DNA from: Thermodesulfobacteriota bacterium
GTDB lineage: Bacteria > Desulfobacterota > BSN033 > UBA1163
Assembly: GCA_035625415.1 (NCBI GenBank)
Contig: DASPPQ010000068.1
Coordinates: 23,590-87,589, forward strand
Direction of reading: 5' to 3'
Length of the DNA: 64,000 bases
In this document: positions 1-64,000 of the stretch, one piece after another
How the letters are laid out: every line of letters begins with the position of its first letter
Numbering within the stretch: position 1 is the first letter of the stretch
Notes under the pieces: model-generated
What the model saw: only the letters and a program-made list of their open reading frames with translations
Database searches by the model: none
What the model was told of the DNA's origin: nothing
Translations under genes and position numbers: made by a program

Positions 1-287
1 GACCTTCTCCATTCCGCTTTGGCAAGACGAAGGATTGCGGAGATGAGTGTTCCCGCGTGGCTGATCCCGATGAAGAAGACGAAGTTGGTGATGTAGACTC
101 CCCAAAAGATCGGCCTCGCCAGCCCGGTCACGCCCAACCCATGACCGTACTGATAAAGGTAAGCCCATATTGCCCAGAGAATGACAGCGATGAGGATGGA
201 GAGGGTGAGGTAGAATGGCTTTCCTGTCCTTCTGATGGGCTCGAAAAGAGCGGCGTCTTCTTCTAATTTCAACGCTTTTTCTTCCAT
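1..287 (-). CDS. NrfD/PsrC-like polytopic membrane subunit (ActC-like), N-terminal part; gene runs off window start
   Basis: Minus-strand ATG at 287 overlaps the stop of the upstream FeS gene (TAATG). Translation [30 protein letters not shown]...[22 protein letters not shown] is paralogous to the N-terminus of the NrfD-like protein at 50396-51691. No stop before position 1. Confidence 0.6.
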
Positions 288-970
288 TACATTCCCTCTG
301 ACAGATAGATCACCTTAGGCTCCGTACCTAACTCTTCCATCAGTCTGAAGGCCCTCCTCTCACGTGAAAGGGTTGAGACGACGCTGTTGGGATCGTTCAG
401 ATCGCCAAAGTACATGGCGCCGCTCGGGCATGCCTGGACGCAGGCCGGGATATAATCTTCAGGCAGAAGGTCTCTTCCTTCAATCTTTGCCTTTTCTCTT
501 GCTCGGAGAAGACGGTGGCTGCAGAAAGTGCATTTCTCCACCACCCCCTTCGTTCTGACGGAGACATCTCGATTGAGGGAGCCTTTCAGTTCCCTTGGCC
601 ACTCGGGTGGATACCAGTTAAAGTATTTGACGGTGTAGGGGCAGGCGGTGGTGCAATAGCGGCAGCCAATGCATCGGTGATTGATCTGGCCCACAAGTCC
701 TTCTTCATTGATGTACGTAGCGTTGACCGGACAGACTTTTGTGCAGGGCGGATTGTCGCAATGCATGCAGGGGCGTGGAAGAAGCCTGGCTTTGATATGA
801 GGGTACTCCCCTTCGATATAAGAGATCAATTCGATCCAGTGAATGGTACGACCCTTGGCGGACTCTTCTGGCCCAATAATCGCCACATTGTTTTCTGCCT
901 GACAGGCGACCACGCAAGCCTGACAGGCGGTGCATTTATCTAAGTCAATGACCATTCCCCAGCGATGCAT
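287..970 (-). CDS. 4Fe-4S ferredoxin-type subunit of a complex iron-sulfur molybdoenzyme (PsrB/ActB2-like)
   Basis: 227 aa with four Cys clusters ([34 protein letters not shown]). Near-identical N- and C-termini to the paralog at 51681-52382. Confidence 0.8.
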
Positions 971-982
971 CTAAAACCCCTT

Positions 983-1131
983 AAACTCGAAACGCGACAT
1001 CCGAAATTCGAAACAATTCTATCTATTCTATCTAAATGACCAAAATGAGACGTCCAACACATTGCTGTTTTGAAAATTCGCATTTGGAATTTGTTTGGGA
1101 ATTCGATATTCGCATTTCGAATTTCATATTT
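983..1131. repeat. Imperfect palindromic intergenic element with CCAAAT/CGAAAT-type arms (family copy A)
   Basis: Left arm ...catccgaaattcgaaacaattc, right arm atttggaatttgtttgggaattcgatattcgcatttcgaatttc. Same motif family as 3531-3677, 14532-14659, 41688-41807, 48130-48282 and 54895-55036. Confidence 0.5.
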
Positions 1132-1137
1132 TTACAG

Positions 1138-3519
1138 TTAGGCTTTATAAATTTTGACGCGCGTGGATTCATTGATCGGGTATCCGGTCAAAGGATCCAA
1201 ATCTCCCCCGATGAGTCGATAAGGATTTTCCCCCAGGTTTTCGGACCAGCGACCTCCGGATTTGTGTCCCTCGCCAAAAGGAATACTTGCGACCTCCGGC
1301 ATGGCTCCCTTATAAAGGATTGCCCTTGCTTTTATCTTCGCCTTCGGGGATTCCACCCATACCCAGTCTTTATCCTCGACCCCAAGCCGCTTCGCCGTCT
1401 CAGGATTGATCTCCACCCATGTTTCCCATCTCTCAAACACATAGGATCCGACGCTGGCTTGAAGCCAGGGCTGGTTGGCATTGCGGCTGCCTGTCAGCGT
1501 CATTGTTCTAAATATGTTGAGATGAAATGGATACTCTTTTTTATCAGTTCTCTTCTCCGATTCCTCCCAATGGGGGAAGAAAGAAACATCTTTAGGATCA
1601 TAGGCCAAGGGTGGATGAGTTTGCTTCAATCCCTGCGCATAGAACTCGAATTTTTTTGTGGGGGTTCGAAAAACCCGATCCCATTCCTTAAAGTCATAGA
1701 TGGGGTCCCACCATCCCCCTTTCTCTTGAAGCTGTTTCCAGAACTCATCAAAGGTTTTGTAGGAAGGGGCTGCCCAGCCCCCTCTCTCAAGTAGACGGGT
1801 CCAGGCTTGTTCAAACTGGAGGCCGAAGACGTCGCCCCGTTTTGCGTCGAAAACCCCTTTGATCCCGTAAAGCAAGACTTCCTTAAAATCACTCCAGGGA
1901 AAGGCCTTCTGGATCTCTCCCCCTAGGGATTTTGTGATTTGAAGGAGGATGTCACCCGTCGCTTTCGTTTGATAGAGCGGCTCAACGATGGGTTGCCGGA
2001 TTCCGAGAACTGGAAACCCTTTGTTCAAAGAGACAGGATCATCCTGCCATCTTTCAAGGGGCGTATGGTCGGGTAGAATAAGGTCTGCGAATAGGGTCGT
2101 GTCGTCCATGTAGGGGGAAAAACTGACAATCAAAGGAATTTCCACAAAGGCCTTTAAGAAGAGATCTGGATTCGGATTCGAAAAGAGAGGATTACTGTAG
2201 TAAATAAACAGGGCTTCCGGGCGATACGGTTTTCCAGAGGCCGCATTTCTGGCAAAGAAATAGGGTTGCTGGAGCATCACGGAAGATTTCTTCACGCCAT
2301 CGATTCTTTCGACTCGCAGTCCCTTTTCAGCGACAGCATCTTTTCCAAACGGCGGAAGCGACTGAAGGGGAACCGTTCTCGGTACGAGGAGCCCTCCCGA
2401 GGCATCGATGTTACCCGCCAATCCGTTCAGGATTGAAACGGCCATCTGTTGGAAAGGACGATCCCGGAAGCCTATGGCGATAGAGGGCTGGTTTGATGCA
2501 AACTCCCGGGCCAGCCGGATGATCGAATCAACGGGCACGCCTGTCCGCCGAGACACGACATCAGAGTCGTATTCCGAAAGGACAAATTCCTTGAAACCGA
2601 GATGTTCTTTTCCGCTTGGGTCCGTCCAATTTTCAAACCCGGAACTGAGACTGGCCACAAATTCTTTATGGTAAAGTCCCTCCTTAATCATCATATTTGC
2701 AATGCCGAGAGCCAACAACCCTTCGGTTCCGGGCTGGATTGGAAGCCACTCGTCCGCTTTGATGCCGGTGACGGAGAGGCGCGGTTCAATCTGGACCAAT
2801 TTACCACGGCGTTCCGAGTTTCCCCTCCTGAATTGCCCATAAGCACTTAGGGCCTGCACGGGAGACCAGTACGATTCGAGGAGGTCCGAACCAAAAGAGA
2901 GTATGTATCGGACATTTTCGAAGTCATAAGCGGGCAGGGAATGGATTCCCTGAGTGAGATAGAGGCCCTCCATGGTTGGGCCTTCCCATTGAAACTGATT
3001 ATCGATATAATTGGGCGATCCAAAGGTCTCGAGAAAACGTTCCCAAAGACCTCTCATCAACCCCCGGTATCTTCCTCCCAGAAGCACAAGGCGATGAGGC
3101 TCTCCATTTTTCCGGAGTTTTCTCAGTGATTCGGTAACAACGGAAAGCGCCTCATCCCATGAGACCGGTTGCCATCGACCTTCGCCTCTCCTGCCCGACC
3201 TCTTTAAGGGAGTGCGAATGCGGTCCGGATCGTAGAGACCTTGGAGGCTTGCAATCCCTTTGGGACAGAGAGTCCCACGGTTGACAGGATGGAGGGGGTT
3301 TCCAACGATGTTGACGGCCCATCCGTCAATAATTCTAGCCAGTATTCCGCAGCCGCCTGTGCATTGCCCGCAAACGGTAGGAATCCACCTTTCGACACCA
3401 GGAGGATTTAGATTCTTGGCGACTGGGAATTGGGACCATTTCCAGAAACCGCCCCCGAGGGCAATAGCGGTGCCGGCCCCTGCACCCATCTTCAAAAAAT
3501 CCCTACGGCTGAGTTTCAT
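1138..3519 (-). CDS. TAT-exported molybdopterin-oxidoreductase family subunit (PsrA/ActB1-like)
   Basis: Twin-arginine signal MKLSRRDFLKMGAGAG. N-terminal C-x2-C-x3-C...C motif (VCGQCTGGCG...CPKG). About 790 aa with MopB-like length and order. The 20 aa upstream of the TAT Met in the ORF track are translated repeat, so the start is placed at 3519. Confidence 0.8.
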   Translation of the reverse strand: MKLSRRDFLKMGAGAGTAIALGGGFWKWSQFPVAKNLNPPGVERWIPTVCGQCTGGCGILARIIDGWAVNIVGNPLHPVNRGTLCPKGIASLQGLYDPDRIRTPLKRSGRRGEGRWQPVSWDEALSVVTESLRKLRKNGEPHRLVLLGGRYRGLMRGLWERFLETFGSPNYIDNQFQWEGPTMEGLYLTQGIHSLPAYDFENVRYILSFGSDLLESYWSPVQALSAYGQFRRGNSERRGKLVQIEPRLSVTGIKADEWLPIQPGTEGLLALGIANMMIKEGLYHKEFVASLSSGFENWTDPSGKEHLGFKEFVLSEYDSDVVSRRTGVPVDSIIRLAREFASNQPSIAIGFRDRPFQQMAVSILNGLAGNIDASGGLLVPRTVPLQSLPPFGKDAVAEKGLRVERIDGVKKSSVMLQQPYFFARNAASGKPYRPEALFIYYSNPLFSNPNPDLFLKAFVEIPLIVSFSPYMDDTTLFADLILPDHTPLERWQDDPVSLNKGFPVLGIRQPIVEPLYQTKATGDILLQITKSLGGEIQKAFPWSDFKEVLLYGIKGVFDAKRGDVFGLQFEQAWTRLLERGGWAAPSYKTFDEFWKQLQEKGGWWDPIYDFKEWDRVFRTPTKKFEFYAQGLKQTHPPLAYDPKDVSFFPHWEESEKRTDKKEYPFHLNIFRTMTLTGSRNANQPWLQASVGSYVFERWETWVEINPETAKRLGVEDKDWVWVESPKAKIKARAILYKGAMPEVASIPFGEGHKSGGRWSENLGENPYRLIGGDLDPLTGYPINESTRVKIYKA

Positions 3520-3530
3520 CGTATACTCAC

Positions 3531-3677
3531 CAAACTCCAAATTCCAAATTCCAAATCCCAAATCCCAAGTAAATCCCAAGCACCAATTTCAAAATTTCGG
3601 AACGATTTTATTTGAATTTTGAATTTTGCAGATTGGAGTTTATTTGGAATTTGGTGCTTGTCATTTGGTGCTTTCCT
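3531..3677. repeat. Imperfect palindromic intergenic element with (CCAAAT)n left arm and (ATTTGG)n right arm (family copy B)
   Basis: ccaaattccaaattccaaatcccaaatcccaag...aagcaccaatttc // gaatttggtgcttgtcatttggtgcttt. The arms are reverse complements. Spurious ORFs on both strands translate it. Confidence 0.6.
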
Positions 3678-3679
3678 CA

Positions 3680-4186
3680 TTAGACATGGCATTCCAAGCA
3701 ATCATTCGTTACTTTGTTCTCGGAATGGCAGTTCATGCACCAATTCATCGTCATCTTCACCCATGGCCTGGAGGGTGGTCGCTCGCTTTCAGCAATATTT
3801 CCATGGCAGGTCTGACATGGCAGTTTTCCTAGAACCACATGCCGACGGTGGGAAAAGAAGACGTGATCGGGTTCTCCGTATATTCGTCTCCAGGAAATTT
3901 CTCGTCCCTTTTTTTGATATTGTCTGATCTTTTCTTCTTCTGAGGATTTGGTAACCGGTTCTTTATGGCATTCAAGGCAGGTGGTTAGGTCAGGCATTCC
4001 GGAAAAGTTTTGAGTTTTAAAATAACGGTGACAGGAGTCGCACTCTAACCCCTGTTCAATATGTTTCTTATGGTTGAAGGAGATCGGTTGGCCAGTCCTG
4101 GAGCCAATGCCCAAACGGATGAGGAGGAAGAGTATAAGGAACCCTGCCGCCAATCCAATAAGGAAAAATTTCATGCTGTGAGCCAT
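3680..4186 (-). CDS. Pentahaem c-type cytochrome (ActA-like)
   Basis: Five CxxCH motifs (CDSCH, CLECH, CQTCH, CMNCH, CLECH). N-terminal membrane anchor. Lies immediately upstream of the Mo/FeS subunit genes. Confidence 0.75.
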   Translation of the reverse strand: MAHSMKFFLIGLAAGFLILFLLIRLGIGSRTGQPISFNHKKHIEQGLECDSCHRYFKTQNFSGMPDLTTCLECHKEPVTKSSEEEKIRQYQKKGREISWRRIYGEPDHVFFSHRRHVVLGKLPCQTCHGNIAESERPPSRPWVKMTMNWCMNCHSENKVTNDCLECHV

Positions 4187-4345
4187 TTGGTCACTGCCGA
4201 GCTATCCGGAGGATCACCCGACTCCAATAGATCGAATCATAAACAACGATCGTTATTGCAATGAATCTTAAGGGGAAGGGTCTTACAAATCAATACACTA
4301 AATTATGTATTTTTAAAGCAAAAAAACTGTATTTTGAAAAGGCGC

Positions 4346-5650
4346 CTAAATTTTTTTGAAAGTGCCTTTTCTCCAGCCTTGATCTTCTTCTTCGCGCCTG
4401 AAGCTGCGTTCAATATAGCTAACGTGGCTGAATTCCCCTGCCTCAATGGGGATGGCCACCTTCATCAACAGGGTGAAGATGAGGAGCCCTGTTGCCCAGA
4501 TGCCGAAAGACACCATGAGCTCTAAGTGATTGGGAAAATATTCGAAGATTTCGCCGAGAGGATCCGGGACAAACCCGGGTATCACAAAACCGGGTCCCTT
4601 CTCGATCCATACCCCGATGATAATGAGTAAACAGCCCAAATTTAGGGTGGTTAATCGTTTCCGGGTTTGGGGAATCAGAAAGATGATGAATGCGATGACA
4701 TTCATCGTCATCGCCGACCATATCCAAGGCACGAGCTCCTTGTGGCCGTGGAGGCCTTCGAACAGGTATTTAAAGGCTGCAATATGAACCGTTTGAGAAT
4801 AATACTCCTTAAATATCTCGGCAGAGAGAAGAAACAGGTTGAGAAACATGGCGTAGGCGATTAGTTCTGATATCTTGAAGAGGGCATTATCCTCTATCTC
4901 TATATGGTGCACGGATACCTTCCGGATGATCTGAAAAATAATGATGATGATGGCAGGCCCTGAGCAGAAGGCACTGGCCAGAAACCTCGGGGCAAGGATC
5001 GATGCATTCCAGAAGGGACGGGCAGGAAGGCCATTATAAAGGAAGGCCGTGACAGTGTGGATGGCCACCGCCATGGGGATGGAGATTAAGATAAAAGGAA
5101 GAATAAACTTCCAGTTGGGCTCTTTCCGGTAGTAGAACTTGACTAAAAGGTAGATCGGGATAAGAAGGTTCAGGAATAGATAACCGTTGAGGGCAAGGAC
5201 ATCCCAGGCCAAAAGCGATTGGGGAAAGTTCATCAGTCCTATGAAAGGAAGCATGTGCCAGAATCGGTCGAGCCTCCCGAGGTCGACCATCACAAAGAGA
5301 ATGGCCATGACGATGGAGGAGGCGGCGAAGAGCTCACCGAGCACGACAATCTCTTTGATCGGCTTGAAATGGTAGACATAAGACGGAATGACCAGAAGAA
5401 CCGCGGCTGCAGCCGCCCCGACCAGATACGTGAAATTGGCAATGTAGAGGCCCCAGGAAACCTGATCATTCATTTTTGTTGCGATCAGACCTAAATCGTG
5501 TTGCCTCATATAAAATAGAAAACCCATGCCGATGATCGCCATGAGGGAGAAACACCAGGCATAGTACAGGCTGCTCCCTGTTACCACAAGGGTCAAGGTC
5601 CTCTTGTAAAAATGCCATGTTTCATTCAATATTTCCCGCAACTTTTCCAT
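4346..5650 (-). CDS. NrfD/PsrC-family integral membrane protein (ActF/ActC-like)
   Basis: 434 aa, highly hydrophobic with about 10 predicted helices. Lies between the TAT FeS gene and the pentahaem cytochrome gene. Confidence 0.6.
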   Translation of the reverse strand: MEKLREILNETWHFYKRTLTLVVTGSSLYYAWCFSLMAIIGMGFLFYMRQHDLGLIATKMNDQVSWGLYIANFTYLVGAAAAAVLLVIPSYVYHFKPIKEIVVLGELFAASSIVMAILFVMVDLGRLDRFWHMLPFIGLMNFPQSLLAWDVLALNGYLFLNLLIPIYLLVKFYYRKEPNWKFILPFILISIPMAVAIHTVTAFLYNGLPARPFWNASILAPRFLASAFCSGPAIIIIIFQIIRKVSVHHIEIEDNALFKISELIAYAMFLNLFLLSAEIFKEYYSQTVHIAAFKYLFEGLHGHKELVPWIWSAMTMNVIAFIIFLIPQTRKRLTTLNLGCLLIIIGVWIEKGPGFVIPGFVPDPLGEIFEYFPNHLELMVSFGIWATGLLIFTLLMKVAIPIEAGEFSHVSYIERSFRREEEDQGWRKGTFKKI

Positions 5651-5658
5651 ATGCTTTT

Positions 5659-6564
5659 CTATGCTTCAAAGAAGTAATAAAACTTCGGTTCTGTACCTAA
5701 ATCTTCCTTGAGCCTGAAGACCCGCTTTCGATCGATGATATACCGCATTTCGCTATTCGGGTCGAGGAGGTTGCCAAATTTCCTCGTTCCCGTAGGGCAA
5801 GCTTCCACGCAGGCGGGATACCTTCCTTGCCTTACGCGCTGGATACAAAACGTGCATTTTTCCACAGCACACTTCATTCTGGGTCGGTTTCCCAGGTAAT
5901 GGACGGAAGGGTTTATCTCCTCTCTCGGAATGTTTGGCTCCGCCCAGTTGAAAACCCTCCCTTTATAGGGACAGGCTGCGATGCAGTATCTGCAGCCGAT
6001 GCACCAGTTGTAATCAACCACGACGATACCGTCCGGTTCTTGCCAAGTGGCGTGGACAGGGCACACCTTCACACAAGGAGGCTCCTGACATTGCTGACAC
6101 TGAACGGGAAGATAGATAAATCCCTTTTCCGGAACGAGATCAGGATTGTAATAATGTTCTGAGTCTTCAAGATTGATCAGGTTTCCTCTTTTGAGCCTGA
6201 GAACCCTAATCCACTGAAGTTGAGGGTCATGTCGTGAATGGTTATTTTCTTTTACACAGGCGTAAACGCATCTTCGACAGCCAATACATCGGGAAAGCTC
6301 CAGGCCATATGCCCAAAGCGTGTCGGGAACTGCCTCCTGGGTGCTAATTTGAAATTTCCTTCCATACTTTTGCAAGTACCTCTCTTCCAGCTTGGCAATG
6401 ACGCGCCTCTTCTCTTCCAGTGTCATTTCCCGAAAATGTTTCTGTAAAAAGTCCTCGGCCTCCTCCTTCGTGCAGGAGGAGAAGAGGGGGATAGCAAGAC
6501 CTCCTAGGGCAGTCAGTGAAGCATTACGAAGAAACTCTCTTCGGGTGAAACGTCTATTTAGCAT
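5659..6564 (-). CDS. TAT-exported 4Fe-4S cluster protein (NrfC/DsrO/HmcB-like)
   Basis: RREFLRNASLTALGG twin-arginine signal. Four Cys clusters (CIGCRRCVYAC, CQQCQEPPC, CIGCRYCIAAC, CTFCIQR). Confidence 0.7.
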   Translation of the reverse strand: MLNRRFTRREFLRNASLTALGGLAIPLFSSCTKEEAEDFLQKHFREMTLEEKRRVIAKLEERYLQKYGRKFQISTQEAVPDTLWAYGLELSRCIGCRRCVYACVKENNHSRHDPQLQWIRVLRLKRGNLINLEDSEHYYNPDLVPEKGFIYLPVQCQQCQEPPCVKVCPVHATWQEPDGIVVVDYNWCIGCRYCIAACPYKGRVFNWAEPNIPREEINPSVHYLGNRPRMKCAVEKCTFCIQRVRQGRYPACVEACPTGTRKFGNLLDPNSEMRYIIDRKRVFRLKEDLGTEPKFYYFFEA

Positions 6565-7067
6565 TACGAATCCTTTGGTTTTATTGGTGGAGGCTCGGGT
6601 TTTATCGGTTTGAATTTTGGCTGGTGAGGATCGTGGCAGTGAGCACAGAGATAGTAGGTTCTCTTGCCGGATCCCATAAAGTATCCAGTTCTTTTTCCAT
6701 GAATGCCCGCCTTCCAGTCATTATACACAAAACCGTGGCATTCCCCGCAGAGCCGATAGCTTTCAGTGAAGGGAATCAAATCCCCATTATACAGCCGCAG
6801 TTTATCTCGATTCTTCGCATCATGGCAATCAAGACACCACCGCATCGACTCGGCGTGATGGAGCTTGATATCGGTGTGCTCTTCCTTCAAGACTCTCTTC
6901 TTCCGATTCACCTCCATCGAGGCATGACAGTTGCTGCAGGGAAACAATCCCTCTGTCATTGGAGGTGGAGCGACAGGGAACTCTTCGCCCGCCCCATTTG
7001 AAAAGGACGCAAAACAAAGCCCTAACGAAAGCATCCCCAATGCGATGGTCTTGACTGTTTTCTTCAT
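6564..7067 (-). CDS. Periplasmic tetrahaem c-type cytochrome
   Basis: Signal peptide MKKTVKTIALGMLSLGLCFASF. Four CxxCH motifs (CSNCH, CLDCH, CGECH, CAHCH). First gene of the minus-strand operon. Confidence 0.7.
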   Translation of the reverse strand: MKKTVKTIALGMLSLGLCFASFSNGAGEEFPVAPPPMTEGLFPCSNCHASMEVNRKKRVLKEEHTDIKLHHAESMRWCLDCHDAKNRDKLRLYNGDLIPFTESYRLCGECHGFVYNDWKAGIHGKRTGYFMGSGKRTYYLCAHCHDPHQPKFKPIKPEPPPIKPKDS

Positions 7068-7272
7068 TCGTGAACGGCAACTGGGCAGGAGAGAAGGAGT
7101 TTAGTCATTGATCCGAAAGACTGGTGCTACTAAAAACCTTCCCAATAAATCCAACAAAAAAACTTTATTATAATCTGTTAACATCTTCAACGACAAAAAG
7201 CAAATACTTTGGAATCCCGCTCCTTCTGCATCACAGCTTGCAAAGGGGCTGTCTATGTGATAATTTTTCTCC

Positions 7273-8070
7273 ATGCAGGTCGATATTCAACTGGTTCCAT
7301 CTCCACCGAATTCAGATGCCCTTTTAAATCGAACAGTCGTTGTCGTCGATGTTCTGAGAGCGACTTCTGTCATGGTCAATGCGATATCCCAGGGAGCCTT
7401 GGAGATTCTCCCTTTGGCCGGTGTGGAGGAGGCTCTTCAGATGGCTAAGGTTTTTCCGCGGGGTTCCGTGCTTTTAGGCGGGGAGAGGGAAAGTAAGAGT
7501 ATACCGGGATTTGATTTAGGGAATTCTCCCAAAGAGTATGTCGCCGAAAGTGTGAAAGGGAAGAAACTGATCCTGACGACGACCAACGGAACAAAGGCGT
7601 TTCATTTGGTTTCTTCCGGGAAAGAAGTTTTAGTGGGAAGTTTTCTTAACATTGGAGCCGTGGCACGGAGATGTCTTGAGTCAGGGAGGGAGCTGCTCAT
7701 TTTCCTCTCAGGGGATGAAGGAGGTTTTTCTCTGGAGGACACAGTCTGCGGAGGAATGTTGATCGGTCTGATCACAAAGAAAAGGAAGAAATCTATTTCT
7801 CTGACGGATGCCTCCAGATGCGCCCAGATTCTTTATCAAAGATTCAAAAATAATTTATTAGAAGCTTTTCACCTCTCCTATCATGGAAAACAGTTGATTA
7901 ACCGTGGTTTTGAGGATGACCTTGACTATTGCGCTCAAATCGATATTACCTCCCTTGTCCCCGTATTTAGAGAAGGGGTGATCAGGGCCCCCTCATCCCC
8001 ACCCTCTCCCGCGCGGGGAGAGGGGAAGGGTGAGGGGCGTTATGCGATGCAAATTGAGGAGAACGAGTGA
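7273..8070 (+). CDS. 2-phosphosulfolactate phosphatase (ComB) family protein
   Basis: VVVVDVLRATSVMVNA and LGNSPKE motifs are typical of the ComB family. ATGA overlap with the next gene. Confidence 0.5.
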   Translation: MQVDIQLVPSPPNSDALLNRTVVVVDVLRATSVMVNAISQGALEILPLAGVEEALQMAKVFPRGSVLLGGERESKSIPGFDLGNSPKEYVAESVKGKKLILTTTNGTKAFHLVSSGKEVLVGSFLNIGAVARRCLESGRELLIFLSGDEGGFSLEDTVCGGMLIGLITKKRKKSISLTDASRCAQILYQRFKNNLLEAFHLSYHGKQLINRGFEDDLDYCAQIDITSLVPVFREGVIRAPSSPPSPARGEGKGEGRYAMQIEENE

Positions 8071-8540
8071 TGCGACGCCGAGATCGGGAATTAAAGAATA
8101 AGGAAACCCTCTTAGCCATTTTAGAGCAGTCCCCTGTCGGAAGGATGGCCACCGTTAATCGAAAGGGCTATCCGGTGATCAAACCTGTCAACTTTATTTA
8201 TTGGAACGGAAGGATCTATCTCCACTCTTCAACGAAAGGGGAGAAGATCAGCGACATCCGTCGGGGCAGTTCCGTCTGTTTTGAAGTGGACGAGCCTATT
8301 GCCTACGTGGCGGCAGTGGAACCCGCCTGCAAGAGCACATATTACTATCGAAGCGTTATCGTCAAGGGAAGTGCTATCATTGTGAGTCAGGTTGACAGAA
8401 AATTGGAAATTCTCGAAAGACTGATGGAAAAATACCAGCCGGAGGGGGGCTACCAAGGAGTGGCCCCGGAGATTCTGAAGAGAACAGCGGTGATCGAAAT
8501 CTCTATTCGTGAAATGACCGGAAAGGAACATCTGGGTTAG
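8067..8540 (+). CDS. Pyridoxamine 5'-phosphate oxidase-like FMN-binding split-barrel protein
   Basis: 157 aa with a PNPOx/NimA-like pattern (GRMATVNRKGYPVIKPVNF...RIYLHSS). Translationally coupled to both neighbours. Confidence 0.5.
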   Translation: MMRRRDRELKNKETLLAILEQSPVGRMATVNRKGYPVIKPVNFIYWNGRIYLHSSTKGEKISDIRRGSSVCFEVDEPIAYVAAVEPACKSTYYYRSVIVKGSAIIVSQVDRKLEILERLMEKYQPEGGYQGVAPEILKRTAVIEISIREMTGKEHLG

Positions 8541-9761
8541 ATGAAATCTTCTGTCTCTATTGTCAAGTGCAAAGAATATGATGAAGAAAAGGTCTTGAGC
8601 GCGCTTCGCCAGGCCATCGACCTGATCGGAGGGATTCAAACTTTTGTAAACAAAGACAGTCGTGCTCGGCTCGGGGCGCTCTCCTCTCGGCGCTCGTCTC
8701 TCGGCAAAGCCGAGGGAAGCCGAGGGAAGCCACGGGTTCTCCTTAAACCTAATCTCCTTTACGGAAAACCTCCAGAAAAAGCTGTGACGACTCATCCCTC
8801 TGTCGTGAGGGGGATGATCCAGATCGTTCGAGAGGCGGGAGGAGTCCCTTTTATTGGAGATAGTCCTTCGGTCGGAAGTTTGACGAGGACGGCTGAGAAA
8901 GCTGGCATCAAGGCAGTGGCCGATAAGATGAAGTGCCCTCTTGTGGAATTCAACAGACCTGTTCTCCCTTTGAAAGGCGGAGGGAGAACATTTAGACAAT
9001 TGGAAGTTGACCAGACTGTTTTGGAAGCGGATGTGATCATCAACCTTCCTAAATTCAAAACCCATAGCCTGACGCTTCTCACCCTGGGGGTAAAGAACCT
9101 CTTCGGGTGTATCCCCGGACCTAAGAAAGCCTTATGGCATCTCAAGGCAGGAGATGATCGAAAAATCTTTGCCCAAATACTTTTTGATATCTCCCAGGTG
9201 ATCCAGCCCTCCCTCTCCATTTTGGATGGGATTGTGGGGATGGAAGGGAATGGACCGAATAGCGGCCGCCCGATTCCAATAGGATTGGTTCTGGCAAGCG
9301 GGGACCCCTTGAGTTTGGATCAGATCGTATGTGACCTGTTAGGGATTTCAAGGGAATCTCTGTTAACGAATCGTGTGGCGCTTGAACAGGGGATGGGAAA
9401 AGATCCGATTGAGGTTCTGGGGGAAAGGGTACAAGATCTTAAGATTTCCAACTTCCAGTTTCCAGCCCTCTCTCAGCCGGATTGGCACTTACCGGCAATC
9501 TTGAGAAAGGCGTTGAAGAATGCTCTGACTTCCAAACCAGTGATCGATGACGAAGTATGCAAGGATTGTGATCAATGTGCAAAGATCTGCCCACCCCAAG
9601 CCCTAACGAGAAAGGGAACGGATTTGATCTTTGATTACGGAGAATGCATTCGTTGCTTCTGTTGTCTTGAGGTCTGCTCAGAAGGAGCCATCTCGATCAA
9701 ACCAGGATGGGCCTTGAAGCTCGTCAGTGGAAGGTCGAAGGTGGAAAGTGGAAAGCAGTAG
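8541..9761 (+). CDS. DUF362 domain protein with C-terminal 4Fe-4S dicluster
   Basis: DUF362-like core plus CKDCDQCAKICP and CIRCFCCLEVC motifs. Contains a low-complexity insertion (SSRRSSLGKAEGSRGKPR) encoded by a short tandem gccgagggaa repeat. Confidence 0.5.
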   Translation: MKSSVSIVKCKEYDEEKVLSALRQAIDLIGGIQTFVNKDSRARLGALSSRRSSLGKAEGSRGKPRVLLKPNLLYGKPPEKAVTTHPSVVRGMIQIVREAGGVPFIGDSPSVGSLTRTAEKAGIKAVADKMKCPLVEFNRPVLPLKGGGRTFRQLEVDQTVLEADVIINLPKFKTHSLTLLTLGVKNLFGCIPGPKKALWHLKAGDDRKIFAQILFDISQVIQPSLSILDGIVGMEGNGPNSGRPIPIGLVLASGDPLSLDQIVCDLLGISRESLLTNRVALEQGMGKDPIEVLGERVQDLKISNFQFPALSQPDWHLPAILRKALKNALTSKPVIDDEVCKDCDQCAKICPPQALTRKGTDLIFDYGECIRCFCCLEVCSEGAISIKPGWALKLVSGRSKVESGKQ

Positions 9762-9819
9762 GTTGAAGGCAGTAAGCGGAAGGTAGCTGTAGCACCCTCA
9801 TTTACTGTGGGCGAAGATT

Positions 9820-10557
9820 ATGCGTAACATAAAACTCCTCATTGAATACGATGGAACGAATTATCAAGGATGGCAGGTCCAGCCAGGAGGGCCGACCATC
9901 CAGGGGACGCTTGAAGAGAAGCTGTCACGGCTTACAGGCGAGAGAATTCGTTTGACTGGTTCCGGGAGAACGGATTCAGGGGTTCATGCCTTAGGCCAGG
10001 TAGCTCACTTCAGGACACAGAGCCAGATGGATATCCGTGCAATCCAGAGAGCACTCAACAGTCTTCTCCCTCCAAATATTGTTATTCAAAAGGTAGATGA
10101 GGTTGACGAAGGTTTTCATGCACGGAAGCATTCGAAAAGCAAGGTCTACGAGTACCGAATTCTCAATCGGAATCTTCGGTCAGTTTTTCACCACGGGTAT
10201 GTATGGCATATTCCTCAGAAGCTGAATTTGACGGAGATGAAGAAGGCGGCTCAGAGTTTGATTGGAGAACATGACTTTTCTGCGTTCCGCACGGTGGGCT
10301 CTCCCACTCGTACAACCATTCGAAGAGTGATTAGGGCGGAATGGAAGAGGGGGCGAGACGGCCTCATACGGTTCGAGGTCGAAGCAAACGGCTTTTTGAA
10401 ACAAATGATGAGGTCCATCGTCGGAACATTAGTCGAGATTGGAAGAGGAAAGATGAACGCTGCCGATTTTCGTAAGATCTTAAATTCCAAGGACAGGAAA
10501 GAAGCAGGCCCCACCGCCCCAGCCCAGGGATTATTCTTGAAAGAAGTGAAGTATTAA
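9820..10557 (+). CDS. truA: tRNA pseudouridine(38-40) synthase TruA
   Basis: N-terminus MRNIKLLIEYDGTNYQGWQVQ, GRTDSGVHALGQV catalytic motif, 245 aa. Confidence 0.85.
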   Translation: MRNIKLLIEYDGTNYQGWQVQPGGPTIQGTLEEKLSRLTGERIRLTGSGRTDSGVHALGQVAHFRTQSQMDIRAIQRALNSLLPPNIVIQKVDEVDEGFHARKHSKSKVYEYRILNRNLRSVFHHGYVWHIPQKLNLTEMKKAAQSLIGEHDFSAFRTVGSPTRTTIRRVIRAEWKRGRDGLIRFEVEANGFLKQMMRSIVGTLVEIGRGKMNAADFRKILNSKDRKEAGPTAPAQGLFLKEVKY

Positions 10558-10595
10558 TTGTGGCGCTTGGTTGACGGTAGATCGCTAATCAATCT

Positions 10596-10620
10596 GTAGG
10601 GCAAGGCTTTAGCCTTGCTC
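10596..10620 (+). repeat. REP-like hairpin (GTAGGG + 8-bp stem + TTTA loop), left flank of RAYT
   Basis: gtagg gcaaggc ttta gccttgc tc. The 5' GTAG is the tetranucleotide recognised by REP-associated tyrosine transposases. Confidence 0.6.
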
Positions 10621-10670
10621 AAAAACTTTACCCGATAAACACGGAAATTATCCACAAAAAACGCGTTCGG

Positions 10671-11101
10671 TTGAAGGGTTTCGATTATACGGGCTTCTTT
10701 CACTACTTCGTCACAATTTGCACTTACAAAAAAGAGCGGGTTTTTAAGAATGATCTTCTTTTTGTTAGCTGGCTAACTGACACTTTGCGAGAAAAGTCAA
10801 GTTCTTTTGGGTTTAGAGTCTGGGCATACTGTTTTATGCCGGACCATCTTCACCTTTTGATAGAGGGCAAAGATAACAGTTCGGACAAGAGGGGATTCAT
10901 CTCCTCACATAAGCAATCTACGAGCTTTTATTATAAAAAGAAAACGGGCCTGTCACTTTGCGCACGCGCTGAGAAGAGGAGAAGATACAACGAATGTTGC
11001 ACGCTATATTTTCAATAATCCAGTTAGAAAGGGCCTAGTGGACAACTTCAAGAAATACAAATCTCTTGGCTTCTTTGGATTTGACTTACTCATGGTATAA
11101 A
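10671..11101 (+). pseudogene. REP-associated tyrosine transposase (RAYT)/IS200-like Y1 transposase, frameshifted and truncated
   Basis: N-terminal frame has the HuH motif PDHLHLLIEG. A C-terminal segment in another frame reads ARYIFNNPVRKGLVDNFKKY, the conserved RAYT tail. The two frames cannot be joined without a frameshift and the middle part is missing. Confidence 0.6.
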
Positions 11102-11121
11102 TTTAGCATGTATTGTTTAAG

Positions 11122-11146
11122 AGCAACCCTAAAGGGTTGCCCTACA
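11122..11146 (-). repeat. REP-like hairpin in inverted orientation, right flank of RAYT
   Basis: Reverse complement is gtagggcaaccctttagggttgctc. This matches the left REP except for compensated stem bases. Confidence 0.6.
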
Positions 11147-11162
11147 AACAGGGATATTGGAC

Positions 11163-12296
11163 CTATATTCTAATCAATTCATATTCCCTTGTGCCCATCC
11201 CGATTTCTTCGGCATAGGCAAGCTGAATACTCCAGTTAACCAGCGGATAAATCGCTCTAAATTTGTCTTCTCCGGGTTTCCAGGCTCCTGTGAGTTTGGA
11301 AGTTCGGTTTCCTTCCTGCCCATTCACCAAATCAACCGACGCCTGATCGATGGCAACCGGGTCCTCGGAAGAAAGGATCCCGATATCGTTGACAATCGGT
11401 GTATCAGAATATCCGTAGCAGTCACAGGCGGGAGAGATTTGAGTGAGAAAGTTTAAGTGAAGCGTCTTTCCCTTTTTCTTCTGGATAACTCCATAGGCAT
11501 ACTCCACCATTTTCTTTTGAAAAATAGGGACGCTCTCGTTCCATTGGATTTCAATAGCCCCTGAAGAACAGGTGAGGATGCATTCTCCGCACCCGATGCA
11601 TTTTTTGGGATCGATAAAGGCAATACCCTGTTTGGTTTCGACCTCCGACTGCGGTGGCCGCATCGAGATGGCTTCCTGTGAGCACCGGCTAAGACAGGCC
11701 TTACATCCCTTGCAGGCTTTGCCCTTGACTTGGGGTGAGATATTTGAATGCTGACTCAGCTTTCCTTCACGGCTGGCGCACCCCATTCCCAGATTCTTCA
11801 AGGCTCCTCCGAACCCGGACAATTCATGACCTTTGAAATGGGTGACCGCAATCAGTCCATCCGCCATATAGATCTCTCGGGCGATGGAGACTGTTTTGAA
11901 AATGGGTTTGTCAATCCGAACCTTGACGGCACTATTGCCTCTCAAACCATCGGCAATCAGGATAGGGGCATTCACGACAGACTCTGTGAACCCGTTTTCA
12001 AAAGCGGTGATTAGATGGGAGACCGCTTCACCCCGAGTTCCAACATAGAGGGTGTTGGCATCGGTTAAGAAAGGCTTCCCTTTATATTGTTTGACTCGAT
12101 CCACCACCCTTCGTAAAAAGATGGGTCGAACAAAGGCCGTATTTCCTTTCTCCCCAAAATGGAGTTTAATCGCCACCAAATCCTTCTCCCGGATCTTTCC
12201 CTTCAGATCAGCCCGATCCAGAAGGATGTCCAATTTGTCCAGGAGGGTTTTCCCGGGTTCAACCCTGAGATCCGAAAAAAAGACAGAACTCTCCAT
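11163..12296 (-). CDS. DUF362 domain protein with 4Fe-4S dicluster insertion (second paralog)
   Basis: 377 aa. CKGCKACLSRC and CIGCGECILTC motifs. Core resembles the protein at 8541-9761. Confidence 0.5.
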   Translation of the reverse strand: MESSVFFSDLRVEPGKTLLDKLDILLDRADLKGKIREKDLVAIKLHFGEKGNTAFVRPIFLRRVVDRVKQYKGKPFLTDANTLYVGTRGEAVSHLITAFENGFTESVVNAPILIADGLRGNSAVKVRIDKPIFKTVSIAREIYMADGLIAVTHFKGHELSGFGGALKNLGMGCASREGKLSQHSNISPQVKGKACKGCKACLSRCSQEAISMRPPQSEVETKQGIAFIDPKKCIGCGECILTCSSGAIEIQWNESVPIFQKKMVEYAYGVIQKKKGKTLHLNFLTQISPACDCYGYSDTPIVNDIGILSSEDPVAIDQASVDLVNGQEGNRTSKLTGAWKPGEDKFRAIYPLVNWSIQLAYAEEIGMGTREYELIRI

Positions 12297-12423
12297 ATCA
12301 GAACCTCTTAAGAAAACATTCTAAGAAAATCGCACTTCTGTGTCAACGATGGCCTGAGGAGGGTTGACTTTTTATTGAGAAAAAAGGTAATTTAATGTAT
12401 TGTTCTGACGGAAAGGAGAAGAG

Positions 12424-14520
12424 ATGAAGCGAGGCGAACCAACCACCATTCGAAACATAGGAACCTTCGGCCACGGCGGTGAAGGGAAGACCTCCTTGGT
12501 TGAGGCCATTCTCCTTGACGTGGGCGAAAATACCCGTCTTGGCCGTGTGGATGATGGTTCCTCGTTGATGGATTTTGAACCGGAAGAAATCAATCGAAAG
12601 ATTAGCATCAGTGCCTCTCTTTCTCATTTTGAGTGGAATAAACATTCGTTTCATATCATTGATACCCCGGGGTATGCCAATTTTATCGCTGAGGCGAAGG
12701 CCTCCATGAGGGTGGTAGATGGGGCCGTCATCGTCGTCAGCGGAAATTCGGGGGTCAAAGTGCAAACCGAGACCGTGTGGGGATACGCCAATGAGTTTCA
12801 AGTCCCACGAATTCTGTATGTCAGCAAAATGGATACGGAACGGGCCAATTTTCTCAAAGTGGTGGATGAGGTGAAAAAGATTTTTCCTTCTCAACCCCCC
12901 GTTCCTGTTCAACTTCCCATCGGAGGAGACGGAAGTTTTAAGGGCATGGTGGATTTGATTCAGAGGAAGGCTTATTTGTATCGTGAAGATGGGAGCGGTC
13001 AATTCGAACTCAAGGACGTCCCTCCGGACATGAAAGAAGGGGTGGAACGGCTTCGCGAGAAGCTGGTCGAGATCGTGGTGGAAATGGACGATCAATTAAT
13101 GGAAAAATACTTGGAGTCGGGAGAGGTTTCCATAGAGGAGATTACCCGGTGTCTTCGAAAGGGAACGATGGAAAGAAAACTGGTTCCTGCCCTTTGCGGC
13201 TCCTCCACCCGAAACATAGGGATGCAACCTTTTCTTGATCTGGCGATCTCCTGCTTTCCTTCACCGTTGGAAAGGGGTCCGGTTCAGGGAAAGAATCCCA
13301 GGACGGGAGAACCTGAAACCCGTGAACCCAAAGAAGATGCACCTTTCTCCGCCTTTGTCTTTAAGACGATCGCCGATCCCTTTGCCGGAAAACTGAGTCT
13401 CTTCAGGGTTTATTCTGGAACGGCGAATGCAGATTCCACTCTCTATAATTCCAAAAAGGATGTGAAGGAGAGAATCGGCCAAATTTTCTTGTTGGAAGGG
13501 AAGAAGCAGAAGCCGGTTGGCTTCGCCGGCGTAGGCGATATTGTGGCGGTTGCCAAATTGAAAGAAACCACGACGGGTGACACCTTCTCCGATGAGAAAA
13601 AGCCCATTGTATTCGAAGAAACGAAACTCCCCCTTCCTGTGATCTCCTACGCGCTAACCCCAAAGAGCAAAGGGGATGAGGACAAGATCACCGCTTCCCT
13701 GGCGCGCATCCACGAAGAAGATCCGACGATGATGTTGGGCCGGGACGAACAGACCGGTGAGATCATTCTCTCCGGTGTGGGCCAGACCCACGTGGAAGTC
13801 ATCGTTGAAAAATTAAAAAGGAAATTCGGGGTGGAGGTCAACCTCAGTGTCCCGAAAGTTCCGTATAAAGAGACGATCCGTGGATCGAAGACCGGAGTGA
13901 TCTATCGGCATAAAAAACAGACGGGGGGCCGGGGGCAGTTTGCTGAAGTCCATTTCGATGTTTCTTCCCTTCCGCGGGGATCGGGGTTCGAATTCGAAAA
14001 TGCCCTCACGGGAATGAACGTTCCAAGGAATTTTGTTCCGGCGGTTGAGAAGGGAATCGCTGAAGCGATGCAAAGCGGCGTCCTGGCTGGCTACCCAGTC
14101 GTGGACGTAAAAGTCCGATTCTACGACGGGAAGTCTCATGAGGTCGACTCCTCAGAGATGGCATTCAAGATCGCTGCGATCATGGCTTTTAAGAAAGGGG
14201 TTCAGGACGCCAACCCAGTGCTTCTTGAGCCCATCATGAAGGTGGTGGTGACGGCGCCGGACGAGAACATCGGTGATGTGATCGGCGACCTCAACAGCCG
14301 CCGGGGAAGAGTTCTAAGAGTCGATTCCAAAGGGAATTATCAAATGATCGAAGCCAATGTCCCGATGTCGGAGATGTTGAAATATGCTCCGGACCTCAAT
14401 TCCAAAACAGGGGGTCGCGGAACCTTTACCATGGAATTCTCCCACTATGAGGAAGTTCCTGCCCAACTGGCGGATAAGGTGATTGCTCAGGCCAAGAAGG
14501 AAAAGGAGAAAGAAGACTAA
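12424..14520 (+). CDS. Elongation factor G paralog (EF-G2-like translational GTPase)
   Basis: 698 aa. P-loop GHGGEGKTS, DTPG, SKMD and the full five-domain EF-G length. Not in the rpsL-rpsG-fusA context. Confidence 0.75.
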   Translation: MKRGEPTTIRNIGTFGHGGEGKTSLVEAILLDVGENTRLGRVDDGSSLMDFEPEEINRKISISASLSHFEWNKHSFHIIDTPGYANFIAEAKASMRVVDGAVIVVSGNSGVKVQTETVWGYANEFQVPRILYVSKMDTERANFLKVVDEVKKIFPSQPPVPVQLPIGGDGSFKGMVDLIQRKAYLYREDGSGQFELKDVPPDMKEGVERLREKLVEIVVEMDDQLMEKYLESGEVSIEEITRCLRKGTMERKLVPALCGSSTRNIGMQPFLDLAISCFPSPLERGPVQGKNPRTGEPETREPKEDAPFSAFVFKTIADPFAGKLSLFRVYSGTANADSTLYNSKKDVKERIGQIFLLEGKKQKPVGFAGVGDIVAVAKLKETTTGDTFSDEKKPIVFEETKLPLPVISYALTPKSKGDEDKITASLARIHEEDPTMMLGRDEQTGEIILSGVGQTHVEVIVEKLKRKFGVEVNLSVPKVPYKETIRGSKTGVIYRHKKQTGGRGQFAEVHFDVSSLPRGSGFEFENALTGMNVPRNFVPAVEKGIAEAMQSGVLAGYPVVDVKVRFYDGKSHEVDSSEMAFKIAAIMAFKKGVQDANPVLLEPIMKVVVTAPDENIGDVIGDLNSRRGRVLRVDSKGNYQMIEANVPMSEMLKYAPDLNSKTGGRGTFTMEFSHYEEVPAQLADKVIAQAKKEKEKED

Positions 14521-14531
14521 TCTGCAAGAAG

Positions 14532-14659
14532 GTCAAATCTCAAATGTCAAAGCCCAAATACCAAAGGAATGCCCAAATATCTTAATGCGAAAATGTCCTT
14601 TCGACATTTAGATTTTGAGCTTTATTTGAACCTTGGACTTTGACATTTGGAATTTTCGG
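14532..14659. repeat. Imperfect palindromic intergenic element with CAAAT arms (family copy C), central 7-bp hairpin
   Basis: ggtcaaatctcaaatgtcaaagcccaaataccaaagg ... ctttggactttgacatttggaattttc. Centre is aaatgtc ctttc gacattt. Confidence 0.55.
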
Positions 14660-14665
14660 TTTAGC

Positions 14666-15127
14666 ATGCGTGCTGTCATCCAAAGGGTAAAATCTGCCCA
14701 GGTTTGTGTGGATGGCCGAGTATCTGGAGAGATTGGAAGAGGCCTTCTGGTGCTCCTCGGTGTGGGAAAGGGGGACGGGGAGAGTGACCTCTCTTTTCTG
14801 ACCTCCAAGATACCTGAACTCAGAATCTTCGAAGACAACTCCGGGAAGTTTAATCTTTCCTTAAAAGAGATAGGTGGAGAGATATTGGTCGTCTCACAGT
14901 TTACTCTTTTCGGCGATTGCCGGAAAGGAAGGAGACCCTCTTTCTCGGAGGCGGAAGAGCCTTCCGCTGCCAAGCATCTTTATGAACAATTTATTCTAAA
15001 ATTGAAGGAAGAAAGCGTTCCGGTCCAGACAGGGAAATTTCAGGCAAAGATGGAGGTTCATCTTATCAACGATGGGCCGGTAACGCTTCTATTGGACAGC
15101 AGACAGAGACAGGGAGATGAATTATGA
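14666..15127 (+). CDS. dtd: D-aminoacyl-tRNA deacylase
   Basis: [33 protein letters not shown] is the canonical Dtd N-terminus. The 11 codons upstream in the ORF track are repeat sequence. Confidence 0.85.
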
Positions 15128-16632
15128 GAAGCTATATTTACCTCGCTTTCTTAATCTTTTTTTTCCTCCTCATGGGTTCAACAGCGATTGCCCAGACTCC
15201 TGGGAGGGGTAGGGAGACGGGTATGAAAGAGATCAGGGAGCCAGCTGTCGCAGGAGCATTTTATCCCGATAATCCGGAAGTCCTTTCACGGGACGTGAGG
15301 CGTTATCTTGAAAATGCAAAGGGGGAGAAGCTGGAAGGTGAAATTGTTGCTCTCATCTCACCCCACGCTGGATATATGTATTCCGGCCAGGTGGCAGCCT
15401 ACGCCTATAAACTCATAGAGGGAAAAACGTTTGATTCTGTCGTCGTGGTCGCGCCAAGCCACCGGGCTCTTTTTAAAGGAGTATCCCTTTATGATCGGGG
15501 AGGCTTCCGAACGCCTCTCGGGATAGTCCCCGTGGATGTAGATCTCTCCAAGAAGATGATGGGGCAATGGAAAGAGATTCGATATCTTCCGGAGGCCCAT
15601 TCCCAGGAGCATTCCTTGGAAGTTCAAATTCCTTTCTTACAAGTCGTTTTAAAATCATTTAAACTGGTTCCCATTGTGATGGAGCCCTACTGGAGCTGGG
15701 ATACCTGTCAATCTCTTGCATCCGCTATTGCCGAGGCGGTGAAAGGGAAGAAGGTACTAATGATTGCCAGCTCAGACCTCTCCCATTTTCATTCTTATGA
15801 TGAGGCGGTTAATCTTGACAAGATCGTTCTCAGCTATATCGATCGATTCGATCCGGAAGGATTGAATCGAGACTTGAAGAGCGAGCGTTGCGAAGCCTGT
15901 GGCGGGGGGCCGGTGGTTGCAATCATGTTGGCAGCAAAAATGCTGGGCGCCAATCGTGGAAAAGTCTTAAAATATGCGAATTCCGGTGATGTGACCGGGG
16001 ATCGTAGTCGCGTCGTAGGATATGGGGCTGGAGTTCTTTATAAGGCAGCTGGGGGAAAAGAGAAAATGAAAGATGAAAAGAAGGTCGGCGTCGATTTGGG
16101 GTTGAATCAAGAAGAGAAGAAAACCCTCCTTCATATTGCCAGAACGGTAGTCGAGAATAAGGCGAGAGGGAAGGCCGTCCCAGAATTCAAGATTGGATCG
16201 CCTATTCTAAAGGAAAACAGGGGGGCCTTCGTCACTATTCACAAAAGAGGACAACTGCGGGGTTGCATTGGATACATTGAGGGGCATGGGCCGCTTCACA
16301 AGACCATTGAAGAGATGGCCGAAGCTGCTGCATTTCGCGACCCTCGGTTCGGTCCCGTAAGAGAGAATGAACTTTCAGAGTTGGAGTTTGAGATATCTGT
16401 TCTGACCCCTCTCAAAAAAATTAAGGATGCGAATGAGATTCAGGTTGGGAAGCACGGTATCTATATTAAAAAGGGGTGGTTTTCGGGTCTGCTCCTGCCC
16501 CAGGTGGCGACGGAATACGCCTGGGACCGCCAGACATTTTTGGAGCACACCTGCCAGAAGGCAGGCCTTCCTTCCAATGCCTGGAAGGAAAATGATACTG
16601 AAATCTATATTTTTTCAGCAGACATTTTTTGA
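15124..16632 (+). CDS. Fusion of AmmeMemoRadiSam system protein B (MEMO1-like) and AMMECR1 domain, with N-terminal signal peptide
   Basis: Signal-like [24 protein letters not shown]. Memo motifs AGAFYP and [19 protein letters not shown]-terminal AMMECR1 segment [21 protein letters not shown]...[12 protein letters not shown] overlap with dtd. Confidence 0.7.
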
Positions 16633-16648
16633 TCTGTTTACCTTTCCC

Positions 16649-16948
16649 TCATCCGGTCTTGTATATCTGCGCAATGCTGGTTAATCGCGCGGCCAGGTCA
16701 TTAAGGTTCTGAGCTGCTTGATCCACCTGCTGCATGCCTTTCTGCGTTTGGGTCGCCCCTTGATTGATACTCTCCATCCAAAGCCTTTCGGCAGTGGAGC
16801 GCGCACTTCGGCGTGAAGCACGACCTTGGTCGACGACCGATAGGCAATGTCGCCTCTCAGGCAAGCCCTCCGGCAGATGTTGTGAAGAGAAAGTTGTAGA
16901 ATCATTTAACGTTGGCTGTTTTTTATCAGACTGCTTAAAATCAAACAA
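16649..16948 (-). CDS. Hypothetical 99-aa protein; C-terminus resembles a methyl-accepting chemotaxis protein signalling-domain fragment
   Basis: ...ESINQGATQTQKGMQQVDQAAQNLNDLAARLTSIAQ resembles the distal MCP signalling-helix region. No upstream MCP body, so it may be a remnant or a spurious ORF. Confidence 0.25.
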   Translation of the reverse strand: MFDFKQSDKKQPTLNDSTTFSSQHLPEGLPERRHCLSVVDQGRASRRSARSTAERLWMESINQGATQTQKGMQQVDQAAQNLNDLAARLTSIAQIYKTG

Positions 16949-17101
16949 AGCATTTTCTTAAAATGATCATTCAGCGAATATTCCTCCTAATAGAAATCTT
17001 CTCTAACCATTTAATTATCCTAAAGAAACGGAATAATTTCTATCGCCCTTTCAACTGGCATAAGGATTGCTCTATCAATAAATTAAAGACATGCGATTTT
17101 G

Positions 17102-17130
17102 TTGACAATAGGATAGAATTATCATTTAAT
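17102..17130 (+). promoter_or_regulatory. Sigma70-like promoter of kdp leader (TTGACA-17nt-TTTAAT)
   Basis: ttgaca at 17102-17107, 17-nt spacer, tttaat at 17125-17130, in an AT-rich region upstream of the leader. Confidence 0.4.
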
Positions 17131-17139
17131 AATAAATAA

Positions 17140-17291
17140 AAAGGCCGAATTGAAATAAGCGGGGGAACCAGTTTTTAGGGGTGAATTCTAGACATCTAGA
17201 GAGGATATCCCTTAATCCTAACCCGTCAGCTAACTCCGCAGGCGACTAAGGGAGAGAATCGAACGCAGGGGATCCTCCTCTGCTTTTTTTT
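17140..17291 (+). promoter_or_regulatory. Candidate c-di-AMP (ydaO/kimA-class) riboswitch leader with intrinsic terminator, upstream of kdp operon
   Basis: Contains GCGGGGGAACC, GGGGTGAAT and ACCCGTCAGCTAACTCCGCAGGCG, recalled from memory as c-di-AMP riboswitch signature blocks. Ends in hairpin gcagggg-atcct-cctctgc plus T8. Confidence 0.5.
17265..17291 (+). terminator. Rho-independent terminator/attenuator hairpin + T-run in kdp leader
   Basis: 7-bp GC-rich stem (one G-U pair), 5-nt loop, followed by tttttttt. About 195 nt upstream of the first kdp-associated ORF. Confidence 0.6.
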
Positions 17292-17335
17292 GGCATGAAT
17301 ATGACGAATGTGGTGGTGAATGTGGTGAAAAGGGG

Positions 17336-17362
17336 GTAGGGATAACGAATGGTTCGTTTCCC
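17336..17362 (+). repeat. REP-like GTAGGG hairpin (imperfect) in kdp leader
   Basis: gtaggg ataacgaa tgg ttcgtttccc. Preceded by a direct repeat gaatgtggtg x2 (17307-17330). Confidence 0.35.
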
Positions 17363-17486
17363 AAAAATACGGGTTTTTTTGCACTTAAATAAGCGATTCT
17401 ACCTATAGACTCGCTCCTTTTTTATGTGTATGTCTTTTCTATACACCGAAAGGAATTGTTACCGAAATTTTAGGAGGAATCCGGAA

Positions 17487-17582
17487 ATGAACCTTGAGTT
17501 TTGGCTGATAGCGACATTTCTATTGGGCCTTGTAGCAATGGGAATAGTGTACTTATTCTTCATCGCTTGCGAGAAAATTTAA
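17487..17582 (+). CDS. 31-aa hydrophobic peptide with strong RBS (KdpF-like or leader peptide)
   Basis: taggagga is 7 nt upstream of the ATG. MNLEFWLIATFLLGLVAMGIVYLFFIACEKI forms a single predicted TM helix. Not in the ORF track because it is under 60 aa. Confidence 0.35.
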   Translation: MNLEFWLIATFLLGLVAMGIVYLFFIACEKI

Positions 17583-17599
17583 GAGAAGAGGTGATGTTA

Positions 17600-17683
17600 A
17601 TGATGATCTATGTGACAGCGGCTGTGGCGGTATTTTTGTTCGTCTACCTGGTTGCGGCCCTTGTGCGACCCGAATGGTTCTGA
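17600..17683 (+). CDS. kdpF: K+-transporting ATPase subunit F
   Basis: MMIYVTAAVAVFLFVYLVAALVRPEWF (27 aa). Resembles E. coli KdpF ...GYLVYALINAEAF. Directly upstream of kdpA. Confidence 0.65.
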   Translation: MMIYVTAAVAVFLFVYLVAALVRPEWF

Positions 17684-17724
17684 GGGCCGACAGCGGATCC
17701 TGAAAGAGAGAAAGGAGTTAAACA

Positions 17725-19554
17725 ATGTTTATCCAAATCTGGCTTCTACCTTTTTGTTTACTCGCAGCAGCGACCCTGATCGCGTTCCCTTTGAGTCGCT
17801 ACATGGGGTGGATCATGGATGGGAAATACCGGCCTTTGCCGGTGCTGGGCTGGTTCGAAAAGCGTTTGGACAGTGGCTCCCAGAACTGGAAGCAGTATAC
17901 CATCGCATTGCTCATTTTCAACACGCTGATGTTCATCTATGGCTATGTGGTTCTGTCACTCCAGCAGTGGATGCCACTCAATCCGGACGGCAAGGGGATG
18001 ATTTTCCCCACGACTATCTTTCAAGCCGTGACCTCCTTCATGACGAACACGGACCTCCAGCACTATTCGGGCGAACAGGTTTTGTCAAACTTCAGCCAGA
18101 TTTTCTTTGCCATCTTTATGCTGTTTGTGTCTGCGGCGGTCGGCCTATGTGCACTGACTGCGATGATCCGACTCTTCCGTGGCGAGTCCAAAATTGGCAA
18201 CTTCTTTGTAGACATGTGGCGGGTGCTGGTTTACATGTTCGTGCCGACCGCCTTGATTCTCGCCTTCATCTTTATGGTCCAGGGTAGTCCGATGACCTTT
18301 AAAAGTTCTTACCAGGTTTCCACACTCGAACCTGCGGCCATGGGAACCACGGACAAGGGCGAGGCAAAGCAGCAGACGATCATAGTGGGGCCGGTGGCAG
18401 CATTCGAGTCTATGAAGATGCTTGGAACCAACGGGGGTGGATTTTACGGCATGAATTCCGCGCACCCATTTGAAAATCCGACGGGGTTCACGAATTTTTT
18501 CAACACTCTGGGCATGATGATCTTTCCGTTTGCCCTCGTGTTGATGTATGGCCGAATGCTCGGCCGGATGCGGCATGCCTACGTCATTTTCTCAGTCATG
18601 TTGGTGTTGATGGCTGGCACGATCGTCTGGGCAGTCTACTACGATACACTGAAACCAAACCCGGGATTAACCGGCCATCCTATTGCACGAACATACGAAA
18701 TTCCCAGTGGAACAGCACCGGGTGGAAAACGAGTAGTAAGTCTGCCAGCACTCCCAGGGCTGCCGGTGGACCAGTACCTGGGTAACCTTGAAGGGAAGGA
18801 AATGCGATTCGGGATTTCGGCAGGGGCCACCTTCGATGCACTGACGACAGATGTGACGTGCGGCGCGGTGAATGCAGAGGAGAACAGCCTCAACCCGATT
18901 GCAGCCTTGTCGCCCATGGTCGGGATGTGGCTCAACTGTATCTACGGCGGCAAGGGGGTAGGGATGATCAATCTGTTGCTCTACTTAATCATCGGGATCT
19001 TCGTGGCTGGGATGATGGTGGGCCGGACTCCCGAGTATCTGGGTAAGAAAATCGGGGGCCGGGAGGTGAAACTGGCAATCATCGCCCTGCTGGTCCACCC
19101 CTTCATGATTCTCTTCCCTACCGGGCTGTTTGCTGCGACAAGCTGGGGGCTCAAGGCAGTCAGCAACCCTGGTGCGGATGGCTTTTCACAAATCCTGTAC
19201 AACTTTTCCTCGGCCTCCGCCAATAATGGCTCGGCATTCGACGGATTATCAGTTGCCTATGGTTTGGTAAGTAATGCAAATCCGGCGCCGACAGCGATCC
19301 CATGGAATATCGCAGCGGGCCTCGTTGTCGTCTTCAGCCGTTATCTGCCGATTGTGGCGCCGATCGCCATGGCAGCATTTCTCGGAGAGAAGAAATCGAG
19401 CCCTTTTGGTCTGGGGACCCTGCGCGATGATACAGTTACCTTCGGTCTCCTCCTGATCGGGACGATTCTTATCGTCGGAGCGCTCCTTTTTTTGCCTGTC
19501 GCAGCACTGGGACCGCTTGCAGAACACTTAGGTCCCATTCCTTTCGGAGGCTGA
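17725..19554 (+). CDS. kdpA: Potassium-transporting ATPase subunit A
   Basis: 609 aa polytopic protein with typical KdpA selectivity-filter-like repeats (NGGGF region). Sits between kdpF and kdpB. Confidence 0.9.
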
Positions 19555-19754
19555 CCAGGAAGCCTTTATGGCTGCTTATTAAGAAACTTCATTGGTGCCC
19601 TAACAATGATGAATTGCGAGATGAATCAAAGGAGTCCGATATGAATAGAGTACCCGATAGTAAAGAAACCGTGGAGACAGTTCCCTTCAGTTCGGAGCAG
19701 CCGCGATCACTGCGCCGTGTGAAGCCAAGAGGGTTGATAGAAAAGGAAACCGGG

Positions 19755-21803
19755 ATGGCGGCCTTGAAACAGGCTTTCGTGATGCTGCGGCCTGATATCC
19801 AATGGAAGAATCCTGTGATGTTTGTGGTCGAGGTGGGCGCCTTTCTGACCCTTCTGTTTATCGTACAGGCGGCATGGGGTAGGCAGACCAGTCAGGTTCC
19901 GATTGCGTATTTTATCGCCCTTGACGCATGGCTTTTTCTGACGGTTTTGTTTGCGAATTTTGCAACAGCCCTTGCCGAGGCTCGTGGTAAAGCCCAGGCC
20001 GATTCACTCAGGCGAGCCCGTCACGACACGGTGGCCTACCGTTTGAATGTTGCCGGAGCCGTCGAGGAAGTTTCCTCGACGGTTTTGAAACTTGGCGATC
20101 GGGTGGTCATACAGGCAGGGCAAACGATTCCCGGGGACGGGGAGATCATTGAAGGGATCGCCTCCGTGGATGAGTCGGCGATTACTGGCGAATCGGCGCC
20201 GGTCATCCGCGCCGCGGGCGGCGACCGATCGGGCGTGACCGGAGGCACCGTGGTCCTTTCGGATCGGATCATTGTTCGGATTACCAGCGGGGCTGGTGAT
20301 TCGTTCCTCGACCGTATGATCGCGCTGGTGGAAGGGGCCATCCGTCAGCGATCTCCGAATGAGATTGCTCTCACATTATTACTGTCGGCCTTTACACTGG
20401 TCTTCTTGATCGTCGTCATTCCGCTTTGGCCCATGGCCTGGAACGCCGAACAGTATATGATGGGATATCTAGGTCTCCAAGAACCCTTGAGGAGTCTCGG
20501 CACGGATGTTCCGACCCTCATTGCGCTCCTGGTCTGCCTCATCCCCACTACGATTGGCGCTTTGCTTGCAGCCATCGGGATTGCAGGCATGGATCGCGCG
20601 CTACAGGCCAACATCATCGCTAAGAGTGGCAAGGCAGTGGAGTTAGCTGGTGACATCGACGTTGTGCTCCTCGACAAGACGGGCACGATCACGATAGGGA
20701 ACCGGAACGCAACAACCTTCTTGCCAATCGGAAAGTATTCGGCTGCCGACGTTGGGCGGCTTGCTGCCATAGCGTCCGCCGCTGACGAGACTCCTGAGGG
20801 AAAGAGCATCGTCAGGTTGTTCGAGAAGCAAAGCCGAACTCCGGTCATCGTGCCGCCGGACGCCCAGTTTGTGCCATTTACAGCCCAAACGCGCATGAGC
20901 GGCATCGATCTTCCTGACGGCCGGCGAATACGAAAAGGAGCGCCAGACGCCATCACGAAATTCGTCGAGAGCAAGCAAGGCAGCGTGCCGGGTGATCTCA
21001 ATGCATTGGTTGATAGCGTCGCATCCAAAGGGGCAACGCCCTTAGTCGTGGCTGATGACGGCCACATTGCGGGTCTGGTCGTTCTTGAGGATATCCTGAA
21101 ACCTCATATGCGGGAGCGCTTCGTGCGGCTGAGGAAGATGGGACTTAGGACCGTCATGATCACCGGGGATAACCCTCTCACGGCTGCGACCATTGCCGCA
21201 CGAGCAGGGGTCGATGACTTTCTCGCCCAGGCCACGCCCGAGACCAAGCTCTCTTATATCCGTAAGGAGCAGGCTGGTGGAAAGCTTGTCGCCATGATGG
21301 GAGACGGCACGAACGACGCACCGGCTCTGGCCCAGGCGGACGTTGCCCTCGCCATGAACGCAGGTACGCAGGCAGCTAAAGAAGCGGCCAACATGGTCGA
21401 TTTGGACAGTGACCCCACCAAGTTGATCGAGGTGGTAGAAGTGGGAAAGCAGCTTTTGATAACGCGAGGCGCCTTGACGACCTTCTCAATAGCCAATGAC
21501 GTGGCCAAATACTTTGCGATTATTCCAGCGCTATTTGCAGGGACTTTGCCATGGCTCAAGGCGGTTGACATCATGCATCTGCATTCACCGACCTCAGCCA
21601 TCCTGTCGGCTATCATCTTTAACGCGCTCATCATCCCTGCGCTCATCCCCGTCGCACTCAAAGGAGTTAAATACCGGCCTCTCGGTGCCGATGCTCTGTT
21701 GCGCAGGAACCTTCTGATCTGGGGACTGGGAGGCGTGATTCTACCGTTTATCGGCATCAAACTGATTGATCTCATCATGGTGGGTTTTCATTTGACCATT
21801 TGA
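19755..21803 (+). CDS. kdpB: Potassium-transporting ATPase subunit B (P-type ATPase)
   Basis: DKTGTIT phosphorylation motif, TGDN and [10 protein letters not shown], about 682 aa from the Met at 19755. The ORF could start earlier, at 19614 or 19641. Confidence 0.9.
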
Positions 21804-21873
21804 TTTGAAGTGAAGCAAGCCTGCCAATCCACCCCGGTCCAGACCGCGAGCGGTGCAGGCAAGGAGGCATAAT

Positions 21874-22893
21874 ATGTTACAAACCCTTTGGAAGAGCATT
21901 TTGTTGCTGTTATTTGCTGTGGTCATCTGTTGCGTTCTTTACCCGCTGGTTTTATGGGTGATCGGACAGGCCGCCTTTTCCTTTCGGGCTAACGGCAGTC
22001 TGCTGAGAGGTCCCGACGGCAAACCGGTGGGATCGCGGCTTATTGCACAACCCTTTACCAAGGACGAATACTTTCAGCCCCGCCCCTCTGCAGCGTCTTA
22101 CGATGCGTCTGCCTCTTCCTCGTCATCCTTGTCCGCCTCCAACTACGCGCTGCGCGACCGGGTCGCCCGGGCACTTGGTCCAATTGTGAAATATCGAAGT
22201 GGCCCCAAAGTCAGACAGCCTGTGGCACTGGACATCGAAAACTGGTTTCAAAAGGATATATTCCAAGGCAAGCCTCACATCGTGGCTCAGTGGGCGGACC
22301 TGCACAACGGCCTGGCGCAAGCGTGGGTCAAGGCGGACCCCAAGAATGGCGCATATGTAGACGGTTGGACAAAGGCTCATCCAGCTATAGTCGCCCAATG
22401 GATCAAGGACAATCCCGGTACGCCTCAACCAAAGGCCGATGATTTGGCCGTCGTGTTCTTTGTGAACTTCTCCACGGAGAACCCCGGTAGATTCCCTTCT
22501 CTTGTCAGCCGCACAGGAGCCGATGGCAAGACCAAAACAACGATTGAACCGGTCAAGGAGGGGTCCGATATTCAATCGATCTTCTTTGACATGTGGCGGC
22601 AGGATCATCCCGAGGCTGACCTTCAGGACGTTCCCGGCGATCTGGTAACCACTTCCGGTTCCGGGCTCGATCCCCATATTACGCTTCAAAACGCCGAGTT
22701 TCAATTGGATCGGATCGCCTCGAAATGGGCCGCCAACTTAAAACGCGATCCGAAGGTAGTCCAAAAAGAGATTGAGGAGATATTGCAGGAAAACGCTTCG
22801 GCCCCATGGTTTGGGCTCGCGGGTGAGAAGCTCGTGAATGTCCTTGAGGTCAATCTCGAACTTCGGAGGCGGTACGGAGCACCATCGCCATAA
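21874..22893 (+). CDS. kdpC: Potassium-transporting ATPase subunit C with a roughly 150-aa internal insertion
   Basis: N-terminus (VLYPLVLWVIGQAAFSFRANGSL) and C-terminus (TTSGSGLDPHITLQNAEF...VNVLEVNLELRR) match KdpC. The middle segment (about residues 95-245) has no counterpart in 190-aa KdpC proteins. Confidence 0.75.
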   Translation: MLQTLWKSILLLLFAVVICCVLYPLVLWVIGQAAFSFRANGSLLRGPDGKPVGSRLIAQPFTKDEYFQPRPSAASYDASASSSSSLSASNYALRDRVARALGPIVKYRSGPKVRQPVALDIENWFQKDIFQGKPHIVAQWADLHNGLAQAWVKADPKNGAYVDGWTKAHPAIVAQWIKDNPGTPQPKADDLAVVFFVNFSTENPGRFPSLVSRTGADGKTKTTIEPVKEGSDIQSIFFDMWRQDHPEADLQDVPGDLVTTSGSGLDPHITLQNAEFQLDRIASKWAANLKRDPKVVQKEIEEILQENASAPWFGLAGEKLVNVLEVNLELRRRYGAPSP

Positions 22894-22959
22894 GTGGGTA
22901 ACGCAAGATCGGGCAGGGATAGCCTTTATAGACATGGAGACATAAGTCCTGTGGGGTTT

Positions 22960-23024
22960 GTCATTCCGGGCTTGACCCGGAATCCAGTTATTTCCCCCCT
23001 GGATTCCTGCTTCGTAGGAATGAC
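22960..23024. repeat. Nested-stem structured element X1 (outer GTCATTCC/GGAATGAC, inner GGAATCCAG/CTGGATTC, two local hairpins)
   Basis: gtcattcc-gggcttgaccc-ggaatccag-ttatttcccccc-ctggattc-ctgcttcgtag-gaatgac. A second copy with compensatory hairpin changes is at 38070-38145. Confidence 0.5.
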
Positions 23025-23087
23025 GTCCTTTGGTGCTATAAATGGCGCTGTGTATAGAACAGGGAAGAATTAATGGGGGAGGGGAGG

Positions 23088-24383
23088 ATGAAAAAGAGAT
23101 TAATAGGTTTGAGTCTGGCGGTGTTGATAATCCTCACATTTGGAATGAATGCACACGCCGAAGAGGCATCTTCATCGACTTCAGACAAAGAGACTCAGGA
23201 GGTAAAGCCGTCGGAGGCACCGGCACCGCCACCCGGACTGTTGATGAGTCTTTTGGGAAAGGCGGGATTGGCCCAACCTTTGGACAAGGCCGGGATTAAC
23301 ATCTACGGCTACATCGAAGGCGGTTACTTTCATGACTTCCGTGTGCCGGGGACTGGCCATGGTCCAACCTTCATCGGGTTTAATAGCTACAAGGACGCAG
23401 TTACCCTTGACAAGATCAGTCTGAATGTGGAGCGCACGGTTGATCCGGCCAAGAAGCAGTTTGACTTCGGGTTCCACGTGGAAGGTATTTATGGGACGGA
23501 TGCCGCGTTCGTCCATTCGAATGGGCTCTTTGACTCACAGACGGGCCGCTATCAAGGAGACCTTCTCCAAGCCTATGTGGACCTGACCCTTCCCGACCTG
23601 CCGGTAAGAATCCGCGCGGGCAAGTGGCTCGCACTGGAGGGCTTTGAGCAATTTAGCGCCAACATCTACGGGGCCTTCGGCGATCCGGCCAGGGCCCTCT
23701 ATTCCTATAGCTACCAGTATCTCTACGCCGAGCCTTTTACTCAGACGGGCATTCTTGTCACCACGGTGCTCAGCCCGCAGTGGTCATTTGACGCCGGCTT
23801 CACGCGGGGCTGGAACCAGTCGGTTAAAGACGCCAATGGTGTCCTGGACTTTTTGGGCCGCATCACGTTTACGCCCAGCGACAAGACCTCCATCGTTCTC
23901 GTTATGACGGAAGGCCCAGAATTTCCGGCGGGTTTCGGACACAATCTGCCTAAAGGCGACCCCCACCACTGGTGGACCGCGTTGGACCTAGTGGTCACCC
24001 AGAAAATTACTGACAAATTGAGCCTGGGCTTGGGTGGTGATTACGTCTATGCTTCGCAGATCCCCGGATTGACAGGCGGTTCGAAGCAGTGGGGAGGTGT
24101 GGCTGGCTATGCGAGCTATGCATTTGGTCCGCATTTCACGTTCAATACCCGACTGGAGTGGTACAGAGATGCGGCCAACGGCTTCTCCGACGGGGCGCCC
24201 GTCAGGGCCAACTATTATGAGGCCACGGTGGGTGTAGCCATTAAGCCTTTCCCGAATGACAAATTCCTCTCGAAGTGGCTGTTCAGACCGGAAGTGCGTT
24301 ACGACCGCGCTGATCACTCGGTCTTCGACGGGGGAGACAGAAATCAGATCACCTTCAGCGTGGATGCCCTCTTCACCTTTTAG
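23088..24383 (+). CDS. Outer-membrane beta-barrel (porin-like) protein with signal peptide
   Basis: MKKRLIGLSLAVLIILTFGMNAHA signal. Alternating amphipathic beta-strand pattern. C-terminal aromatic FTF. Inserted between kdpC and kdpD. Confidence 0.5.
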   Translation: MKKRLIGLSLAVLIILTFGMNAHAEEASSSTSDKETQEVKPSEAPAPPPGLLMSLLGKAGLAQPLDKAGINIYGYIEGGYFHDFRVPGTGHGPTFIGFNSYKDAVTLDKISLNVERTVDPAKKQFDFGFHVEGIYGTDAAFVHSNGLFDSQTGRYQGDLLQAYVDLTLPDLPVRIRAGKWLALEGFEQFSANIYGAFGDPARALYSYSYQYLYAEPFTQTGILVTTVLSPQWSFDAGFTRGWNQSVKDANGVLDFLGRITFTPSDKTSIVLVMTEGPEFPAGFGHNLPKGDPHHWWTALDLVVTQKITDKLSLGLGGDYVYASQIPGLTGGSKQWGGVAGYASYAFGPHFTFNTRLEWYRDAANGFSDGAPVRANYYEATVGVAIKPFPNDKFLSKWLFRPEVRYDRADHSVFDGGDRNQITFSVDALFTF

Positions 24384-24549
24384 GATCGGTCTTAGATCCC
24401 ATATCCGATCTTATCCTTTAGGTTATAACCCCTTTCTGGTATAATACGTGACGTTTCTGCGGGGCTTGTTTACATGCGGCGTGTAGATTAAGCTAAAGAG
24501 CGGCTCCGTTGGAATTGGATGATCCAGAATAAGGAGACGGGCTTAGAGG

Positions 24550-26601
24550 ATGGAAATACAGAAAAACGATAAAGATGCCGCAAGACCAGATCCAGACGCC
24601 CTCTTAAAGGAAGTTCAGCGTGAGGAAGAAAAAAGGGGGAGATTAAAAATATTTCTCGGTTATGCGCCGGGCGTGGGAAAAACTTACGCAATGCTTAACG
24701 AAGCACGCATATTGAAGAAAAGGGGGGAAGATGTTGTGGTCGGCGTTGTGGAGACTCACGGCCGCGTCGAAACGGAGGAATTACTTAAAGGACTGGAGGT
24801 AATTCCACGACGGGGTGCGGAATATCAGGGTATTGTCCTCGAAGAATTGGATATCGATGCCATACTCGCACGAAAGCCTTCGGTTGCTTTACTAGATGAA
24901 CTTGCCCACAGTAATGCCCCGGGCAGCCGCCATCCGAAGCGATACCAGGATATTGAGGAATTACTCGACAACGGCATTGATGTCTACACAACGGTGAACG
25001 TGCAACACTTCGAAAGCCTGAACGATGTCTTGGAAAAGATTACGGGAATTCGGACGCAGGAGACATTGCCCGATACCTTTTTAGATCGCGCTGACGAGGT
25101 TCAGGTGATTGACGTCCCTCTGGAAGAGCTCTTTGAGAGGCTGAAAGAAGGAAAGGTATACATTCCCAAGCAGGCCGAATTGGCGATGCAGAATTTCTTT
25201 CAGCGGGGCAATCTTGTTGCCTTGCGGGAACTCATGCTCACCCATGCAGCCCACAAAATGGATACCGAGCTTCTGAATTATATGAGGGCAAAGGCTATTT
25301 CCGGCCCCTGGCCAGCGGGGGAGAGAGTGATGGTCTGCATCGCCCCGAGTCCTTATGCAAAACAACTGCTACGCAAGGGTTACCAGATTGCGAAAGATGC
25401 GCATGCCGAATGGTATGCCGTGCATGTTTCCACACCTGCCCTGAAGGAGATGTCGGATAAGGACAAGGCTTACATCGCCGAGGCATTGAATCTCGCAGAA
25501 GAATTGGGGGCAAAAATTGCAACCCTTTCCGGAACGGATGTCGCAAATGAAATCGTCCGTTTTGCCCGTGAATATAATATTAACCATATCGTCATCGGAA
25601 AGCCTCTTCACTCGATGTTGCTTGGATTCTGGAAGGGCTCACCAGCCTCCCGCCTGCTGCATACTCCGAGCGAGTTTGAGCTGCATCTGATCACGCCAAC
25701 CGTTGAAAAGAGAGAGATAGAGGTAAAGCCAACCCCCGAACGGCTTACGCTCAATCCCAAAGAGTATGTCCTGACCGCCCTTATGGTCGTTGCTGTGACC
25801 TTATTGAACTTTTTCCTTCAGGGATTCGTCAATCGCATCGCTCTGGTTTACATCTACTTGATTGTGACGATTGCGGCTGCCCTGCTTTTCGGCACCGGGC
25901 CTTCGGTATTTTCCTCGATCATCAGCCTGCTCACTTTCGATTTTTTCTTTACAGAGCCGAAATACAGCTTCACCACGTACCATCCGCATGACGTCATTAA
26001 TATCTTAGTCTTCTTCCTCACCTCAGTCATTGTTGGTCAGCTTGCCAAGATAACCAAAAGGCAGAATCTTCTTTTGCAGCTTCGCCTTAGGCGAGTGACC
26101 CTCATTGAAGAGATAAGCAAGGAGTTCTTGATGCTCCCTCCCGTTGAACAACTTGTGGGGGGAATGGTTCAAAATTCGAGCGAATGGGAAAATGTTTTGA
26201 CCCTGTTTCGTACCACTGTTCTCGATCACATCAGTCATATTGCGATTAAGTACCTGTCGAGGATTATGGATGCACCCTCCTTTGTCCTTTTTATCGGGAG
26301 GGGCAAGAGACTCCAGATCTGGGCTCGAAGCAGACCGGATATTGACCTCACGCCTAATGAGATGGCGGTTGCCGAGTGGACCTATGCACACGGTGAGCCA
26401 GCTGGAGCTGGGACGCAGACGCTGCCGAGCGTTAAGGTCTTCTTTGTCCCTATGAAAACGCTTGAAGAGACCATTGGTGTCATCGGGATTCAGTTCGATT
26501 TTAAGAATCTTCTGCTTGATCAGCGGCGGCTTCTGGGTGTCATCTCCAATCTCTCAGCCCTTGCTGCTTCAAGATGGGTCAAACCATGGTCTGCCAGCTA
26601 A
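24550..26601 (+). CDS. kdpD: KdpD-type osmosensor lacking the histidine-kinase module (KdpD N-terminal domain + USP + TM + GAF only)
   Basis: LKIFLGYAPGVGKTYAML...VVGVVETHGR...LDELAHSNAPGSRHPKRYQDIEELL matches the KdpD N-terminal domain. A USP-like segment, four predicted TM helices and a GAF-like segment follow. No HisKA/HATPase region. No kdpE in the window. Confidence 0.8.
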   Translation: MEIQKNDKDAARPDPDALLKEVQREEEKRGRLKIFLGYAPGVGKTYAMLNEARILKKRGEDVVVGVVETHGRVETEELLKGLEVIPRRGAEYQGIVLEELDIDAILARKPSVALLDELAHSNAPGSRHPKRYQDIEELLDNGIDVYTTVNVQHFESLNDVLEKITGIRTQETLPDTFLDRADEVQVIDVPLEELFERLKEGKVYIPKQAELAMQNFFQRGNLVALRELMLTHAAHKMDTELLNYMRAKAISGPWPAGERVMVCIAPSPYAKQLLRKGYQIAKDAHAEWYAVHVSTPALKEMSDKDKAYIAEALNLAEELGAKIATLSGTDVANEIVRFAREYNINHIVIGKPLHSMLLGFWKGSPASRLLHTPSEFELHLITPTVEKREIEVKPTPERLTLNPKEYVLTALMVVAVTLLNFFLQGFVNRIALVYIYLIVTIAAALLFGTGPSVFSSIISLLTFDFFFTEPKYSFTTYHPHDVINILVFFLTSVIVGQLAKITKRQNLLLQLRLRRVTLIEEISKEFLMLPPVEQLVGGMVQNSSEWENVLTLFRTTVLDHISHIAIKYLSRIMDAPSFVLFIGRGKRLQIWARSRPDIDLTPNEMAVAEWTYAHGEPAGAGTQTLPSVKVFFVPMKTLEETIGVIGIQFDFKNLLLDQRRLLGVISNLSALAASRWVKPWSAS

Positions 26602-26659
26602 ATTGCTTGACCGGTAAACGCCACGCAAGCCTCAGCTTGCAGCCGAAGGAGAATAATCT

Positions 26660-27868
26660 ATGAGCGACTTCTATCAAGCCGGGGTCATCACCACACTCCA
26701 TCGATTGAAGAAGATTAATCTGGAACGCATGGAAATGGAACTGGAGTTCTATTCACGATACAATCCGATTGCGCTGATACTTCCCTCCCTCTCTTCAGAG
26801 TTAAAGGAGAACGCTCTCAAGACAATCGTCTCAGAGATTCAAAAGGTTAAATACATCAGTGAGGTGATTGTCACCTTAGGGAGAGCAAATGAAAAAGATT
26901 TTGCCTCTGCCAAGGAATTTTTCTCTGTACTTCCACAGCGGACGATCGTCATCTGGAATGATGGGCCAAGGATTCATTCCCTTTACGATATCCTGACCAA
27001 GAATGATATTTCAGCAGGAGAAGATGGAAAAGGACGCTCTACCTGGATGGCCTTTGGTTATGTCCTGGCAAACGAAAAGAGCAACGTCATCGTGCTTCAC
27101 GATTGCGACATCCTAAGTTACGATCGGGAGTTTTTAGCTCGATTGTGCTACCCAGTGGTCAACCCTAATCTGGGCTATGAGTTCTGTAAGGGATATTATA
27201 GTCGCGTTACAAACAAGATGCATGGGAGGGTCACCCGGCTCTTTGTGACCCCTCTCATCCGATCTCTGGAGCGACTTTTAGGATACCTCCCCTTCTTGGT
27301 TTATCTCGACAGTTTTCGATACCCATTGGCAGGAGAATTTTCAATGATTACGGATTTGGCCCGAATTAACCGTATTCCCTGGGATTGGGGACTGGAGGTT
27401 GGAGTTCTATCAGAGGTCTTTCGTAACTGCTCCTTGAGAAGGATCTGCCAGGTCGATTTGACGGATAATTATGAACATAAACACCAGGAGCTTTCCACAG
27501 AAGATCCCAATAGAGGCCTTCTAAAAATGTCCATCGATATTGCGAAAAATCTTTTTCGAAACTTAGCCAGTGAGGGCATTGATCTTTCCGAAAGCCTGCT
27601 GAAAACATTGAAGGCCACTTATCTAAGAACGGCTCAAGAAACTATTACAAAATATCATGATGATGCTGCCATTAATGGCCTCGATTTTGATCGTCATGAG
27701 GAAGGGGTGGCCGTAGAAACCTTTACCAAGGGAATCGAACTGGCAAGTAAAGCCTTCGTGGAAGACCCTCTAAGCATTCCCATCATCTCCGCTTGGAACA
27801 GGGTTACCTCCGCGATCCCGGACTTTTTGGAGAGGCTGAAGAATGCTACCGACGACGACAACACGTAA
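26660..27868 (+). CDS. mpgS: Mannosyl-3-phosphoglycerate synthase (GT55-like)
   Basis: 402 aa. YDILTKNDISAGEDGKGRSTWMAFGYVLA and VIVLHDCD resemble the Pyrococcus/Thermus MpgS motifs ([30 protein letters not shown]). The stop overlaps the start of the phosphatase gene. Confidence 0.6.
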   Translation: MSDFYQAGVITTLHRLKKINLERMEMELEFYSRYNPIALILPSLSSELKENALKTIVSEIQKVKYISEVIVTLGRANEKDFASAKEFFSVLPQRTIVIWNDGPRIHSLYDILTKNDISAGEDGKGRSTWMAFGYVLANEKSNVIVLHDCDILSYDREFLARLCYPVVNPNLGYEFCKGYYSRVTNKMHGRVTRLFVTPLIRSLERLLGYLPFLVYLDSFRYPLAGEFSMITDLARINRIPWDWGLEVGVLSEVFRNCSLRRICQVDLTDNYEHKHQELSTEDPNRGLLKMSIDIAKNLFRNLASEGIDLSESLLKTLKATYLRTAQETITKYHDDAAINGLDFDRHEEGVAVETFTKGIELASKAFVEDPLSIPIISAWNRVTSAIPDFLERLKNATDDDNT

Positions 27869-28682
27869 ACTCGTGATCTTTACAGATCTGGATGGCACTT
27901 TACTCGATCGGGATACCTATTCATTTGAACCCGCCTTGCCTGCCCTTAATCTAATTAAACAGAAAGGTATTCCTCTTATTCTTTCGAGCAGCAAGACCGG
28001 GAACGAGATTGAGCTATTCCAAAAACAATTGGAAAATAGCCACCCCTTTGTTTCCGAAAATGGAGGAGCGATCTTCGTCCCCAAAGATTATTTTTCCTTT
28101 CCGTTCCATTACGACAGAGCATTGGGGGATTATTTCGTTATGGAATTGGGGGCGCCTTATTCCATCATTACTGAAGTCTTAGATTCGATTAGAAAAGAGA
28201 CGGGGATTTCAATAAAAGGCTTCTCTGATTTCACCGAGGAGGAACTGTCTTCCCTTTGCGGGTTGGGCCAGAAAGAGGCGGCGTTTGCTAAGAAGAGAGA
28301 GTACGATGAGCCATTCGTGATCGAAGGCGAAGAGAAAGAATCCGAAATAGTGAAAAGAAAGATAAAAGACAGGGGGATGCACTATGCTTGGGGGGGGAGG
28401 TTTCATCATATCTTCGGAAAAAACGACAAAGGAAAGGCCGTTGAGATTTTGAAAGAACTCTATGAGACTCAATTTTTCTCAATTTTTACGGTGGGGATTG
28501 GAGATAGCCTGAACGACCTGCCCATGTTGTCAATAGTCGATTATCCAATCTTTCTTAAAAAGAAGGCTGATCTCCTACCAGAAACGCTATCGCCGATTCA
28601 AAATGTCAGGGTCATAAATGGGGGAGGTTCCGAGGCCTGGAACGAAGTAATTCTGAGCGTAGTCCACGCGTTAGAAATTTGA
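27843..28682 (+). CDS. mpgP: Mannosyl-3-phosphoglycerate phosphatase (HAD-IIB, YedP family)
   Basis: LVIFTDLDGTLLD...GIPLILSSSKTGNEI...GIGDSLNDLPML is the characteristic MPGP-family pattern. Confidence 0.75.
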   Translation: MLPTTTTRKLVIFTDLDGTLLDRDTYSFEPALPALNLIKQKGIPLILSSSKTGNEIELFQKQLENSHPFVSENGGAIFVPKDYFSFPFHYDRALGDYFVMELGAPYSIITEVLDSIRKETGISIKGFSDFTEEELSSLCGLGQKEAAFAKKREYDEPFVIEGEEKESEIVKRKIKDRGMHYAWGGRFHHIFGKNDKGKAVEILKELYETQFFSIFTVGIGDSLNDLPMLSIVDYPIFLKKKADLLPETLSPIQNVRVINGGGSEAWNEVILSVVHALEI

Positions 28683-28702
28683 CCGGAGAGTACCCCGCAA
28701 TC

Positions 28703-28722
28703 CCCGCCCTTCAGGGCGGGGT
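28703..28722 (+). terminator. GC-rich hairpin after mpgP (ccccgccc ttca gggcgggg), no T-run
   Basis: Perfect 8-bp stem 20 nt after the stop. A second hairpin gctccgccc tttg gggcggagagc lies at about 28770-28793. Confidence 0.3.
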
Positions 28723-28803
28723 CAGGGGGTACAATATAAAAGAAACAGCATGCCGGAAAGCTCCGCCCTTTGGGGCGGAGAGCTTTACTTCGAAGGTAAA
28801 CCG

Positions 28804-30264
28804 ATGGGGTTCTTTTATTGGTTCATCTTTCTAATGACCGTTGCAATATTTATCTTTGCGATCCAAAATTCAACTGCTCCTACTGTTGCAATGAAATTTC
28901 TCATATGGAGATTCGATGCCTCCCTGATCTACACCTTTTTAGGATCGATCGGAGCGGGCATTCTCATGGCCTTTATCTTCTGGATTCCAAGAGCTATCAA
29001 GGTATCCATTCAATCGAAGGAGTTAAAAGAGCGGATAGAAAACCTTGAAAAAGTTTTATACGGACCTGCCGCCCCCGAAGAGGCACAAACCCAGAGAGTT
29101 ATGAAAAAAGCGATCGTTATTCCTGTCTATCTCAGATTCAATCAACCGGAGGAATTACCTCATTTAGAGGAACTGAGGTTGGCGAAGAGGGCAATCGAAA
29201 GCTTGAAGATATTGGAGGACCAGGATTTCACCCTCATCCTTCTTGTCTGTTTTGATTCGACTGGTGGAGAAGAGGAGGTTTCCTTGCTGGAGATGGACAG
29301 ATTCGTCAGAAAGGAGGTTCATAATCTATGGGAAGGGAAAACCATACTTTTCTCATCCCATCATCTGAAAATGTTAAGGAGAAATTTAGATCAAAGAGAT
29401 TTCAGAGGATTCTCTTCCCTTACGGATCTGAAGGGATTTTCAAAGATTCGTAACGTTGGCCTCCTTCTTGCTCAAGCGCTCTCGGTGGATGTGGCTATCT
29501 TCATCGATAATGACGAAGTCTTGGAAGCCCCGCGCTATTTAAAGGTCGCCTGTGAATATTTAAACGAGAGGTGGAATGGTAAGGTTGTGGCCGGAAAAGG
29601 AGGATTTTACGTTAATCCGGATGGGACGATCCTTCTCCCTCCGAGACGGCTTTGGTGGGATTTTCTCTGGAACAAGACGAAATGGATGAATCGGGTTTGG
29701 GAGAGAATCCTCTCATCTAAAGACCGACTCGTCTTTTCGCCGATCCTTTTGGGTGGAAACCTCGTCCTGCATTGTGACCTTTTTCGAAGCGTCCCCTTTG
29801 ACCCATATATTCCGAGAGGAGAGGATATCGATTATCTCATCAATGCCAGCCAGTTTGGGCTATCTCTCTTATTTGATCGAGAGCTCCAGATTAAACACCT
29901 TCACCCCGAAAGATCGGAAGCGTTCTTTCAGGAGGAGTTGCGGGGCGATATTGAACGGTTTCTCTATGAGCGAGAAAAGGTGAAAAGAGGGCTGTGTGTC
30001 GATCTCAACCCTTACCCAGGATATTTTTTGAGGTGGACCCTCTACCCCAGAGCGATTCTCACCTCTCTGTTCCTTAGTCTCAATTATTTGGGAAAAAGAG
30101 AATGGAAAAAGGCAAAGGAGTGTCTCAGCTGCGTGAGGCTCCTTTTTAAGAAGAGGGACGGAGACGGGTTGAACTATCTAAAATTTAGAGCAGATTGGGA
30201 GAGGGTGATGGTGGAAGTTCAAAGAAATTGGATGGTGGAAATATTGAAGAGTTGTTGGGTATAG
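28804..30264 (+). CDS. LapA-like (DUF1049) membrane anchor fused to a GT-A fold glycosyltransferase-like domain
   Basis: N-terminus FYWFIFLMTVAIFIFAIQNSTAPTVAMKFLIWRF...SIGAGILMAF is LapA/YciS-like. It is followed by IVIPVY and a FIDNDEV (DxD-like) segment. The start is placed at Met-19 of the ORF track because the upstream codons lie in a hairpin. Confidence 0.4.
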   Translation: MGFFYWFIFLMTVAIFIFAIQNSTAPTVAMKFLIWRFDASLIYTFLGSIGAGILMAFIFWIPRAIKVSIQSKELKERIENLEKVLYGPAAPEEAQTQRVMKKAIVIPVYLRFNQPEELPHLEELRLAKRAIESLKILEDQDFTLILLVCFDSTGGEEEVSLLEMDRFVRKEVHNLWEGKTILFSSHHLKMLRRNLDQRDFRGFSSLTDLKGFSKIRNVGLLLAQALSVDVAIFIDNDEVLEAPRYLKVACEYLNERWNGKVVAGKGGFYVNPDGTILLPPRRLWWDFLWNKTKWMNRVWERILSSKDRLVFSPILLGGNLVLHCDLFRSVPFDPYIPRGEDIDYLINASQFGLSLLFDRELQIKHLHPERSEAFFQEELRGDIERFLYEREKVKRGLCVDLNPYPGYFLRWTLYPRAILTSLFLSLNYLGKREWKKAKECLSCVRLLFKKRDGDGLNYLKFRADWERVMVEVQRNWMVEILKSCWV

Positions 30265-30279
30265 ATTCTGAGAGGGTGG

Positions 30280-31524
30280 ATGGAAGAGTCGTTTCGGACT
30301 CAGTTAGAAGAGGCTCAAGAGGCCGATATCTTAATCGGGATTCCGAGCTACAATAATGCCCGAACGATCGGTCATGTGGTGCTTGCGGTGATGGCCGGTC
30401 TTGCCAAATACTTTCCAAATGTCAGGGCAGTGATGGTCAACTCGGACGGTGGGTCATCCGACGGAACTCAAGACGAGGTCAGGAGGGTTCAGATCGAAGA
30501 TTTTAAGACCATTCTTACCTCCCATCCCGTCTATCCGATTCAGAAGATTGTTACTCCCTATCATGGAATCCCCGGAAAAGGAAGCGCCTTCCGCACCATT
30601 TTTGAGGCCGCCAGGATTCTAAAGGCAAAGGCCTGTGCAGTGGTCGATTCGGATTTGAGGTCGATCACCCCGGAATGGATGGAACTTCTTCTCAGGCCTA
30701 TTTACGAGGAGGGATTTGACTACGTCGCCCCTCTTTATGCCCGGCATAAATTCGATGGGACCATCACCAATAGTATCGTTTATCCTTTGACACGGGCGCT
30801 CTACGGGAAAAGAATTCGTCAGCCGATTGGAGGGGATTTTGGTTTTTCTGGAAAGCTGGCAGAATTCTATTTGACCAGAGATGTTTGGGAAACCGATGTC
30901 GCCCGGTTCGGAATTGATATCTGGATGACCACACTCGCCGTTGCCGAAGGATTTAAGGCATGTCAATCCTATCTCGGTGCTAAAATCCATGATGCGAAAG
31001 ACCCTGGAAGCGATCTCGGGCCGATGTTTACTCAAGTCGTCTCTTCTGTCTATCGTTTGATGGAGGAATATCAAACTCTTTGGAGAGGGGTTAAAGAATC
31101 GCAACCCATTCCAAGTTTTGGGTTTCATTATGAGGTGGGATTGGAGCCGATTTCTGTAAATGTAGAAGGGATGATAGGAAACTTCAGGCAAGGGGTTCGG
31201 GATCTGGCTGAAATTTGGGAAAAGGTGGTGCTTCCTGAAACAGTCCTATGGCTCGAGTCCATTGCACGGCTATCAGACGGAGCATTCTCCTTTCCCCAAG
31301 ATTTATGGGTTCGTTTAATCTATGATTTCGCTCTAGCCTATTACAAACGCGCGGTCCACCGCGAACATTTGCTGAAATCGATGATCCCCCTTTATTTAGG
31401 CCGGGTGGCGTCATTCGTTAAAGAAAATCAGAAAAGTTCTGCGGAGGAGGTCGAAAGAGAGATCGAATCCCTTTGCCAGGCCTTTGAACAGATGAAGCCT
31501 TATCTCATAGAACGCTGGGCCTGA
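30280..31524 (+). CDS. GT-A fold (family 2-like) glycosyltransferase
   Basis: ILIGIPSYNNARTIGHVV, NSDGGSSDGT and CAVVDSDL (DxD) motifs. 414 aa. Confidence 0.5.
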   Translation: MEESFRTQLEEAQEADILIGIPSYNNARTIGHVVLAVMAGLAKYFPNVRAVMVNSDGGSSDGTQDEVRRVQIEDFKTILTSHPVYPIQKIVTPYHGIPGKGSAFRTIFEAARILKAKACAVVDSDLRSITPEWMELLLRPIYEEGFDYVAPLYARHKFDGTITNSIVYPLTRALYGKRIRQPIGGDFGFSGKLAEFYLTRDVWETDVARFGIDIWMTTLAVAEGFKACQSYLGAKIHDAKDPGSDLGPMFTQVVSSVYRLMEEYQTLWRGVKESQPIPSFGFHYEVGLEPISVNVEGMIGNFRQGVRDLAEIWEKVVLPETVLWLESIARLSDGAFSFPQDLWVRLIYDFALAYYKRAVHREHLLKSMIPLYLGRVASFVKENQKSSAEEVEREIESLCQAFEQMKPYLIERWA

Positions 31525-31536
31525 AAAGAAGAGGAG

Positions 31537-32256
31537 GTGAAGGATATGGGAGAGGTGTGGAAAGTGACCATCACAGATTCCTTGAACAGATTTTTGGGCA
31601 AAGTCATCGTATTCTTACCCAATCTACTGGCGATGATCACCATCCTCGTCGTGGGGTTTTTCGTCGCCTGGATCTTCAAGAAGCTCCTTTTTCGTTTCCT
31701 GAAGGCCATCCAGTTTGACAAGGTGAGCAGACAATGGGGGTTGGCCGATGTCTTGTCCAAAGGAGGGGTGACTTATTCTCCTGCCAACCTTTTGAGCCGT
31801 TTCTTCTATTGGGTGATCGTTCTCGTTACGCTCATTTTAGGGATCAATGCTCTTGAAGTTGCAGCCACTCAAAACTTGATCACCCAATTCTTTAATTACC
31901 TCCCCCACCTTTTTGCTGCAGTGACTATCCTTGTTATCGGATATTTGATTGCCATCTTTCTGGGCCAGGCAACCCTCATTGCAGCGGTTAACGCCCAAAT
32001 GGAATCAGCCAAACTCCTGAGTCGATTGGTCCGATGGTTCTTTATCATTTTTTCCCTGAGCATGGCCCTCTATCAATTAGGCATTGCAGAAAAGGTGATC
32101 ACCGCAGCCTTCTCCGTTATCTTTGGGGGGATTGTTCTTGCTCTTGCCATAGCCTTTGGATGGGGAGGGAGAGAATTAGCCAAGGATCTTCTTGAGAGAC
32201 TGTATAAAAGAAAGGAGAAGGGTGGCGAAGGACCAGACCATATTTCTCATATCTGA
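31537..32256 (+). CDS. Membrane protein with repeated conserved-TM-helix segments (MscS-family N-terminal-like; mechanosensitive channel-related)
   Basis: Four long hydrophobic helices with repeated ...LL..I..LVVGF.VA.I/LGINALEVAATQNL pattern. No cytoplasmic MscS beta-domain. Confidence 0.35.
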   Translation: MKDMGEVWKVTITDSLNRFLGKVIVFLPNLLAMITILVVGFFVAWIFKKLLFRFLKAIQFDKVSRQWGLADVLSKGGVTYSPANLLSRFFYWVIVLVTLILGINALEVAATQNLITQFFNYLPHLFAAVTILVIGYLIAIFLGQATLIAAVNAQMESAKLLSRLVRWFFIIFSLSMALYQLGIAEKVITAAFSVIFGGIVLALAIAFGWGGRELAKDLLERLYKRKEKGGEGPDHISHI

Positions 32257-32259
32257 AAA

Positions 32260-32340
32260 ATGCGCCGTCTCCCGGGTGTCATCTCCAATCTATCCGCCCT
32301 CGCTGCTTCAAGATGGGTGAAGACCTGGACTGTGAAATAA
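32260..32340 (+). repeat. Direct duplicate of the 3' end of kdpD (orphan 26-codon fragment with ATG and stop)
   Basis: atgcgccgtctcccgggtgtcatctccaatctatccgccctcgctgcttcaagatgggtgaagacctgg... encodes MRRLPGVISNLSALAASRWVKTWTVK*. The kdpD C-terminus is ...RRLLGVISNLSALAASRWVKPWSAS* at 26524-26601. The 60-nt core is about 85% identical. Confidence 0.7.
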
Positions 32341-32407
32341 GGGGAAAATCGGAATCATTATTCTATTTCTTTGGCCTCCGCCGCTTCAACCAGCATTTGC
32401 GTGCCTT

Positions 32408-33670
32408 CTACACAAAAAATACGAAGGTAACGATAACAAAGAGAGGGACGAGAATGCCACATGACCAGAGCATATATCCGAAGAAAGAAGGAATGTTGAT
32501 CTTCTGGTGCTCACAAATCACCTTGACCATGAAATTCGGGCCATTCCCAATATAGGAATTTGCTCCCATAAAAACCGCTCCGACCGAAATCGCCTCCAAA
32601 TATTTGATTGGGATTCCGATGATCTCTTTCGGCAACCCGGTTGCCTGAGCAAACCCCTGTGCCAGGCTCAAAAATGTTACATAAGTGGGGGTATTATCGA
32701 GGAAGGAAGAGAGTCCTCCGGTTGTCCAGAAAAAGTGCCAGGGAAGACGAACTCCGAATTCAGCTCCCCGTGCCTCTAAAATGAGAAGTGCAGGGACCAT
32801 CGTTATAAATATAGCTGCGAAGAGAACGGCCACTTCAATGATTGGGGCATAGTTAAACTCATTTCGCTCGCGAATCTTTTTGGGTGTGACAACAAGGGAA
32901 AAGACTGATAACGCGACCATCACGCCTTCCCTAATGGGGGTATCGAAAAATATGACACTTAAGAGCACGCCGATGATGAATAGAATGTTTATTCTTCCGT
33001 GGAGGGAAATAGGTTCCACCATCTTCTTATCCAGCCTTATTGCTTCCGGGGACTCCCTCTTCCAGAAATGAAAATCAATAAAATAAAAGACGATGAGAAT
33101 GAGCGTCATCATGAATATCCAGTAAGGGAAGAGTCTTAGAGTCCAGAAAAACGGGACTCCTCTCAAGTAACCCATGAATAAGGGGGGATCACCAAGAGGA
33201 GTGAGACATCCGCCAATATTGCAGACGATAAAGATAAAGAAAATCGGGATGTGGGCGATCAGCCGCCTTTCGCTGTTCGTCCTTAAGATAGGTCTTATCA
33301 AAAGCATCGCAGCCCCGGTGGTCCCGAATATATTGGCTATGATCCCACCGATCAAAAGGAAAAGGGTATTATGTAAGGGAGTGGCCTCGATATCGCCGCT
33401 TAAGAATATTCCTCCGGAGATAATAAAGAGAGAGGCGAGCAAAATGATAAAGGAGAAATATTCCTTAATTTCATGAATCAATGGGTTGAAATTATTATAC
33501 TGCCAGAAAAGAATAACCACGGGCAGAGAGAGAATTCCAGAGACGATCGCTTTATTCCGATTGCTGTCCCAGAAACGGCTATGGGTAAGCGGTAAAATGG
33601 CAATAGAAAGTAAAAGAAGAACAAAAAAAGACACGGTCCAGAATGGCAGAATTTGTCCTAAATTTTCCAT
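32408..33670 (-). CDS. ArsB/NhaD-superfamily ion transporter (putative Na+/H+ antiporter)
   Basis: 420 aa with about 12 TM helices. GDPPLFMGYLRGVPFFWT and NGPNFMV motifs are typical of NhaD/CitMHS-type permeases. Confidence 0.55.
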   Translation of the reverse strand: MENLGQILPFWTVSFFVLLLLSIAILPLTHSRFWDSNRNKAIVSGILSLPVVILFWQYNNFNPLIHEIKEYFSFIILLASLFIISGGIFLSGDIEATPLHNTLFLLIGGIIANIFGTTGAAMLLIRPILRTNSERRLIAHIPIFFIFIVCNIGGCLTPLGDPPLFMGYLRGVPFFWTLRLFPYWIFMMTLILIVFYFIDFHFWKRESPEAIRLDKKMVEPISLHGRINILFIIGVLLSVIFFDTPIREGVMVALSVFSLVVTPKKIRERNEFNYAPIIEVAVLFAAIFITMVPALLILEARGAEFGVRLPWHFFWTTGGLSSFLDNTPTYVTFLSLAQGFAQATGLPKEIIGIPIKYLEAISVGAVFMGANSYIGNGPNFMVKVICEHQKINIPSFFGYMLWSCGILVPLFVIVTFVFFV

Positions 33671-33825
33671 CCCCGCCCTCTCTTAGCAAAAATCGTCAAC
33701 TAAGTTAACGTCCATTGAGTATCATTGCATAAGGAGTGAGCCGTTCCATGAGACGGCTTGTCAGCCCCCGCAATAACGACTTTGTTAAGTTGGCCGTTAC
33801 AATCTAAAGCATACCGCTATCCCCG

Positions 33826-34551
33826 TCAAGGCTTCTCGCTATCTTTTTGCTGCCGTGTTTTGCCGGAGATGACCAAAGTGATTTCACCCTTTAACTTTCG
33901 TCCGGTGACCTGAGCCTGAACCTCACTGACTTTCCCCCTGAGAACCTCTTCATAGATCTTTGTCAGCTCGCGGGTGAGGACGATCTCTCGGTCCCCGAGG
34001 ACCTCATGGATATCTCTTAGTGTTTCGGAAATACGATGGGGAGATTCGTAAAAGATAAGAGTCTCCTTTACGTCTGCTAATTCCTTCAGGAGATCTCTCC
34101 GCTTCTTCATTTTATGGGGAAAGAATCCCTTAAAAAAAAAGGCATCTGTTGGGAGTCCAGAAACGCTCAGAGCCGCAATCACAGCGGAAGGACCGGGGAT
34201 GGGAACAATAGCGATCCGGTTTTCAACGGCTGCCAGTACGAGGCGGAACCCGGGGTCGGAGATGCCAGGGGTGCCGGCATCCGAAACGAGGGCAATTCGC
34301 TCGCCCTGCATCAGTTTGGAGAGGATGAATTCCTTTTTTCTTAATTCGTTTCCTTCAAAATAACTGGTGAGAGGGGTCTGAATCCCGAAATGCTTGAGGA
34401 AGAGGCCGGTATGCCGAGTGTCCTCCGCGGCAACCAAATCTACTTCTTTAAGGATGCGGAGGGCCCTCAGGGTGATATCCTCCCGGTTTCCAATCGGGGT
34501 GGAAACAATATAGAGCGTGCCCTTTGTGGGGTTGGAAGAACGAAACGTCAT
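33826..34551 (-). CDS. rsmI: 16S rRNA (cytidine1402-2'-O)-methyltransferase RsmI
   Basis: LYIVSTPIGNREDITLRALRILKEVDLVAAEDTRHTG is the tetrapyrrole-methylase-fold RsmI signature. Confidence 0.8.
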   Translation of the reverse strand: MTFRSSNPTKGTLYIVSTPIGNREDITLRALRILKEVDLVAAEDTRHTGLFLKHFGIQTPLTSYFEGNELRKKEFILSKLMQGERIALVSDAGTPGISDPGFRLVLAAVENRIAIVPIPGPSAVIAALSVSGLPTDAFFFKGFFPHKMKKRRDLLKELADVKETLIFYESPHRISETLRDIHEVLGDREIVLTRELTKIYEEVLRGKVSEVQAQVTGRKLKGEITLVISGKTRQQKDSEKP

Positions 34552-34786
34552 AATTCTCTAGAATCATTGACTATTCACAAAACTATCATTTATTAACGAA
34601 TTGAGCAAGAGTGGGCCGCAAAAAATTTGTTGACAAATGGTGTCAAAATCCATAAAGATATTGTCAAGCTTCTCGGCCCGTAGCAGGGCCGTTCGGCTGG
34701 CCTTCTCAGAGAGTTAGTCATCCCGTGTGGCTTCTGCGGGCAATCGGGGGTAGCACTTTAAGTGCGGGATTGAGGCAAAGGGATTT

Positions 34787-36553
34787 ATGGCCGAAGAGGT
34801 TTCAGCAGATAAAAAGGCTCTTGATCTCAGCGCTGAGATGCCCTCGGTTGAAGGAATGGAAAGCGACGAGGAGTTCATCGTCGCCAGAGATTTGATGAGC
34901 GCCTTCATCAAGGCGATCAAGGCCTTTCGTTTTTACCCACCGGATAACCCGGCCCTGAAAGGATTCCGAGACCAGGTCCTTAAGAAATTCCAATTTTTCC
35001 TGAACAAATATCAGTCCCTTGTGATTCAGGTAGGAGAATACGATCTCTCCTTTAAGGGGAAGATCTTATATGAAAATAGAGATGTGAAGACGAGTCTTGC
35101 CCTTCTTCTGCACAAAGACGGGTTGAGGGAAATCCGTTTTATGAAGGGACTGGAAGAATGGGAGGTTCAGGGGATCATTGATATCCTCAAGCAGAGCGAC
35201 AATATCAATCAATTGGAGGATGACATCGTTACCTTGATGTGGGAAAAGGATTTCGAACACATCAGTCATTTGGCAACGGATGAATTCTTGGAGGAGACAC
35301 CCGTTGTCATACCCGAGAATATTGAACAGTTCAGAAAGAATCTTTTCTTCAAACCTCTTGCGCACCATGTGGAGATAGACCCCGAAGAAGAAGGTTCAGA
35401 GGATGGGGGCGATTTGGATGAGCTCCTTTCCAAGGGGGTCGAGGAACCTGCTCCATTTGTTTCAGATCGAAGCGTCTATTTCCTCACCTCAGACGAAGTC
35501 GATGGGTTGAGAAAGGATGTTGAAGCGGAGATCGATCCAACCTTTATTTTCAATATTCTGGACATCCTGTATGAAATTTTGACTTTGGAAAAAGAGCCCG
35601 AGCCCTATCAAGATGCGGTCAATGTCTTGATCAAGGCACTCGACGCCTTTTTGACCCTCGGCGAGTTCACCAAAGCAACCGATCTTTTGAAACGAGTGAA
35701 TATCATCCTTAAAACTTATGACTTGCAGGATTGGCAGATCGAGAGCATCCGGAGAATCATCGTAGAGGCTGGCGACGACGTGCGGATCAACCGGATCGGC
35801 AAGGTGTTGGAGAGGATAGACGTTCGCCTGGAAGATGTCAACGTCTATCTTTTGCTCCTTCAAAAAAACGCTATCGCCCCTCTCATCAAGCTCTTAGGGG
35901 AACTTAAGAACTCGAAGGCGAGAAGAGTATTCTGTGACGCCCTCTCCGAAATCGGAAAGAACGCCGTTGAGCTGATCACTCCTTTTATTGACGACCGGCG
36001 ATGGTTCTTGGTTCGAAATATTACCTACATCTTAGGCCGAATTGGAAAGGAACAATCCCTTCCGTACATCCTAAAGGCATTCAATCATGAGGAAAATCGG
36101 GTGAGGAGAGAAGCTGTGCAGGCGCTGGGGCTCATCGGCGGGTCGAAGGCCGTCGGAGTATTAGTCAAGGCGCTCACAGACAATGATGTCCGAATCCGTT
36201 GTATGGCGGCGATTAACTTGGGGAAGGTAGGCAAAGAAGCTGGCCTCATTCCTCTTCTGGAAGTGGTGGAATTTAAAGAGTTTTATAAAAGAGAACCGGT
36301 GGAGATCAAAGCCTTCTTCAACGCTATCGGGATGGTTGGCTCCAACGAAGCGGTTCCCATACTGGAGCAACTCTTAGGGCGAAAGAGTTGGTTCGGCCGA
36401 GGGCCCACGGATGAAATCCGGTTCGGAGCAGCGAGAGCGATAGCCATGATTGGAAGCCCCGAGGCAAAAGCCATCCTGGAGGAAGGGAAGAGCTCAAAGG
36501 ACGATTCCATCCGGGAAGCTTGCCTCCAGGCGTTGAGGGGCCAATCCTCCTGA
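34787..36553 (+). CDS. HEAT-repeat (PBS-lyase-like) protein with unknown N-terminal domain
   Basis: C-terminal third has repeated ...RRWFLVRNITYILGRIG..., ...RVRREAVQALGLIGG..., ...VRIRCMAAINLGKVG... HEAT-like units. Confidence 0.5.
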   Translation: MAEEVSADKKALDLSAEMPSVEGMESDEEFIVARDLMSAFIKAIKAFRFYPPDNPALKGFRDQVLKKFQFFLNKYQSLVIQVGEYDLSFKGKILYENRDVKTSLALLLHKDGLREIRFMKGLEEWEVQGIIDILKQSDNINQLEDDIVTLMWEKDFEHISHLATDEFLEETPVVIPENIEQFRKNLFFKPLAHHVEIDPEEEGSEDGGDLDELLSKGVEEPAPFVSDRSVYFLTSDEVDGLRKDVEAEIDPTFIFNILDILYEILTLEKEPEPYQDAVNVLIKALDAFLTLGEFTKATDLLKRVNIILKTYDLQDWQIESIRRIIVEAGDDVRINRIGKVLERIDVRLEDVNVYLLLLQKNAIAPLIKLLGELKNSKARRVFCDALSEIGKNAVELITPFIDDRRWFLVRNITYILGRIGKEQSLPYILKAFNHEENRVRREAVQALGLIGGSKAVGVLVKALTDNDVRIRCMAAINLGKVGKEAGLIPLLEVVEFKEFYKREPVEIKAFFNAIGMVGSNEAVPILEQLLGRKSWFGRGPTDEIRFGAARAIAMIGSPEAKAILEEGKSSKDDSIREACLQALRGQSS

Positions 36554-36568
36554 GGAATCAACCGTCTG

Positions 36569-38020
36569 ATGCCAGAAGAGAAACCCACCACCCTTGATCA
36601 CGAACATCTGCCGACAAAATTAGGAACAGAATTTGTCACAAAATTCAATCGACTCCTAAAAGGAGCGGCCATCTACGATCAGAAGAATGTCAACATCGAC
36701 CGCCTGACGCGTGAATGTGTCCAGACGATCAACGGTATCATCCGATCTCAAGGAAATTTTTTCTTGAAGATCGTTCGTGATAATTTTTTCTTCAATAATA
36801 CCCGGATTGTTGTGAGAGCTGATAAATATCCCATCTTCAAAGCATTTTGGCAGGAGATGAAAAAGCGGTGGATCGGGGAGGTGGAGTTTTTAGAAGAGGT
36901 GAAGGGAGAGCACCTGACGGATTTTGTTTATCTTCTCTCGGGGCTGGAGGAAAATAATGAGAGCAATTACCTCTATGTTAAGAAGCAATTAGAATACCGA
37001 AACATCCAATCCATCGAAGTCGGGAAACTGGAGTTCTTTAGAGACGAAGAGATCTATGTCGATTCGGAGGATCGGAAGAAACATTCGAAAGAGGTCTATT
37101 TTAAGTCCATCGGCTTGGTCAAGGAAGTGGTGGAGAACATCAATCAACAAAAAGCGCTCAATATCCGAAAAGCCAAGCGCCTGATGCAAAACGCTGTCAA
37201 CGCTATCTTGCAGGATGATTCCACTCTGTTGGGATTGGCGAATATCAAGAACTATGACGAATACACCTTCAATCATTCCGTGAATGTGGCCATCTATGCC
37301 ATTGCCTTGGGGCAGAGGATCGGCATTCCCAAGAAGCACCTTTCTCATCTGGGCATGGCAGGGTTATTCCATGATATGGGAAAGACGAGAATTCCGAAGG
37401 AGATTCTTAACAAAACGGGAAAGTTGTCCCCTGAAGAATGGTCGGTCATGCGCTCCCACCCCGTCGTCGGGACGGAACTCATCATGAGGATGAAGGAATG
37501 GGGAGAACTCTCCACCCGGATGATTGAAGGCGCTTTTGAGCACCACCTTCGGTATGATTTGACCGGGTATCCGAGACTTACCCGGAAGAGAAAGATCAGC
37601 CTATTTGGCAGAATCGTAGCCATTGGCGATTTTTATGATGCCTTGGTGAGACCGCGGGTCTACAATCGATTCCCGTATGTGTCCGAAAAAATTCTTGGAA
37701 TCATGCTGGAACGGAGTGGAAAAGACTTCGACCCTGCCATCGTCAAGGTCTTCATCAACATGATCGGCATCTTCCCTCTCGGGACCCTGGTTCTGCTAAA
37801 CACGAATGAAATGGGGATTGTTACCCACATCCAAGAGGATACAGAACTGATCGACCGGCCGAGGGTCTGCCTTCTTTATTACGGCGACGGGGAGTATCGG
37901 AAAGGAAAAATGGTGGATCTGAAAGAGAGGGACGACGCGAGCGGGGATTTCAAGAGGAGCGTCGTCAAAACCCTCGACCCAAATCAATATAACATCAACG
38001 CGGCCGAATTTCTTATGTAA
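36569..38020 (+). CDS. HD-GYP domain c-di-GMP phosphodiesterase with N-terminal domain of unknown function
   Basis: HDMGKTRIP (HD) and LTGYPRL (GYP) motifs. Lies 16 nt downstream of the HEAT-repeat gene. Confidence 0.75.
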   Translation: MPEEKPTTLDHEHLPTKLGTEFVTKFNRLLKGAAIYDQKNVNIDRLTRECVQTINGIIRSQGNFFLKIVRDNFFFNNTRIVVRADKYPIFKAFWQEMKKRWIGEVEFLEEVKGEHLTDFVYLLSGLEENNESNYLYVKKQLEYRNIQSIEVGKLEFFRDEEIYVDSEDRKKHSKEVYFKSIGLVKEVVENINQQKALNIRKAKRLMQNAVNAILQDDSTLLGLANIKNYDEYTFNHSVNVAIYAIALGQRIGIPKKHLSHLGMAGLFHDMGKTRIPKEILNKTGKLSPEEWSVMRSHPVVGTELIMRMKEWGELSTRMIEGAFEHHLRYDLTGYPRLTRKRKISLFGRIVAIGDFYDALVRPRVYNRFPYVSEKILGIMLERSGKDFDPAIVKVFINMIGIFPLGTLVLLNTNEMGIVTHIQEDTELIDRPRVCLLYYGDGEYRKGKMVDLKERDDASGDFKRSVVKTLDPNQYNINAAEFLM

Positions 38021-38069
38021 CCTACCTGAAAACTAACCAAAGATATTTGAAATCTTGGCATTACTTTCT

Positions 38070-38145
38070 CGTTATTCCTGCGGAAACAGGAATCCAGGAT
38101 TTTCCTTGTGAGAACTTTTCTGGATTCTCGCTTTCGCGGGAATGA
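38070..38145. repeat. Nested-stem structured element X2 (second copy of the 22960-23024 element)
   Basis: gttattcc-tgcggaaaca-ggaatccag-gattttccttgtgagaacttttc-tggattc-tcgctttcgcg-ggaatgac. Sits in a convergent intergenic region (HD-GYP + strand / mazG - strand). Confidence 0.5.
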
Positions 38146-38175
38146 CACCCGTTAGTTACCGACGCAACTTGCAAT

Positions 38176-38721
38176 TTATCTTTTCTTTTTTGATTCCTCC
38201 CATAGTCGGTCCATTTCGATGAGGTTAGACTGGGAAAAGGATTTTCCTTCCTTGTGGAGGGAAATCTCAATATAATGAAAACGAGACACAAACTTGGCTA
38301 AAGCCTTTTTCAGCGCCTCCTCTGGGTGGATGCAGAGAATCCGCGAAACGTTTGCGATGACAAAAAGGAGATCCCCGATTTCCTCGCGAATCCTTCTCCT
38401 GTCCCGAAGCGAAAGGGCTTCTCTAAACTCTTTCATTTCTTCTTCCAATTTATTCAACACCCCTTCGATATTTGGCCAGTCAAATCCTACCCGGGAAGCC
38501 TTTTGTGTCAATTGGTAGGCTCGGGAAAGGGATGAGGAATCCCGAGATGTTCCTTCCAAAATAGATCTCCGTTCCTTTTTAAGATTCTTTCTCATCAACC
38601 GATGGGGGACCACTCCCTCCTTCTTTTTCTTCATTTTCGGCAAAGCCTCCAAGTCCCGTAATTCGTAGTCAAAACCCAAGACCCCAGGAATATCTCTGTC
38701 ATGCTGAAATTTTTTCAACAT
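38176..38721 (-). CDS. mazG: MazG-family nucleoside triphosphate pyrophosphohydrolase (short form)
   Basis: C-terminal 110 aa carry the MazG EExGDLLF-type motif (EEIGDLLFVIANVSRIL). The true start may be the internal Met at about 38595. Confidence 0.6.
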   Translation of the reverse strand: MLKKFQHDRDIPGVLGFDYELRDLEALPKMKKKKEGVVPHRLMRKNLKKERRSILEGTSRDSSSLSRAYQLTQKASRVGFDWPNIEGVLNKLEEEMKEFREALSLRDRRRIREEIGDLLFVIANVSRILCIHPEEALKKALAKFVSRFHYIEISLHKEGKSFSQSNLIEMDRLWEESKKKR

Positions 38722-38909
38722 CTCTCATTTTCGGTAACCCATAGATCCTGAACCAAGTTCAGGATGACGATTGCGGATTATGGCCGAGTAATGTGAGATT
38801 GCCAAGCTCCTGTTTTTATGTTATTTAACTACTTTTAAAATAAAGGATTTTTGATTTTTGGTCAATAAAGAGTAGCATTTGATAGAATAATGCTTGCGCA
38901 TAGGAAGGA

Positions 38910-41723
38910 ATGGTAATGGATTACCGTCACACATTAAATCTCCCTAAAACGGACTTCCCCATGAAGGCCAATTTGGCGAAAAGGGAACCTGAGATGCTGG
39001 CGGCCTGGGAGGCGATGGGAATCTATCGTCAAATCATCCAAGGGGCCAAAGGAAGGCCGAAATATATCCTTCACGATGGACCTCCCTATGCAAACGGAAA
39101 TATTCATATCGGGACCGCCTTGAACAAAATCCTAAAAGACTTCATCGTTAAATCGAAGTTCATGACCGGGTTTGACAGCCACTACGTTCCGGGATGGGAC
39201 TGCCATGGGTTACCCGTTGAACACGAAGTGGAAAAAGGCCTCGGCGCGAAAAAAGCCGGTCTCAGTATCGTCGAAATCCGGCGCAGATGCCGGGAGTACG
39301 CAGCAAAATTTGTCGGGATTCAGAAAAAGGAATTTAAGCGGCTCGGAGTTTTCGGGGAATGGGAAAATCCATATCTGACCATGAATTTTGAATATCAGGC
39401 AACCATTGTTCGAGAGTTCGGAAAGTTCCTTTTGGATGGCTTGGTTTACAAAGGAAAAAAGCCCGTCTACTGGTGTCCTACCTGCAAAACGGCTTTAGCT
39501 GAGGCCGAGGTAAAATACGAAGATATCCGTTCCTCCTCCATCTATGTGAAATTTAGAATGATCTCCGATATCGGGAGGGAGTTCCAAAGCCTCAGTGGAA
39601 AACCCGTTTTCGTCATCATTTGGACGACCACTCCCTGGACAATCCCGGCTAATTTGGCAATTGCACTCCATCCTGATTTCACTTATGCAGCAGTGGACGT
39701 GGGGGGTGAAGTCTACATCCTGGCAGAGGGTCTCTTGGAAGAGGTGATGAAGAAATTCGGAATCAAGACATATAAGGTATTGGAGAAATTTCCGGGGAAG
39801 AGATTAGAAGGACTGAAAGCCAGGCATCCCTTCCTCGACCGGGACTCCCTGATCATTCTTGCCTCCTACGTGACTTTGGACGCCGGAACAGGAAGTGTTC
39901 ACACCGCGCCCGGCCATGGTCAGGAGGACTATGAGAGTGGAGTGCAATATGGCCTGGAGGTCTACAGCCCGGTGGACGATGACGGCCGTTTTACCCCGGA
40001 TGTCCTTTTCTTTGCGGGACAGTTCGTTTTTGATGCGAACAACGCTGTAAATAAGAAGCTGGCCGAGGTCGGGGCACTCCTGAAAGAAGAGGTCATGGTG
40101 CATTCCTATCCCCATTGTTGGCGGACCAATGACCCGATTATCTTTCGAGCTACGGAGCAATGGTTCATTTCCATGGATAAGAAAGGATTGAGACAGAATG
40201 CTCTGAAAGCCATCGGTGAGGTGACCTGGATCCCTCCCTGGGGAAGGGATCGTATTCACGGGATGATTGAGAACCGACCGGATTGGTGTGTGTCCAGGCA
40301 GAGGGCCTGGGGCATTCCCATCACCGTTTATTACTGTTCGGCCTGCGAGCAACCCCTGATCAGTCGGCAGGTCATTGACCACACCGTCCGCCTTTTTGAG
40401 ACGGAGGGAGCGGACATCTGGTTTGAAGAGGGGACGAATCGCCTCTTGCCAAAAGGAACCCAATGTCCTGCATGCGGCGGAAAAGATTTTAAGAAGGAGA
40501 CGGATATTCTGGATGTCTGGTTTGACTCAGGAGTTTCCTATGCGGCGGTCCTGGAGAAACGGAAAGAGCTTGAGTATCCGGCCAGTCTTTATCTGGAGGG
40601 AAGCGATCAACACCGGGGATGGTTCCACAGCTCTCTTCTCACTTCTGTCGGCACGAGGGGTCGTGCTCCCTATCTCTCCGTTCTTACCCACGGGTTTGTC
40701 GTGGACGGAGAGGGGAAAAAGATGTCGAAGTCAGCGGGGAATGTGATCGCACCCGAAGAGGTGATCAATCAGCTAGGAGCCGATGTCCTGAGACTTTGGG
40801 TTGCGGCGGAGGATTACAAGGATGACATCAAGATCTCTAACGAAATCCTGAAACGGCTGGCGGATAGCTATTTCCGCATTCGAAATACGTACCGCTTTCT
40901 ATTAGGAAATCTCTACGACTTCCACCCCGAGAAAGACCGGGTTCCCTATCGTGACCTTGAAGAGATGGATCGATGGGCCCTCCATCGGCTCCAGAAAGTC
41001 ACCGCCAGAATTCGCGAGGCTTATGAACGGTTTGAATTCCATGTGGTCTACCACAGCGTTCAGAATTTTTGCGCCGTGGAGATGAGTGCCCTTTATTTCG
41101 ATATTTTGAAGGACCGGCTTTATACATTCCCCTCCGGATCCCGGGGCCGGAAATCGGCGCAGACCGCACTGTACGAAATTTTAGAGGTTTTGACTTGCCT
41201 CATGGCTCCCATTCTTTCGTTTACTTCGGAAGAGGTCTGGAAATATCTTCCTCAAAGACCGGACAAGGCTGAAAGTGTTCACCTGACTGCCTTTCCCGAA
41301 GTGCAGGGTGAATATCTGGACGATGCATTAAGTGAAAGGTGGGACCGGATCTGGGAGATTCGAGCCGTGGTGACCAAGGCTTTGGAAGAGGCCCGGAGGG
41401 AGAAGGTGATCGGGCTCTCGCTGGACGCACAAGTCCATGTCTATCTTCCTGAAAAGGTCTTTTCATTCCTTAAATCTTACGAGAAGGACCTAAAGTCAAT
41501 TTTTATCGTCTCCTCGGTCACCCTTCATCCCGCTGTCAACGGAACCGGGGATGAAAAGGAAACGAGGGTGGAAGTACTCCGGGCAGAGGGCAAGAAATGT
41601 GAGAGATGCTGGAATTACGAAGTGACTGTGGGGGAGCATCCGGAGCATCAGACGATCTGCGGCAGATGCGTCGAGGCGATCCAGGGAGCAAGCACCAAAT
41701 CCCAAGCACCAAACACCAAATAA
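38910..41723 (+). CDS. ileS: Isoleucine--tRNA ligase (type 1, Zn-finger C-terminus)
   Basis: PYANGNIHIGTALNKI (HIGH) and KKMSKSAGN (KMSKS). C-terminus CERCWNY...CGRCV. 937 aa. Confidence 0.95.
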   Translation: MVMDYRHTLNLPKTDFPMKANLAKREPEMLAAWEAMGIYRQIIQGAKGRPKYILHDGPPYANGNIHIGTALNKILKDFIVKSKFMTGFDSHYVPGWDCHGLPVEHEVEKGLGAKKAGLSIVEIRRRCREYAAKFVGIQKKEFKRLGVFGEWENPYLTMNFEYQATIVREFGKFLLDGLVYKGKKPVYWCPTCKTALAEAEVKYEDIRSSSIYVKFRMISDIGREFQSLSGKPVFVIIWTTTPWTIPANLAIALHPDFTYAAVDVGGEVYILAEGLLEEVMKKFGIKTYKVLEKFPGKRLEGLKARHPFLDRDSLIILASYVTLDAGTGSVHTAPGHGQEDYESGVQYGLEVYSPVDDDGRFTPDVLFFAGQFVFDANNAVNKKLAEVGALLKEEVMVHSYPHCWRTNDPIIFRATEQWFISMDKKGLRQNALKAIGEVTWIPPWGRDRIHGMIENRPDWCVSRQRAWGIPITVYYCSACEQPLISRQVIDHTVRLFETEGADIWFEEGTNRLLPKGTQCPACGGKDFKKETDILDVWFDSGVSYAAVLEKRKELEYPASLYLEGSDQHRGWFHSSLLTSVGTRGRAPYLSVLTHGFVVDGEGKKMSKSAGNVIAPEEVINQLGADVLRLWVAAEDYKDDIKISNEILKRLADSYFRIRNTYRFLLGNLYDFHPEKDRVPYRDLEEMDRWALHRLQKVTARIREAYERFEFHVVYHSVQNFCAVEMSALYFDILKDRLYTFPSGSRGRKSAQTALYEILEVLTCLMAPILSFTSEEVWKYLPQRPDKAESVHLTAFPEVQGEYLDDALSERWDRIWEIRAVVTKALEEARREKVIGLSLDAQVHVYLPEKVFSFLKSYEKDLKSIFIVSSVTLHPAVNGTGDEKETRVEVLRAEGKKCERCWNYEVTVGEHPEHQTICGRCVEAIQGASTKSQAPNTK

Positions 41724-41807
41724 GCTCCAATGAATAGAATTCAAGTTTCCAAAAGAAAAAGTCTCGGTCATTGGGATTTGGAATTTAGAATTTGGAATTT
41801 AAGCACC
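41688..41807. repeat. Imperfect palindromic element with CCAAAT arms (family copy D); left arm lies inside the ileS 3' end
   Basis: agcaagcaccaaatcccaagcaccaaacaccaaataa (last 11 codons of ileS) ... cattgggatttggaatttagaatttggaatttaagcacc. Confidence 0.6.
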
Positions 41808-41851
41808 TAATCAAGAAGGCTTTCGGTTCGTGAATAGACGTAGGTGTAAGG

Positions 41852-42370
41852 GTGGGCATGAAACGGAAATATTGGATCTTTTTGATTTTCTGTTTTGGAG
41901 TTCTGGCGCTCGACCAGTGGACCAAATATCTGATCGTGCAAAAACTGCGTCTCTATCAAAGCGTGCAGGTGATCGACGGATTCTTTAACATTGTCCAGGT
42001 GAGGAATACAGGCGGTGCTTTCGGAATTTTCGGAGGAGGAAAAGGAGGGATCGGTTCCATCCTCTTTGTGGTTGTTTCCCTGATTGCCATTGGGGCCATC
42101 GTTTTTCTCTTCGTTAAAACCAGGGAAAATGAAAAGACTCTCGCCCTCTCATTTTCTTTAATTCTGAGTGGCGCCCTGGGAAACCTCATCGACCGTCTCC
42201 ACTACGGGGAAGTTGTAGATTTCCTGGACTTTCATCTATCTACTTATCACTGGCCCGCCTTCAACGTAGCGGATTCGGCCATCTGCATCGGCATCGGGCT
42301 AATGGCGTTACAGGTATTGATCAGGGATCATAAGAAAAGAACCAAATCCAAAGCACCAAGCCCCAAATAG
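41852..42370 (+). CDS. lspA: Lipoprotein signal peptidase (signal peptidase II)
   Basis: LDQWTKYLIV...NTGGAFGIF...NLIDRL...DFLDF is the LspA pattern. Classic ileS-lspA linkage. Confidence 0.85.
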   Translation: MGMKRKYWIFLIFCFGVLALDQWTKYLIVQKLRLYQSVQVIDGFFNIVQVRNTGGAFGIFGGGKGGIGSILFVVVSLIAIGAIVFLFVKTRENEKTLALSFSLILSGALGNLIDRLHYGEVVDFLDFHLSTYHWPAFNVADSAICIGIGLMALQVLIRDHKKRTKSKAPSPK

Positions 42371-42380
42371 ACTCCAAAAA

Positions 42381-42842
42381 ATGCACCCCGTTCTGTTTCA
42401 ATTCGGAACTTTGCGCATTTACGCGTATGGGTTCTTCATCGCCGTGGGTTTTGTCTCCGCCGTGGTCCTTGCCACCTTGAAAATTCGAAAACCAAATACT
42501 GGGATTTCTTTTGAAAACATCGTGGATCTCTTCTTCTACACAGTCCTGTCAGCTCTTATCGGGTCGAGAGTGCTGTTTGTATTGATCAATTTTGACCTTT
42601 GCCGGAACCATCCGATGCAGATATTCAAGATATGGGAAGGAGGCTTGGTCTTTTACGGCGGGCTTGCCTTGGCTGTCATGGTGGCCTTCTGGTATATGAG
42701 GTGGAACCGGTTGCCCGTTTGGAAATTGGCTGATCTTGTTGGCCATTCCCTCTTTTTTTATGTTATTCTATATGAAGAAAAGATATCGGAGATACAAAGT
42801 TGGCTGTTCTTGAAATCGTTAAATATCCTCATCCGATCTTGA
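42381..42842 (+). pseudogene. lgt: Prolipoprotein diacylglyceryl transferase, N-terminal 40% only (C-terminal catalytic half deleted)
   Basis: Residues 1-125 align to Lgt (FGTLRIYAYGFFIAVGF...VWEGGLVFYGGLALAVM...ADLVGHSL). The reading frame then reads unrelated sequence into def. About 60 nt remain before the def start, so the G..NGEL.GR signature region is absent. Confidence 0.6.
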
Positions 42843-43315
42843 AGAGACGTTCCGAGAACGTAAGTGAGATCGATGGAGAATTAGAAAGATTAATTGAAGA
42901 CATGAAGGAGACCATGTACACGGCGGGTGGAGTCGGATTGGCTGCCTGCCAGGTCGGGGTTCCCCGAAGGGTGATCGTTCTCGATGTCAGTCCAATCGAT
43001 CCTCAATACAGTTTCTTCGCTATGATCAACCCGGAAATCATATCGGAAGAAGGGGAGATTGACCATGAGGAGGGATGTTTGAGCGTCCCGGATTGCTTGG
43101 AAAAGGTGAAAAGGAAGGAAAGGGTCTGTGTGAAGGGGTTGTCTCCACAAGGAACGGAGACGGAGATCAAAGTGGACGGCATATTGGCCATTGCGCTTCA
43201 ACATGAGATTGATCACACCAATGGCATCCTCATCCTGGACAGGGTGAGCCGGCTGAAGAGAGAAATCTATCGGAATAAATTGAAGAAAGAAAAGCGTAAG
43301 GAAGAAAAACGTTGA
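42800..43315 (+). CDS. def: Peptide deformylase
   Basis: GVGLAACQVG, EGCLS and HEIDH motifs. Confidence 0.9.
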   Translation: MAVLEIVKYPHPILKRRSENVSEIDGELERLIEDMKETMYTAGGVGLAACQVGVPRRVIVLDVSPIDPQYSFFAMINPEIISEEGEIDHEEGCLSVPDCLEKVKRKERVCVKGLSPQGTETEIKVDGILAIALQHEIDHTNGILILDRVSRLKREIYRNKLKKEKRKEEKR

Positions 43316-44256
43316 ACACACCGCCCTGGCGGATCGTTTTCATTGGGACACCATCCTTTGCACTTCCAGCTCTGAAATCTCTTTTAGAGGCACCCGATAA
43401 ACTGGTAGGTGTCGTGACCCAGCCGGACAGGAAGAAGGGAAGGGGAAGAAAAGCTGTTATTTCTCCCGTAAAGGAACTTGCCCTTCAGCATGGCCTTAAC
43501 CCTCTTCAGCCGGAACAGGCAAAGGAAGAAAGCTTTCGGAATGCGTTGAAGGATCTTCAACCGGATCTCATCGTTGTGGCGGCGTACGGTCAGATTTTGC
43601 CAAAATCGGTCTTAGATATCCCCAGATATGGCGCCGTCAATGTCCATGCTTCCCTACTTCCCAAGTATCGGGGAGCCGCTCCAATTTCCTGGGCTATCCT
43701 AAAGGGAGAGAAAGTGACAGGAGTGACGACGATGGCGATGGATGAGGGCATGGATACCGGGGACATCCTTTTACAGTCTGAGGTCACAATCGCTGAGGAG
43801 GATACATGTCAGACGCTCCACGATCGGCTAGCCTCTTTAGGAGCGCGGCTGCTGATAGAGACTCTCGATAAAATGAAGAAGGGACATATTCAGCCCCTTC
43901 CACAGGACCCTTCGAAAGCGACCTACGCTCCAGCGCTCAAAAAAGAGGATGGACACATTGATTGGAAAAAGGAGGCTGGAGAGATTGATCGTCAAGTCCG
44001 TGCCTTCAATCCGTGGCCCGGTGCGTTTACGAGATTGGACGACCGGCTATTAAGAATCTATAGAGGAGCAGTAAGGGAAAGACCGGTAACGGGGAAAACG
44101 GGTACTGTGGTCTGGGTGGGATCGGATTTCATAGAAGTGGAAGCAGGGAGGGATGCTTACGTCATCAAAGAAGTCCAATTGGAGGGAAGAAGGATAATGA
44201 GCATCCGGGAATTCCTTCCCGGGCATCTCATCCCCGTGGGAGCGGTCTTTCATTGA
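43312..44256 (+). CDS. fmt: Methionyl-tRNA formyltransferase
   Basis: N-terminal formyltransferase fold (IVFIGTPSFALPAL, HASLLPKYRGAAPI). ATGA overlap with def. Confidence 0.9.
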   Translation: MNTPPWRIVFIGTPSFALPALKSLLEAPDKLVGVVTQPDRKKGRGRKAVISPVKELALQHGLNPLQPEQAKEESFRNALKDLQPDLIVVAAYGQILPKSVLDIPRYGAVNVHASLLPKYRGAAPISWAILKGEKVTGVTTMAMDEGMDTGDILLQSEVTIAEEDTCQTLHDRLASLGARLLIETLDKMKKGHIQPLPQDPSKATYAPALKKEDGHIDWKKEAGEIDRQVRAFNPWPGAFTRLDDRLLRIYRGAVRERPVTGKTGTVVWVGSDFIEVEAGRDAYVIKEVQLEGRRIMSIREFLPGHLIPVGAVFH

Positions 44257-44398
44257 ATATGCGTTTCCTTTGCCCTCTCCGCCAGTTGGGAAAGGGGCGG
44301 CGCAAGGGAGAAAGCGGTTGCTCGACGGTCAGATTAATGATTGACAAAAGATCGCGTAATGATTATCCTCTCCGTTTAAGAAGGAGGTTGAGCTATCA

Positions 44399-45259
44399 AT
44401 GAATCAATTCAAGACATTCTTTTTGATGCTGGTTTTAACAGTTCTCCTTGTCCTGGTAGGGAGCGTCATCGGAGGAAGGAATGGGGCTATATACTTTTTC
44501 ATTTTCGCTGCCCTGATCAATTTCATCACCTATTGGTTTAGCGACAAGATCATTCTTCGGATGTATGGAGCAAAGGAAGTTTCTCAAAGCGAGGCGCCTG
44601 AGCTTTATCAGATCGTAGGAGAGCTAACGAACAAGGCGAGCTTGCCGATGCCGAAGGTCTATATTATGGAAAATGACGCTCCGAATGCCTTCGCGACAGG
44701 GAGAAATCCAGAACACGCAGCGGTAGCGGTCACAACCGGTATTTTGAGAATCCTTTCTACGGATGAACTAATGGGCGTCATTGGGCATGAGCTCTCCCAT
44801 ATTCGACATCGGGATATGCTGATTGGCACGGTTGCCGCCACAATCGCTGGCGCGATCACGATGCTCGCCAGGGTCGCCCAGTTTGGAGCCATTTTTGGAG
44901 GGATGAGATCGGATGACGATGAAGGAGGCGGAGGAGGAAACTTCCTGTTCGTTCTCCTTTTCTCTATCGTTGCTTCGTTTGCAGCTTTACTGATTCAGAT
45001 GGCCATTTCTCGGTCCAGGGAATATTTAGCCGATGAGGGCGGAGCGCATCTCAGCAATCCCCTCTCTTTAGCAAAAGCTCTGGGCAAATTAGAAGTGGCC
45101 GCTCAGAGGATTCCCATGGATGCCAATCCTTCTACCGCTCATATGTTCATCGTCAACCCGCTGAGAGGGGGAGGAGTTCTTTCTCTCTTTAGCACCCATC
45201 CGCCGATTGAGGAGCGGATCGCCAAACTCGAGGAGATGGCGAGGACGGGAAGGTTTTGA
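44399..45259 (+). CDS. htpX: Membrane zinc metalloprotease HtpX (M48)
   Basis: [10 protein letters not shown] (HExxH) with flanking TM helices. 286 aa. Confidence 0.85.
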
Positions 45260-45307
45260 CCGGCAAGTGCCCTGCGGCCCAATCTTTCCGAGGGCAAAGG
45301 GCACAAT

Positions 45308-46705
45308 ATGAGTGGCAATTCATTCCCGGGAAGTTCCGTCATTATGGGAGCTTCGAAAAAGACCCCAAGGGCGATCTGCCTCGACATCCTGAATTGGGTT
45401 GAGGAGGCGGATCTTCATCCAGACCGTCTTCTTACGGACTCATTCAAACGCTACCGCCACCTTACTTTGCTTGACCGCTCTTTCCTCACGGAATTGACTT
45501 ATGGGACTATTCGCTGGCGTGGAAAGCTCGATTGGGTGATCCATCATTTTTCGAAAATCCCTTTCGAGAAGATTGAATTAGAAACTCTCAATATCCTCCG
45601 CCTCGGGGTCTACCAAATCCTTTTTTTGTCAAGAACCCCTTCCTCGGCTGCTGTGAACGAGTCAGTAGCGTTGGCTAAACGAATACGAGGAAGAGGAGGA
45701 GCAGGCTTTGTCAACGCCGTGCTCCGTTCCTCCATCCGTCAGAAAGACGAAATCCGCTATCCGGGCATCACCGAAGATCCAGCGCTCCATCTCTCCGTCG
45801 TCCAATCGCATCCGCTCTGGTTAGTTCAGAGATGGATCAAGGAGATGGGTGTCGAAGAAACTGTTCGCATCTGCGCGTTCAACAATCAGATCTCCTCCCT
45901 GACGCTCCGAGCCAACACCTTGAAGATAAATCGAAAAGACCTCATGGCAAAGTTAGGGAGAGAAGGGTTAGAATCACTTCCGACCGCTTATTCGAAAGAG
46001 GGAATTATGCTACCAGACCCTCCCCCCGTATCAGAACTTCCGTTCCTTAAACGAGGCTTTTACGTGATTCAGGACGAGGCCTCCCAACTGGTCACTTCCA
46101 TATTGGGTCCAAAGCCGGGAGAACGAATCCTTGATGCCTGTGCTGCTCCGGGTGGAAAGACCACTCATACGGCTCAAGAAATGGGAAACCAGGGAAAAAT
46201 CTATGCCCTGGATCTTAGTAAGGGAAAGTTGGAATTAATCGAAGAAATATGTGAAAGATTGGGGATAGGGATAGTCACCTTGCTCAAGGGAGACGCCGCT
46301 ACATCTCTTCCTCTCTCCAAAGACTTAGTGTTCGATCGGGTTTTGGCAGATGTTCCTTGTTCAGGGTTTGGAACGCTTCGCAAGAACCCTGATCTGAAAT
46401 GGAGAAGAGAGGAGAAGGACATCCGGAGATTGAGCGAACGACAGCTTTCGATATTGGCTAATCTTTCGACCTATGTAAAAGAAAGAGGCATCTTGACTTA
46501 TAGCACCTGCACGGTCTTTCATGAAGAGAATGAGGATGTGGTCGAGAAATTCTTGGAGGGACATCCGGCATTCAAACTCGATCGGATTGATAACGACCTT
46601 TCAGAAAAATGGCGCCCGTTGATCCAAAACGGATATTTGAAAACCTTTCCCCCTAAAAATGAAATGGATGGGTTCTTTGCGGCGCGGTTGAGAAAAGAAT
46701 CTTAA
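45308..46705 (+). CDS. rsmB: 16S rRNA (cytosine967-C5)-methyltransferase RsmB
   Basis: NusB-like N-terminus, SAM-binding DACAAPGGKT, catalytic DVPCSGFGTLRKNPD. def-fmt-rsmB linkage. Confidence 0.8.
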   Translation: MSGNSFPGSSVIMGASKKTPRAICLDILNWVEEADLHPDRLLTDSFKRYRHLTLLDRSFLTELTYGTIRWRGKLDWVIHHFSKIPFEKIELETLNILRLGVYQILFLSRTPSSAAVNESVALAKRIRGRGGAGFVNAVLRSSIRQKDEIRYPGITEDPALHLSVVQSHPLWLVQRWIKEMGVEETVRICAFNNQISSLTLRANTLKINRKDLMAKLGREGLESLPTAYSKEGIMLPDPPPVSELPFLKRGFYVIQDEASQLVTSILGPKPGERILDACAAPGGKTTHTAQEMGNQGKIYALDLSKGKLELIEEICERLGIGIVTLLKGDAATSLPLSKDLVFDRVLADVPCSGFGTLRKNPDLKWRREEKDIRRLSERQLSILANLSTYVKERGILTYSTCTVFHEENEDVVEKFLEGHPAFKLDRIDNDLSEKWRPLIQNGYLKTFPPKNEMDGFFAARLRKES

Positions 46706-46724
46706 TCAGAAAAACAAGTGGGCA

Positions 46725-47342
46725 ATGCAAGAGATTCACTATTTGATTAAGGGATTCATCGTCGGATTATCCATTTCCGTTCCGGTGGGTCCTATCGGGA
46801 TATTATGTATCCGACGGACTCTGGCGCAAGGCCGTATGGTGGGATTTCTTTCAGGCCTGGGAGCGGCTACGGCCGATGCCTTTTACGGAGCCATCGCCGG
46901 TTTCGGACTGACCTTTCTTGTTGATTTTCTAATCGGTAAGCAGTATTGGCTTCATCTGATCGGGGGCGGGCTGCTTATTATCCTGGGTGTAAAGACATTT
47001 CTCTCTAAACCTGCCGAAGAAGGGGTCCCCGTGGAACGGAACAGCCCTTGGCATGCATATCTTTCAACCCTTTTTCTAACCCTCACGAATCCCATGACCA
47101 TTATCTTCTTTGCGGCCGTTTTCGCCGGACTGGGAGTCGGAAGCGAGGGCGATCACTTTCTATTAGCAGGAATGTTGGTGACGGGGATTTTCGTCGGCTC
47201 TGCAATGTGGTGGCTCGTTCTGTGCGGCTTCACCGGTCTATTGCAGAAACTGCTCAATCTCAAGAGATTGCAGTGGCTAAACAGAATCTCGGGTTTGATC
47301 ATTTTAGGTTTTGGCTTGTTTGCGCTATTGGGTTTGCTGTAA
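46725..47342 (+). CDS. LysE/RhtB-family amino-acid exporter
   Basis: 205 aa, six TM helices. N-terminus GFIVGLSISVPVGPIGILCIRRTL is typical of LysE/YggA. Confidence 0.7.
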   Translation: MQEIHYLIKGFIVGLSISVPVGPIGILCIRRTLAQGRMVGFLSGLGAATADAFYGAIAGFGLTFLVDFLIGKQYWLHLIGGGLLIILGVKTFLSKPAEEGVPVERNSPWHAYLSTLFLTLTNPMTIIFFAAVFAGLGVGSEGDHFLLAGMLVTGIFVGSAMWWLVLCGFTGLLQKLLNLKRLQWLNRISGLIILGFGLFALLGLL

Positions 47343-47412
47343 TAAGGAAGTCAGCTTAATTTCATTGAATAAACGTTGGGATTTAATAATATTGTCTAAC
47401 AGATGTACGGTT

Positions 47413-47440
47413 GTAGGGTGCGTTCCCAGAACGCGCTGTC
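47413..47440 (+). repeat. Imperfect REP-like GTAGGG hairpin upstream of rpe
   Basis: gtaggg tgcgttc cca gaacgcgc. The 6-bp stem is conserved, the rest diverges. Confidence 0.3.
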
Positions 47441-47469
47441 ACAGCTCATAGAGTAAACGGGAGGTTCGA

Positions 47470-48123
47470 TTGAAAAAAATAGCGCCTTCGATTTTATCGG
47501 CGGATTTCAGCCGGCTCGGTGAGGAGGTCAGGGCAGTCGAAAAGGCTGGGGCGGATGTGATCCATGTCGATGTGATGGATGGGCATTTCGTTCCGAACAT
47601 CACCATCGGCCCTTTGGTTGTGGAGGGACTGAGGAAGTTAACCTCACGGCCTCTCGATGTGCATTTAATGATCGAAAACCCTGATCGCTATATTGAAGCC
47701 TTTGCTCAGGCGGGCGGCGATTGGATAACGATTCATGCTGAGGTGTGCCCCCATCTCAAGAGGACAATCAAGAAGATTCGCGGGCTGAATGTGAGGCCGG
47801 GTGTCGTGCTTAAGCCTGCAACTTCGTTGAACGTCCTTCATACCGTTCTTGAGGATGTGGACTTAGTCCTGGTTATGTCGGTTAACCCCGGGTTTGGCGG
47901 GCAATCGTTTATTCCTTCCACGCTGAAAAAGATTGAACGGTTGAGAAAAATGGTCGATCAAAACCGCCACCCGCTGGAAATAGAGGTGGATGGAGGAGTC
48001 AAAATCGAGAACATCAGGAGGGTCTCAGCAGCCGGCGGAGACATCTTCGTTGTTGGTACGGGCATCTTTAAGACCGAAAGCTACGAAGAGACTATAAAGA
48101 AGTTGAGAGAAGAAATTGGGTGA
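47470..48123 (+). CDS. rpe: Ribulose-phosphate 3-epimerase
   Basis: IAPSILSADFSRLGEEV...HVDVMDGHFVPN...DGGV. TTG start. Confidence 0.9.
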   Translation: MKKIAPSILSADFSRLGEEVRAVEKAGADVIHVDVMDGHFVPNITIGPLVVEGLRKLTSRPLDVHLMIENPDRYIEAFAQAGGDWITIHAEVCPHLKRTIKKIRGLNVRPGVVLKPATSLNVLHTVLEDVDLVLVMSVNPGFGGQSFIPSTLKKIERLRKMVDQNRHPLEIEVDGGVKIENIRRVSAAGGDIFVVGTGIFKTESYEETIKKLREEIG

Positions 48124-48129
48124 CGGAAG

Positions 48130-48282
48130 TACCAAGTTCCAAGCACCAAATCCCAAATAAATTTCAATCACCAAAATCCGAAAAGCCGGGATGGTCATTT
48201 GAGATTGAAATTTGGGCGTAGGGAACGGTTTCAAACCGTTCCCTAAAGGTATTTGGAATTTGTGATTTGGGATTTAAGACAA
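48130..48282. repeat. Imperfect palindromic element with CCAAAT arms (family copy F) enclosing a central REP-like hairpin (48218-48245)
   Basis: accaagttccaagcaccaaatcccaaataaatttcaatcaccaaaatccg ... gtaggg aacggtt tca aaccgtt ccc ... ggtatttggaatttgtgatttgggatttaag. Confidence 0.6.
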
Positions 48283-48307
48283 CCATGGTTCGCACTTACT
48301 CTACGCG

Positions 48308-48946
48308 TTGTTTAGAATAATGGAGCTTTCCAAACAGAAAAATTACCAACAGTCCTTTGATTTGGCCTGTGCCTCCATCAAAAAAATGAATCTGGAGGAG
48401 AGGGCAAGGAAAGCCGGGGCTGATTATCAAAGAGGGGAAGAGGGGGAGAAGATCACTATTGAGTTTTTTTCAGAACCCTATCGTCTCCGGTTTCCTCAGA
48501 TAGAATTCTATTCTCCGTCTAAGAAGGTGGTTTCATTGGTCACTCGCATCCTCCTACTCCATTACCTCATCCATGCGGATGGAAATCCTCTCACGGGAAA
48601 ATGGGTGGCCTACAAGGATATTCCAGGAGGCCTTCTTTACGCGGGTGTTTTTGCGAGACGAGTGACAGAACCTTTACAGCGGAAATTTGGCAAATCAGCC
48701 GAATCATTTAGGGAGGCCGGAATGGAATCGGGGGGAGAACCTGTGGAAATCGGGGATGCCTCTTTCGTCCTCCATGCTTTCCCTCGTGTGCCTCTTCAGT
48801 ATGTCCTTTGGGAGGGTGACGACGAGTTTCCGCCGTCCGTCCAGCTTCTTTTCGACGCGTCTGTAGATCATTACCTTACGTTAGAGGATATCGTTGTTCT
48901 TGGACAGGTAACCGCCGGTAGAATAATCAACCGTTCTGGGGTCTGA
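48308..48946 (+). CDS. Hypothetical protein (DUF3786-like?)
   Basis: 212-aa ORF with coding-like composition. No motif recognised with confidence. Confidence 0.3.
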   Translation: MFRIMELSKQKNYQQSFDLACASIKKMNLEERARKAGADYQRGEEGEKITIEFFSEPYRLRFPQIEFYSPSKKVVSLVTRILLLHYLIHADGNPLTGKWVAYKDIPGGLLYAGVFARRVTEPLQRKFGKSAESFREAGMESGGEPVEIGDASFVLHAFPRVPLQYVLWEGDDEFPPSVQLLFDASVDHYLTLEDIVVLGQVTAGRIINRSGV

Positions 48947-49016
48947 ACCTCGGGACCTGTCGCAAATTGTGAGAGAGGGGCTGAAGTATTTTAAAATTCT
49001 ATTTAGGGAGACAAGA

Positions 49017-49907
49017 ATGGAAGAAGTCATTTATCTCGAGAGGCCAGTTCTTCATGAGCCCTATTTGATCATCGGGTTTGAGGGATGGCCCAATGCAGGA
49101 GAGATTTCCTCTTTCGCTCTTCGGCATTTAATCGATAGTTTAGGGGCAAGAGAATTCGCCTCCATTCCGACAGAGAATTTTTATCAAATGTCTTCCCTGC
49201 GACCAATGGCAGTGATTAAGGAAGGACGACTGATCGAACTGAAGTCTTCGGGCAATCATTTTTATTACGTCAAGGGACTCCCTTCCAACGACCTTATCCT
49301 TTTCTCCGGCGTGGAGCCTCACCTTCGGTGGAACGTTTTTGCTGATCTTATTCTCGATTTGGCTGAGCGATTCCGCGTGACACAAGTTCTTACCATCGGT
49401 GGCACTTACGATTACGTCCCTCACACTTATCCTCCGATGGTCAGCAGCCTGTTCAATCATGAAGAATTGCGAGAAAGGGTGGTCGGGGCCGGGCTGGGGT
49501 TGACGGAATACTCCGGACCCATCAGCATCCACACTTTTATTCTCGAGGCGGCCGGGAAGAGAAATTTGGATGCGATCAGCCTTTGGGGTCATGCCCCACA
49601 ATATCTTCAAACGAGGAATGTAAAAGTGGCCTGCTCCCTCCTTAAGAAACTGATCGATTTGACCGGAATAGAGATCGATCTCTCCGATCTTGAGAAGGCC
49701 GGCGAATACTTCGATCAGCAGATCAACCAATTGGTGGAGGAAGATCCGAAGCTCCAAGAGGTCATCGGCAAGTTAGAAGAAGCCTACAAGGGGTCCGAAA
49801 GAATTCTTCAACCGTTAAGAAAGGAAGAGGGGGCGAAAGAAGACAAAGTGGTCTACATTCAAGCCTTCCTAAAGAAATCGGAGGATGAAGAGAAGAAAGA
49901 TGGGTGA
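49017..49907 (+). CDS. PAC2 (proteasome assembly chaperone 2-like) family protein
   Basis: YLIIGFEGWPNAGEISSFAL...LTIGGTYDYVPH...YSGPISIHT matches the PAC2-family pattern. The start is probably MEEVIYLERP. Confidence 0.5.
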   Translation: MEEVIYLERPVLHEPYLIIGFEGWPNAGEISSFALRHLIDSLGAREFASIPTENFYQMSSLRPMAVIKEGRLIELKSSGNHFYYVKGLPSNDLILFSGVEPHLRWNVFADLILDLAERFRVTQVLTIGGTYDYVPHTYPPMVSSLFNHEELRERVVGAGLGLTEYSGPISIHTFILEAAGKRNLDAISLWGHAPQYLQTRNVKVACSLLKKLIDLTGIEIDLSDLEKAGEYFDQQINQLVEEDPKLQEVIGKLEEAYKGSERILQPLRKEEGAKEDKVVYIQAFLKKSEDEEKKDG

Positions 49908-49958
49908 ATTTTCGGTCACTTGAGCCTCGACCTCTCGGTTCCTTAATTCCTCAAATGC

Positions 49959-50363
49959 TTATTTTGGCTTGCCTGCTGGTCGGGCAGCGAATTCCATGAC
50001 CGTGTAGACGAGTGCCCAGCGCTGCTGCTCAGTGTATTGAGTCCATGCGACCATCCCCGAATTCGGAATCCCCTTCAAAATGACTTCGAAGATTTTCCGA
50101 GGGTCCCCCTTCGTATTGGGCCATTCTTTCAATGCATTTCGGAAATCGCTTGGGGGAGGTTTGAGAACGGCCCCAGCTACTCCTTTTCCATCACCATTGG
50201 AACCGTGACAGGTTGCACAAATCTGATCGTAGATTTTTCTTCCTTCCTTTAGCATTTCGGGCGTCTTCTTGGGAGGCTTCGAATCTGCACCAAAACTGAT
50301 CGGAGCGGTAAGGAAAAGAAAACTAGCCATTACGATCCATGTCCATCTTTTTATTCTCCCCAT
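49959..50363 (-). CDS. Monohaem c-type cytochrome (ActE-like)
   Basis: Signal peptide plus a single CATCHG haem site. Last gene of the module-2 operon. Confidence 0.6.
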   Translation of the reverse strand: MGRIKRWTWIVMASFLFLTAPISFGADSKPPKKTPEMLKEGRKIYDQICATCHGSNGDGKGVAGAVLKPPPSDFRNALKEWPNTKGDPRKIFEVILKGIPNSGMVAWTQYTEQQRWALVYTVMEFAARPAGKPK

Positions 50364-50395
50364 TTTTTTCCTCCTCTACTTTAGAAATTTATTTT

Positions 50396-51691
50396 CTATC
50401 CTGCCACAGGATTCGGGCCAGACTTCTCCCTCTGCTCCTTCTCCGTCTCCCATATGGAGATGACCGGGAAAAGTTTCGAGAAGAGGACGAAAGCCAGAGT
50501 GAACCCTGCAAAAAGGCCAGCCGTCATAGACCACTCCACCCAAGAAGGGCTATAAGCCCCTCGGCCGTAAGGAAGACGGGGTTGGGTGAAAGAGGGAATG
50601 ATGATGAGGAATCGTTCCAGCCACATCCCAATAATGATCGAAATTGACGAGATCAGAAGTCCTGGAATGGTGCGCCGCCAGATGAGCATTGGAAAAGGAA
50701 AGAAAAAACAGAGAACAGTCATCGTCCAAAAGAGAGGAGCGTATTTACCCGTCAGCTTGCTCCATAGGACCGCAAGCTCATAGGAATCGCCTCCATAGCC
50801 TGCCGTCAGGTGTTCGGCAAAAGTAAAGTAGAACCATAGTAGTGTGAAGACGAGTAGCAGCAATCCCATATTATTGAAGTGGTAGGGCGTCAGATAGCCC
50901 TCCAAATGATAAACCTTCCTTAGAACAATGATGACCACAATGATTGTGGCAATCCCCGAAAAGATGGCTCCCGTTACAAAATAGGGGGCAAAGATCGAAC
51001 TATGCCACATGGGCTGTGTCTGCATTCCAAAAACCCAGGAGACCACTGTATGAACACTCACGGCGATAGGGATGACAGCGATACACAAGATGCCTATCGC
51101 CTTTCCCAAATTGCGTTGCTGTCTTTCCGTTCCCATCCACCCGAAGGAGAGGGGCTTATATAGCCATCTTCGGCCCGGGAACCGGTCCCTGAGGAAGGCA
51201 ACGTCAGGGATCATCAGTACCAAAAGGAAAATATTGCTGACGGTGAAGTAGGTCATGATGCACGTAAAATCCCAAATAAGGGGAGACTTAAACTGTGCAT
51301 GGAGGGCCACCCAGTAGAAGAGGTAAGATCGACCGAGGTCGAAGAGGATATTTGTCGGGCCTGCCGCCAGGGCGAAAACAGTCACAGCCTCTGCAGCACG
51401 GCCGAAAGGAGTCCCCCATCGGGCGTGAGTGATTCTTAGCACTGCCGAGACCAGAGCACCCGCATGGCTAATCCCGATGAAGAAGACGAAATTGACAAGG
51501 TAGAGAGCCCATGACACGGGGTGGCCCATCCCGGTCTCTCCTAAACCCTCGATAAATTGCCAGACAAAAGCGATGACAGACCAGAGGACAACCGCTGAAA
51601 GCAAACCTGTCACGATCACAGAACCTCTCCCCCATCGGGTCAGCGGTTCGATCAGGCGGCTATGCTTTTGCGCAACAGCGTCACTGTCCAT
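50396..51691 (-). CDS. NrfD/PsrC-family quinol-interacting membrane subunit (ActC-like)
   Basis: 431 aa, 10 predicted TM helices. [20 protein letters not shown]. 11-nt overlap with the FeS gene. Confidence 0.75.
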   Translation of the reverse strand: MDSDAVAQKHSRLIEPLTRWGRGSVIVTGLLSAVVLWSVIAFVWQFIEGLGETGMGHPVSWALYLVNFVFFIGISHAGALVSAVLRITHARWGTPFGRAAEAVTVFALAAGPTNILFDLGRSYLFYWVALHAQFKSPLIWDFTCIMTYFTVSNIFLLVLMIPDVAFLRDRFPGRRWLYKPLSFGWMGTERQQRNLGKAIGILCIAVIPIAVSVHTVVSWVFGMQTQPMWHSSIFAPYFVTGAIFSGIATIIVVIIVLRKVYHLEGYLTPYHFNNMGLLLLVFTLLWFYFTFAEHLTAGYGGDSYELAVLWSKLTGKYAPLFWTMTVLCFFFPFPMLIWRRTIPGLLISSISIIIGMWLERFLIIIPSFTQPRLPYGRGAYSPSWVEWSMTAGLFAGFTLAFVLFSKLFPVISIWETEKEQREKSGPNPVAG

Positions 51692-52382
51692 CGTCCCATT
51701 CCCCTTCTTTCAAATAGAAGACTTTTGGTTCCGTCCCTAGATCCTCCATCAGCCGAAAGGCACGTTTGCTCTTGGAGAGCTTAGAAACTCTACTTTCGGA
51801 GTCATTCAAATCACCGAAATAGAGGGCTTCGCTGGGACAAGTCTCGACACAAGCGGGAGTAACTTCGCCATCCTTAATCGTTCGGTTCTCTTTCTTTGCA
51901 TTCATCTTGGCTCTTCGAATCCTTTGAATACAAAAATTGCACTTCTCCGTGATGCCCTTTCTCCGGGGGTAGACATCTGGATTCAACCCTTTCTTATACG
52001 CTTCCGGCCAGGAAGGCGGATACCAGTTGAAATAACGCACCGTATAAGGGCAGTTGGAGATACACATCCTCACCCCGATGCAACGGGAATAGACTTGTGC
52101 GACAATGCCTTCCGGATTTTTGTAGGTGGCTTCAACAGGGCAGACCTTGGTACAGGGCGGTTTATCACAATGCATGCAAGGCAGGGGATTGAAGCGCATC
52201 TCCACATTGGGATAGGCTCCCTTGATCTCATGGATGAGATTCATCCAGAATTTTGCCCTTCCCAGTTTGGCGTATTTTTCTCCCATAATGGGAATATTAT
52301 TCTCCTGGCGGCAGGCCACGACGCAGGCCTGACAGGCGGTGCATTTATCTAAATCAATCACCATTCCCCAGCGATACATCAT
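51681..52382 (-). CDS. 4Fe-4S ferredoxin-type subunit (PsrB/ActB2-like), paralog of 287-970
   Basis: [29 protein letters not shown] plus three further Cys clusters. 233 aa. Confidence 0.8.
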   Translation of the reverse strand: MMYRWGMVIDLDKCTACQACVVACRQENNIPIMGEKYAKLGRAKFWMNLIHEIKGAYPNVEMRFNPLPCMHCDKPPCTKVCPVEATYKNPEGIVAQVYSRCIGVRMCISNCPYTVRYFNWYPPSWPEAYKKGLNPDVYPRRKGITEKCNFCIQRIRRAKMNAKKENRTIKDGEVTPACVETCPSEALYFGDLNDSESRVSKLSKSKRAFRLMEDLGTEPKVFYLKEGEWDDGQ

Positions 52383-52478
52383 GAATCCTGTCTCTTAGTC
52401 TTTTTGTCTTACAGTCTCATAGTTTTTTCATTCAAGGGTCTTATTGTCAATTGACCATTCGACCATAACACTACAGGA

Positions 52479-54866
52479 CTATGTGACTTTATACACCTTC
52501 ACCCTGGATGAAAAATAAGAGACAAATCCACCCAGATGATCGTACTCTCTCGCAAGAAGCTCATTTGGATTGATCCCTCGCCCCCTTGCCCACCGGCCAT
52601 AGGCCTTGTGGCCCTGTCCGTAAGGAATATGGATGTGCTTTGGGTGCGTCCCGGGGAAGAGCCTCGCTTTCGCTTTCAGCTTCCCTGCCATCGACTCCAC
52701 CCAGATCAGGTCTCCGTCTTTGATGCCCATTTTTTGTGCAGTTTGCGGATTGATCTCGACCCACGATTCCCACCTCTCATAGAGATGGGGCCCGACGATC
52801 TCTTGGAGATAGGGTTGATTTGCTCCTCTTCCTTCTGCCATGGTCATCAGCTTATAGTCGATGAGATGGAAGGGGTATTCCCTTTCTTCTCCCACCCATC
52901 TCGGTTTTTCGTAATGGGGAAGAAAGGCTCTGTCCCCCCTTGCTTCAACCTTCAACTCCCCCAAAATGTAATCTATATCTTCCGAATTTTTTTTGGAGAT
53001 CTCTTGCAAGCCTCGCTCCATCCCCAAGGAATAGAATTCAAACTTCCCAGAAGGGGTGTTGAATTTCCTTTTCCATTCTCCAAAAGGGTAGAGGGAATCC
53101 CACCAGCCGCCTCGCTCAATTAAAGTCTTCCAGAATTCATCAAAGTCTTCTGCCTTGATGGAGCCTCGTTTGGACGCGAAAACGCCCTTGATCGCCTCTT
53201 TCAAAGCCTCTTGAAAATCTTTCCAGGGAAAAGACTTCGCGACGGTTCCCCCCAAGCCTTTTGCGATTTCGATGATGACATCGCCTGTATTTCTAACATC
53301 ATGGAGAGGAGGGTCAATGGTGGGGCTCCTTAATCCAAACATAGGGAATCCCAAGCCTGGTTCAACATGGTCATCCTGCCAGCGTTCGAAATAGGTTCCG
53401 TCGGGGAGGACAAGATCGGAGAGCATCGTCGTCTCATCCATAAACGGGGAGAAACTGACGATAAAAGGAATCTTCTCTAATGCCTTCTCAAATTTCTCAG
53501 GTTGGGGAAGGCTGAAGACAGGATTGGTATAATAAAGGAAAAGTGTATCAACAGGGTAGGGTTCTCCCTTCAGGATTTTCTCCGGAAGTGCAGAAGGAAG
53601 CTCCGTGGCGAAAGGGAAGGGAGTGCTTCCGGCTCGATCTATGCGCAGTTGGGAAAGACCCCTTAATGCAACTGCATCCCTCTGAACGGCAGGCCAGTTC
53701 TGAAAAGGAGGCTTTCTCTGGAGCAAAAGACCTCCACGGGTATCGATCGACCCAACGAGGGCGTTAAGGCTATCTACAGCCATTTGTGAATAAGTTCCAT
53801 TGGTCTGCATACCCACCCCCCGTCCTGTGACGGCAATGGCGGGCGGGTGAGAAGAAAATTCTTTGGCGATCCGAATAATGATCTCTTCAGGGACCCCCGT
53901 GAAAGAAGAAACCTGCTTAGGTGAATATTCTCTGAGCACCAGGGTCTTAAAACCCATGTGAGTCTTTCCGTCACTGTCCCTCCAATCCTCAAACCCAAAT
54001 GTATGGCGATCAAGAAATTGATGATCGTATTTTTTCTCCTTGATGATCCAGTGGGCAATTCCCAGGGCCAGCGCTCCGTCTGTCCCAGGCCGAACAGGGA
54101 TCCACTGGTCCGCCTTCGATGCTGTGATGGAGAATCTCGGCTCAATCTGGACAAGTTTCCCCCTGACTCCTGGTCTGCCTCTCCTTAGAAACCCATAGCC
54201 CCAAAGATTTCTGATTGAAGGCCTCGATGCCTCCAGAAGGCTCGCTCCAAAGGAGAGGACATAATTTACTTCTTCCCAGTGGATAGCCAAAAAGTCTCTT
54301 ACACCCATCGTGAAGAGATGACCTTTCAGAATACCCTCGGAGCCCCTGGCGGGATTTCCAAGATGGTTTGGAGAACCGAAGGCTTCGACGAACCTTGCCA
54401 TGAGTTCGGCCATGTGACCGCGATATCTTCCTCCCAACACCATCAGATGGTGAGGTCTCCCCTCCAGACGAATGGCCTTCAACCTCCGGGTGACAAGACC
54501 AATTGCTTCCTCCCAGGAGATCTTCTCCCAATTCCCCTCTCCACGCTTCCCTCTTCTTATCATGGGCTGCTGGATTCGATCGGGATCATAAAGGACTTGA
54601 AGCCCTGATTGACCTTTTGGACAGAGACGCCCTCGATTGATCGGGTAATCTTTTATTCCTTCCAGCTTGACTGGCCAATGATTGACTGAGCGTATGCGGA
54701 GACCACAGCCACTCGGACACTGGAGGCAGATTCCTGTCGACCAGTACTCTTCGTAAGGAACCCATTCCCCTTCTTTGGGCAAGGCATGAAGGAGTTCGTC
54801 TGACAGGGCCATCCCAAAGGTCGCCGCACCGATCAATTTTAACAATGTTCTTCTATTAATGTTCAC
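52479..54866 (-). CDS. TAT-exported molybdopterin-oxidoreductase family subunit (PsrA/ActB1-like), paralog of 1138-3519
   Basis: GTG start. NINRRTLLKLIGAATFGMA TAT signal. CLQCPSGCG...CPKG N-terminal Cys motif. 795 aa. Confidence 0.8.
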   Translation of the reverse strand: MNINRRTLLKLIGAATFGMALSDELLHALPKEGEWVPYEEYWSTGICLQCPSGCGLRIRSVNHWPVKLEGIKDYPINRGRLCPKGQSGLQVLYDPDRIQQPMIRRGKRGEGNWEKISWEEAIGLVTRRLKAIRLEGRPHHLMVLGGRYRGHMAELMARFVEAFGSPNHLGNPARGSEGILKGHLFTMGVRDFLAIHWEEVNYVLSFGASLLEASRPSIRNLWGYGFLRRGRPGVRGKLVQIEPRFSITASKADQWIPVRPGTDGALALGIAHWIIKEKKYDHQFLDRHTFGFEDWRDSDGKTHMGFKTLVLREYSPKQVSSFTGVPEEIIIRIAKEFSSHPPAIAVTGRGVGMQTNGTYSQMAVDSLNALVGSIDTRGGLLLQRKPPFQNWPAVQRDAVALRGLSQLRIDRAGSTPFPFATELPSALPEKILKGEPYPVDTLFLYYTNPVFSLPQPEKFEKALEKIPFIVSFSPFMDETTMLSDLVLPDGTYFERWQDDHVEPGLGFPMFGLRSPTIDPPLHDVRNTGDVIIEIAKGLGGTVAKSFPWKDFQEALKEAIKGVFASKRGSIKAEDFDEFWKTLIERGGWWDSLYPFGEWKRKFNTPSGKFEFYSLGMERGLQEISKKNSEDIDYILGELKVEARGDRAFLPHYEKPRWVGEEREYPFHLIDYKLMTMAEGRGANQPYLQEIVGPHLYERWESWVEINPQTAQKMGIKDGDLIWVESMAGKLKAKARLFPGTHPKHIHIPYGQGHKAYGRWARGRGINPNELLAREYDHLGGFVSYFSSRVKVYKVT

Positions 54867-54894
54867 TGCCTAATCCGAATTCGCATAGAGCGCC

Positions 54895-55036
54895 GCGTTT
54901 AAAATCCCAAATCACAAATTTCAAATCGCAAATAAGCACCAATTTCGAATTTCCAATGACCGAACACATTGTATTTCCAATTTGAGCGATTGGAAAATTT
55001 ATTCGAAATTTGGCGTTTGGAATTTGGTGCTTCCGT
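54895..55036. repeat. Imperfect palindromic element with CCAAAT arms (family copy G)
   Basis: aaaatcccaaatcacaaatttcaaatcgcaaataagcaccaatttcgaatttccaatg ... cattggaaaatttattcgaaatttggcgtttggaatttggtgcttccg. Confidence 0.6.
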
Positions 55037-55066
55037 ATCTCTATGCTCTCGCTATGCGCTGCGCGC

Positions 55067-55615
55067 TTAACTGGAGTGGCATGCATAGCAATCCGTCGCG
55101 GCTCCTTTTCTCTTGTGGCAGTCCAGGCACCACTCCATATACAATCGATCAACCATTCTTACAGGGGTATCACTGACACCCGTGACCCCGTGACAGGTGG
55201 AGCAATCGATTTGGCCCTGGATATGAATCCAGTGAGGGAAGACGACAAATTTCGGAAGCTCGTACATCCGATTCCAGGGAATTCTCTTATTCGCTTTCAC
55301 GTATTCAACCACTTTTAGCGCCTCAGGCCTCTTACTGATTGCATCACTCGAATGGCAGGCTCGACAGAGTTCGATGTTTGGAATCCCGGCAGCACGGTGT
55401 TCGCTGGCATGCGAGTGGCAGAAAATACAGTTCAACCTGGCCACTTCTTTGTGGTGGATATGATTGAAGCGGACGGGTTGATCGACAGGCTCACTTTTTA
55501 GAATCGGGAAGACAAAGAAAATTAGAGATTTCATTGGGACCCGGAAACGATGCCATGCAACAGTGATGGTAAGAAGAATCACGAGGACCACCACAAGAAA
55601 GCCAATCTTCTTCAT
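55067..55615 (-). CDS. Pentahaem c-type cytochrome (ActA-like)
   Basis: N-terminal TM anchor. Five CxxCH motifs (CIFCH, CRACH, CSTCH, CLDCH, CYACH). Confidence 0.75.
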   Translation of the reverse strand: MKKIGFLVVVLVILLTITVAWHRFRVPMKSLIFFVFPILKSEPVDQPVRFNHIHHKEVARLNCIFCHSHASEHRAAGIPNIELCRACHSSDAISKRPEALKVVEYVKANKRIPWNRMYELPKFVVFPHWIHIQGQIDCSTCHGVTGVSDTPVRMVDRLYMEWCLDCHKRKGAATDCYACHSS

Positions 55616-55689
55616 AGTTTCAGTTTATTCTCAAACGTCAAAGTCTGTCAACTCAAAATCGGCCACCAACGCTTCACCAGTTCAAATCA

Positions 55690-56610
55690 CTAACTCAGCA
55701 ACCTGTCTAAGGAAAGGAGTGAGATGACGAGGACGGCATAAATATTCAATTTCATGAAGGTGATCCTTAACAAGCGTTTATTGTCATGAGAACTTAGAAA
55801 AATGATGGCACTCCAAAACAGCCAACACGCTGCAGCCACTAATAGAAGATAGCAGAAAAAATAATTCAGAAGTCCGAATAGAGGAATGATCAGAGAAGAA
55901 ACTCCTGTCGCCAAAAGCCATGTGAAGATGATCCGTTTGATCTGTTTCGTCGAGAAGATCTTTATGATGGAAGGAAACCCGACCCTCTCGTAATCTTTTG
56001 AACAATCCAGAAGAAGGAGCCAGAAGTGAGGCACCTGCCAGATAAAGAAGAAGAGAGCGACTCCCCAGATCCGGGGATCAAGGATGTTCCCCGCCCCTGC
56101 TACCCATCCCAAAACCGGGGGAATGGCGCCCACCAGGGCCCCGGGCACCGCTGCAAACGCTATTTTCTGCTTCAGAGGGGTATAGATCAAGTTGTACCAG
56201 AGGACGGCAAAGAGACCTAAAGCCAATGCCGGTTCTCCGGCTCCGAGAAGGAGGATGAGAGCCCCTGAAAGAATCAGGCTTAGAGAAATCCGGAGAGCCG
56301 TCTCAGGATTCAATCTTCCAGAAGGGATGGGCCTTGATTTTGTCCTATCCATCAGTTTGTCTATTTCTCTTTCTTGATATTGATTGAGCGCGCTCGAACC
56401 GCATGCGAGAAGGAAAACCGCCACCGTTGGCACCAGCATATGGATTGTGATCTTTCCCTTTGCAAGAAGATACCCTGTTGCCGCGGTAAGCGTTGCAAGG
56501 AGAGAGATCCTTATTTTTGCGAGGTCAGGGAGGATAGCGAACCACTCTCTCCATACGTAGGCTCTATCCTTCGAAATCTCCCTGACATTTCGTAGCGCCT
56601 GCACAATCAT
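55690..56610 (-). CDS. ctaB: Protohaem IX farnesyltransferase (haem O synthase)
   Basis: UbiA-family polytopic protein, 306 aa. 4-nt overlap with the coxB stop. Confidence 0.85.
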   Translation of the reverse strand: MIVQALRNVREISKDRAYVWREWFAILPDLAKIRISLLATLTAATGYLLAKGKITIHMLVPTVAVFLLACGSSALNQYQEREIDKLMDRTKSRPIPSGRLNPETALRISLSLILSGALILLLGAGEPALALGLFAVLWYNLIYTPLKQKIAFAAVPGALVGAIPPVLGWVAGAGNILDPRIWGVALFFFIWQVPHFWLLLLDCSKDYERVGFPSIIKIFSTKQIKRIIFTWLLATGVSSLIIPLFGLLNYFFCYLLLVAAACWLFWSAIIFLSSHDNKRLLRITFMKLNIYAVLVISLLSLDRLLS

Positions 56611-57527
56611 CCTTTCAAACTCTTTATGAATTCGACGAGTGCGTTCAGTTCCTCCTCGGTTAGGCCTATTTTAGGCATGATAGGTGGGTATCCTTCAACG
56701 TGGACCACGTTAGGCTCGGATATGAATTTGCGGATGAAAGTCTCATCAACGACTACTACCTCCTTCTTCCCACCACTTGTGACCTCTTCCTTTTTTCCGA
56801 AAAGACCCTTAAAACTTGGTCCCACCCGTGGCGTTCCGTCGGTGCTGTGACAGGCAAAGCATCCCTTCTCCTGATAAACCCTGGGTCCTTGAGGGGGACC
56901 CTTCAACGCCACTTCTTCTTTCTTAGTCTGATACCACTTTGTAAACTCCTCTTCGGGGAGGACGACTATTTTTGTAAGCATGTGAGAGTGTTCGAGGCCG
57001 CAATACTGCGAACACAGAACATCAAATGTCCCCACTTCTGTCGGCTGAAACCACAGATAGTTTGTCATTCCAGGAACGACATCCTGTTTGATCCGGAAGG
57101 CGGGGATATAAAAACCATGGATAACATCGAGTGAATTCATTACCAGTTTGACCGGCTTCCCGACGGGAACCCTTAATTCCGTGTCTTGAGTTCCGTTTTC
57201 GTACTGAAACAGCCAGGACCACTGACGGGCGATCACCTTTATTGGCATCGCTCCCGGAGGAACTTTCTTCAAGAACTCGAAGCCTGTCAGCCCGTAGTAG
57301 AACATCGTTAGAACGATCAGCGTCGGTATGACTGTCCAGGTCACTTCCAGCCAGGTGCTCCCTTCAATGTCAACCGGCTTGGGGTGTTTTTCTCGACGGT
57401 AACGAATTAAGAAATAGACCATCAAAAATGTGATGAGTCCCAGAAGAAGAACACAGATCAAGAGGATATATAGAAAGACGTTATCGACAACTCTTCCGGA
57501 TAAGCCTGTGGCTCCTGAGAAAATCAT
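56607..57527 (-). CDS. coxB: Cytochrome c oxidase subunit II with fused C-terminal cytochrome c domain (caa3-type)
   Basis: CuA site CSQYCGLEHSHM. ARQWSWLFQY. C-terminal CFACHS haem motif. Confidence 0.9.
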   Translation of the reverse strand: MIFSGATGLSGRVVDNVFLYILLICVLLLGLITFLMVYFLIRYRREKHPKPVDIEGSTWLEVTWTVIPTLIVLTMFYYGLTGFEFLKKVPPGAMPIKVIARQWSWLFQYENGTQDTELRVPVGKPVKLVMNSLDVIHGFYIPAFRIKQDVVPGMTNYLWFQPTEVGTFDVLCSQYCGLEHSHMLTKIVVLPEEEFTKWYQTKKEEVALKGPPQGPRVYQEKGCFACHSTDGTPRVGPSFKGLFGKKEEVTSGGKKEVVVVDETFIRKFISEPNVVHVEGYPPIMPKIGLTEEELNALVEFIKSLKG

Positions 57528-57826
57528 TTCACACCCCCTCGAAAGGCCAGGTCTGAAAAGGTCAAAAGGATAAAGACGAGAAAAACGGCCATGACAAGAG
57601 GGATAATGACCTTAAAGATGAGAAGTCTTTCGGATCTGAGGTGCATGAAGTAATTTAGAACCAGTCCGGACTTCGTTCCTGCGATCGCCAAAGCGATGAG
57701 AATGGTCCAGCCGCCAAGTGCCATTCCTGCAACGCTAAGCGTCGTTCCTGTCAGGATGACCAACCCCACCCAGACAAGGACATAGGTTCGATACCTTGTA
57801 CCATGGGACTCTTCTTCAGGCTTCAA
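57524..57826 (-). CDS. Cytochrome c oxidase subunit IV (prokaryotic caa3-type small subunit)
   Basis: 100 aa with three TM helices. Lies between coxC and coxB, with a 4-nt overlap with coxB. Confidence 0.5.
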   Translation of the reverse strand: MKPEEESHGTRYRTYVLVWVGLVILTGTTLSVAGMALGGWTILIALAIAGTKSGLVLNYFMHLRSERLLIFKVIIPLVMAVFLVFILLTFSDLAFRGGVK

Positions 57827-57885
57827 TTCAAGTTCCTCCGTAAATCCCCCTACTCCCCCCTTTACTAAAAGGGGGGTGGGGGGGA

Positions 57886-58506
57886 TTACGTAATCAGATA
57901 GAACAGGGGGTATAGAAAGATCCAGATGATATCGACCAGGTGCCAGTATAATCCCGCATTTTCCAAGGGAATGAAGCGCATCTGGTTAAGCCTGTTTTTG
58001 TCAATGAGAATTAACATTACAGAGAGGATGCAGACCCCCACGAGCACATGGAGTCCGTGGAGACCTGTCATCACATAGTAAAGGCCGAAAAAAAGAATCT
58101 CCCCCTTCGCACGGGCCAATAGGGTCGGAGAATTCGGATAAATACCATGTTCAATTTTACCGCCCCATTCAAAGCCCTTGTTCCCGAGAAAGAGGAGGCC
58201 AAGAGCGATTGTAGCCATCAGCAAGACCATTGACAATCTGCGCTCGCCCTTTCGGAGGGCTGTGATGGAGGCTGCTACGCATAAGCTGCTGGTCAGGAGG
58301 ATAATGGTGTTTAACGTGCCGAGAAGGATCTCCAGTTGCCTCGAGGCATGATGAAAATTGACGGGGTCTTTATAGCGGTAGGCAGAGTAGAGGATGAACA
58401 TCCCTCCAAAGAGGAGAAGTTCGGACAGAATGAAAAGCCACATACCCAGCTTGGCGCTGGTATCCTCCCTGGTCTCTTCAAAGACAGCCTCTCGTGCTTC
58501 ATCCAT
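57886..58506 (-). CDS. coxC: Cytochrome c oxidase subunit III
   Basis: COX3-like seven-helix protein. Start placed at MDEAREAVFEE so that it does not overlap coxA. Confidence 0.8.
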   Translation of the reverse strand: MDEAREAVFEETREDTSAKLGMWLFILSELLLFGGMFILYSAYRYKDPVNFHHASRQLEILLGTLNTIILLTSSLCVAASITALRKGERRLSMVLLMATIALGLLFLGNKGFEWGGKIEHGIYPNSPTLLARAKGEILFFGLYYVMTGLHGLHVLVGVCILSVMLILIDKNRLNQMRFIPLENAGLYWHLVDIIWIFLYPLFYLIT

Positions 58507-60136
58507 TATGTTCAAGCTCCTTAAAATCATGAGGGCCATGTTGGATAACCGGGATTTTTTCAAAGTTCTCAGTTGGAGGCGGGGAAGGGATCTGCCATTC
58601 AAGCGTCACTCCGTCCCAAGGATTGTCTTCAGCTTTTTCGCCTTTGAAAAGCCCGTGGAATAGATTGGCAAACATGATGATTAGGCCGGCGATAAGAATC
58701 CACGAGCCGAATGTTGCTGTCAGGTGGAGGGTTCGGAATTGGGGAAGATAATCATAATATCTCCGGGGCATCCCTTCCCAGCCTAGCAGGAGCATGGAAA
58801 AATAGAACATATTGAATCCGATCAACATGATGACCCATGCGCGTATGGCCATTTTTCGGCTGTACATGCGGCCAAACATCTTGGGGAACCAGTAATGGAA
58901 AGCGGCAAAAAGACCGAATCCCATTCCGCCAAAGATAATGTAGTGAAAATGGGCCGGGATCCAATACGTATCGTGGAGGTGGACATTGGGTGCCAGGGCC
59001 CCCTGGATCAAGCCTGTAAGCCCCCCTATCGAAAAGAGGAAGATAAAAGAGAGACAAAAGAGGAGAGGAGGCTCGATGACAATAGAGCCTTTGTGGAGTG
59101 TCGCAACCCAATTGAAGACTTTGATTGCGCTGGGAATGGCTACCAAAAAGGTGAGAAGAGAGAAGAGGAGGTCAGCAAAATCGCTCTGTCCGCTCACGAA
59201 CATATGATGGCCCCAAACGAGGGATCCCACCGCAGCGATGGCCATGCCCGAAAGGGCGATCGCCATATATCCAAAAATCTTCTTCCTGGCAAACACGGGA
59301 ACCACATCCGAGACGATCCCCATTGCAGGAAGGATCATGATATAAGTCGCGGGGTGTGAATAGATCCAAAACATATGTTGGTAAAGAATAGGGTCACCTC
59401 CCTTGGCCGGATCAAACACGCCTACTCCAAAAAATCTTTCGAGAAAGATGAGAACCATTGTAATTCCGATCACCGGTGTAGCAAGAATTTGAACCCATGA
59501 CGTTGAGTAGATTCCCCAGACAAAAAGGGGCAGACGCCTCCAGGTCATTCCGGGAGCCCTTAGTCTGTGAGTCGTTGTCACAAGGTTAATACCCGTCAGA
59601 ATAGAGGACATGCCTAAAATAAAGACACCAAAAACTGCAAGCGGGACGTTGACGGTCGTCCGCAGACTATACGGCGCATAGAATGTCCATCCTGTATCAG
59701 GAGGCCCTTGGCCGGTGAAGACAGAAATAAAGACCACGCCTGCCCCGGTAATGTAAAGCCACCAGGAAAGGAGGTTGATTTTCGGAAAAGCGACATCCCT
59801 TGCGCCGATCTGGATTGGAAGGAAGAAATTTCCAAAAATGGTCGGGATGGCCGGGATGACGACCAGAAAGATCATAATGATCCCGTGCAGCGTGAAGAGG
59901 GAATTGTATGTCTGAGGTTTCATGATGGCCCCTCCGGGTGCAATCATCTCCAGACGCATGAAGAATCCCAGGACAACTCCACTAAAAAAGAAGGCGATGA
60001 CAAAAATGAAGTAAAGAAGGCCGATTCTCTTGTGGTCTAGGGTGAGAATCCATGAAAGGATTCCGTGATATCGCCCTTGGTTATTATAAAAACTGGTTCT
60101 TGGGGCAATGCCCCCCGTAGCTCCGTCCGACGTCAT
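58499..60136 (-). CDS. coxA: Cytochrome c oxidase subunit I
   Basis: 545 aa. WFFGHPEVY-type and HHMF haem/CuB ligand regions (GHHMFVSG, WIPAHFHY). Confidence 0.95.
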   Translation of the reverse strand: MTSDGATGGIAPRTSFYNNQGRYHGILSWILTLDHKRIGLLYFIFVIAFFFSGVVLGFFMRLEMIAPGGAIMKPQTYNSLFTLHGIIMIFLVVIPAIPTIFGNFFLPIQIGARDVAFPKINLLSWWLYITGAGVVFISVFTGQGPPDTGWTFYAPYSLRTTVNVPLAVFGVFILGMSSILTGINLVTTTHRLRAPGMTWRRLPLFVWGIYSTSWVQILATPVIGITMVLIFLERFFGVGVFDPAKGGDPILYQHMFWIYSHPATYIMILPAMGIVSDVVPVFARKKIFGYMAIALSGMAIAAVGSLVWGHHMFVSGQSDFADLLFSLLTFLVAIPSAIKVFNWVATLHKGSIVIEPPLLFCLSFIFLFSIGGLTGLIQGALAPNVHLHDTYWIPAHFHYIIFGGMGFGLFAAFHYWFPKMFGRMYSRKMAIRAWVIMLIGFNMFYFSMLLLGWEGMPRRYYDYLPQFRTLHLTATFGSWILIAGLIIMFANLFHGLFKGEKAEDNPWDGVTLEWQIPSPPPTENFEKIPVIQHGPHDFKELEHNG

Positions 60137-60948
60137 ACCTGTTGCTCCTCTTTAAGACGCTGTCTTCTCCCTTTGAAAAGAAGGAATACGACAAATAATA
60201 TCGCAAAAGATAGGGTGATGGTTCCAGTAACTCTCAACATGTTGAAGACGAGTTTGTTGGCTTTTGGATCGTAACGGAAGCAGAAGCGAACCACCCTCAC
60301 AATGGTGGGCCCAATCCTTCCCTGAGAAGCTTCTACGAACGCCAGCTTAAGATCGAAGGGGAGGGGGTCCGCGCCGTACATGTAGCGGACAACCTTTCCA
60401 TTAGGGGCGAGGATAACTAACGATACTGGATGTTCAAAATCTTCCCCCACTCTTTTGAAATGGAAACCTATGGCATCCGTCAGTTTACGAATATTCTCTT
60501 TGTCTCCTGTCAAGAATCTCCAGACATCCGCAGGGAAAGGTTTTTGGATCATTTTTAGATAAGTTTTTTTCTTTTGCAGGGCAAGATCTGGCTTTTCCGT
60601 TTCATCAAAACTGATGGTTAGAACGGTATATTCCTTGCCAGGTTCGGCGGGCAACTTATCCAGAGCATCTGCCAAATTTTGCAACAGTAAACTACAGACA
60701 TTCGGGCAATGTAAGTAGACTGGAGTGACAATGGTGGGGGTATGAATCAGTTGTCTTAGACTAACGGCAATGCCGTTCTCATCATGGAACGTCAGATCAA
60801 GGGGGACGAGTTGTCCCAATTTTTCATCAATCCCGATTCCGGAAAGATCTTTCGGTTGCTCATGCTCCATGTGACCACTGACAGTGTTGCCGAAAACAAA
60901 GAATCCTATCAGCAAAATGATTAGCTTTATGGTGAACGACGTTTTCAT
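60133..60948 (-). CDS. SCO1/SenC copper chaperone
   Basis: CPNVC thioredoxin-like copper-binding motif. N-terminal TM anchor from MKTSFTIKLIILLIGFFVF. ATGA overlap with coxA. Confidence 0.7.
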   Translation of the reverse strand: MKTSFTIKLIILLIGFFVFGNTVSGHMEHEQPKDLSGIGIDEKLGQLVPLDLTFHDENGIAVSLRQLIHTPTIVTPVYLHCPNVCSLLLQNLADALDKLPAEPGKEYTVLTISFDETEKPDLALQKKKTYLKMIQKPFPADVWRFLTGDKENIRKLTDAIGFHFKRVGEDFEHPVSLVILAPNGKVVRYMYGADPLPFDLKLAFVEASQGRIGPTIVRVVRFCFRYDPKANKLVFNMLRVTGTITLSFAILFVVFLLFKGRRQRLKEEQQV

Positions 60949-60995
60949 TATATCCCTCTCCCTAACGCTCCCCATCGAGAGACTATGTCGCAATT

Positions 60996-61051
60996 GTAGG
61001 GGGCTTGATTCATCAAGCCCCCTAATAGGGCTCAATGAATTGAGCCCCTAC
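60996..61051. repeat. BIME-like pair of convergent REP hairpins upstream of sco1
   Basis: gtagg gggcttga ttca tcaagccccc, then taata, then gggctcaa tgaa ttgagccc ctac. The second is reverse-oriented; its reverse complement is gtaggggctcaattcattgagccc. Confidence 0.65.
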
Positions 61052-61761
61052 AACATATTGTGTGCGCGTATTCGGTAAATCATATTAAGAGACGGTCCCC
61101 AACGGAGAGAGATCAGAGCTAAAATATATTGATGCGTATGTAATAGTAATCTACGGGAAAAGGGTTGATATCGTAAATGGGGAATTCACTGTATTTGGGT
61201 GGAAATCTTAAGGTATTTTTTGGGGGATTCTTCTTATCCAGCATCGCGGACCTTGAAATTTCTCCCTCCAATGATTGGCTCTAACTAAAAGGTGTAAAAG
61301 TTAGAGTTAGAGAATGGGGGACGAGAAAACAATTTTGACCTGCGGGAATTATTTTACACTGAAAGAAAGTTAGAGAGAATTTTGAGAAGATTAGAATTGA
61401 TTTGACATCGAGAATAGATTAGATGTTAAATATAAGCAGGAGGCAATGGGTCTTTCGGCATCTGTCCAGGGGTACGGCGATGGGAGTCAATGAATAAAAG
61501 CCCTTGTAGCTCTAACGTGCCCGCGGCGGGGGTGACTGATTTGGGCTACAAGGGCTTTGCTTTATTCGCTGCCTCATATTAAGGGTTTACATTATGTTTT
61601 AATGTATATCCCCGTGATATTATAACAATGTGTTAAGCAACGGACCTAGCCATTTAGGTGTTGAAAGAAGGGGAACTTCAACTGCCATGATATTTCAGTT
61701 TTGCGAAGTCATTGTCGAATAGGCCTCGTGAGTTCGACCATTTGAGGGGGAGGTTACGGCA

Positions 61762-62319
61762 ATGGAGGTAACTCGATTGGTCCCAAAAGAGAGGAGAGGG
61801 CTTGTCGTTGTGATTACAGGCAACGGTAAGGGAAAGACGACATCCGGTCTCGGTATTGCGGTTCGGGCATGCGGTCACAACATGAGGGTCTGTATCATCC
61901 AGTTCATGAAGGGTGATATCTATGCAGGTGAATGGGATGGCGTAAAGAAGATGGGTTGCGAGGTGGAGCTGATTTCCACTGGCAAAGGGTTTTGCGGTAT
62001 TCAGGGAAATCCCTATCCTTACAAAGAACACAGAGCGAATGCTCAGGAGGCGATCAAATTAACGCATCAGAAAATGGAATCAGGCCGGGAAGATATTCTT
62101 ATATTGGATGAAATCAACAACGCTCTGCACCTTCGACTGGTGGATCTGGAACAGGTCTTAGAAATCATCCGACGCAAGCCCCGTTTGATGCATCTTGTTT
62201 TGACCGGACGGGACGCCCATCCTCAAGTGGTCGAGCTAGCGGATACGGTCAGCGAAATTAAGGAAGTGAAGCACGCCTTTAGCAAGGGGATTGAACCGCA
62301 GCCCGGGATCGATTATTAA
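61762..62319 (+). CDS. cobO: Cob(I)yrinic acid a,c-diamide / cob(I)alamin adenosyltransferase (CobO/BtuR family)
   Basis: GNGKGKTTSGLG P-loop and IQFMKG. 185 aa. Confidence 0.8.
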   Translation: MEVTRLVPKERRGLVVVITGNGKGKTTSGLGIAVRACGHNMRVCIIQFMKGDIYAGEWDGVKKMGCEVELISTGKGFCGIQGNPYPYKEHRANAQEAIKLTHQKMESGREDILILDEINNALHLRLVDLEQVLEIIRRKPRLMHLVLTGRDAHPQVVELADTVSEIKEVKHAFSKGIEPQPGIDY

Positions 62320-62366
62320 TAGTCGCGCGGGCAGGTCCCTGAAAGCAATTTCATGGTGTTTCTTTT

Positions 62367-63179
62367 GTGATTCCAAGCCAGGAGGTGGAATTGACTTTAC
62401 TGCAAGCAGTCATACTCGGATTGGCCCAAGGTCTGGGAGAATTCTTGCCCATATCCAGTTCAGCCCATTTAGTCCTGATTCCCTGGCTTTTCATGTGGAA
62501 GGATCCCGGGCTTACTTTCGATGTCGCCCTGCATATCGGCACGCTTGTTGCCGTCGTCATTTACTTCTGGAAGGACTGGTGGCAATTAATCATAAAAGGC
62601 TTTACAGATGCTCGAAGTGTAACAGGGCGATTGTTTTGGTATTTGGTTGCGGCAAGTGTGCCTGGAGCGGCTGCGGGATTTTTTTTCGAAAAAAAGGCCG
62701 AAACTGTCTTCAGATCCCCTGTTCTTATTGCCGCGATGTTGATCGTGATGGGCATTTTTCTTTACTGGGCAGATCGCAGAAGCGCCAAGAATATAGAGAT
62801 GACCCATATCACTTTTAGGACAAGCATCCTGATCGGGATATCGCAGGCGCTGGCGATCATTCCGGGGGTTTCCCGTTCGGGCATTACGATGACGACAGGA
62901 CTGCTGACGGGAACGACCAGAGAAGGGGCAGCCAGGTTTTCGTTCTTGTTGTCAGCTCCCATCATCTTCGGCGCTGCTATGGTGAAACTGCCGGAGGTGA
63001 TTTCGAATTCGTCTCTGATTACTGTAAATTTTGCGACGGGGATGCTGGTCTCTTGTGTTACCGGCATAATGAGTATTGGTTTTCTGCTTCGGTATGTTCA
63101 AACCAAAAATTTCTTACCATTCGCCTGGTATAGGTTTATATTGGGTGGAGTAGTGATAATAATTGCGCTATCGCGGTAA
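62367..63179 (+). CDS. uppP: Undecaprenyl-diphosphatase
   Basis: LLQAVILGLAQGLGEFLPISSSAHL and PGVSRSGITMT are BacA/UppP motifs. Confidence 0.9.
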   Translation: MIPSQEVELTLLQAVILGLAQGLGEFLPISSSAHLVLIPWLFMWKDPGLTFDVALHIGTLVAVVIYFWKDWWQLIIKGFTDARSVTGRLFWYLVAASVPGAAAGFFFEKKAETVFRSPVLIAAMLIVMGIFLYWADRRSAKNIEMTHITFRTSILIGISQALAIIPGVSRSGITMTTGLLTGTTREGAARFSFLLSAPIIFGAAMVKLPEVISNSSLITVNFATGMLVSCVTGIMSIGFLLRYVQTKNFLPFAWYRFILGGVVIIIALSR

Positions 63180-63189
63180 AATAAAGCTG

Positions 63190-64000
63190 CTATCTTCCGA
63201 GAAATTCGCCAATCGGTGCGAGGGGTTCGATATGATCGCAAAGTATCTTAAAGATAGCTAACATAGGAAATGCCAGCATCGCGCCAACGATGCCCCACAT
63301 CCACCCCCAAAAAATTAGCCATACAAAAATCACTACGGGATTAAGGGTGAAACGCAACCCGAGCAGCATAGGAGTGACAATTTGACCCTGAATTGTCTCC
63401 AGGGCAATGTAGATGGCCGGTGCCAGCAGTACCCGGCCGACGCTATCAAACGTGAGGAATGCTACCACCGTTACGACTGAGATGCCGATCAAAGGCCCGA
63501 TATACGGAAGGAAAACGAGAAATCCGGCCATCACCCCCCAGAGCACGGGGTTGGGCAACCCGATGAAGTACATGGCGAGACCGACTGAAATCCCCATAAA
63601 GATATTGATCACAGTTACGGTATAAAGGTAGCGGGAGGTATGGTGTTCGACTTCGCGAGTAATTTTCACGATCTGTTTTTTTTTGTCAAGTCCGGGAAAG
63701 AGTTTAATCAACTTCCGTAAAAATAAGTCCCCCGAAGCGAGAAGGAAGTAGAGAAGGATAAACATTACCGAACTCTTAACGATAACTTCCCTCGTACCGG
63801 ACAAAACAGCATCGGCGATACCGGGAGGGTGTATCTCAACTTCAGGTTTCTTTTCCGTACCCATTCTCGTAATTCTTTTCAACTCTTCAACCGCGTTGTT
63901 TACCCGTTCCAAAGGCGTGCGCAAAAAACCGACCTTTGACTCGATCTGGTGGAGGCTCTCAGGGGCTTTGTCGATCCATTCGGCGGCGGGTGCGGAAAGT
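63190..64000 (-). CDS. AI-2E (UPF0118/PerM) family transporter, C-terminal part; 5' end beyond window
   Basis: C-terminus LIFWGWMWGIVGAMLAFPMLAIF. The reading frame stays open upstream of the annotated Met to the window end (...LSAPAAEWIDKAPESLHQIESKVGF...). Confidence 0.6.
   Translation of the reverse strand, partial: LSAPAAEWIDKAPESLHQIESKVGFLRTPLERVNNAVEELKRITRMGTEKKPEVEIHPPGIADAVLSGTREVIVKSSVMFILLYFLLASGDLFLRKLIKLFPGLDKKKQIVKITREVEHHTSRYLYTVTVINIFMGISVGLAMYFIGLPNPVLWGVMAGFLVFLPYIGPLIGISVVTVVAFLTFDSVGRVLLAPAIYIALETIQGQIVTPMLLGLRFTLNPVVIFVWLIFWGWMWGIVGAMLAFPMLAIFKILCDHIEPLAPIGEFLGR

Follow-up and report, generated by a model that had tools for sequence, protein, structure and literature searches.

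A candidate extracytoplasmic AmmeMemoRadiSam module: a Memo–AMMECR1 fusion with a predicted signal peptide at a locus from which the radical-SAM gene has been deleted

Conservation of Memo and AMMECR1 extends from archaea to humans; AMMECR1 is named after the AMME contiguous-gene syndrome. The closest described system, canonical AmmeMemoRadiSam, comprises three genes that encode component A (TIGR04335), component B (TIGR04336) and a radical-SAM enzyme (rSAM; TIGR04337); to our knowledge, its NCBIfam description mentions neither fusion, nor leaders, nor a spermidine-synthase-like (SpeE-like) protein. Human MEMO1 (PDB codes: 3BCZ, 7L5C and 7KQ8), which has been studied in cancer cell migration (PMC7694686), is cytosolic and stands alone, with no AMMECR1 fusion, signal peptide or known rSAM partner; its residues His49, His81 and Cys244 are Cu(I) ligands as modelled in 7L5C (PMC9477392). 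The AMMECR1 proteins of solved structure, including the archaeal PH0010 (1VAJ), MM0484 (1ZQ7) and ST0229 (1WSC), also stand alone and are about 200 amino acids in length. Among the papers covered by a literature search, none dealt specifically with AmmeMemoRadiSam or with rSAM enzymes that have Tat leaders; the key comparative study, by Burroughs and colleagues (J Biol Chem, 2019), was not among them and may already note secreted versions or the spermidine-synthase-like neighbour. The locus described here lies in a 64-kb stretch of DNA from a bacterium of the Thermodesulfobacteriota, hereafter the window. It differs from the canonical system: B and A reside in one polypeptide with a predicted Sec-type leader, and there is no rSAM gene within the 64 kb (Table 1).

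Table 1. Features of the fusion locus and of the syntenic rSAM site (window coordinates)
Feature	Coordinates	Strand	Remarks
Cytochrome gene	6564..7067	-	
Empty junction, cytochrome gene / phosphatase-family gene	7068..7272		No rSAM relic in the window
2-phosphosulfolactate-phosphatase-family gene	7273..8070	+	
EF-G paralogue	12424..14520	+	Upstream neighbour
dtd (D-aminoacyl-tRNA deacylase)	14666..15127	+	Start probably at M12 of the listed ORF
Shine-Dalgarno 1	15112..15116	+	GGGAG, 7 nt before ATG 15124, within the 3' end of dtd
Memo-AMMECR1 (AmmeMemoRadiSam B/A) fusion precursor, full ORF	15124..16632	+	502 aa; ATG start; stop codon included
Predicted signal peptide	15124..15192	+	Residues 1-23: n-region MRS, 14-residue h-region, c-region GSTAIA, then Q; predicted SPase I cut between AIA and QT
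Flexible tether	15193..15228	+	Residues 24-35; pLDDT <50 at residues 21-33
Shine-Dalgarno 2, internal	15211..15216	+	AGGGAG in the window, AAGGAG in relatives; spaced 6 nt from ATG 15223
Alternative in-frame start, M34	15223..15225	+	Matches the start of leaderless relatives
Memo / AmmeMemoRadiSam-B domain	15229..16047	+	Residues about 36-308; H81, H113, D218, H221 and C259 intact
Inter-domain linker	16048..16107	+	Residues 309-328
AMMECR1 / AmmeMemoRadiSam-A domain	16108..16629	+	Residues about 329-502; invariant LRGCIG motif (C381)

Both domains of the fusion are intact, and both the metal-site residues of MEMO1 and the LRGCIG cysteine of AMMECR1 are conserved. Residues 39–303 match the Pfam Memo profile (PF01875; E 1.6e-67; profile positions 1–268 of 269; 228 bits against a cut-off of 27), and residues 337–502 match that of AMMECR1 (PF01871; E 2.2e-59; positions 2–168 of 168; 200 bits against 25). 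As in the canonical system, the two non-rSAM components score far above the NCBIfam cut-offs and at full length: 290.1 bits against 26 for TIGR04336 (AmmeMemoSam_B; positions 1–268 of 270), and 193 bits against 99 for TIGR04335 (AmmeMemoSam_A). The fusion protein falls below the cut-off of the 'MEMO1 family protein' equivalog NF001987 (246 bits against 295). In the AlphaFold model (mean pLDDT 91.6), both domains are folded; Foldseek superposes the Memo domain on human MEMO1 (3BCZ/7L5C) with a TM score of 0.83, an rmsd of 2.2–2.8 Å and 24–25% identity, and the AMMECR1 domain gives a TM score of 0.78 against PH0010, and is 38–40% identical to the three archaeal proteins over its full length, LRGCIG included. 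His81, His113, Asp218, His221 and Cys259 align with the PHAGY, SHH, SSDxxH and CG motifs of MEMO1, being the equivalents of its His49, His81, Asp189, His192 and Cys244, respectively. They are invariant across 42 diverse fusions, and Gly380, Cys381 and Gly383 of the LRGCIG motif are also invariant in diverse fusions. The Memo fold is shared more distantly with the LigB-type (class III) extradiol dioxygenases (LigAB, DesB, aminophenol dioxygenase and DOPA dioxygenase were compared; Foldseek E 1e-7 to 1e-11), but the identity is just 12–18% and nothing here points to ring-cleavage chemistry; the host lineage is probably anaerobic. The gene is under purifying selection: among close relatives, Memo has a pN/pS of 0.21 and AMMECR1 one of 0.11, and the ratio is lowest of all (0.086) in the inter-domain linker, even though this is partly predicted to be disordered.

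The N-terminus is hydrophobic, with an A-x-A site placed directly before QTP. The window protein and 61 distinct close leaders share the sequence layout of Sec/SPase I substrates, namely, a positively charged n-region (mean charge +1.7 over the 61), a hydrophobic h-region, and a small residue both at −3 (60/61) and at −1 (Ala in 58/61). The leader frame is intact in 28 of 28 diverged relatives, with a pN/pS of 0.67 at a pS of about 0.49; synonymous changes are found inside the leader of relatives, and one of these (L004) has its own Shine-Dalgarno sequence. Some relatives carry 44-aa insertions downstream of the leader, at the tether, and these preserve the frame. Because the leader retains both its signal-peptide layout and its open frame in close relatives, export of the fusion is likely, cleavage and export being judged here from sequence pattern and conservation. 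The host is a diderm, a porin and a LapA domain being encoded in the window, and homologues of the fusion in many phyla bear lipobox or AxA leaders. A preliminary description of this DNA had proposed a 502-aa B/A fusion with a hydrophobic, cleavable-type N-terminus, and a structural check on the integrity of the two domains; the profile matches, the model and the near-invariant Ala at −1 bear this out, and the extracytoplasmic role that it envisaged is plausible.

The same description regarded an exported fusion as unusual, which has to be revised. B/A fusions form a very large family, for which about 8000 candidates were scored and a representative search returned 20,903 matches; because there are thousands of them, and databases already name them (JGI as 'AmmeMemoRadiSam system protein B/... 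protein A'), the fusion itself is not unusual. By a hydrophobicity heuristic, 52 of the 79 diverse genomic loci that could be assessed, and at least 86 of 150 representatives, have N-terminal leaders, suggesting that about two thirds of diverse fusions bear a Sec or lipoprotein leader. The window gene is otherwise one ordinary member of this large, annotated family.

Our preferred reading, to which we would assign a probability of about 0.62, is that AmmeMemoRadiSam has an extracytoplasmic variant, of which the fusion gene encodes the B/A module. Translation from the first ATG, coupled to dtd, would give a precursor that begins with a Sec-type signal peptide, which signal peptidase I would cut after AIA23, so that a two-domain enzyme with a short flexible tether is released into the periplasm; a second Shine-Dalgarno sequence and ATG, at Met34, would probably also yield a leaderless cytoplasmic isoform. 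The fusion would act either with an unlinked rSAM or without any rSAM. As a working guess, it may be a metal-dependent enzyme that processes a substrate exposed in the envelope, whether embedded in the membrane or periplasmic, on which the rSAM, where present, may act before the fusion.

The coupling to dtd that had been noted earlier is evident at the junction. The upstream gene is dtd (Tyr_Deacylase, E 3.6e-58; TIGR00256, 186 bits), its stop codon overlaps the fusion start as ATGA, the first Shine-Dalgarno sequence lies inside its 3' end, and the gene order EF-G-like, dtd, fusion is kept in every close relative examined. Only the nearest relatives keep the first Shine-Dalgarno sequence; elsewhere it is variable, weak or absent. 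New here is the second putative in-frame start, Met34, whose Shine-Dalgarno sequence is conserved at the nucleotide level: 22 of 25 distinct genes have AAGGAG 6 nt upstream of this ATG (AGGGAG in the window itself), whereas the same codon pair is used at 28% (42/151) of the other Lys-Glu pairs in those genes. Moreover, codon identity reaches 95% at just 16 of 378 codons, those of Lys30 and Glu31 included, and codons 35–37 are unusually conserved at synonymous sites. The preliminary description made no mention of this start, the Shine-Dalgarno sequence of which is the better conserved of the two.

Initiation at Met34 would give a 469-aa product with no leader. Since the internal Shine-Dalgarno sequence is conserved at the nucleotide level, such a cytoplasmic isoform may be made besides the exported form; indeed, as the first Shine-Dalgarno sequence is weak or absent in several relatives and the internal one is near-invariant, the leaderless form could be the major product. 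The resulting proposal, in which two in-frame starts give rise to an exported precursor of 502 aa and to a cytoplasmic form of 469 aa, refines the preferred reading and does not exclude it; we place it slightly short of even odds. In its favour, Met34 is the exact start of the leaderless relatives, and the internal element is far more constant than its codons would predict; against it, a Met near the start of Memo is only weakly enriched outside the clade (27%, 23/86, against 16% expected; p=0.007), and a conserved element resembling a Shine-Dalgarno sequence may have another origin, as a pause site in translation that helps targeting or as an ancestral ribosome-binding site that has been frozen in place.

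The rSAM gene that the canonical system would lead one to expect is missing from the window. No CxxxCxxC motif is found in window ORFs of at least 100 aa, apart from one match at 25137–25457, which proved to be a 107-aa out-of-frame shadow ORF inside kdpD and not an rSAM; a TIGR04337-type HMM has no match in the six-frame translation of the 64 kb, in which no TIGR04337 enzyme is thus encoded together with A and B; and tblastn with the clade's own rSAM, at a lenient E of up to 100, returned noise alone. The absence of an adjacent rSAM gene, as first described, is therefore confirmed by motif, HMM and tblastn alike. The wider statement that the fusion is without a radical-SAM partner stands for the 64-kb stretch, but not for its relatives. 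In four close relatives (L001–L004), rSAM is absent within 10 kb on either side of the fusion; in another (L099), with a fusion 80% identical and the same gene order, an intact TIGR04337 gene lies 7 kb upstream. In this genome and in L166, syntenic with the window, a TIGR04337 rSAM with a Tat leader is found directly upstream of the phosphatase-family gene; in L125 and L129, the syntenic junction retains a decayed relic of the rSAM 3' end; and DNA alignment of the corresponding window junction revealed no relic. The rSAM of the syntenic site has, then, been deleted at this locus, and the relics argue against the L099-type gene being a recent insertion. Also new here is that rSAM is polymorphic in the window's clade, being intact, decayed, unlinked (L167/L168 and L169) or, as in the window, absent.

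The genome may have lost rSAM altogether, leaving the exported Memo-AMMECR1 protein to work alone; we regard this as a substantial minority possibility, somewhat behind that of two isoforms. The deletion at the syntenic junction, the relics, and the lack of any rSAM in 64 kb all favour it, as does the persistence of purifying selection on the fusion, and the clade yields about 23 rSAM clusters (at least 72% identity) against more than 120 fusion clusters (at least 75%), although cluster counts are a crude proxy. Additionally, we know of no TIGR04337-type rSAM partner of eukaryotic MEMO1 and AMMECR1. Weighing on the other side are the unlinked rSAM copies in the clade, one of which (L168) comes from the same metagenome as, and matches the GC content of, an rSAM-less fusion locus (L144); moreover, the analysis covered just 64 kb of this genome.

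Two further alternatives concern the leader itself. The first is that it is an uncleaved signal anchor, giving a type II topology with both domains on the periplasmic face. The uncharged stretch from Tyr4 to Ala23 is 20 residues long, a helix is modelled over residues 2–17, and lipobox lipoproteins, hence tethered to the membrane, are numerous among the homologues from other phyla, which suggests a membrane-proximal site of action; however, the strongly hydrophobic core spans just about 14 residues, and the near-invariant Ala at −1, small residue at −3 and following Gln form a signature of selection for SPase I cleavage, such that a permanent anchor appears improbable. An ordinary cytoplasmic B/A fusion that starts at Met34, the upstream 33 codons being untranslated or irrelevant, is less credible still: although the internal Shine-Dalgarno sequence is strong, conserved and well spaced, some gene callers choose the 469-aa product and leaderless homologues exist, the 99-nt leader frame is open in all 28 relatives (by chance, about 80% of 33-codon frames would be interrupted by a stop), its tripartite layout and A-x-A site persist despite sequence turnover, insertions in relatives respect the frame, the first start has its own GGGAG and ATGA coupling in the window, and unrelated leaders are found on homologues across many phyla.

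The extracytoplasmic variant favoured here gains definition from other lineages, in which an rSAM is found nearby in 39 of 80 diverse fusion loci. All five of the rSAMs tested belong to TIGR04337 (347–395 bits), the cognate enzyme of the canonical system, and each has an N-terminal extension of 34–91 residues. Across 115 distinct rSAM N-termini, 114 carry an RR pair and the remaining one KR, and the consensus (TRRNFLG, followed by ARAAA; that is, TRRxFLG plus an AxA site) has the hallmarks of a Tat signal ([ST]-R-R-x-F-L-K, a moderately hydrophobic h-region and AxA); examples from the window's own clade read LTRRDFFKK, ITRRDFFKE, TNRRDFLKT and LTRREFLER. The Pfam TAT_signal profile (PF10518) matched two of ten rSAM leaders, at 19.2 and 16.6 bits, below the gathering cut-off of 22.7, and the Tat assignment therefore rests on motif conservation. 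Whether a fusion has a leader is associated with whether its rSAM has one (contingency table [[23,8],[1,5]]; Fisher p=0.014, uncorrected for phylogeny); eight leader-bearing fusions are paired with a leaderless rSAM, so export of the whole system is not universal. An apparent 881-aa rSAM-Memo-AMMECR1 triple fusion (L038) proved to be an artefact of a high-GC open frame and a frameshift of 1 nt at the 3' end of rSAM; rSAM and fusion are separate genes there, with a TGA/ATG overlap region.

A SpeE-like membrane gene accompanies 20 of the diverse loci, 19 of them with leader-bearing fusions, and is also found in L085; the protein from L055 matches NF037959 (fused MFS/spermidine synthase) at 48.9 bits (cut-off 40), and hydropathy counting gave inconsistent figures, of 5–7 helices, before a soluble domain. 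The window has no SpeE-like homologue by tblastn and no NF037959 neighbour. In departing from the canonical system, the relatives of the fusion thus combine a Tat-type leader on the rSAM with a SpeE-like membrane protein in the cassette. That exported fusions elsewhere typically adjoin a TIGR04337 rSAM with its own Tat-type leader, often next to a SpeE-like gene, is the third new observation, and since they pair in this way AmmeMemoRadiSam seems to relocate as a unit. We know of no source of SAM or reductant for a periplasmic rSAM. The HXS antiphage system (PMC13128918) provides a precedent for radical-SAM chemistry serving a periplasmic function via the Tat pathway; in HXS, however, it is reportedly the matured effector that bears the Tat signal, with the rSAM in the cytoplasm, whereas in the present system the rSAM itself bears the Tat-type leader, and the HXS proteins are unrelated to the Memo-AMMECR1 system outside the rSAM superfamily.

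A more far-reaching version of these ideas, which we consider less likely than not, is that most bacteria that fuse B and A possess an extracytoplasmic machine made up of a Sec-exported or lipoprotein Memo-AMMECR1 protein, a Tat-exported periplasmic rSAM and a polytopic spermidine-synthase-like membrane protein, which may supply or handle a SAM-derived cofactor. Radical-SAM chemistry would then take place outside the cytoplasm, and the Memo/AMMECR1 substrate would lie in the envelope; the window's lineage would have deleted rSAM, kept the exported fusion under purifying selection, and used two in-frame starts to serve two compartments.

With close genomes in which rSAM is linked, unlinked, decayed or absent, the window's clade constitutes a natural experiment on whether Memo-AMMECR1 needs its rSAM. 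If the fusion and the rSAM do act outside the cytoplasm, their substrate must be envelope-exposed, which would sharply narrow the search for it; moreover, a Tat-exported rSAM would challenge the assumption that radical-SAM chemistry stays in the cytoplasm, with its supply of SAM and low-potential reductants.

The fusion gene lies on the plus strand, as the preliminary description had placed it, and encodes 502 residues from an ATG start. Its N-terminal half scores 290 bits against the NCBIfam model TIGR04336 (AmmeMemoRadiSam system protein B; cut-off 26) and its C-terminal half 193 bits against TIGR04335 (AmmeMemoRadiSam system protein A; cut-off 99), and the protein is a member of both families. 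An AlphaFold model built with 42 diverse homologues (mean pLDDT 91.6) comprises a helix (residues 2–17), a disordered tether (21–33), the folded Memo domain, a disordered linker (311–320) and the folded AMMECR1 domain; the structural check proposed in the preliminary description finds both domains intact. The TM score of the model is 0.83 against human MEMO1 (rmsd about 2.3 Å) and 0.78 against PH0010, an archaeal AMMECR1 (rmsd 1.8 Å). By alignment, the MEMO1 metal site is complete: H81, H113, D218, H221 and C259 correspond to human H49, H81, D189, H192 and C244, of which H49, H81 and C244 are Cu(I) ligands as modelled in 7L5C (PMC9477392). Neither these residues nor the cysteine of the AMMECR1 LRGCIG motif vary among the diverse fusions. 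The gene is under purifying selection, pN/pS across 28 gapless relatives being 0.21 in Memo and 0.11 in AMMECR1. Among close relatives, no part of the gene has a lower pN/pS than the inter-domain linker, although part of it is predicted to be disordered; it may hold a conserved site for interaction or processing.

Positions of the features discussed (window coordinates unless a homologous locus, L, or residues are named; rSAM, TIGR04337 radical-SAM enzyme)
Feature	Position	Strand	Remarks
Fusion gene	15124–16632	+	
Start 1	ATG 15124	+	GGGAG 7 nt upstream
Start 2 (M34)	ATG 15223	+	AGGGAG 6 nt upstream, in frame
Memo domain	residues 39–303		full-length; Pfam E 1.6e-67
AMMECR1 domain	residues 337–502		full-length; Pfam E 2.2e-59
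Inter-domain linker	16048–16107 (residues 309–328)		pLDDT <50 at 311–320; pN/pS 0.086
Respiratory-type module	1138–7067	−	molybdopterin oxidoreductase, NrfD-like membrane subunit, small cytochrome-like ORF
ORF between these	5659–6564		4Fe-4S protein by relatives' annotation
Junction spacer	7068–7272		205 bp
DUF362 protein	8541–9761	−	
DUF362 protein	11163–12296	−	also 4Fe-4S ferredoxin domains
EF-G paralogue	12424–14520		698 aa; all five EF-G domains
ORF just 3′ of fusion	16649–16948	−	99 aa
Terminator-like hairpin	17265–17283	+	strong, then T-run; about 630 bp past fusion
kdp cluster	17725–26601		beyond hairpin
KdpA-like ORF	17725–19554		by sequence and L004 annotation
KdpB-like P-type ATPase	19614–21803		by sequence and L004 annotation
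rSAM 3′-end relic	L125:58–147, L129:1179–1280		about 100 bp
Tat-type-leader rSAMs adjoining exported fusions	L009:3716–4987, L043:8610–9956, L046:8788–9897		
Tat-type-leader rSAMs by exported fusions, and others	L058:8718–9968, L099:1600–2760, L085:10001–11158		
SpeE-like membrane gene	L055:7700–9838, L084:7761–9917, L085:11215–13485		and 17 more loci
Fusion with insertion	L004:10001–11641		
DUF362-like neighbour of fusion	L010:11427–12479		own RR-type leader (TRRLFMRLLG)

The preliminary description regarded such an exported fusion as unusual: the finding is real, but the framing calls for correction, as the family is huge and already named, and exported versions are its majority. All of the best 120 of about 8000 scored homologues are Memo–AMMECR1 fusions, many labelled by JGI 'AmmeMemoRadiSam system protein B/AmmeMemoRadiSam system protein A', and nearly all of the best 150 cluster representatives from an exhaustive search (20,903 matches) are fusions of 450–550 aa. 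NCBI assigns the close relatives to Thermodesulfobacteriota MAGs, and scanning a single genome for each GTDB species found fusion loci in Thermodesulfobacteriota, Acidobacteriota, Omnitrophota, Bacteroidota, Zixibacteria, Latescibacterota, KSB1, Planctomycetota, Verrucomicrobiota and others. The window gene is an ordinary member of this very large family. Nor is the hydrophobic leader a special trait: by a hydrophobicity heuristic, used in place of a trained predictor, it is present in 52 of 79 assessable diverse loci and in at least 86 of the 150 representatives, and many leader-bearing fusions carry a lipobox Cys.

The window fusion is very probably exported via Sec, in a diderm host, and cleaved after AIA23. 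Residues 1–23 diverge in sequence among the 120 closest homologues, but the architecture is kept: the n-region is basic, the hydrophobic core spans about 14 residues, and G-S-x-A-x-A precedes Q at the predicted cleavage point. Ala occupies position −1 in 58 of 61 distinct leaders, and position −3 holds a small residue in 60; an uncleaved membrane anchor in place of this candidate signal peptide is the minority alternative. The leader frame is open in all 28 gapless relatives, where synonymous divergence is about 0.49, and its pN/pS of 0.67, against the far lower values of the two domains, appears relaxed, as expected for a signal peptide. Some close relatives (L004, P0030, P0039, P0077 and P0110) carry an in-frame insertion of ~44 aa (…ALHHT…GAGQALNLAWF…) in the tether that joins signal peptide and Memo.

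The partner enzyme in other lineages often carries a putative export signal as well. An rSAM lies within the available flank in 39 of 80 diverse loci, usually adjacent and on the same strand. All five tested are true TIGR04337 members (347–395 bits; cut-off 220), and each extends 34–91 residues beyond the N-terminus of the profile, these extensions bearing either [ST]-[RK]-R-x-F-[LI]-K motifs or hydrophobic leaders that resemble Sec signals. When homologues of one such enzyme are compared, RR is present in 114 of 115 distinct N-termini and KR in one. The consensus is TRRNFLG, then a weakly hydrophobic segment with an A-x-A site after it; the KRxFLK form is found in Bacteroidales. Pfam TAT_signal scores on these leaders are sub-threshold. 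The leader states of fusion and rSAM co-vary (Fisher p=0.014, uncorrected for phylogeny): leader-bearing fusions accompany an rSAM with a leader in 23 loci and without one in 8, whereas for leaderless fusions the figures are 1 and 5. Prevotella and some other lineages combine an exported fusion with a leaderless rSAM. We know of no periplasmic supply of SAM or reductant, and targeting of an rSAM by Tat would be unexpected in that light. A third cassette gene occurs in 20 loci, 19 of them with a leader-bearing fusion. Its product is a polytopic membrane protein of about 700–840 aa whose central domain resembles spermidine synthase (NF037959, 'fused MFS/spermidine synthase'; 48.9 bits, cut-off 40); in L085 the rSAM follows the fusion, and Spermine_synth lies on the other strand. 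This gene is absent from the 64-kb window.

Consistent with the earlier observation that no rSAM gene is adjacent, searches by motif, HMM and tblastn found none in the whole 64 kb, and the three components that define AmmeMemoRadiSam are not all present locally. Close relatives with the conserved order DUF362/Fer4 (minus strand), EF-G paralogue, dtd, fusion have none within 10 kb on either side. A metagenome scan covered DNA of about 70 relatives. At L099, where the fusion is 80% identical to that of the window and the gene order is the same, an rSAM (386 aa; TIGR04337 342 bits; leader KLTRRDFFKK) sits about 7 kb upstream of the fusion, between cytochrome and 2-phosphosulfolactate-phosphatase-family genes; at L166, one lies immediately upstream of the latter gene. 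In L125 and L129, an rSAM relic directly upstream of the phosphatase-family gene has an in-frame stop (RFCG*PIVGIWS versus RFCGYPIVGIWS). The cytochrome and phosphatase genes are adjacent, with no rSAM between, in the window and in L001, L004, L087, L088, L090, L093, L096, L131 and L151; the window spacer holds no rSAM relic. Intact genes, relics and empty junctions together argue that the rSAM was ancestral at this junction and was deleted repeatedly. The respiratory-type module of the window adjoins the same junction.

Unlinked rSAMs also occur in the clade, next to LemA/DUF2207 (L167, L168) or BipA (L169), and, therefore, absence from the window, though real, does not establish absence from the whole genome. 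L168 shares a metagenome and matching GC content with L144, an rSAM-less fusion locus, and clade-specific rSAM clusters are much rarer than fusion clusters (about 23 versus >120). That the fusion is a true orphan, with no rSAM in its genome, is somewhat doubtful.

The coupling of the fusion to dtd noted earlier is borne out, the TGA of dtd overlapping the fusion ATG as ATGA; in L004 there is no overlap of the two genes, and the fusion has a Shine–Dalgarno sequence of its own (AGGTGG). At start 1, the Shine–Dalgarno sequence varies among relatives, and some lack it. The second start, M34, coincides exactly with the start of leaderless relatives. Codons 30–31 are AAG-GAG, 6 nt before ATG-34, in 22 of 25 distinct clade genes (AGG-GAG in the window), whereas AAGGAG encodes just 28% of the Lys–Glu pairs elsewhere in these genes. 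Only 16 of 378 codons are at least 95% codon-identical, K30 and E31 among them, and codons 35–37 also show unusual synonymous-site conservation. This nucleotide-level constraint suggests that M34 is a working start, which would yield a cytoplasmic isoform beside the exported form. Alternatively, the conserved AAGGAG could serve programmed pausing, or could be a ribosome-binding site frozen from an ancestral state. A dual start is likely in the window's clade, and the internal-Met signal is weak beyond it.

As to the neighbourhood, dtd and the fusion are directly preceded in every close relative examined by the EF-G paralogue, possibly a specialised translation GTPase, and the two DUF362 genes are conserved neighbours. 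The ORF just 3′ of the fusion has an 87-aa counterpart without a Pfam match at the same position in L001–L003. In the kdp cluster, Pfam places KdpC, an OmpL-like porin and KdpD after the KdpB-like ORF; as listed, the 346-aa KdpC ORF is of unusual length and matches KdpC in two stretches.

Among known systems, the canonical cytoplasmic AmmeMemoRadiSam system comes closest. The present one differs from it in that B and A are fused, an export signal is present and the rSAM is lost locally, while the rSAM of relatives has a Tat-type leader and an extra membrane gene accompanies it. Taken across lineages, the system is probably an extracytoplasmic AmmeMemoRadiSam variant with a Tat-leader rSAM. The fusion may act in the periplasm on an envelope-exposed substrate, cooperating with the rSAM wherever one exists, and the two starts would provide two isoforms. 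Burroughs and colleagues reportedly tied Memo contexts in 2019 to the modification of nucleotide bases and isoprenoids; a substrate of the latter kind, in the membrane, would fit an extracytoplasmic, membrane-proximal module. We found no description of such a variant, of polymorphic rSAM loss or of a dual start in the searchable literature, a scope outside which Burroughs et al. 2019 falls. Overall, the interest lies not in the gene alone but in this wider picture: a probable extracytoplasmic variant of the system, an rSAM whose loss is polymorphic within the clade, and a likely dual start.

Follow-up and report, generated by a model that had tools for sequence, protein, structure and literature searches.

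A c-di-AMP-class riboswitch and intrinsic terminator in the leader of a kdpFABC operon, proposed to act as a transcriptional OFF switch

Positions 17102-17291 of the DNA analysed here, a 64,000-nucleotide stretch referred to below as the window, constitute in our reading the promoter and 5' leader of an operon that comprises a small open reading frame (ORF X) and kdpFABC, possibly continuing into a porin gene and kdpD. In this reading, to which we assign a probability of roughly 0.88, a c-di-AMP riboswitch would act as a transcriptional OFF switch. As judged by sequence and structure, the leader is a genuine member of the c-di-AMP riboswitch class. The OFF polarity is inferred from the characterised Bacillus examples, and the ligand response and the mechanism of read-through are likewise presented as a model. 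The elements of the leader are the following, all on the forward strand.

17102-17130, forward: sigma-70-like promoter with the -35 element TTGACA (17102-17107), a 17-nt spacer and the -10-like hexamer TTTAAT (17125-17130), from sequence and conservation
17133-17259, forward: aptamer RF00379, from cmscan, consensus identity and covariation
17143-17146 with 17241-17244, forward: outer helix of the aptamer
17157-17166, forward: candidate antiterminator strand AAGCGGGGGA, which could pair with UCCUCUGCUU at 17276-17285 within the terminator's 3' strand; a putative pairing seen in the window only
17159-17164 with 17234-17239, forward: long-range helix of the aptamer
17179-17181 with 17222-17224, forward: 3-bp central helix of the aptamer, enclosing two hairpins
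17187-17200 and 17203-17218, forward: the two aptamer hairpins
17208-17253, forward: pseudoknot between the hairpin-loop UCCCUUA (17208-17214) and the 3' tail UAAGGGA (17247-17253), from the inverted repeat and covariation
17265-17291, forward: intrinsic terminator with the 8-bp stem GCAGGGGA/UCCUCUGC, the loop UCC and U8, from folding and conservation

A reading of the sequence alone had matched this leader to the conserved cores of the ydaO/kimA c-di-AMP riboswitch and had named a cmscan run with RF00379 as the way to check the match. We scanned the whole window against Rfam 15 at the gathering threshold. [quoted passage not shown] The assignment is thus borne out by a significant, full-length match. 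The three conserved blocks of the earlier description are found in the leader: GCGGGGGAACC at 17159-17169, GGGGTGAAT at 17178-17186 and ACCCGTCAGCTAACTCCGCAGGCG at 17221-17244. The core-nucleotide blocks of the family are represented by GCGGGGGAACC, GGGGUGAAU and ACCCGUCAGCUAAC. The aptamer is identical to the consensus at 50 of the 56 upper-case (highly conserved) positions. Base pairing is kept at three of the six positions that differ, two of which form a compensating pair and one a G-U pair. All helices characteristic of the family can be traced, including the outer, long-range and central helices, the two hairpins and the pseudoknot.

The same element occurs in related DNA. We collected 80 related kdp loci, each covered for only 3 kb 5' of kdpA. 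Rfam detected RF00379 in 6 of the 19 nearest loci, and a covariance model built from those aptamers raised the count to at least 12 aptamers in the 80 loci, a lower bound because of the limited 5' coverage. L004, for example, has a KdpD-like gene from locus position 209 onward, like the Smithella-type loci described below, in which the riboswitch comes before this gene; a riboswitch in L004 would then fall outside the covered DNA. The complete layout of the window, with promoter, aptamer, terminator, spacer, X, kdpF and kdpA in this order, is repeated in L001, L002, L003, L005 and L008, the last of which is a metagenome-assembled genome (MAG) labelled Zixibacteria. In five Smithella-type loci (L025, L047, L051, L052 and L057) an aptamer also stands ahead of the kdp cluster. 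In L051, the one of these whose ORFs were covered, the aptamer is separated from X-kdpF-kdpA by a KdpD-N/Usp-like gene of 565 aa. The aptamer of L050 precedes an unrelated gene and that of L014 is on the other strand. The linkage of riboswitch and kdp is repeated in 10 related loci.

Covariation was assessed by mapping the Rfam helices and the pseudoknot onto an alignment of 13 aptamer sequences (31 pairs in 7 helices). Standard pairs are formed in 92% of the pair cells, compared to 40-60% when the partners are slid by 1-3 columns, and the observed covariation score was reached by none of 500 shuffles. Compensatory changes with both sides altered are seen at 12 pairs, spread over four helices and the pseudoknot. 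The pseudoknot itself (helix 7) is 83% paired and contributes three of these pairs. Where the window has CCCUUA/UAAGGG, L008 has CUCUCA/UGAGAG and both L050 and L014 have CUUCCA/UGGAAG.

The promoter had been described as a promoter-like TTGACA-N17-TTTAAT followed by a leader of about 150 nt. The sequence is present as described, and with a predicted transcription start near 17137 the leader extends over roughly 155 nt to 17291. The promoter scanner did not list this pair of hexamers, since its rule asks for an A as the second base of the -10 element, which TTTAAT does not have. The promoter call therefore rests on conservation and not on consensus strength: neither TTGACA nor the 17-nt spacing varies in L001, L002, L003 and L005, and TTGACA-N17 followed by a T/A-rich hexamer is also found 5' of the aptamers in L008 and in the five Smithella-type loci. 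Upstream of the promoter, a further 230 nt are conserved. Folding of this region as a structured RNA was not convincing (RNAalifold -11 kcal/mol over 311 columns), and its ORFs matched no Pfam family.

The intrinsic terminator, also noticed in the sequence-only reading, consists of the hairpin GCAGGGGA-TCC-TCCTCTGC at 17265-17283 and a T8 run up to 17291, with a predicted folding energy of -12.4 kcal/mol. A hairpin with a U-tract is kept at the same position in the five related kdp leaders that share the layout, with compensatory changes in the stem. The stem GCAGGGGA/UCCUCUGC of the window is replaced by GUAGGGGA/UCCUCUAC in L001 and L005, by GUAGAGGA/UUCUCUAC in L003, by CCAGGGG/CCUCCUGG in L002 and by a different stem in L008. 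The combination of promoter, aptamer and terminator is more than would be expected by chance, given the Rfam E-value of 5e-22 and the retention of the -35 element, the spacing, the aptamer and the terminator in related loci.

The aptamer ends at 17253 with the pseudoknot and the terminator stem begins 11 nt later, at 17265. Since the two do not overlap, a ligand-bound aptamer and the terminator can coexist, an arrangement that fits an OFF switch. For read-through without ligand, a candidate competing fold is found in the window. The strand AAGCGGGGGA takes in the 5' strand of the long-range aptamer helix, and its 10-bp duplex with UCCUCUGCUU has a predicted energy of -15.4 kcal/mol, compared to -10.5 +/- 1.7 kcal/mol for shuffled sequences. 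For the transcript 17138-17291 the antiterminator fold (-38.8 kcal/mol) and the fold with aptamer and terminator (-38.6 kcal/mol) are nearly isoenergetic, and the predicted probability of the terminator rises from 0.71 in the free RNA to 0.97 when the aptamer is enforced. A bistable OFF switch would be expected to show such a pattern.

The relatives do not share this competing fold. The substitutions by which L001, L003 and L005 retain a terminator stem weaken the pairing that serves as antiterminator in the window, and in all five relatives the thermodynamic models predict the terminator with a probability of 0.93-0.99, whether the aptamer is enforced or not. We searched six leaders for a conserved antiterminator by scoring the duplexes that each of the two terminator strands could form with the aptamer; the energies equalled the shuffled mean, the window excepted. 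Two pairings found by hand, between the pseudoknot loop and the 5' strand of the terminator and between the 3' strand of the aptamer and the 3' strand of the terminator, were not conserved. The 17157-17166/17276-17285 antiterminator is thus best regarded as a window-specific inference and not as a supported feature.

Downstream of the leader, the kdp genes follow on the same strand, as had been noted, which places the riboswitch in a kdp leader.

17487-17582, forward: ORF X, encoding a hydrophobic 31-aa peptide (MNLEFWLIATFLLGLVAMGIVYLFFIACEKI), with an AGGAGG ribosome-binding site, from conservation
17600-17683, forward: kdpF, with an alternative start at 17594 (PF09604, 24 bits; TIGR02115, 32.2 bits)
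17725-19554, forward: kdpA, 609 aa (PF03814, E 2.6e-183)
19614-21803, forward: kdpB, P-type ATPase with the motifs TGES, DKTGT and GDGTND (E1-E2 ATPase and HAD)
21853-22893, forward: kdpC, 346 aa, with an insertion of ~140 aa (PF02669)
23073-24383, forward: gene for a BBP2/OmpL-like outer-membrane porin (PF07642, E 5e-56)
24550-26601, forward: kinase-less kdpD, 683 aa, with the KdpD N-terminal domain including Walker A (GVGKT), followed by Usp, DUF4118 and GAF domains

The genes kdpF, kdpA, kdpB and kdpC are adjacent and in that order. ORF X is the first gene 3' of the riboswitch and lies directly ahead of kdpF. Homologues with 31 codons are present in 67 of 81 loci, 65 of which have a Shine-Dalgarno-like site ahead of the gene, and the entropies at the three codon positions are 0.78, 0.48 and 1.24. 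No Pfam or NCBIfam family matches ORF X above threshold, and a search of the representative set with the single X sequence is limited by its length of 31 aa. The porin gene may belong to the same operon as kdp; the interval between kdpC and kdpD contains no convincing terminator or promoter.

The product of kdpD lacks the DHp and CA domains of a histidine kinase; the full-length KdpD model has 895 positions, of which the alignment covers 2-522. No response regulator (kdpE) is encoded by the eight ORFs 3' of the operon. A KdpD/KdpE two-component system is therefore absent from the locus, as KdpD ends after the GAF domain and has no adjacent kdpE. [quoted passage not shown] Synthesis of c-di-AMP by the host is an assumption drawn from published work on Deltaproteobacteria (PMC5575661).

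The porin gene fits a diderm host. The exact KdpA sequence is found in four metagenome contigs, from JGI samples 3300018088 and 3300018090 and from two ENA assemblies, and its closest genomic relatives (74-94% identity) belong to MAGs of peat and wetland anaerobes. The genes 5' of the leader encode EF-G, D-Tyr-tRNA deacylase and a Memo-AMMECR1 fusion. The same upstream housekeeping genes are present in L003, a Thermodesulfobacteriota MAG, at 87% nucleotide identity, and the host most probably belongs to this phylum as well.

Taken together, we propose the following model. Transcription would start near 17137 from the TTGACA-N17-TTTAAT promoter. In a K+-replete cell, in which c-di-AMP is expected to be high, the aptamer (17143-17253, including the pseudoknot) would bind c-di-AMP and lock. 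The locked aptamer would leave the hairpin at 17265-17283 and U8 free to form, and RNA polymerase would terminate near 17291. When K+ is scarce and c-di-AMP low, the unlocked aptamer would permit read-through into X, kdpF, kdpA, kdpB and kdpC, possibly by way of the pairing between 17157-17166 and 17276-17285, resulting in more high-affinity K+ uptake. By analogy with published work, the kinase-less KdpD probably adds a post-translational brake on KdpB.

The 195 nt between the terminator and the first start codon (17292-17486) could in principle contain a second promoter or an additional control element, but none was detected. The length of this spacer varies among the relatives, and two features can be delineated in it.

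17300-17346, forward: 3'-terminal relic of a lipoprotein-like gene that has been lost, containing both copies of GAATGTGGTG (17306-17327) and GAAAAGGGGGTAGGGATAA, from alignment with intact ORFs
17339-17362, forward: local hairpin GGGAUAACGAA-UGG-UUCGUUUCCC, -10.5 kcal/mol, from folding

The direct repeat that had been pointed out here is real: GAATGTGGTG occurs at 17306-17315 and 17318-17327, which are its only two copies in the window (0.1 expected). It is a tandem duplication with a 12-nt period that lies inside the gene relic. The relic aligns with the 3' ends of intact lipoprotein-like ORFs of ~170 aa in L004 (1946-2491) and L002 (17-508), which end in ...EPWIEVYVVK[RK]GWE*. In the window the reading frame is lost and a TGG codon is changed to TAG. 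We had also considered the motif GAAAAGGGGGTAGGGATAA as a fragment of kdpA, with which it has only a 14-mer in common (18952-18965; E 0.04-0.6 within the window); this was dropped in favor of the alignment with the lipoprotein gene. The idea of direct repeats flanking a mobile 'riboswitch cassette' was rejected as well, since the score of the local alignment of 16840-16960 with 17292-17420 was reached by 216 of 500 shuffles. The hairpin at 17339-17362 had been taken for a REP-like element, a label that the evidence does not support. Even when 3 mismatches are tolerated, no second copy turns up in the 64-kb window, and L001, L003 and L004 have not kept the hairpin at the corresponding position; judged from the window and these relatives, it is not a REP element.

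The spacer is also where the main alternative would have to be located. A second promoter between 17292 and 17486, perhaps under another regulator, could drive most of the kdp transcription, in which case the riboswitch would control no more than a fraction of kdp expression, or would serve to terminate a short non-coding RNA. The length of the spacer speaks for this, as does a block of ~100 nt (17364-17465) that is common to the window, L002 and L003 only and holds a TTGCAC...TATAGA arrangement as well as a hairpin just 5' of the X ribosome-binding site. However, a gap of 19-20 nt separates the two candidate hexamers, and the scan predicted no promoter in the spacer. L001, L005 and L008 lack the block and nevertheless retain the layout of riboswitch, terminator and X. 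Furthermore, part of the spacer is accounted for by the gene relic, and an E-value scan of 17260-17740 with Rfam returned sub-threshold chance matches only and no known RNA family. We consider a second promoter of this kind unlikely.

Termination at 17291 as the point of control can be questioned as well. The hairpin and U8 could be incidental, with control exerted through translation, RNA stability or Rho-dependent termination. This would agree with the search for a conserved antiterminator, which found none, and with the five Smithella-type loci, in which a strong U-tract terminator is absent after the aptamer. On the other hand, the position of the hairpin and U-tract is conserved with compensatory changes across six leaders, the first ribosome-binding site is 195 nt away from the terminator and thus out of reach for the aptamer to sequester directly, and termination has been demonstrated in Bacillus (PMC6488665), which together make such a mechanism very unlikely here. 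An RNA that has kept the ydaO fold and binds another ligand, or that has decayed to an inactive relic, would account for the 6 of 56 highly conserved positions that differ. Of these six, two compensate each other and a third results in a G-U pair. The score exceeds the gathering threshold by 60 bits, and sequence and structure are maintained across diverged relatives. In addition, the association with K+ uptake genes is that of the canonical c-di-AMP regulon, so that we give this explanation next to no weight. The c-di-AMP-responsive OFF switch acting by termination ahead of X-kdpFABC is the reading that we retain.

Work on Bacillus has already established the riboswitch class, its ligand and the termination-based control of kdpFABC, and in this respect the window mainly confirms an annotation. 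It does place the pairing of riboswitch and kdp outside the Bacillota, in uncultured Gram-negative peat anaerobes, against a survey that found it in Bacillales only (PMC6488665). The riboswitch is again paired with a kinase-less KdpD, which supports the view that c-di-AMP control at the RNA level replaces KdpDE. Finally, the first cistron under riboswitch control is a widespread, conserved and unannotated gene for a 31-aa membrane peptide, and the peptide could be an unrecognised Kdp subunit. A broader scheme can be offered tentatively, as one we would not expect to hold in full. In it, peat anaerobic diderms (Thermodesulfobacteriota and Zixibacteria MAGs) would have placed the whole Kdp system on c-di-AMP, with the riboswitch gating transcription and the kinase-less KdpD, as a serine kinase, gating a pump that may carry X as an undescribed 31-aa membrane subunit conserved across several phyla.

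Several known systems can be compared to this locus. According to Silberberg et al. (2024, PMC11018627), KdpB is inhibited by the N-terminal domain of KdpD, which acts as a serine kinase, and c-di-AMP stimulates the short forms of KdpD. Like these short proteins, the KdpD of the window has the Walker A motif and a Usp domain, and the KdpB encoded there contains the TGES serine. Unlike them, the KdpD of the window retains membrane and GAF domains and has no recognisable SxS...FTAxY motif in Usp. Because this c-di-AMP motif was not found, a second, KdpD-level layer of c-di-AMP control of the pump is speculative. Compared to the KdpD/KdpE control of the E. coli type, the pump and the relation to K+ status are the same and a KdpD homologue is encoded 3' in the window, but this KdpD lacks the DHp/CA part, there is no adjacent response regulator and control would be exerted at the RNA level. 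The leaders of ydaO (kimA) and ktrAB in B. subtilis contain the same aptamer class and are OFF switches that act by termination on K+ uptake genes, ydaO working as a terminator in the bound state (PMC5575661). In this Firmicute the transporters are KimA and KtrAB, whereas a Kdp P-type ATPase is encoded in the window.

The closest parallel is the kdpFABC leader of B. thuringiensis BMB171, in which c-di-AMP, once bound to the riboswitch, favors intrinsic termination before kdpFABC is reached; when K+ is limiting, c-di-AMP falls and the kdp operon is induced (Wang et al. 2019, PMC6488665). The same survey listed this arrangement in 12 species, all Bacillales (PMC6488665), and a 2024 study attributes it to some Bacillota (PMC11018627). 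The window shares with B. thuringiensis the Rfam class, the target operon, the intrinsic terminator after the aptamer, and a KdpD that lacks the histidine-kinase part and has no adjacent kdpE. It differs in its host, which is an uncultured diderm and Thermodesulfobacteriota-like by synteny with L003, and in its operon, to which the 31-aa ORF ahead of kdpF, the insertion in KdpC and the porin gene are added. The 195-nt spacer with a gene relic after the terminator is a further difference, as is KdpD itself, which at 683 aa retains membrane and GAF domains, unlike the N-terminal-only protein of B. thuringiensis. Genomes bearing the riboswitch were reported to carry only truncated KdpD, the riboswitch and a complete KdpDE being mutually exclusive (PMC6488665). 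The window, with its riboswitch and no complete KdpDE at the locus, fits this mutual exclusivity.

The kdp operon of the window begins with a small conserved gene, ORF X, that separates the riboswitch module (promoter, c-di-AMP aptamer and terminator) from kdpF. The following features of the window are relevant to its organization:

17300-17346: decayed relic of a lipoprotein-like gene (3′ end; ~170 aa when intact, ending ...EPWIEVYVVKRGWE before the stop), in the spacer 3′ of the terminator
17487-17582, + strand: ORF X, 31 codons, conserved, directly 5′ of kdpF
21853-22893: kdpC, 346 aa (normally ~190 aa)
23073-24383: BBP2/OmpL-like β-barrel porin gene, between kdpC and kdpD
24550-26601: kdpD, 683 aa, encoding a KdpD N-terminal domain (Walker A GVGKT), followed by Usp, DUF4118 and GAF

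A homologue of ORF X adjoins kdpF on its upstream side in 67 of the 81 loci analyzed, which comprise the window and 80 related kdp loci (e.g. L010 at 2764, L055 at 2790 and L076 at 2773). The X-bearing operons occur in metagenome-assembled genomes (MAGs) labelled as many phyla. The product is a hydrophobic single-helix peptide with the consensus MnLxiWLpaMFlLGxxxMglcyLFxkaCEKI. Entropy at the three codon positions is 0.78/0.48/1.24, position 3 being the most variable, and a Shine-Dalgarno (SD)-like site precedes the ORF in 65 of the 67 loci. Searches against Pfam and NCBIfam returned no family match for ORF X, which the source annotations list as a 'hypothetical protein' at best. The product may be an unrecognised Kdp subunit.

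Further peculiarities are found downstream. In KdpC, an insertion of ~140 aa divides the match to the KdpC profile into two halves. The porin encoded after kdpC may provide an outer-membrane entry route for K+ that is co-expressed with the Kdp pump. KdpD of the window is devoid of the DHp/CA kinase part, and kdpE was not found among the 8 ORFs following kdpD.

The G+C content (2-kb bins) is 51-57% in the kdp cluster (18001-26000), compared to 45-51% elsewhere in the window. Among loci L001-L080, KdpA is 73-84% identical across MAGs of differing taxonomic labels, namely Thermodesulfobacteriota, Nitrospirota, Zixibacteria, Acidobacteriota, Verrucomicrobiota, Ignavibacteriales, Anaerolineaceae and Gammaproteobacteria. 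Together, the G+C contrast and the KdpA identity across labels suggest that this operon type spread horizontally among peat and wetland bacteria.

The lipoprotein-like gene is intact in two related loci (L004, 1946-2491; L002, 17-508). L002 has the riboswitch module 3′ of the intact gene, while the window, L001, L003 and L005 have it 5′ of the relic. The lineages therefore differ by a rearrangement of either the module or the gene.

The A+T-rich 230 nt 5′ of the promoter (16905-17100) are 78% conserved in L001, L002, L003 and L005, better than the spacer 3′ of the terminator; they yielded no convincing RNA structure and no protein family. Within the spacer, a block of ~100 nt (17364-17465) is conserved with L002 and L003 only. 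It contains a nested hairpin, UCCUUU..GUGUAU..AUACAC..AAAGGA, just 5′ of the SD site of X. As an alternative, CUCCU (17413-17417) could pair with this SD.

Five Smithella-type loci carry the aptamer well 5′ of X-kdpF-kdpA:

~400-550 or 2062-2201 (locus positions): c-di-AMP aptamers in L025, L047, L051, L052 and L057

In L051, a 565-aa KdpD-N/Usp-like gene separates the aptamer from X-kdpF-kdpA. The aptamers of this group are followed merely by a weak GAAGA...UCUUC hairpin without a long U-tract. In the Smithella-type loci, the same regulon has a different predicted expression platform.

Follow-up and report, generated by a model that had tools for sequence, protein, structure and literature searches.

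A conserved variant of the Kdp potassium pump with a long KdpC and a c-di-AMP riboswitch in a Thermodesulfobacteriota bacterium

Introduction

The kdpFABC operon of Bacillus thuringiensis BMB171 is under the control of a c-di-AMP riboswitch and is accompanied by a truncated KdpD (Wang et al. 2019, PMC6488665). KdpD versions truncated for the DHp/CA module have also been described elsewhere, and the N-terminal domain of KdpD is an atypical serine kinase that phosphorylates KdpB-S162, switching KdpB off (Silberberg et al. 2024, PMC11018627). The motif by which the Usp domain of KdpD binds c-di-AMP is (A/G/C)-x-S-x-S-x2-N ... (Y/F) (Dutta et al. 2021, PMC8214093). Within the pump, KdpC is extracytoplasmic and has been compared with the Na,K-ATPase beta subunit and the P4 ATPase Cdc50, which are extracytoplasmic accessory subunits (PMC10654040).

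Here, we describe a kdp locus from a Thermodesulfobacteriota bacterium (GCA_035625415.1, contig DASPPQ010000068.1, positions 23,590–87,589, forward strand). The window is this whole stretch of 64,000 nt, and all coordinates below refer to it. The regulatory logic of the locus, a c-di-AMP riboswitch combined with a KdpD without histidine-kinase module, has largely been published already; a 31-residue membrane protein and a periplasmic KdpC domain of about 140 residues appear to be undescribed so far.

Results and Discussion

The kdp locus occupies positions 17487–26601, with leader elements from 17102. Its features are as follows.

17102..17130, + strand: promoter-like element TTGACA-N17-TTTAAT, directly 5' of the riboswitch, read from the sequence, with its function inferred
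17133..17259, + strand: c-di-AMP riboswitch aptamer, ydaO/kimA class (RF00379)
17265..17291, + strand: intrinsic terminator (terminator scan), 8-bp GC-rich hairpin and U8, putative expression platform of an OFF switch
17487..17582, + strand: orf31, 31-aa single-pass membrane protein, ATG start
17600..17683, + strand: kdpF, 27 aa
17725..19554, + strand: kdpA, 609 aa
19641..21803, + strand: kdpB, 720 aa from ATG
21874..22893, + strand: kdpC, long form, 339 aa from ATG 21874
22171..22599, + strand: inserted periplasmic domain of KdpC, residues about 100–242
22963..22983, + strand: hairpin between kdpC and the porin gene (terminator scan), possible partial terminator with a weak T tail
23073..24383, + strand: BBP2-family (OmpL-like) outer-membrane beta-barrel porin, 436 aa
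24550..26601, + strand: KdpD homologue without histidine-kinase core, 683 aa

The catalytic and selectivity motifs of KdpA, KdpB, and KdpF are canonical, and all three proteins score above curated thresholds, as members of the KdpFABC family do: KdpF reached 24 bits with Pfam Potass_KdpF (cut-off 21.2), KdpA 610 bits with Pfam KdpA and 478 bits with TIGR00680 (cut-off 388), and KdpB 987 bits with TIGR01497 (cut-off 528). KdpB carries DKTGT (D345) and TGES (S185, the equivalent of E. coli S162), and the KdpF C-terminus (..RPEWF) is kept across loci. Alternative starts are present for kdpB (TTG at 19614) and kdpC (GTG at 21853, giving 346 aa).

The locus encodes a genuine and conserved variant of Kdp, the high-affinity potassium pump of bacteria. 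The original prediction comprised four observations, namely a small ORF before kdpF, an enlarged KdpC, an embedded outer-membrane protein gene, and a shortened KdpD without kdpE; all four are present in the sequence and none is artefactual. The description of the locus as atypical did not hold, as it belongs to a widespread Kdp subfamily with 385 genomic relatives (approximately 228 clusters at 50% identity, E < 1e-30). Three marks characterize this subfamily: the extra periplasmic domain of KdpC, insertions in KdpA, and the strictly co-occurring orf31. The KdpA insertions, at about residues 305–345 and 508–522, are clade-specific and were defined against E. coli KdpA and the canonical KdpA paralogues of the same MAGs. 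On balance, we favor the reading of the locus as a distinct KdpFABC high-affinity K+ uptake ATPase subfamily (long-KdpC type) with its own regulators.

Residues 10–99 of KdpC align with residues 9–100 of E. coli KdpC, and residues 243–331 with residues 107–186. From these two flanking segments it follows that about 140 residues stand in place of six in the E. coli protein. The large insertion expected between conserved N- and C-terminal parts was therefore confirmed, with about 140 residues in a protein of 339 aa. The proposed alignment and structure prediction delimited the insert to about residues 100–242, with a confidently predicted, Trp-rich fold (pLDDT 95) of mostly helices and a beta-hairpin, for which we found no Pfam family and no structural match in the PDB. 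The insert is conserved among homologues, and the KdpC length recurs in more than 120 clusters; among the best 120, nearly all have 337–339 aa. The domain may enlarge the periplasmic cap formed by KdpC and thereby help complex stability or K+ capture.

The ORF preceding kdpF, MNLEFWLIATFLLGLVAMGIVYLFFIACEKI, has the ribosome-binding site AGGAGG 8 nt 5' of its start, and 17 nt separate its stop from the start of kdpF; the 31-aa hydrophobic ORF with a consensus ribosome-binding site was thus correctly recognized. Homologues of exactly 31 aa occur in 69 of the 69 related loci for which DNA 5' of kdpA was available, with invariant G14, F24, and C28 and the C-terminus A-C-E/D-K-I. The dN/dS is approximately 0.18, and variation is highest at third codon positions. 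Searches of Pfam and NCBIfam returned no family for orf31, which public sources name only "hypothetical protein". It is always found together with a KdpC bearing the domain of about 140 aa, including cassettes whose KdpC is merely 57–64% identical (one of them from Planctomycetota), and it is missing from the canonical kdp operons that occur in the same loci. Other small hydrophobic peptides are encoded besides kdpF in kdp operons, namely KdpG in cyanobacteria and KdpZ in Alicyclobacillus, but their ORFs sit between kdpB and kdpC, unlike orf31.

The small ORF had been taken for a leader peptide. As a regulatory leader, its translation would modulate the downstream kdp genes without the product being part of the pump. 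As the first ORF of the transcript, about 200 nt past the riboswitch terminator, it has a suitable position, and upstream small ORFs are often cis-acting. However, the fixed length, the invariant residues, and the low dN/dS indicate purifying selection on the amino-acid sequence, as in a conserved membrane subunit, and the product is a transmembrane helix like KdpF. Moreover, orf31 is retained under any regulatory module (riboswitch, KdpDE, NtrC-type, or none) and still adjoins kdpF where the gene order is rearranged (locus L030 and the Nitrospirota loci), and 5' of it only the ribosome-binding site is conserved across loci. We thus regard a regulatory leader peptide as quite improbable, and infer that orf31 may serve this Kdp variant as a fifth structural subunit resembling KdpF.

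A beta-barrel gene does lie between kdpC and the KdpD homologue gene as proposed, with a product of 436 rather than 432 aa. The protein matched PF07642 with 190.8 bits (gathering score 26.2) over profile positions 2–339 of 339, and its sequence shows a signal peptide (..AHA/EE) and ends in Phe. In its mature form it is net acidic (45 D/E vs 33 K/R), and it probably delivers K+ across the outer membrane. Porin genes are located equivalently in L008, L009, and L023, and in approximately 15 other loci kdp is flanked by BBP2 genes. Because just about 20% of related loci have the porin, and 180 nt with a hairpin lie between its gene and kdpC, the pump does not have it as an obligatory partner.

The riboswitch suspected in the leader proved to be real: RF00379 was matched at 98.1 bits (cmscan; gathering score 38, E = 5e-22) over model positions 1–134 of 134, and the aptamer scored 118 bits with a covariance model built in this analysis. 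The terminator hairpin starts 6 nt 3' of the aptamer (−12.4 kcal/mol, z = −2.5), and its stem is altered by two compensatory changes in L008 and has yet another sequence in L007. These two loci, the closest riboswitch-bearing relatives, also keep the promoter-like element, which the consensus scan did not list. Given a full-length riboswitch with an 8-bp hairpin and a U8 tract behind it, c-di-AMP very probably governs kdp transcription here. No diadenylate cyclase was seen in the 64-kb window.

The KdpD homologue comprises KdpD_N, Usp, a four-TM DUF4118, and GAF_3 (Pfam) and ends after the GAF domain, as anticipated; the Pfam scan revealed no HisKA or HATPase. Each region has a sequence match in the PDB: the N-terminal domain (2r8r), Usp (7ji4), the TM region (2ksf), and GAF (4qpr). 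A full-length KdpD (L011, 888 aa) is alignable only through its residue 648. Directly downstream, after 59 nt, lies a gene for a GpgS-like glycosyltransferase instead of a kinase continuation. The NCBIfam model for the sensor histidine kinase KdpD (NF007793) gave 540 bits (cut-off 1123) and matched no further than profile position 522 of 895, and that for the KdpD-like non-kinase potassium sensor (NF038185; KdpD_N and Usp, about 370 aa) gave 385 bits against 550, the protein having DUF4118 and GAF in addition to that architecture.

To call the protein kinase-less is misleading, as only the histidine-kinase module is gone and the N-terminal Walker A/B serine-kinase domain is kept. KdpD_N contains Walker A (G41-x-G43-K44-T45), Walker B (D116/E117), and the adenine-coordinating R197, with Y46 in place of E. 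coli W39 as in P. syringae 2r8r. With these motifs, the TM region, and GAF present and DHp/CA absent, the protein has the features of the serine-kinase-only, DHp/CA-truncated KdpD class (PMC11018627). The Usp domain, conversely, gives little reason to expect the predicted c-di-AMP sensing: aligned to 7ji4, it reads C-I-A-P-S-P-Y-A ... H (S244→A, N249→A, Y271→H), so that three of the five positions of the published binding motif, which was derived from Firmicutes, differ.

Could the short KdpD be a decaying, functionless remnant? What makes KdpD a sensor kinase, its histidine-kinase module, is gone, and both NCBIfam scores fall below their cut-offs. Yet the best 120 clusters (84–100% identity, of more than 120 at the same length) have 678–686 aa, except for one of 708 aa; the stop position and the C-terminal ending ..RWVK.W..K are conserved in 119 clusters, as are the domains among 119 homologues (Usp 94%, KdpD_N 89%, GAF 84%, TM 82%). 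The catalytic motifs are intact, and an independent lineage shares the architecture, namely the unrelated Zixibacteria MAG L028, in which a riboswitch accompanies a KdpD_N-Usp-TM-GAF protein without kinase core that is only 37% identical. Decay is therefore highly improbable. We give practically no credence to the idea that errors of assembly or sequencing produced the KdpC insertion and the KdpD truncation, for which no supporting point was found. The identical 683-aa protein is encoded on 10 independently assembled contigs, and hundreds of homologues have equal KdpC and KdpD lengths; the KdpC insert folds as a confident domain, and no kinase-coding remnant is present 3' of the kdpD homologue. 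The artefact reading is refuted by this recurrence on independent contigs and in homologues and by the missing downstream remnant.

Searches of the whole window (tblastn and phmmer with the KdpD kinase core, KdpE, an NtrC-type regulator, and a PAS kinase as queries) found no other regulators; the expected lack of a response regulator or kdpE is borne out for these 64 kb. Among 81 related loci, a histidine-kinase module within 10 kb was found in none of the 11 with a riboswitch 5' of kdp and in 26 of the 70 others, a count that is no more than suggestive, as the compared loci are not phylogenetically independent. The proposal that control here depends on c-di-AMP rather than on two-component signaling thus stands as far as the riboswitch with its terminator and the absence of both components from the window are concerned, but it finds little support in the Usp domain, and the logic of riboswitch plus truncated KdpD had already been published for B. 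thuringiensis (PMC6488665).

Alternatively, a two-component or NtrC-type system elsewhere in the genome may control transcription, with the riboswitch as a second layer only; the 683-aa protein would then serve a separate kinase as its sensor partner, an arrangement seen in split KdpD systems. Split or alternative kdp regulators are common in the subfamily, with such modules (PAS histidine kinase, NtrC-type regulator, KdpD_N-Usp-EIIA protein) in approximately 20 loci. The sister MAGs L009 and L023 encode the same 681–683-aa KdpD homologue (86–89% identical to this one), but in place of the riboswitch they have a PAS histidine kinase, encoded upstream, and a KdpD_N-Usp-EIIA protein; some short-KdpD species use a separate two-component system (Silberberg et al., PMC11018627). 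Neither a histidine kinase nor a response regulator is encoded in the window, however, no such module lies within 10 kb in any of the 11 loci with a riboswitch, and riboswitch and functional KdpDE are mutually exclusive (Wang et al., PMC6488665). We consider external control rather unlikely and favor the riboswitch as the probable transcriptional control.

Judging from anatomy and precedent, c-di-AMP would rise when cellular K+ is sufficient and bind the leader aptamer, upon which the terminator would form and kdp would remain untranscribed; low c-di-AMP would allow read-through into kdp. By homology, the 683-aa protein would be incapable of signaling to a response regulator, but it keeps its Walker A/B serine-kinase and K+-sensing TM/GAF domains and most likely phosphorylates the TGES serine S185 of KdpB, turning the pump off once K+ returns.

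MAGs from peat and soil, representing more than eight phyla, carry the long-KdpC core, with pump core proteins 69–93% identical across many phyla, and pair it with interchangeable regulators (riboswitch, KdpD/KdpE, or NtrC-type system). This comparison shows that lineages have exchanged the regulatory front and back ends around a shared pump core. In a bolder reading, which we consider unlikely at present, the long-KdpC type would have five subunits and a distinct structure in which orf31, the Trp-rich KdpC domain, and the KdpA loops form an enlarged K+-capturing periplasmic vestibule, with a dedicated cation porin in porin-carrying lineages, adapted to extremely K+-poor acidic peat. If true, such an adaptation would explain the horizontal spread of the cassette across more than eight phyla.

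Comparison with known systems

Like B. thuringiensis BMB171, this locus has a ydaO-class aptamer and a terminator in the kdp leader, a downstream KdpD homologue without histidine-kinase module, and no kdpE nearby; mutual exclusivity of riboswitch and functional KdpDE is also common to both systems. In contrast, the arrangement was described as essentially limited to Bacillales (PMC6488665), and here it occurs in a MAG of the diderm Thermodesulfobacteriota. The KdpD homologue has TM and GAF regions and 683 aa, compared with 365 aa in B. thuringiensis, and the pump, unlike that of BMB171, belongs to the long-KdpC type and is accompanied by orf31 and a porin.

With the DHp/CA-truncated KdpD proteins (PMC11018627), the homologue shares the order KdpD_N, Usp, TM, GAF without DHp/CA, the Walker A/B motifs, the adenine-coordinating Arg, and the KdpB TGES serine. 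That class is reported mainly from Campylobacterota and Archaea and was discussed in connection with constitutive expression; here it is paired with a riboswitch.

By analogy only, KdpC resembles the Na,K-ATPase beta subunit and Cdc50 as a single-pass accessory subunit with a folded extracytoplasmic domain atop the transport subunit; we found no homology, and no PDB structure matches the KdpC insert. Compared with E. coli KdpFABC (PDB 5MRW, 6HRA, 7BGY), the pump described here has an extra 31-aa membrane protein, a domain of about 140 aa inserted in the periplasmic KdpC, KdpA insertions of about 30 and 12 aa, and an N-terminal extension of KdpB.

The original prediction for this kdp locus held for its observations and in part for its interpretation. 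The riboswitch candidate was confirmed (98.1 bits; gathering score 38), as were the hydrophobic 31-aa ORF with a ribosome-binding site ahead of kdpF, the enlarged KdpC with an insertion, the outer-membrane protein gene between kdpC and kdpD, and the KdpD homologue without a histidine-kinase module, with small corrections to the start of kdpF (17600) and to the lengths of KdpC (339 aa from the ATG) and of the outer-membrane protein ORF (436 aa).

Features of the kdp locus (window positions, strand)
17102-17130, +: promoter-like TTGACA-N17-TTTAAT, read from the sequence
17133-17259, +: c-di-AMP riboswitch aptamer (RF00379)
17265-17291, +: 8-bp hairpin followed by U8, the terminator of the riboswitch
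17487-17582, +: orf31, 31 aa, with AGGAGG upstream, about 200 nt past the hairpin and U8
17600-17683, +: kdpF
17725-19554, +: kdpA
19641-21803, +: kdpB
21874-22893, +: kdpC
23073-24383, +: BBP2-family porin gene
24550-26601, +: KdpD homologue, 683 aa

Residues ~100-242 of the window KdpC stand where E. coli KdpC has six residues. That this insertion might be an assembly artefact was not borne out, as a length of 337-339 aa recurs in nearly every one of the 120 best KdpC clusters. The wider long-KdpC subfamily comprises ~228 clusters (50% identity) at E < 1e-30, whose members are 310-400 aa long and down to ~40% identical; tryptophans 124, 140, 151, 165, and 241 are invariant. Among PDB structures, the insert had no match. 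KdpC is extracytoplasmic (PMC10654040), which makes the inserted domain periplasmic. KdpA of the long-KdpC clade has insertions of its own, ~30 aa at residues ~305-345 and ~12 aa at 508-522, which E. coli KdpA lacks, so the pump core is a co-evolved variant rather than one odd gene. Canonical KdpA paralogues of the same MAGs lack both insertions and instead have an 18-aa insertion near residue 210.

A homologue of orf31, exactly 31 aa long, lay directly before kdpF in all 69 related loci reaching upstream of kdpA (tblastn), with an ATG or rarely a GTG start and a GGAGG site. It was also present in more distant cassettes, one from Planctomycetota, and was not found in the canonical kdp operons of the same loci. 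Within the consensus MNLxIWLPAMFLLGLxxMGLCYLFLKACEKI, G14, F24, and C28 never vary, and W6, E/D29, K30, and I31 hardly do. The gene stays next to kdpF when gene order changes, and the third codon position varies most among 71 distinct coding sequences. The ORF is therefore real, as predicted, but a role as leader peptide is at odds with its dN/dS of ~0.18, its fixed length, and its retention under every regulatory module; this signature points instead to a small membrane subunit. A duplicate of kdpF was rejected, since the ..RPE(W/K)F motif is missing from orf31 and the Potass_KdpF model does not recognise it. Neither Pfam nor NCBIfam gave a family match, and public sources label the protein only as 'hypothetical protein'. 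Across 68 loci, the ribosome-binding site was the only conserved element found upstream of orf31, and a search there for sigma-54 promoters gave a single convincing match, in the sister locus L023.

Several arrangements around orf31 differ from that of the window. Four Nitrospirota MAGs (L032, L037, L041, and L059) have the order kdpF-like, orf31, kdpA, kdpC, kdpB, with KdpB just 56-59% identical, and two loci (L030 and L060), which show traces of duplication or of pseudogenes, have kdpA, orf31, kdpF, kdpB, kdpC. Just upstream of orf31, loci L087 (4274-4720) and L090 (3528-3968) encode membrane proteins of 146-148 aa, in which a TM helix is followed by VCEKF or ICDKC, recalling the ACEKI end of orf31; the two share the ending TWHGQ and might be related to orf31 or partner it. 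In riboswitch-less sister MAGs, a ~180-aa lipoprotein-like gene lies between the upstream regulators and orf31 (L023:4696-5241 and L009:4781-5527), and many other loci have ORFs of 150-190 aa at the same place.

The porin matched the BBP2 profile over its full length; 180 nt and a hairpin lie between its gene and kdpC. The kdpC-porin-kdpD order is maintained in the closest relatives, and a second BBP2 type, ~25% identical, flanks kdp in L087, in L088, and in about a dozen further loci; the association of porin and kdp is recurrent, not obligatory. The mature porin is net acidic, which makes K+ supply across the outer membrane a plausible function. For orf31, for the KdpC domain, and for the porin, the mechanistic role is inferred.

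Straight after kdp (26660-32256) lie genes for a GpgS-like glucosyl-3-phosphoglycerate synthase and an MPGP-family phosphatase, a pair that suggests compatible-solute synthesis, followed by a LapA-domain protein (504 aa), a glycosyltransferase-like protein (414 aa), and a mechanosensitive-channel-like protein. Together with kdp, these form an osmoadaptation neighbourhood, which was conserved on all contigs with an identical kdpD. Separately, two similar gene sets, one near each window end (287-5650 and 50396-54866), each encode a ~800-aa molybdopterin-oxidoreductase-like protein with a twin-arginine (Tat) signal, a ~230-aa 4Fe-4S protein, and a ~430-aa membrane protein; by eye, they resemble paralogous respiratory complexes.

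Scanning one genome for each species gave 385 long-KdpC relatives. The best 80 of these, 69-84% identical, came from MAGs labelled Thermodesulfobacteriota, Nitrospirota, Acidobacteriota, Zixibacteria, Binatia, Gemmatimonadota, Verrucomicrobiota, and Alpha- and Betaproteobacteria. Projects on peat, bog, fen, or soil account for nearly all of them, and several are on megabase contigs. Across phyla, KdpA and KdpB were 66-93% identical, whereas identity to the canonical second kdp operons of the same loci was only 35-40% for KdpA and 54-60% for KdpB, which suggests horizontal spread of the pump core. The GC evidence for transfer is ambiguous: core GC averaged 4.3 points above the flanks (richer in 56 of 64 loci) and tracked flank GC (r = 0.81), and the excess may reflect membrane-protein composition. 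Around the core, the regulators differed by locus: a riboswitch; full-length KdpD with KdpE; a PAS histidine kinase with an NtrC-type regulator and a KdpD_N-Usp-PTS_EIIA fusion; or nothing recognisable. Even among the nearest relatives of the window, L007 and L008 have the riboswitch, whereas L009 and L023 have an upstream histidine-kinase module; the porin and a 681-683-aa KdpD homologue are kept in L008, L009, and L023, and L007 ends inside the porin gene.

KdpFABC is a model chimeric channel-and-pump transporter in which the roles of the accessory subunits KdpC and KdpF are unclear (PMC12629597). Among open-access papers, we found nothing relevant on porins linked to kdp, on a long KdpC, or on an additional small Kdp subunit (weak evidence), nor a description of a pump core combining orf31, long KdpC, and modified KdpA. 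This widespread variant, with its KdpC periplasmic domain, matching KdpA insertions, and putative fifth small subunit, is a natural perturbation of a poorly understood part of Kdp. That it is abundant in MAGs from peat and soil, across many phyla, suggests a K+-scavenging adaptation of ecological importance, and one pump core with at least four control modules makes a clean system for studying regulatory exchange.

The KdpD homologue is not truncated by error: the 683-aa protein was identical, with the same neighbours, on 10 independently assembled contigs, and the GpgS-like gene starts 59 nt past kdpD, with no kinase remnant there. Its length was 678-686 aa (one 708 aa) in the 120 best-scoring clusters (84-100% identity). 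Among 119 homologues, domain conservation was 94% for Usp, 89% for KdpD_N, 84% for GAF, and 82% for TM, and the C-terminal end ..RWVK.W..K was shared at the same position. The truncated form is a stable architecture rather than a product of decay. All four non-kinase domains have PDB matches (2r8r, 7ji4, 2ksf, and 4qpr), and the protein scores under both NCBIfam cut-offs (full KdpD, 540 vs 1123; KdpD_non_kinase, 385 vs 550). No other match to the KdpD DHp/CA core, KdpE, an NtrC-type regulator, or a PAS kinase was found in the 64-kb window (tblastn and phmmer).

The KdpD N-terminal domain is an atypical serine kinase that inactivates the pump, once K+ is back, by phosphorylating KdpB-S162 (Silberberg et al. 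2024, PMC11018627). KdpD versions without the histidine-kinase part fall into two classes, KdpD/Usp-only and DHp/CA-truncated, both mostly in species without KdpE (PMC11018627); the window protein fits the latter. Its serine-kinase residues are present (Walker A G41-x-G43-K44-T45, Walker B D116/E117, and R197), as is the TGES serine of the window KdpB (S185). Hence, the description of this KdpD as kinase-less is correct for the histidine-kinase output but wrong in the sense that matters.

The proposal that c-di-AMP sensing replaces two-component control here has to be divided. Usp as the sensor fails the one sequence test at hand: in the alignment with the S. aureus Usp/c-di-AMP structure, the window protein has C-I-A-P-S-P-Y-A...H at the positions of the motif (A/G/C)-x-S-x-S-x2-N...(Y/F). 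[quoted passage not shown] In many related loci, KdpD_N and Usp are fused to PTS_EIIA_2 (564-567 aa; L023:2959-4662, L069:3937-5631, and L052:3870-5567) beside a histidine kinase of the HAMP-PAS kind and, often, a sigma-54 regulator of NtrC type; the Usp motif of these fusions, C-L-S-S-R-G-P-N...Y, is nearer the c-di-AMP-binding consensus than that of the window protein.

As a transcriptional signal for kdp, c-di-AMP is supported. The aptamer and terminator layout is that of a predicted OFF switch, and the two nearest relatives with a riboswitch keep the promoter, aptamer, and terminator, the stem of the latter showing compensatory changes. A covariance model from 13 copies, run on 80 related loci and the window, placed a riboswitch upstream of kdp in 11 of the 81. 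A histidine-kinase module within 10 kb accompanied none of these 11, versus 26 of the 70 others (chance of 0/11 ~0.01 by our own arithmetic, the loci not being independent). An unrelated Zixibacteria MAG (L028) independently combines the riboswitch with a KdpD_N-Usp-TM-GAF protein without the kinase core, only 37% identical. The 236-nt leader past the aptamer had no distinctive fold (z = -1.4). Further c-di-AMP riboswitches, in two loci with full-length KdpD (L011:15319-15468 and L071:3396-3532), precede not kdp but APC-type transporters of 671 and 680 aa (KimA-like by eye).

In B. thuringiensis, whose kdp leader has been characterised by experiment, the aptamer and terminator are arranged alike, KdpD is likewise truncated, and kdpE is absent (PMC6488665); the riboswitch-kdp arrangement was thought essentially restricted to Bacillales (Wang et al., PMC6488665). 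The regulatory logic follows published schemes and is not new in principle, but it is carried beyond Bacillales, extending the scheme of a c-di-AMP riboswitch with a serine-kinase-only KdpD to diderm soil anaerobes.

Follow-up and report, generated by a model that had tools for sequence, protein, structure and literature searches.

The 28-nt Neisseria Transformation Sequence (NTS), CGTCATTCCCGCGMAVGCGGGAATCYRG, contains the classic dRS3 repeat ATTCCC-N8-GGGAAT and, in its generalised form, is called the Ssn-related motif (SRM) (Chenal et al., Nat Commun 2025, PMC11893778). The NTS hairpin is bound by SsnA, a small single-domain GIY-YIG protein (cd10448), which cuts a few nucleotides upstream of GTC and does so only in single-stranded DNA and only on the forward strand, never in double-stranded DNA or RNA. 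Binding depends critically on the C that follows the palindrome, and cutting on the GTC that precedes it (PMC11893778). In N. meningitidis, SsnA lowers transformation by NTS-bearing DNA. Genes of the ssn type are spread across phyla and are often flanked by the motif in an "NTS-ssnA-NTS" arrangement resembling an insertion sequence; Wolbachia is among the SRM-rich genera named (PMC11893778). The related Neisseria dRS3/NIME elements include isolated dRS3-RS-dRS3 units, with an RS of 19 to 214 bp, and NIMEs had been regarded as confined to Neisseria (Bentley et al. 2007, PMC1797815).

We analysed a 64-kb stretch of DNA (the window) from a Thermodesulfobacteriota metagenome-assembled genome (MAG), in which a sequence-only reading had pointed out two copies, X1 and X2, of a conserved hairpin-forming element. 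A pattern scan found four units in the window, and X1 and X2 each proved to be one oriented unit of 26 to 28 nt that occurs twice, in inverted orientation. The unit is built as GTCATTCC, a short palindromic core of 9 to 11 nt and GGAATCCAG, and the GGAATCCAG ends point inward in both doublets. X1 (22960-23024, no strand assigned) is an inverted doublet of NTS/SRM-type units in the spacer between kdpC (stop at 22893) and a BBP2 porin gene (start at 23088), and it reads GTCATTCCGGGCTTGACCCGGAATCCAG-TTATTTCCCCC-CTGGATTCCTGCTTCGTAGGAATGAC. Its left unit, X1L (22960-22987, plus strand), is GTCATTCCGGGCTTGACCCGGAATCCAG, of the CTTGA-loop class, with an intact 8-bp hairpin. An unstranded spacer of 11 nt, TTATTTCCCCC (22988-22998), separates it from X1R (22999-23024), the minus-strand unit GTCATTCCTACGAAGCAGGAATCCAG, in which an A.G mismatch marks the stem as decayed. 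X2, likewise without an assigned strand, is an inverted doublet between the convergent HD-GYP (end at 38020) and mazG (end at 38176) genes and reads GTTATTCCTGCGGAAACAGGAATCCAG-GATTTTCCTTGTGAGAACTTTT-CTGGATTCTCGCTTTCGCGGGAATGAC. It comprises X2L (GTTATTCCTGCGGAAACAGGAATCCAG, 38071-38097, plus strand), an unstranded 22-nt spacer (GATTTTCCTTGTGAGAACTTTT, 38098-38119) and X2R (GTCATTCCCGCGAAAGCGAGAATCCAG, 38120-38146, read on the minus strand), the unit nearest of the four to the published NTS consensus. X2 as a whole thus spans 38071-38146; the earlier coordinates for it (38070-38145) were one base low, and those for X1 were exact. All four units consist of ATTCC-core-GGAAT followed by CCAG. The C after the palindrome was kept in every unit, and GTC upstream of it in three; X2L begins with GTT, which is GTC in the strain variants L002 and L003.

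The sequences and stems of X1 and X2 were present as described, and chance similarity was ruled out. The patterns GGAATCCAG-N5-35-CTGGATTC and ATTCC-N8-12-GGAATCCAG each occurred three times in the window, compared to 0.00 times in 100 dinucleotide shuffles, so that X1 and X2 stand as non-chance, conserved, hairpin-forming elements. The shared build of nested stems was upheld only in part: the stems exist, but they are not independent of each other, since the ATTCC and GGAAT bases are common to local and long-range pairing. Because the units are inverted, what had been taken for an outer stem corresponds to the two GTCATTCC ends and what had been taken for an inner stem to the two GGAATCCAG ends. 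Each "local hairpin" is the palindrome inside one unit.

We compared the four units with the published motifs. Extended by the T upstream of it (38120-38147), X2R fitted the SRM search pattern, HGTCWYN(0-2)YYVSBRHN(0-5)WNVSBRGN(0-2)RNCYNB, and agreed with the NTS consensus at all but 2 of 28 positions. None of the four units matched that consensus with at most one mismatch, the criterion used in the description of the NTS (PMC11893778); the other three had more than four mismatches or a different core length. X2R was also the only one of the four to fit the SRM pattern. This pattern is narrow, and it also misses many anchored units of other genomes: among the matches listed there, it missed 93 of 304 units with a core of 10 nt and exact GTCATTCC and GGAATC anchors, and it fitted none of the 26 exactly anchored units with a core of 11 nt (CTTGA loop), so that a failure to fit it carries little weight. 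The strict dRS3 repeat ATTCCC-N8-GGGAAT was not found in X1 or X2, whose units follow ATTCC-N9-11-GGAAT; a single substitution would turn X2R (ATTCCCGCGAAAGCGAGAAT) into an exact dRS3. The likeness to NTS/SRM lies in the shared oriented GTC, the ATTCC..GGAAT semipalindrome and the C(YRG) after it. It extends to the habits of the family, which is mostly found outside long open frames (by a crude test), occurs in many phyla and forms inverted pairs around ssn genes. The differences are that three of the four units here fall outside the published SRM pattern, which misses the CTTGA-loop class (X1L) entirely, and that the Neisseria NTS occurs in hundreds of copies around surface-protein genes, whereas the doublets described here are isolated, gene-less and of low density. 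With dRS3/NIME, X1 and X2 share inverted repeats of the 20-bp type that flank a short spacer of lower GC content, of 11 and 22 nt here compared to 19 to 214 bp for the RS; unlike those elements, they do not form arrays, and their host is a Thermodesulfobacteriota MAG.

A covariance model (R1) was trained on 38 distinct units, all taken from other genomes, so that the window contributed none. Searched against the 64 kb, R1 recovered exactly the four units of X1 and X2, at 33.0 to 23.3 bits (E values of 3e-6 to 9e-4): X2R scored 33.0 bits (E = 3e-6), X1R 28.5 bits (E = 4e-5), X1L 24.0 bits (E = 6e-4) and X2L 23.3 bits (E = 9e-4). The next-best match in the window reached 11.8 bits. The matches were strand specific, with a clear preference for the correct strand. 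In the 38-unit alignment, the three variable stem pairs covaried, with 22 double-change cells compared to 5.5 +/- 2.0 after shuffling and none of 500 shuffles as high, the five outer stem pairs being fixed by the selection of units and carrying no covariation information. In this alignment, 97.4% of cells were paired, compared to 37 to 53% when the partner column was slid by one. The hairpin is thus under selection at the level of the family, as the sequence-only reading had proposed for its structure, although on other grounds: it had cited compensatory changes in the first hairpin between X1 and X2, which two copies cannot show. The two versions of that hairpin belong to two pre-existing unit classes, one with a CTTGA loop and one with a GNRA-like loop, and both classes are common in unrelated genomes. 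Since they exist there independently, the difference between X1 and X2 does not represent compensatory change between paralogues. The commonest unit in a GTDB scan, among the matches listed, was GTCATTCCCGCGAAAGCGGGAATCCAG, and the X1L arm (core GGGCTTGACCC) recurred identically in the loci L068, L018 and L050, with Nitrospirota and Gallionella among the genomes that carry it. The long-range stems showed no covariation and represent only conserved sequence in inverted orientation.

Viral contigs were scanned for single units. Among the matches listed, three loci carried cassettes in which a plus-strand unit, a small GIY-YIG gene and a minus-strand unit follow each other, with the CCAG ends pointing inward as in X1 and X2 (L315, 7786-8164; L252, 936-1305; L206, 2778-3170); their proteins match PF01541. 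The commonest arrangement of neighbouring units, again among the matches listed and in a sample selected for units, was a plus/minus pair with a spacer of at most 60 nt (35 cases). Inverted unit pairs 269 to 275 nt apart were also seen around small frames that do not encode GIY-YIG proteins, of 89 codons in L262 (11722-12038) and 79 codons in L271 (359-681); these frames may represent a different cargo or be no more than spacer. No GIY-YIG/Ssn gene was detected in the window or in about 18 kb more of this organism (about 82 kb in total), which sets this locus apart from the motif-flanked ssn genes, nor in the loci L001 to L205 or L326 to L342. This search combined a regular expression, phmmer with seed sequences, an HMM of the three real cassette proteins and tblastn. 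The seeds and the cassette HMM recovered GIY-YIG genes in viral-contig loci, indicating that the search works.

The general build also recalls REP doublets (REPINs or BIMEs), which are spread by RAYT, a tyrosine transposase of the IS200/IS605 type. Like these, X1 and X2 consist of two inverted palindromic units with a short spacer in an intergenic position and without target-site duplication, and REP doublets are also thought to act as single-stranded DNA hairpins. However, the unit sequence is another one and matches NTS/SRM, and the only gene that we found within the same inverted layout encodes a GIY-YIG protein, in all three cassettes. The enzyme seen with these units, both in the present loci and in published work, is a GIY-YIG nuclease and not a Y1 transposase. 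Furthermore, RAYT-linked REPs carry a GTAG-type tetranucleotide, whereas the 5' end here is GTCA. We consider it extremely improbable that X1 and X2 are RAYT-spread REP doublets.

A scan for the doublet core GGAATCCAG-N5-35-CTGGATTCC in one genome per GTDB species gave at least 120 stretches. Among the matches listed, these came from Alpha-, Beta-, Gamma- and Deltaproteobacteria, Nitrospirota, Planctomycetota, Chloroflexi, Armatimonadota, Bacteroidota and others, and both outer arms were complete in 50 of the 127 core matches listed. Further copies are thus abundant elsewhere, which clearly disposes of the idea, raised earlier as a possible objection, that there might be none. In the organism itself, a third, composite doublet lies about 7 kb past the right end of the window (L336, 19477-19567), and the copy density is modest, at three doublets in about 82 kb. 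By a crude test, doublets avoid long open frames, with 23 of 50 lying within a frame of at least 120 codons compared to 92% of random positions. No flanking direct repeat was found at the ends of 70 of 73 complete doublets checked for target-site duplication. The palindrome ran at least 3 nt beyond GTC...GAC in 14 of the 73, compared to about 1.2 expected, and all eight doublets with an extension of at least 4 nt had identical cores in both arms, which suggests that some doublets arise by inverted (fold-back) copying. The whole-length hairpin was rejected as the selected object: identical cores in both arms were present in only 19 of the 73 doublets, and in neither X1 nor X2.

Two variants of this design were also seen. 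In Alphaproteobacteria (Rhizobiales, Rhodoplanes, Pseudolabrys), a second doublet family shares the inner GGAATCCAG...CTGGATTCC ends and has long GC-rich arms, such as CGGGGCGCGAGCGAAGCGAGCGAACCC, in place of GTCATTCC; it was found in L016, L023, L026, L028, L040, L046, L054, L055, L069, L070 and other loci. In composite arms, the unit harbours a further hairpin module, such as CCCCGTATCAAGTACGGGG...CTCCAGC, giving mosaics reminiscent of Neisseria NIMEs. Such arms occur in L139 (3615-3750), in the composite doublet of L336 and in the left flanks in L029, L041 and L050.

The occupancy of the two sites in relatives was then compared. Near-identical contigs of the window organism come from peat and wetland metagenomes, and X2 was present in the near-identical strains L001 to L005. 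It differs there by two point changes, one of them bringing GTC back to the 5' end of X2L. In L005, from the same population, the contig (4416-4501) ends inside X2 at ...CTGGATTC, which may be an assembly break in the repeat. Many of the metagenomic relatives keep mazG and the HD-GYP gene as a pair. In the closest of these, L126, L131, L133 and L132, X2 was absent and the spacer between the two genes held no unit; their HD-GYP proteins are 96% (L126), 93% (L131 and L133) and 87% (L132) identical to that of the window. The spacer measures about 60 to 100 nt in relatives without X2, compared to 155 nt in the window. The more distant L170 and L146 carry their own independent doublets in this spacer, L139 carries a composite doublet there, and L171 has an outward-facing pair upstream of mazG. 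In three further relatives (L137, 2530-2600; L138, 3500-3560; L145, 3600-3700), short imperfect repeats of the GAGGGATT / GGGATTGAGG type fill the spacer, with no NTS doublet. L329/L330 (porin 85% identical) and L340 (88%) share the kdpC-porin gene order and likewise have no X1 in the spacer between the two genes, which is 97 nt long in L329/L330 compared to 194 nt in the window. The window has about 105 extra nt at each site relative to these loci, of which the elements account for only 65 or 76 nt. No target-site duplication or sharp insertion boundary was found for X1 or X2, the spacers of the relatives being too diverged. Since two separate relatives lack each element, both X1 and X2 were most likely gained in the lineage of the window, as judged from these sequence comparisons. 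The porin homologues P0003, P0004 and P0005 were set aside for the X1 comparison, as they represent paralogous loci in amtB/P-II or urease contexts.

X1 lies within a kdpB-kdpC-porin-kdpD cluster. Upstream of the kdp genes (kdpB open reading frame from 19614), a c-di-AMP riboswitch (RF00379; 98.1 bits, E = 5e-22) was found at 17133-17259 on the plus strand, the sole Rfam family above threshold in the window. The KdpC frame (21853-22893, plus strand) is unusually long, at 346 codons, and so is that of the relative L329 (1384-2403, a called gene of 339 aa). The long frame contains two stretches that match the KdpC profile and may encode a duplicated or extended KdpC. The BBP2/OmpL-like porin gene (23088-24383, plus strand) lies between kdpC and kdpD; translation from the ATG at 23088 gives 431 aa, whereas the database entry starts at 23073 and has 436 aa. 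Porin paralogues with 85 to 86% identity adjoin ammonium transporter/P-II or urease accessory genes in the relatives L326, L331 and L341, which suggests that this porin family is linked to cation or ammonium uptake loci.

We then asked whether X1 and X2 could be a dedicated small structured RNA or a cis-regulatory RNA with a functional nested fold, the first of the functions that had been proposed for them. The predicted RNA folds were strong, well below shuffled controls (z = -4.5 for X1 and -7.2 for X2), and the positions are intergenic. However, the reverse complements folded about equally well (z = -3.9 and -4.2), as expected for a DNA palindrome, and both elements also folded well as DNA. 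ATTCC/GGAAT pairs either locally or at long range, and the stems of X1 and X2 are therefore partly mutually exclusive. The nested fold is favoured over its alternatives in X1 but not in X2, whose minimum-energy fold is one long hairpin. In DNA folding, the X1L hairpin reached -8.5 kcal/mol (z = -3.95) and that of X1R was weak (-2.7 kcal/mol). Two of the four hairpins are decayed, with stem mismatches in X1R (A.G) and X2R (C.A). Added to this, the long-range stems lack covariation, the same element occurs in unrelated contexts across phyla, and the known protein partner does not bind RNA (PMC11893778). Nor is the element a conserved regulator of its neighbouring genes, as close relatives lack it at the same sites.

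Rfam gave no match at X1 or X2 at gathering thresholds, and more permissive scans for a known RNA family gave only subthreshold matches of the hairpin type (miRNA precursors and WsnRNA46), so that membership in a known family was rejected. The match that speaks for an RNA is the one between X2 and WsnRNA46 (RF02625), which covers the full length of the model (38053-38162, minus strand) at 22.6 bits (E = 0.014). This falls short of the gathering score of 65.3 and leaves X2 outside that family; X1 had no match to it. WsnRNA-46 is reported, as cited in PMC12796755, as an expressed Wolbachia sRNA. In a tally of annotated sRNAs that allows for several instances in one strain, it also ranks with the most abundant families (PMC9029176). 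Its consensus, GuCauccgaGuggcugaCaCuGGgauCcaG...CugGauuCCaGuGucagccaCucggauGaC, reads GTCA-hairpin-TCCAG, a spacer and an inverted copy, like X2. The two differ in that WsnRNA46 is defined as an expressed RNA, whereas X1 and X2 are known here from sequence alone. WsnRNA46 goes unmentioned in the description of Ssn (PMC11893778), and we suggest from its sequence that this "sRNA" may be a transcribed DNA repeat. The reported expression of WsnRNA-46 provides a precedent for transcription of such repeats, and X1 and X2, given their positions, are likely transcribed passively. Their absence in close relatives, the symmetry of the strands and the two decayed hairpins are difficult to reconcile with a dedicated RNA function, which is thus unlikely at X1 and X2; for a functional nested RNA fold in particular, we see very little probability.

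A second proposal was a terminator-insulator module. On a broader view, X1 and X2 might act mainly as terminators, insulators or mRNA-stabilising 3' hairpins, as E. coli REP elements do. Their placement fits, with X2 separating the convergent HD-GYP and mazG genes and X1 located downstream of kdpC, and any read-through transcript would form stable stem-loops. A simple scan flagged the X1L hairpin followed by CCAGTTATTT as terminator-like. This single call nevertheless matches the expectation from shuffles (one found, 0.9 expected), no call was made at X2, and neither element has a convincing T-tract. Moreover, the relative L126, which lacks the element, already has its own hairpin and T-run in the mazG/HD-GYP spacer, and the family is defined by its sequence and not by its position relative to genes. 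Termination could be no more than a by-product of the insertion of a repeat and would leave the conservation across phyla unexplained. We regard a mainly terminator-like or stabilising role as improbable.

Taken together, X1 and X2 are very probably gene-less doublets of the NTS/dRS3/SRM family of DNA repeats, the targets of Ssn GIY-YIG nucleases. The layout of both is that of the ends of an ssn cassette without the gene. Since the same terminal inverted repeats flank ssn-like GIY-YIG genes elsewhere, they would best be read, by analogy, as miniature non-autonomous derivatives (MITE- or REPIN-like) or as isolated "dRS3-RS-dRS3" units. Among the three functions suggested in the sequence-only reading, a protein-binding site came closest, as the unit resembles a published Ssn recognition motif, with the correction that the partner acts on single-stranded DNA and not on RNA (PMC11893778). 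According to this model, a small single-domain Ssn (cd10448) would recognise the hairpin of the unit and cut single-stranded DNA, and a cognate Ssn would be encoded by this organism. Doublets would spread with the help of Ssn or by fold-back copying, and any effects on kdp, porin, HD-GYP or mazG transcripts would be incidental.

X1 and X2 are thus new instances of a known repeat family, in a lineage in which it had not previously been pointed out, and a candidate "new structured RNA" is removed from the window in favour of a known DNA repeat. This is relevant to annotation, as such repeats break assemblies and give spurious sRNA calls. They also give rise to spurious small ORFs. To the Ssn story, the present data add isolated, gene-less doublets of the NTS type in free-living anaerobes, gained at two sites as compared to close relatives, a CTTGA-loop class of units that escapes the published search pattern, and a Wolbachia Rfam sRNA family with the same doublet build. 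A further step, which we put forward tentatively and hold to be possible although doubtful, is that the gene-less doublets are true non-autonomous mobile elements that are cut out or copied via Ssn cleavage at both outer ends, where each strand would be cut once, a few nucleotides upstream of GTC; as a corollary, WsnRNA46 would be a transcribed repeat and not a dedicated sRNA gene. If so, NTS-ssn-NTS would represent a novel type of insertion sequence, with a GIY-YIG single-stranded DNA nuclease as its driver and MITE-like offspring across phyla, and Ssn would power a new class of mobile elements based on single-stranded DNA.
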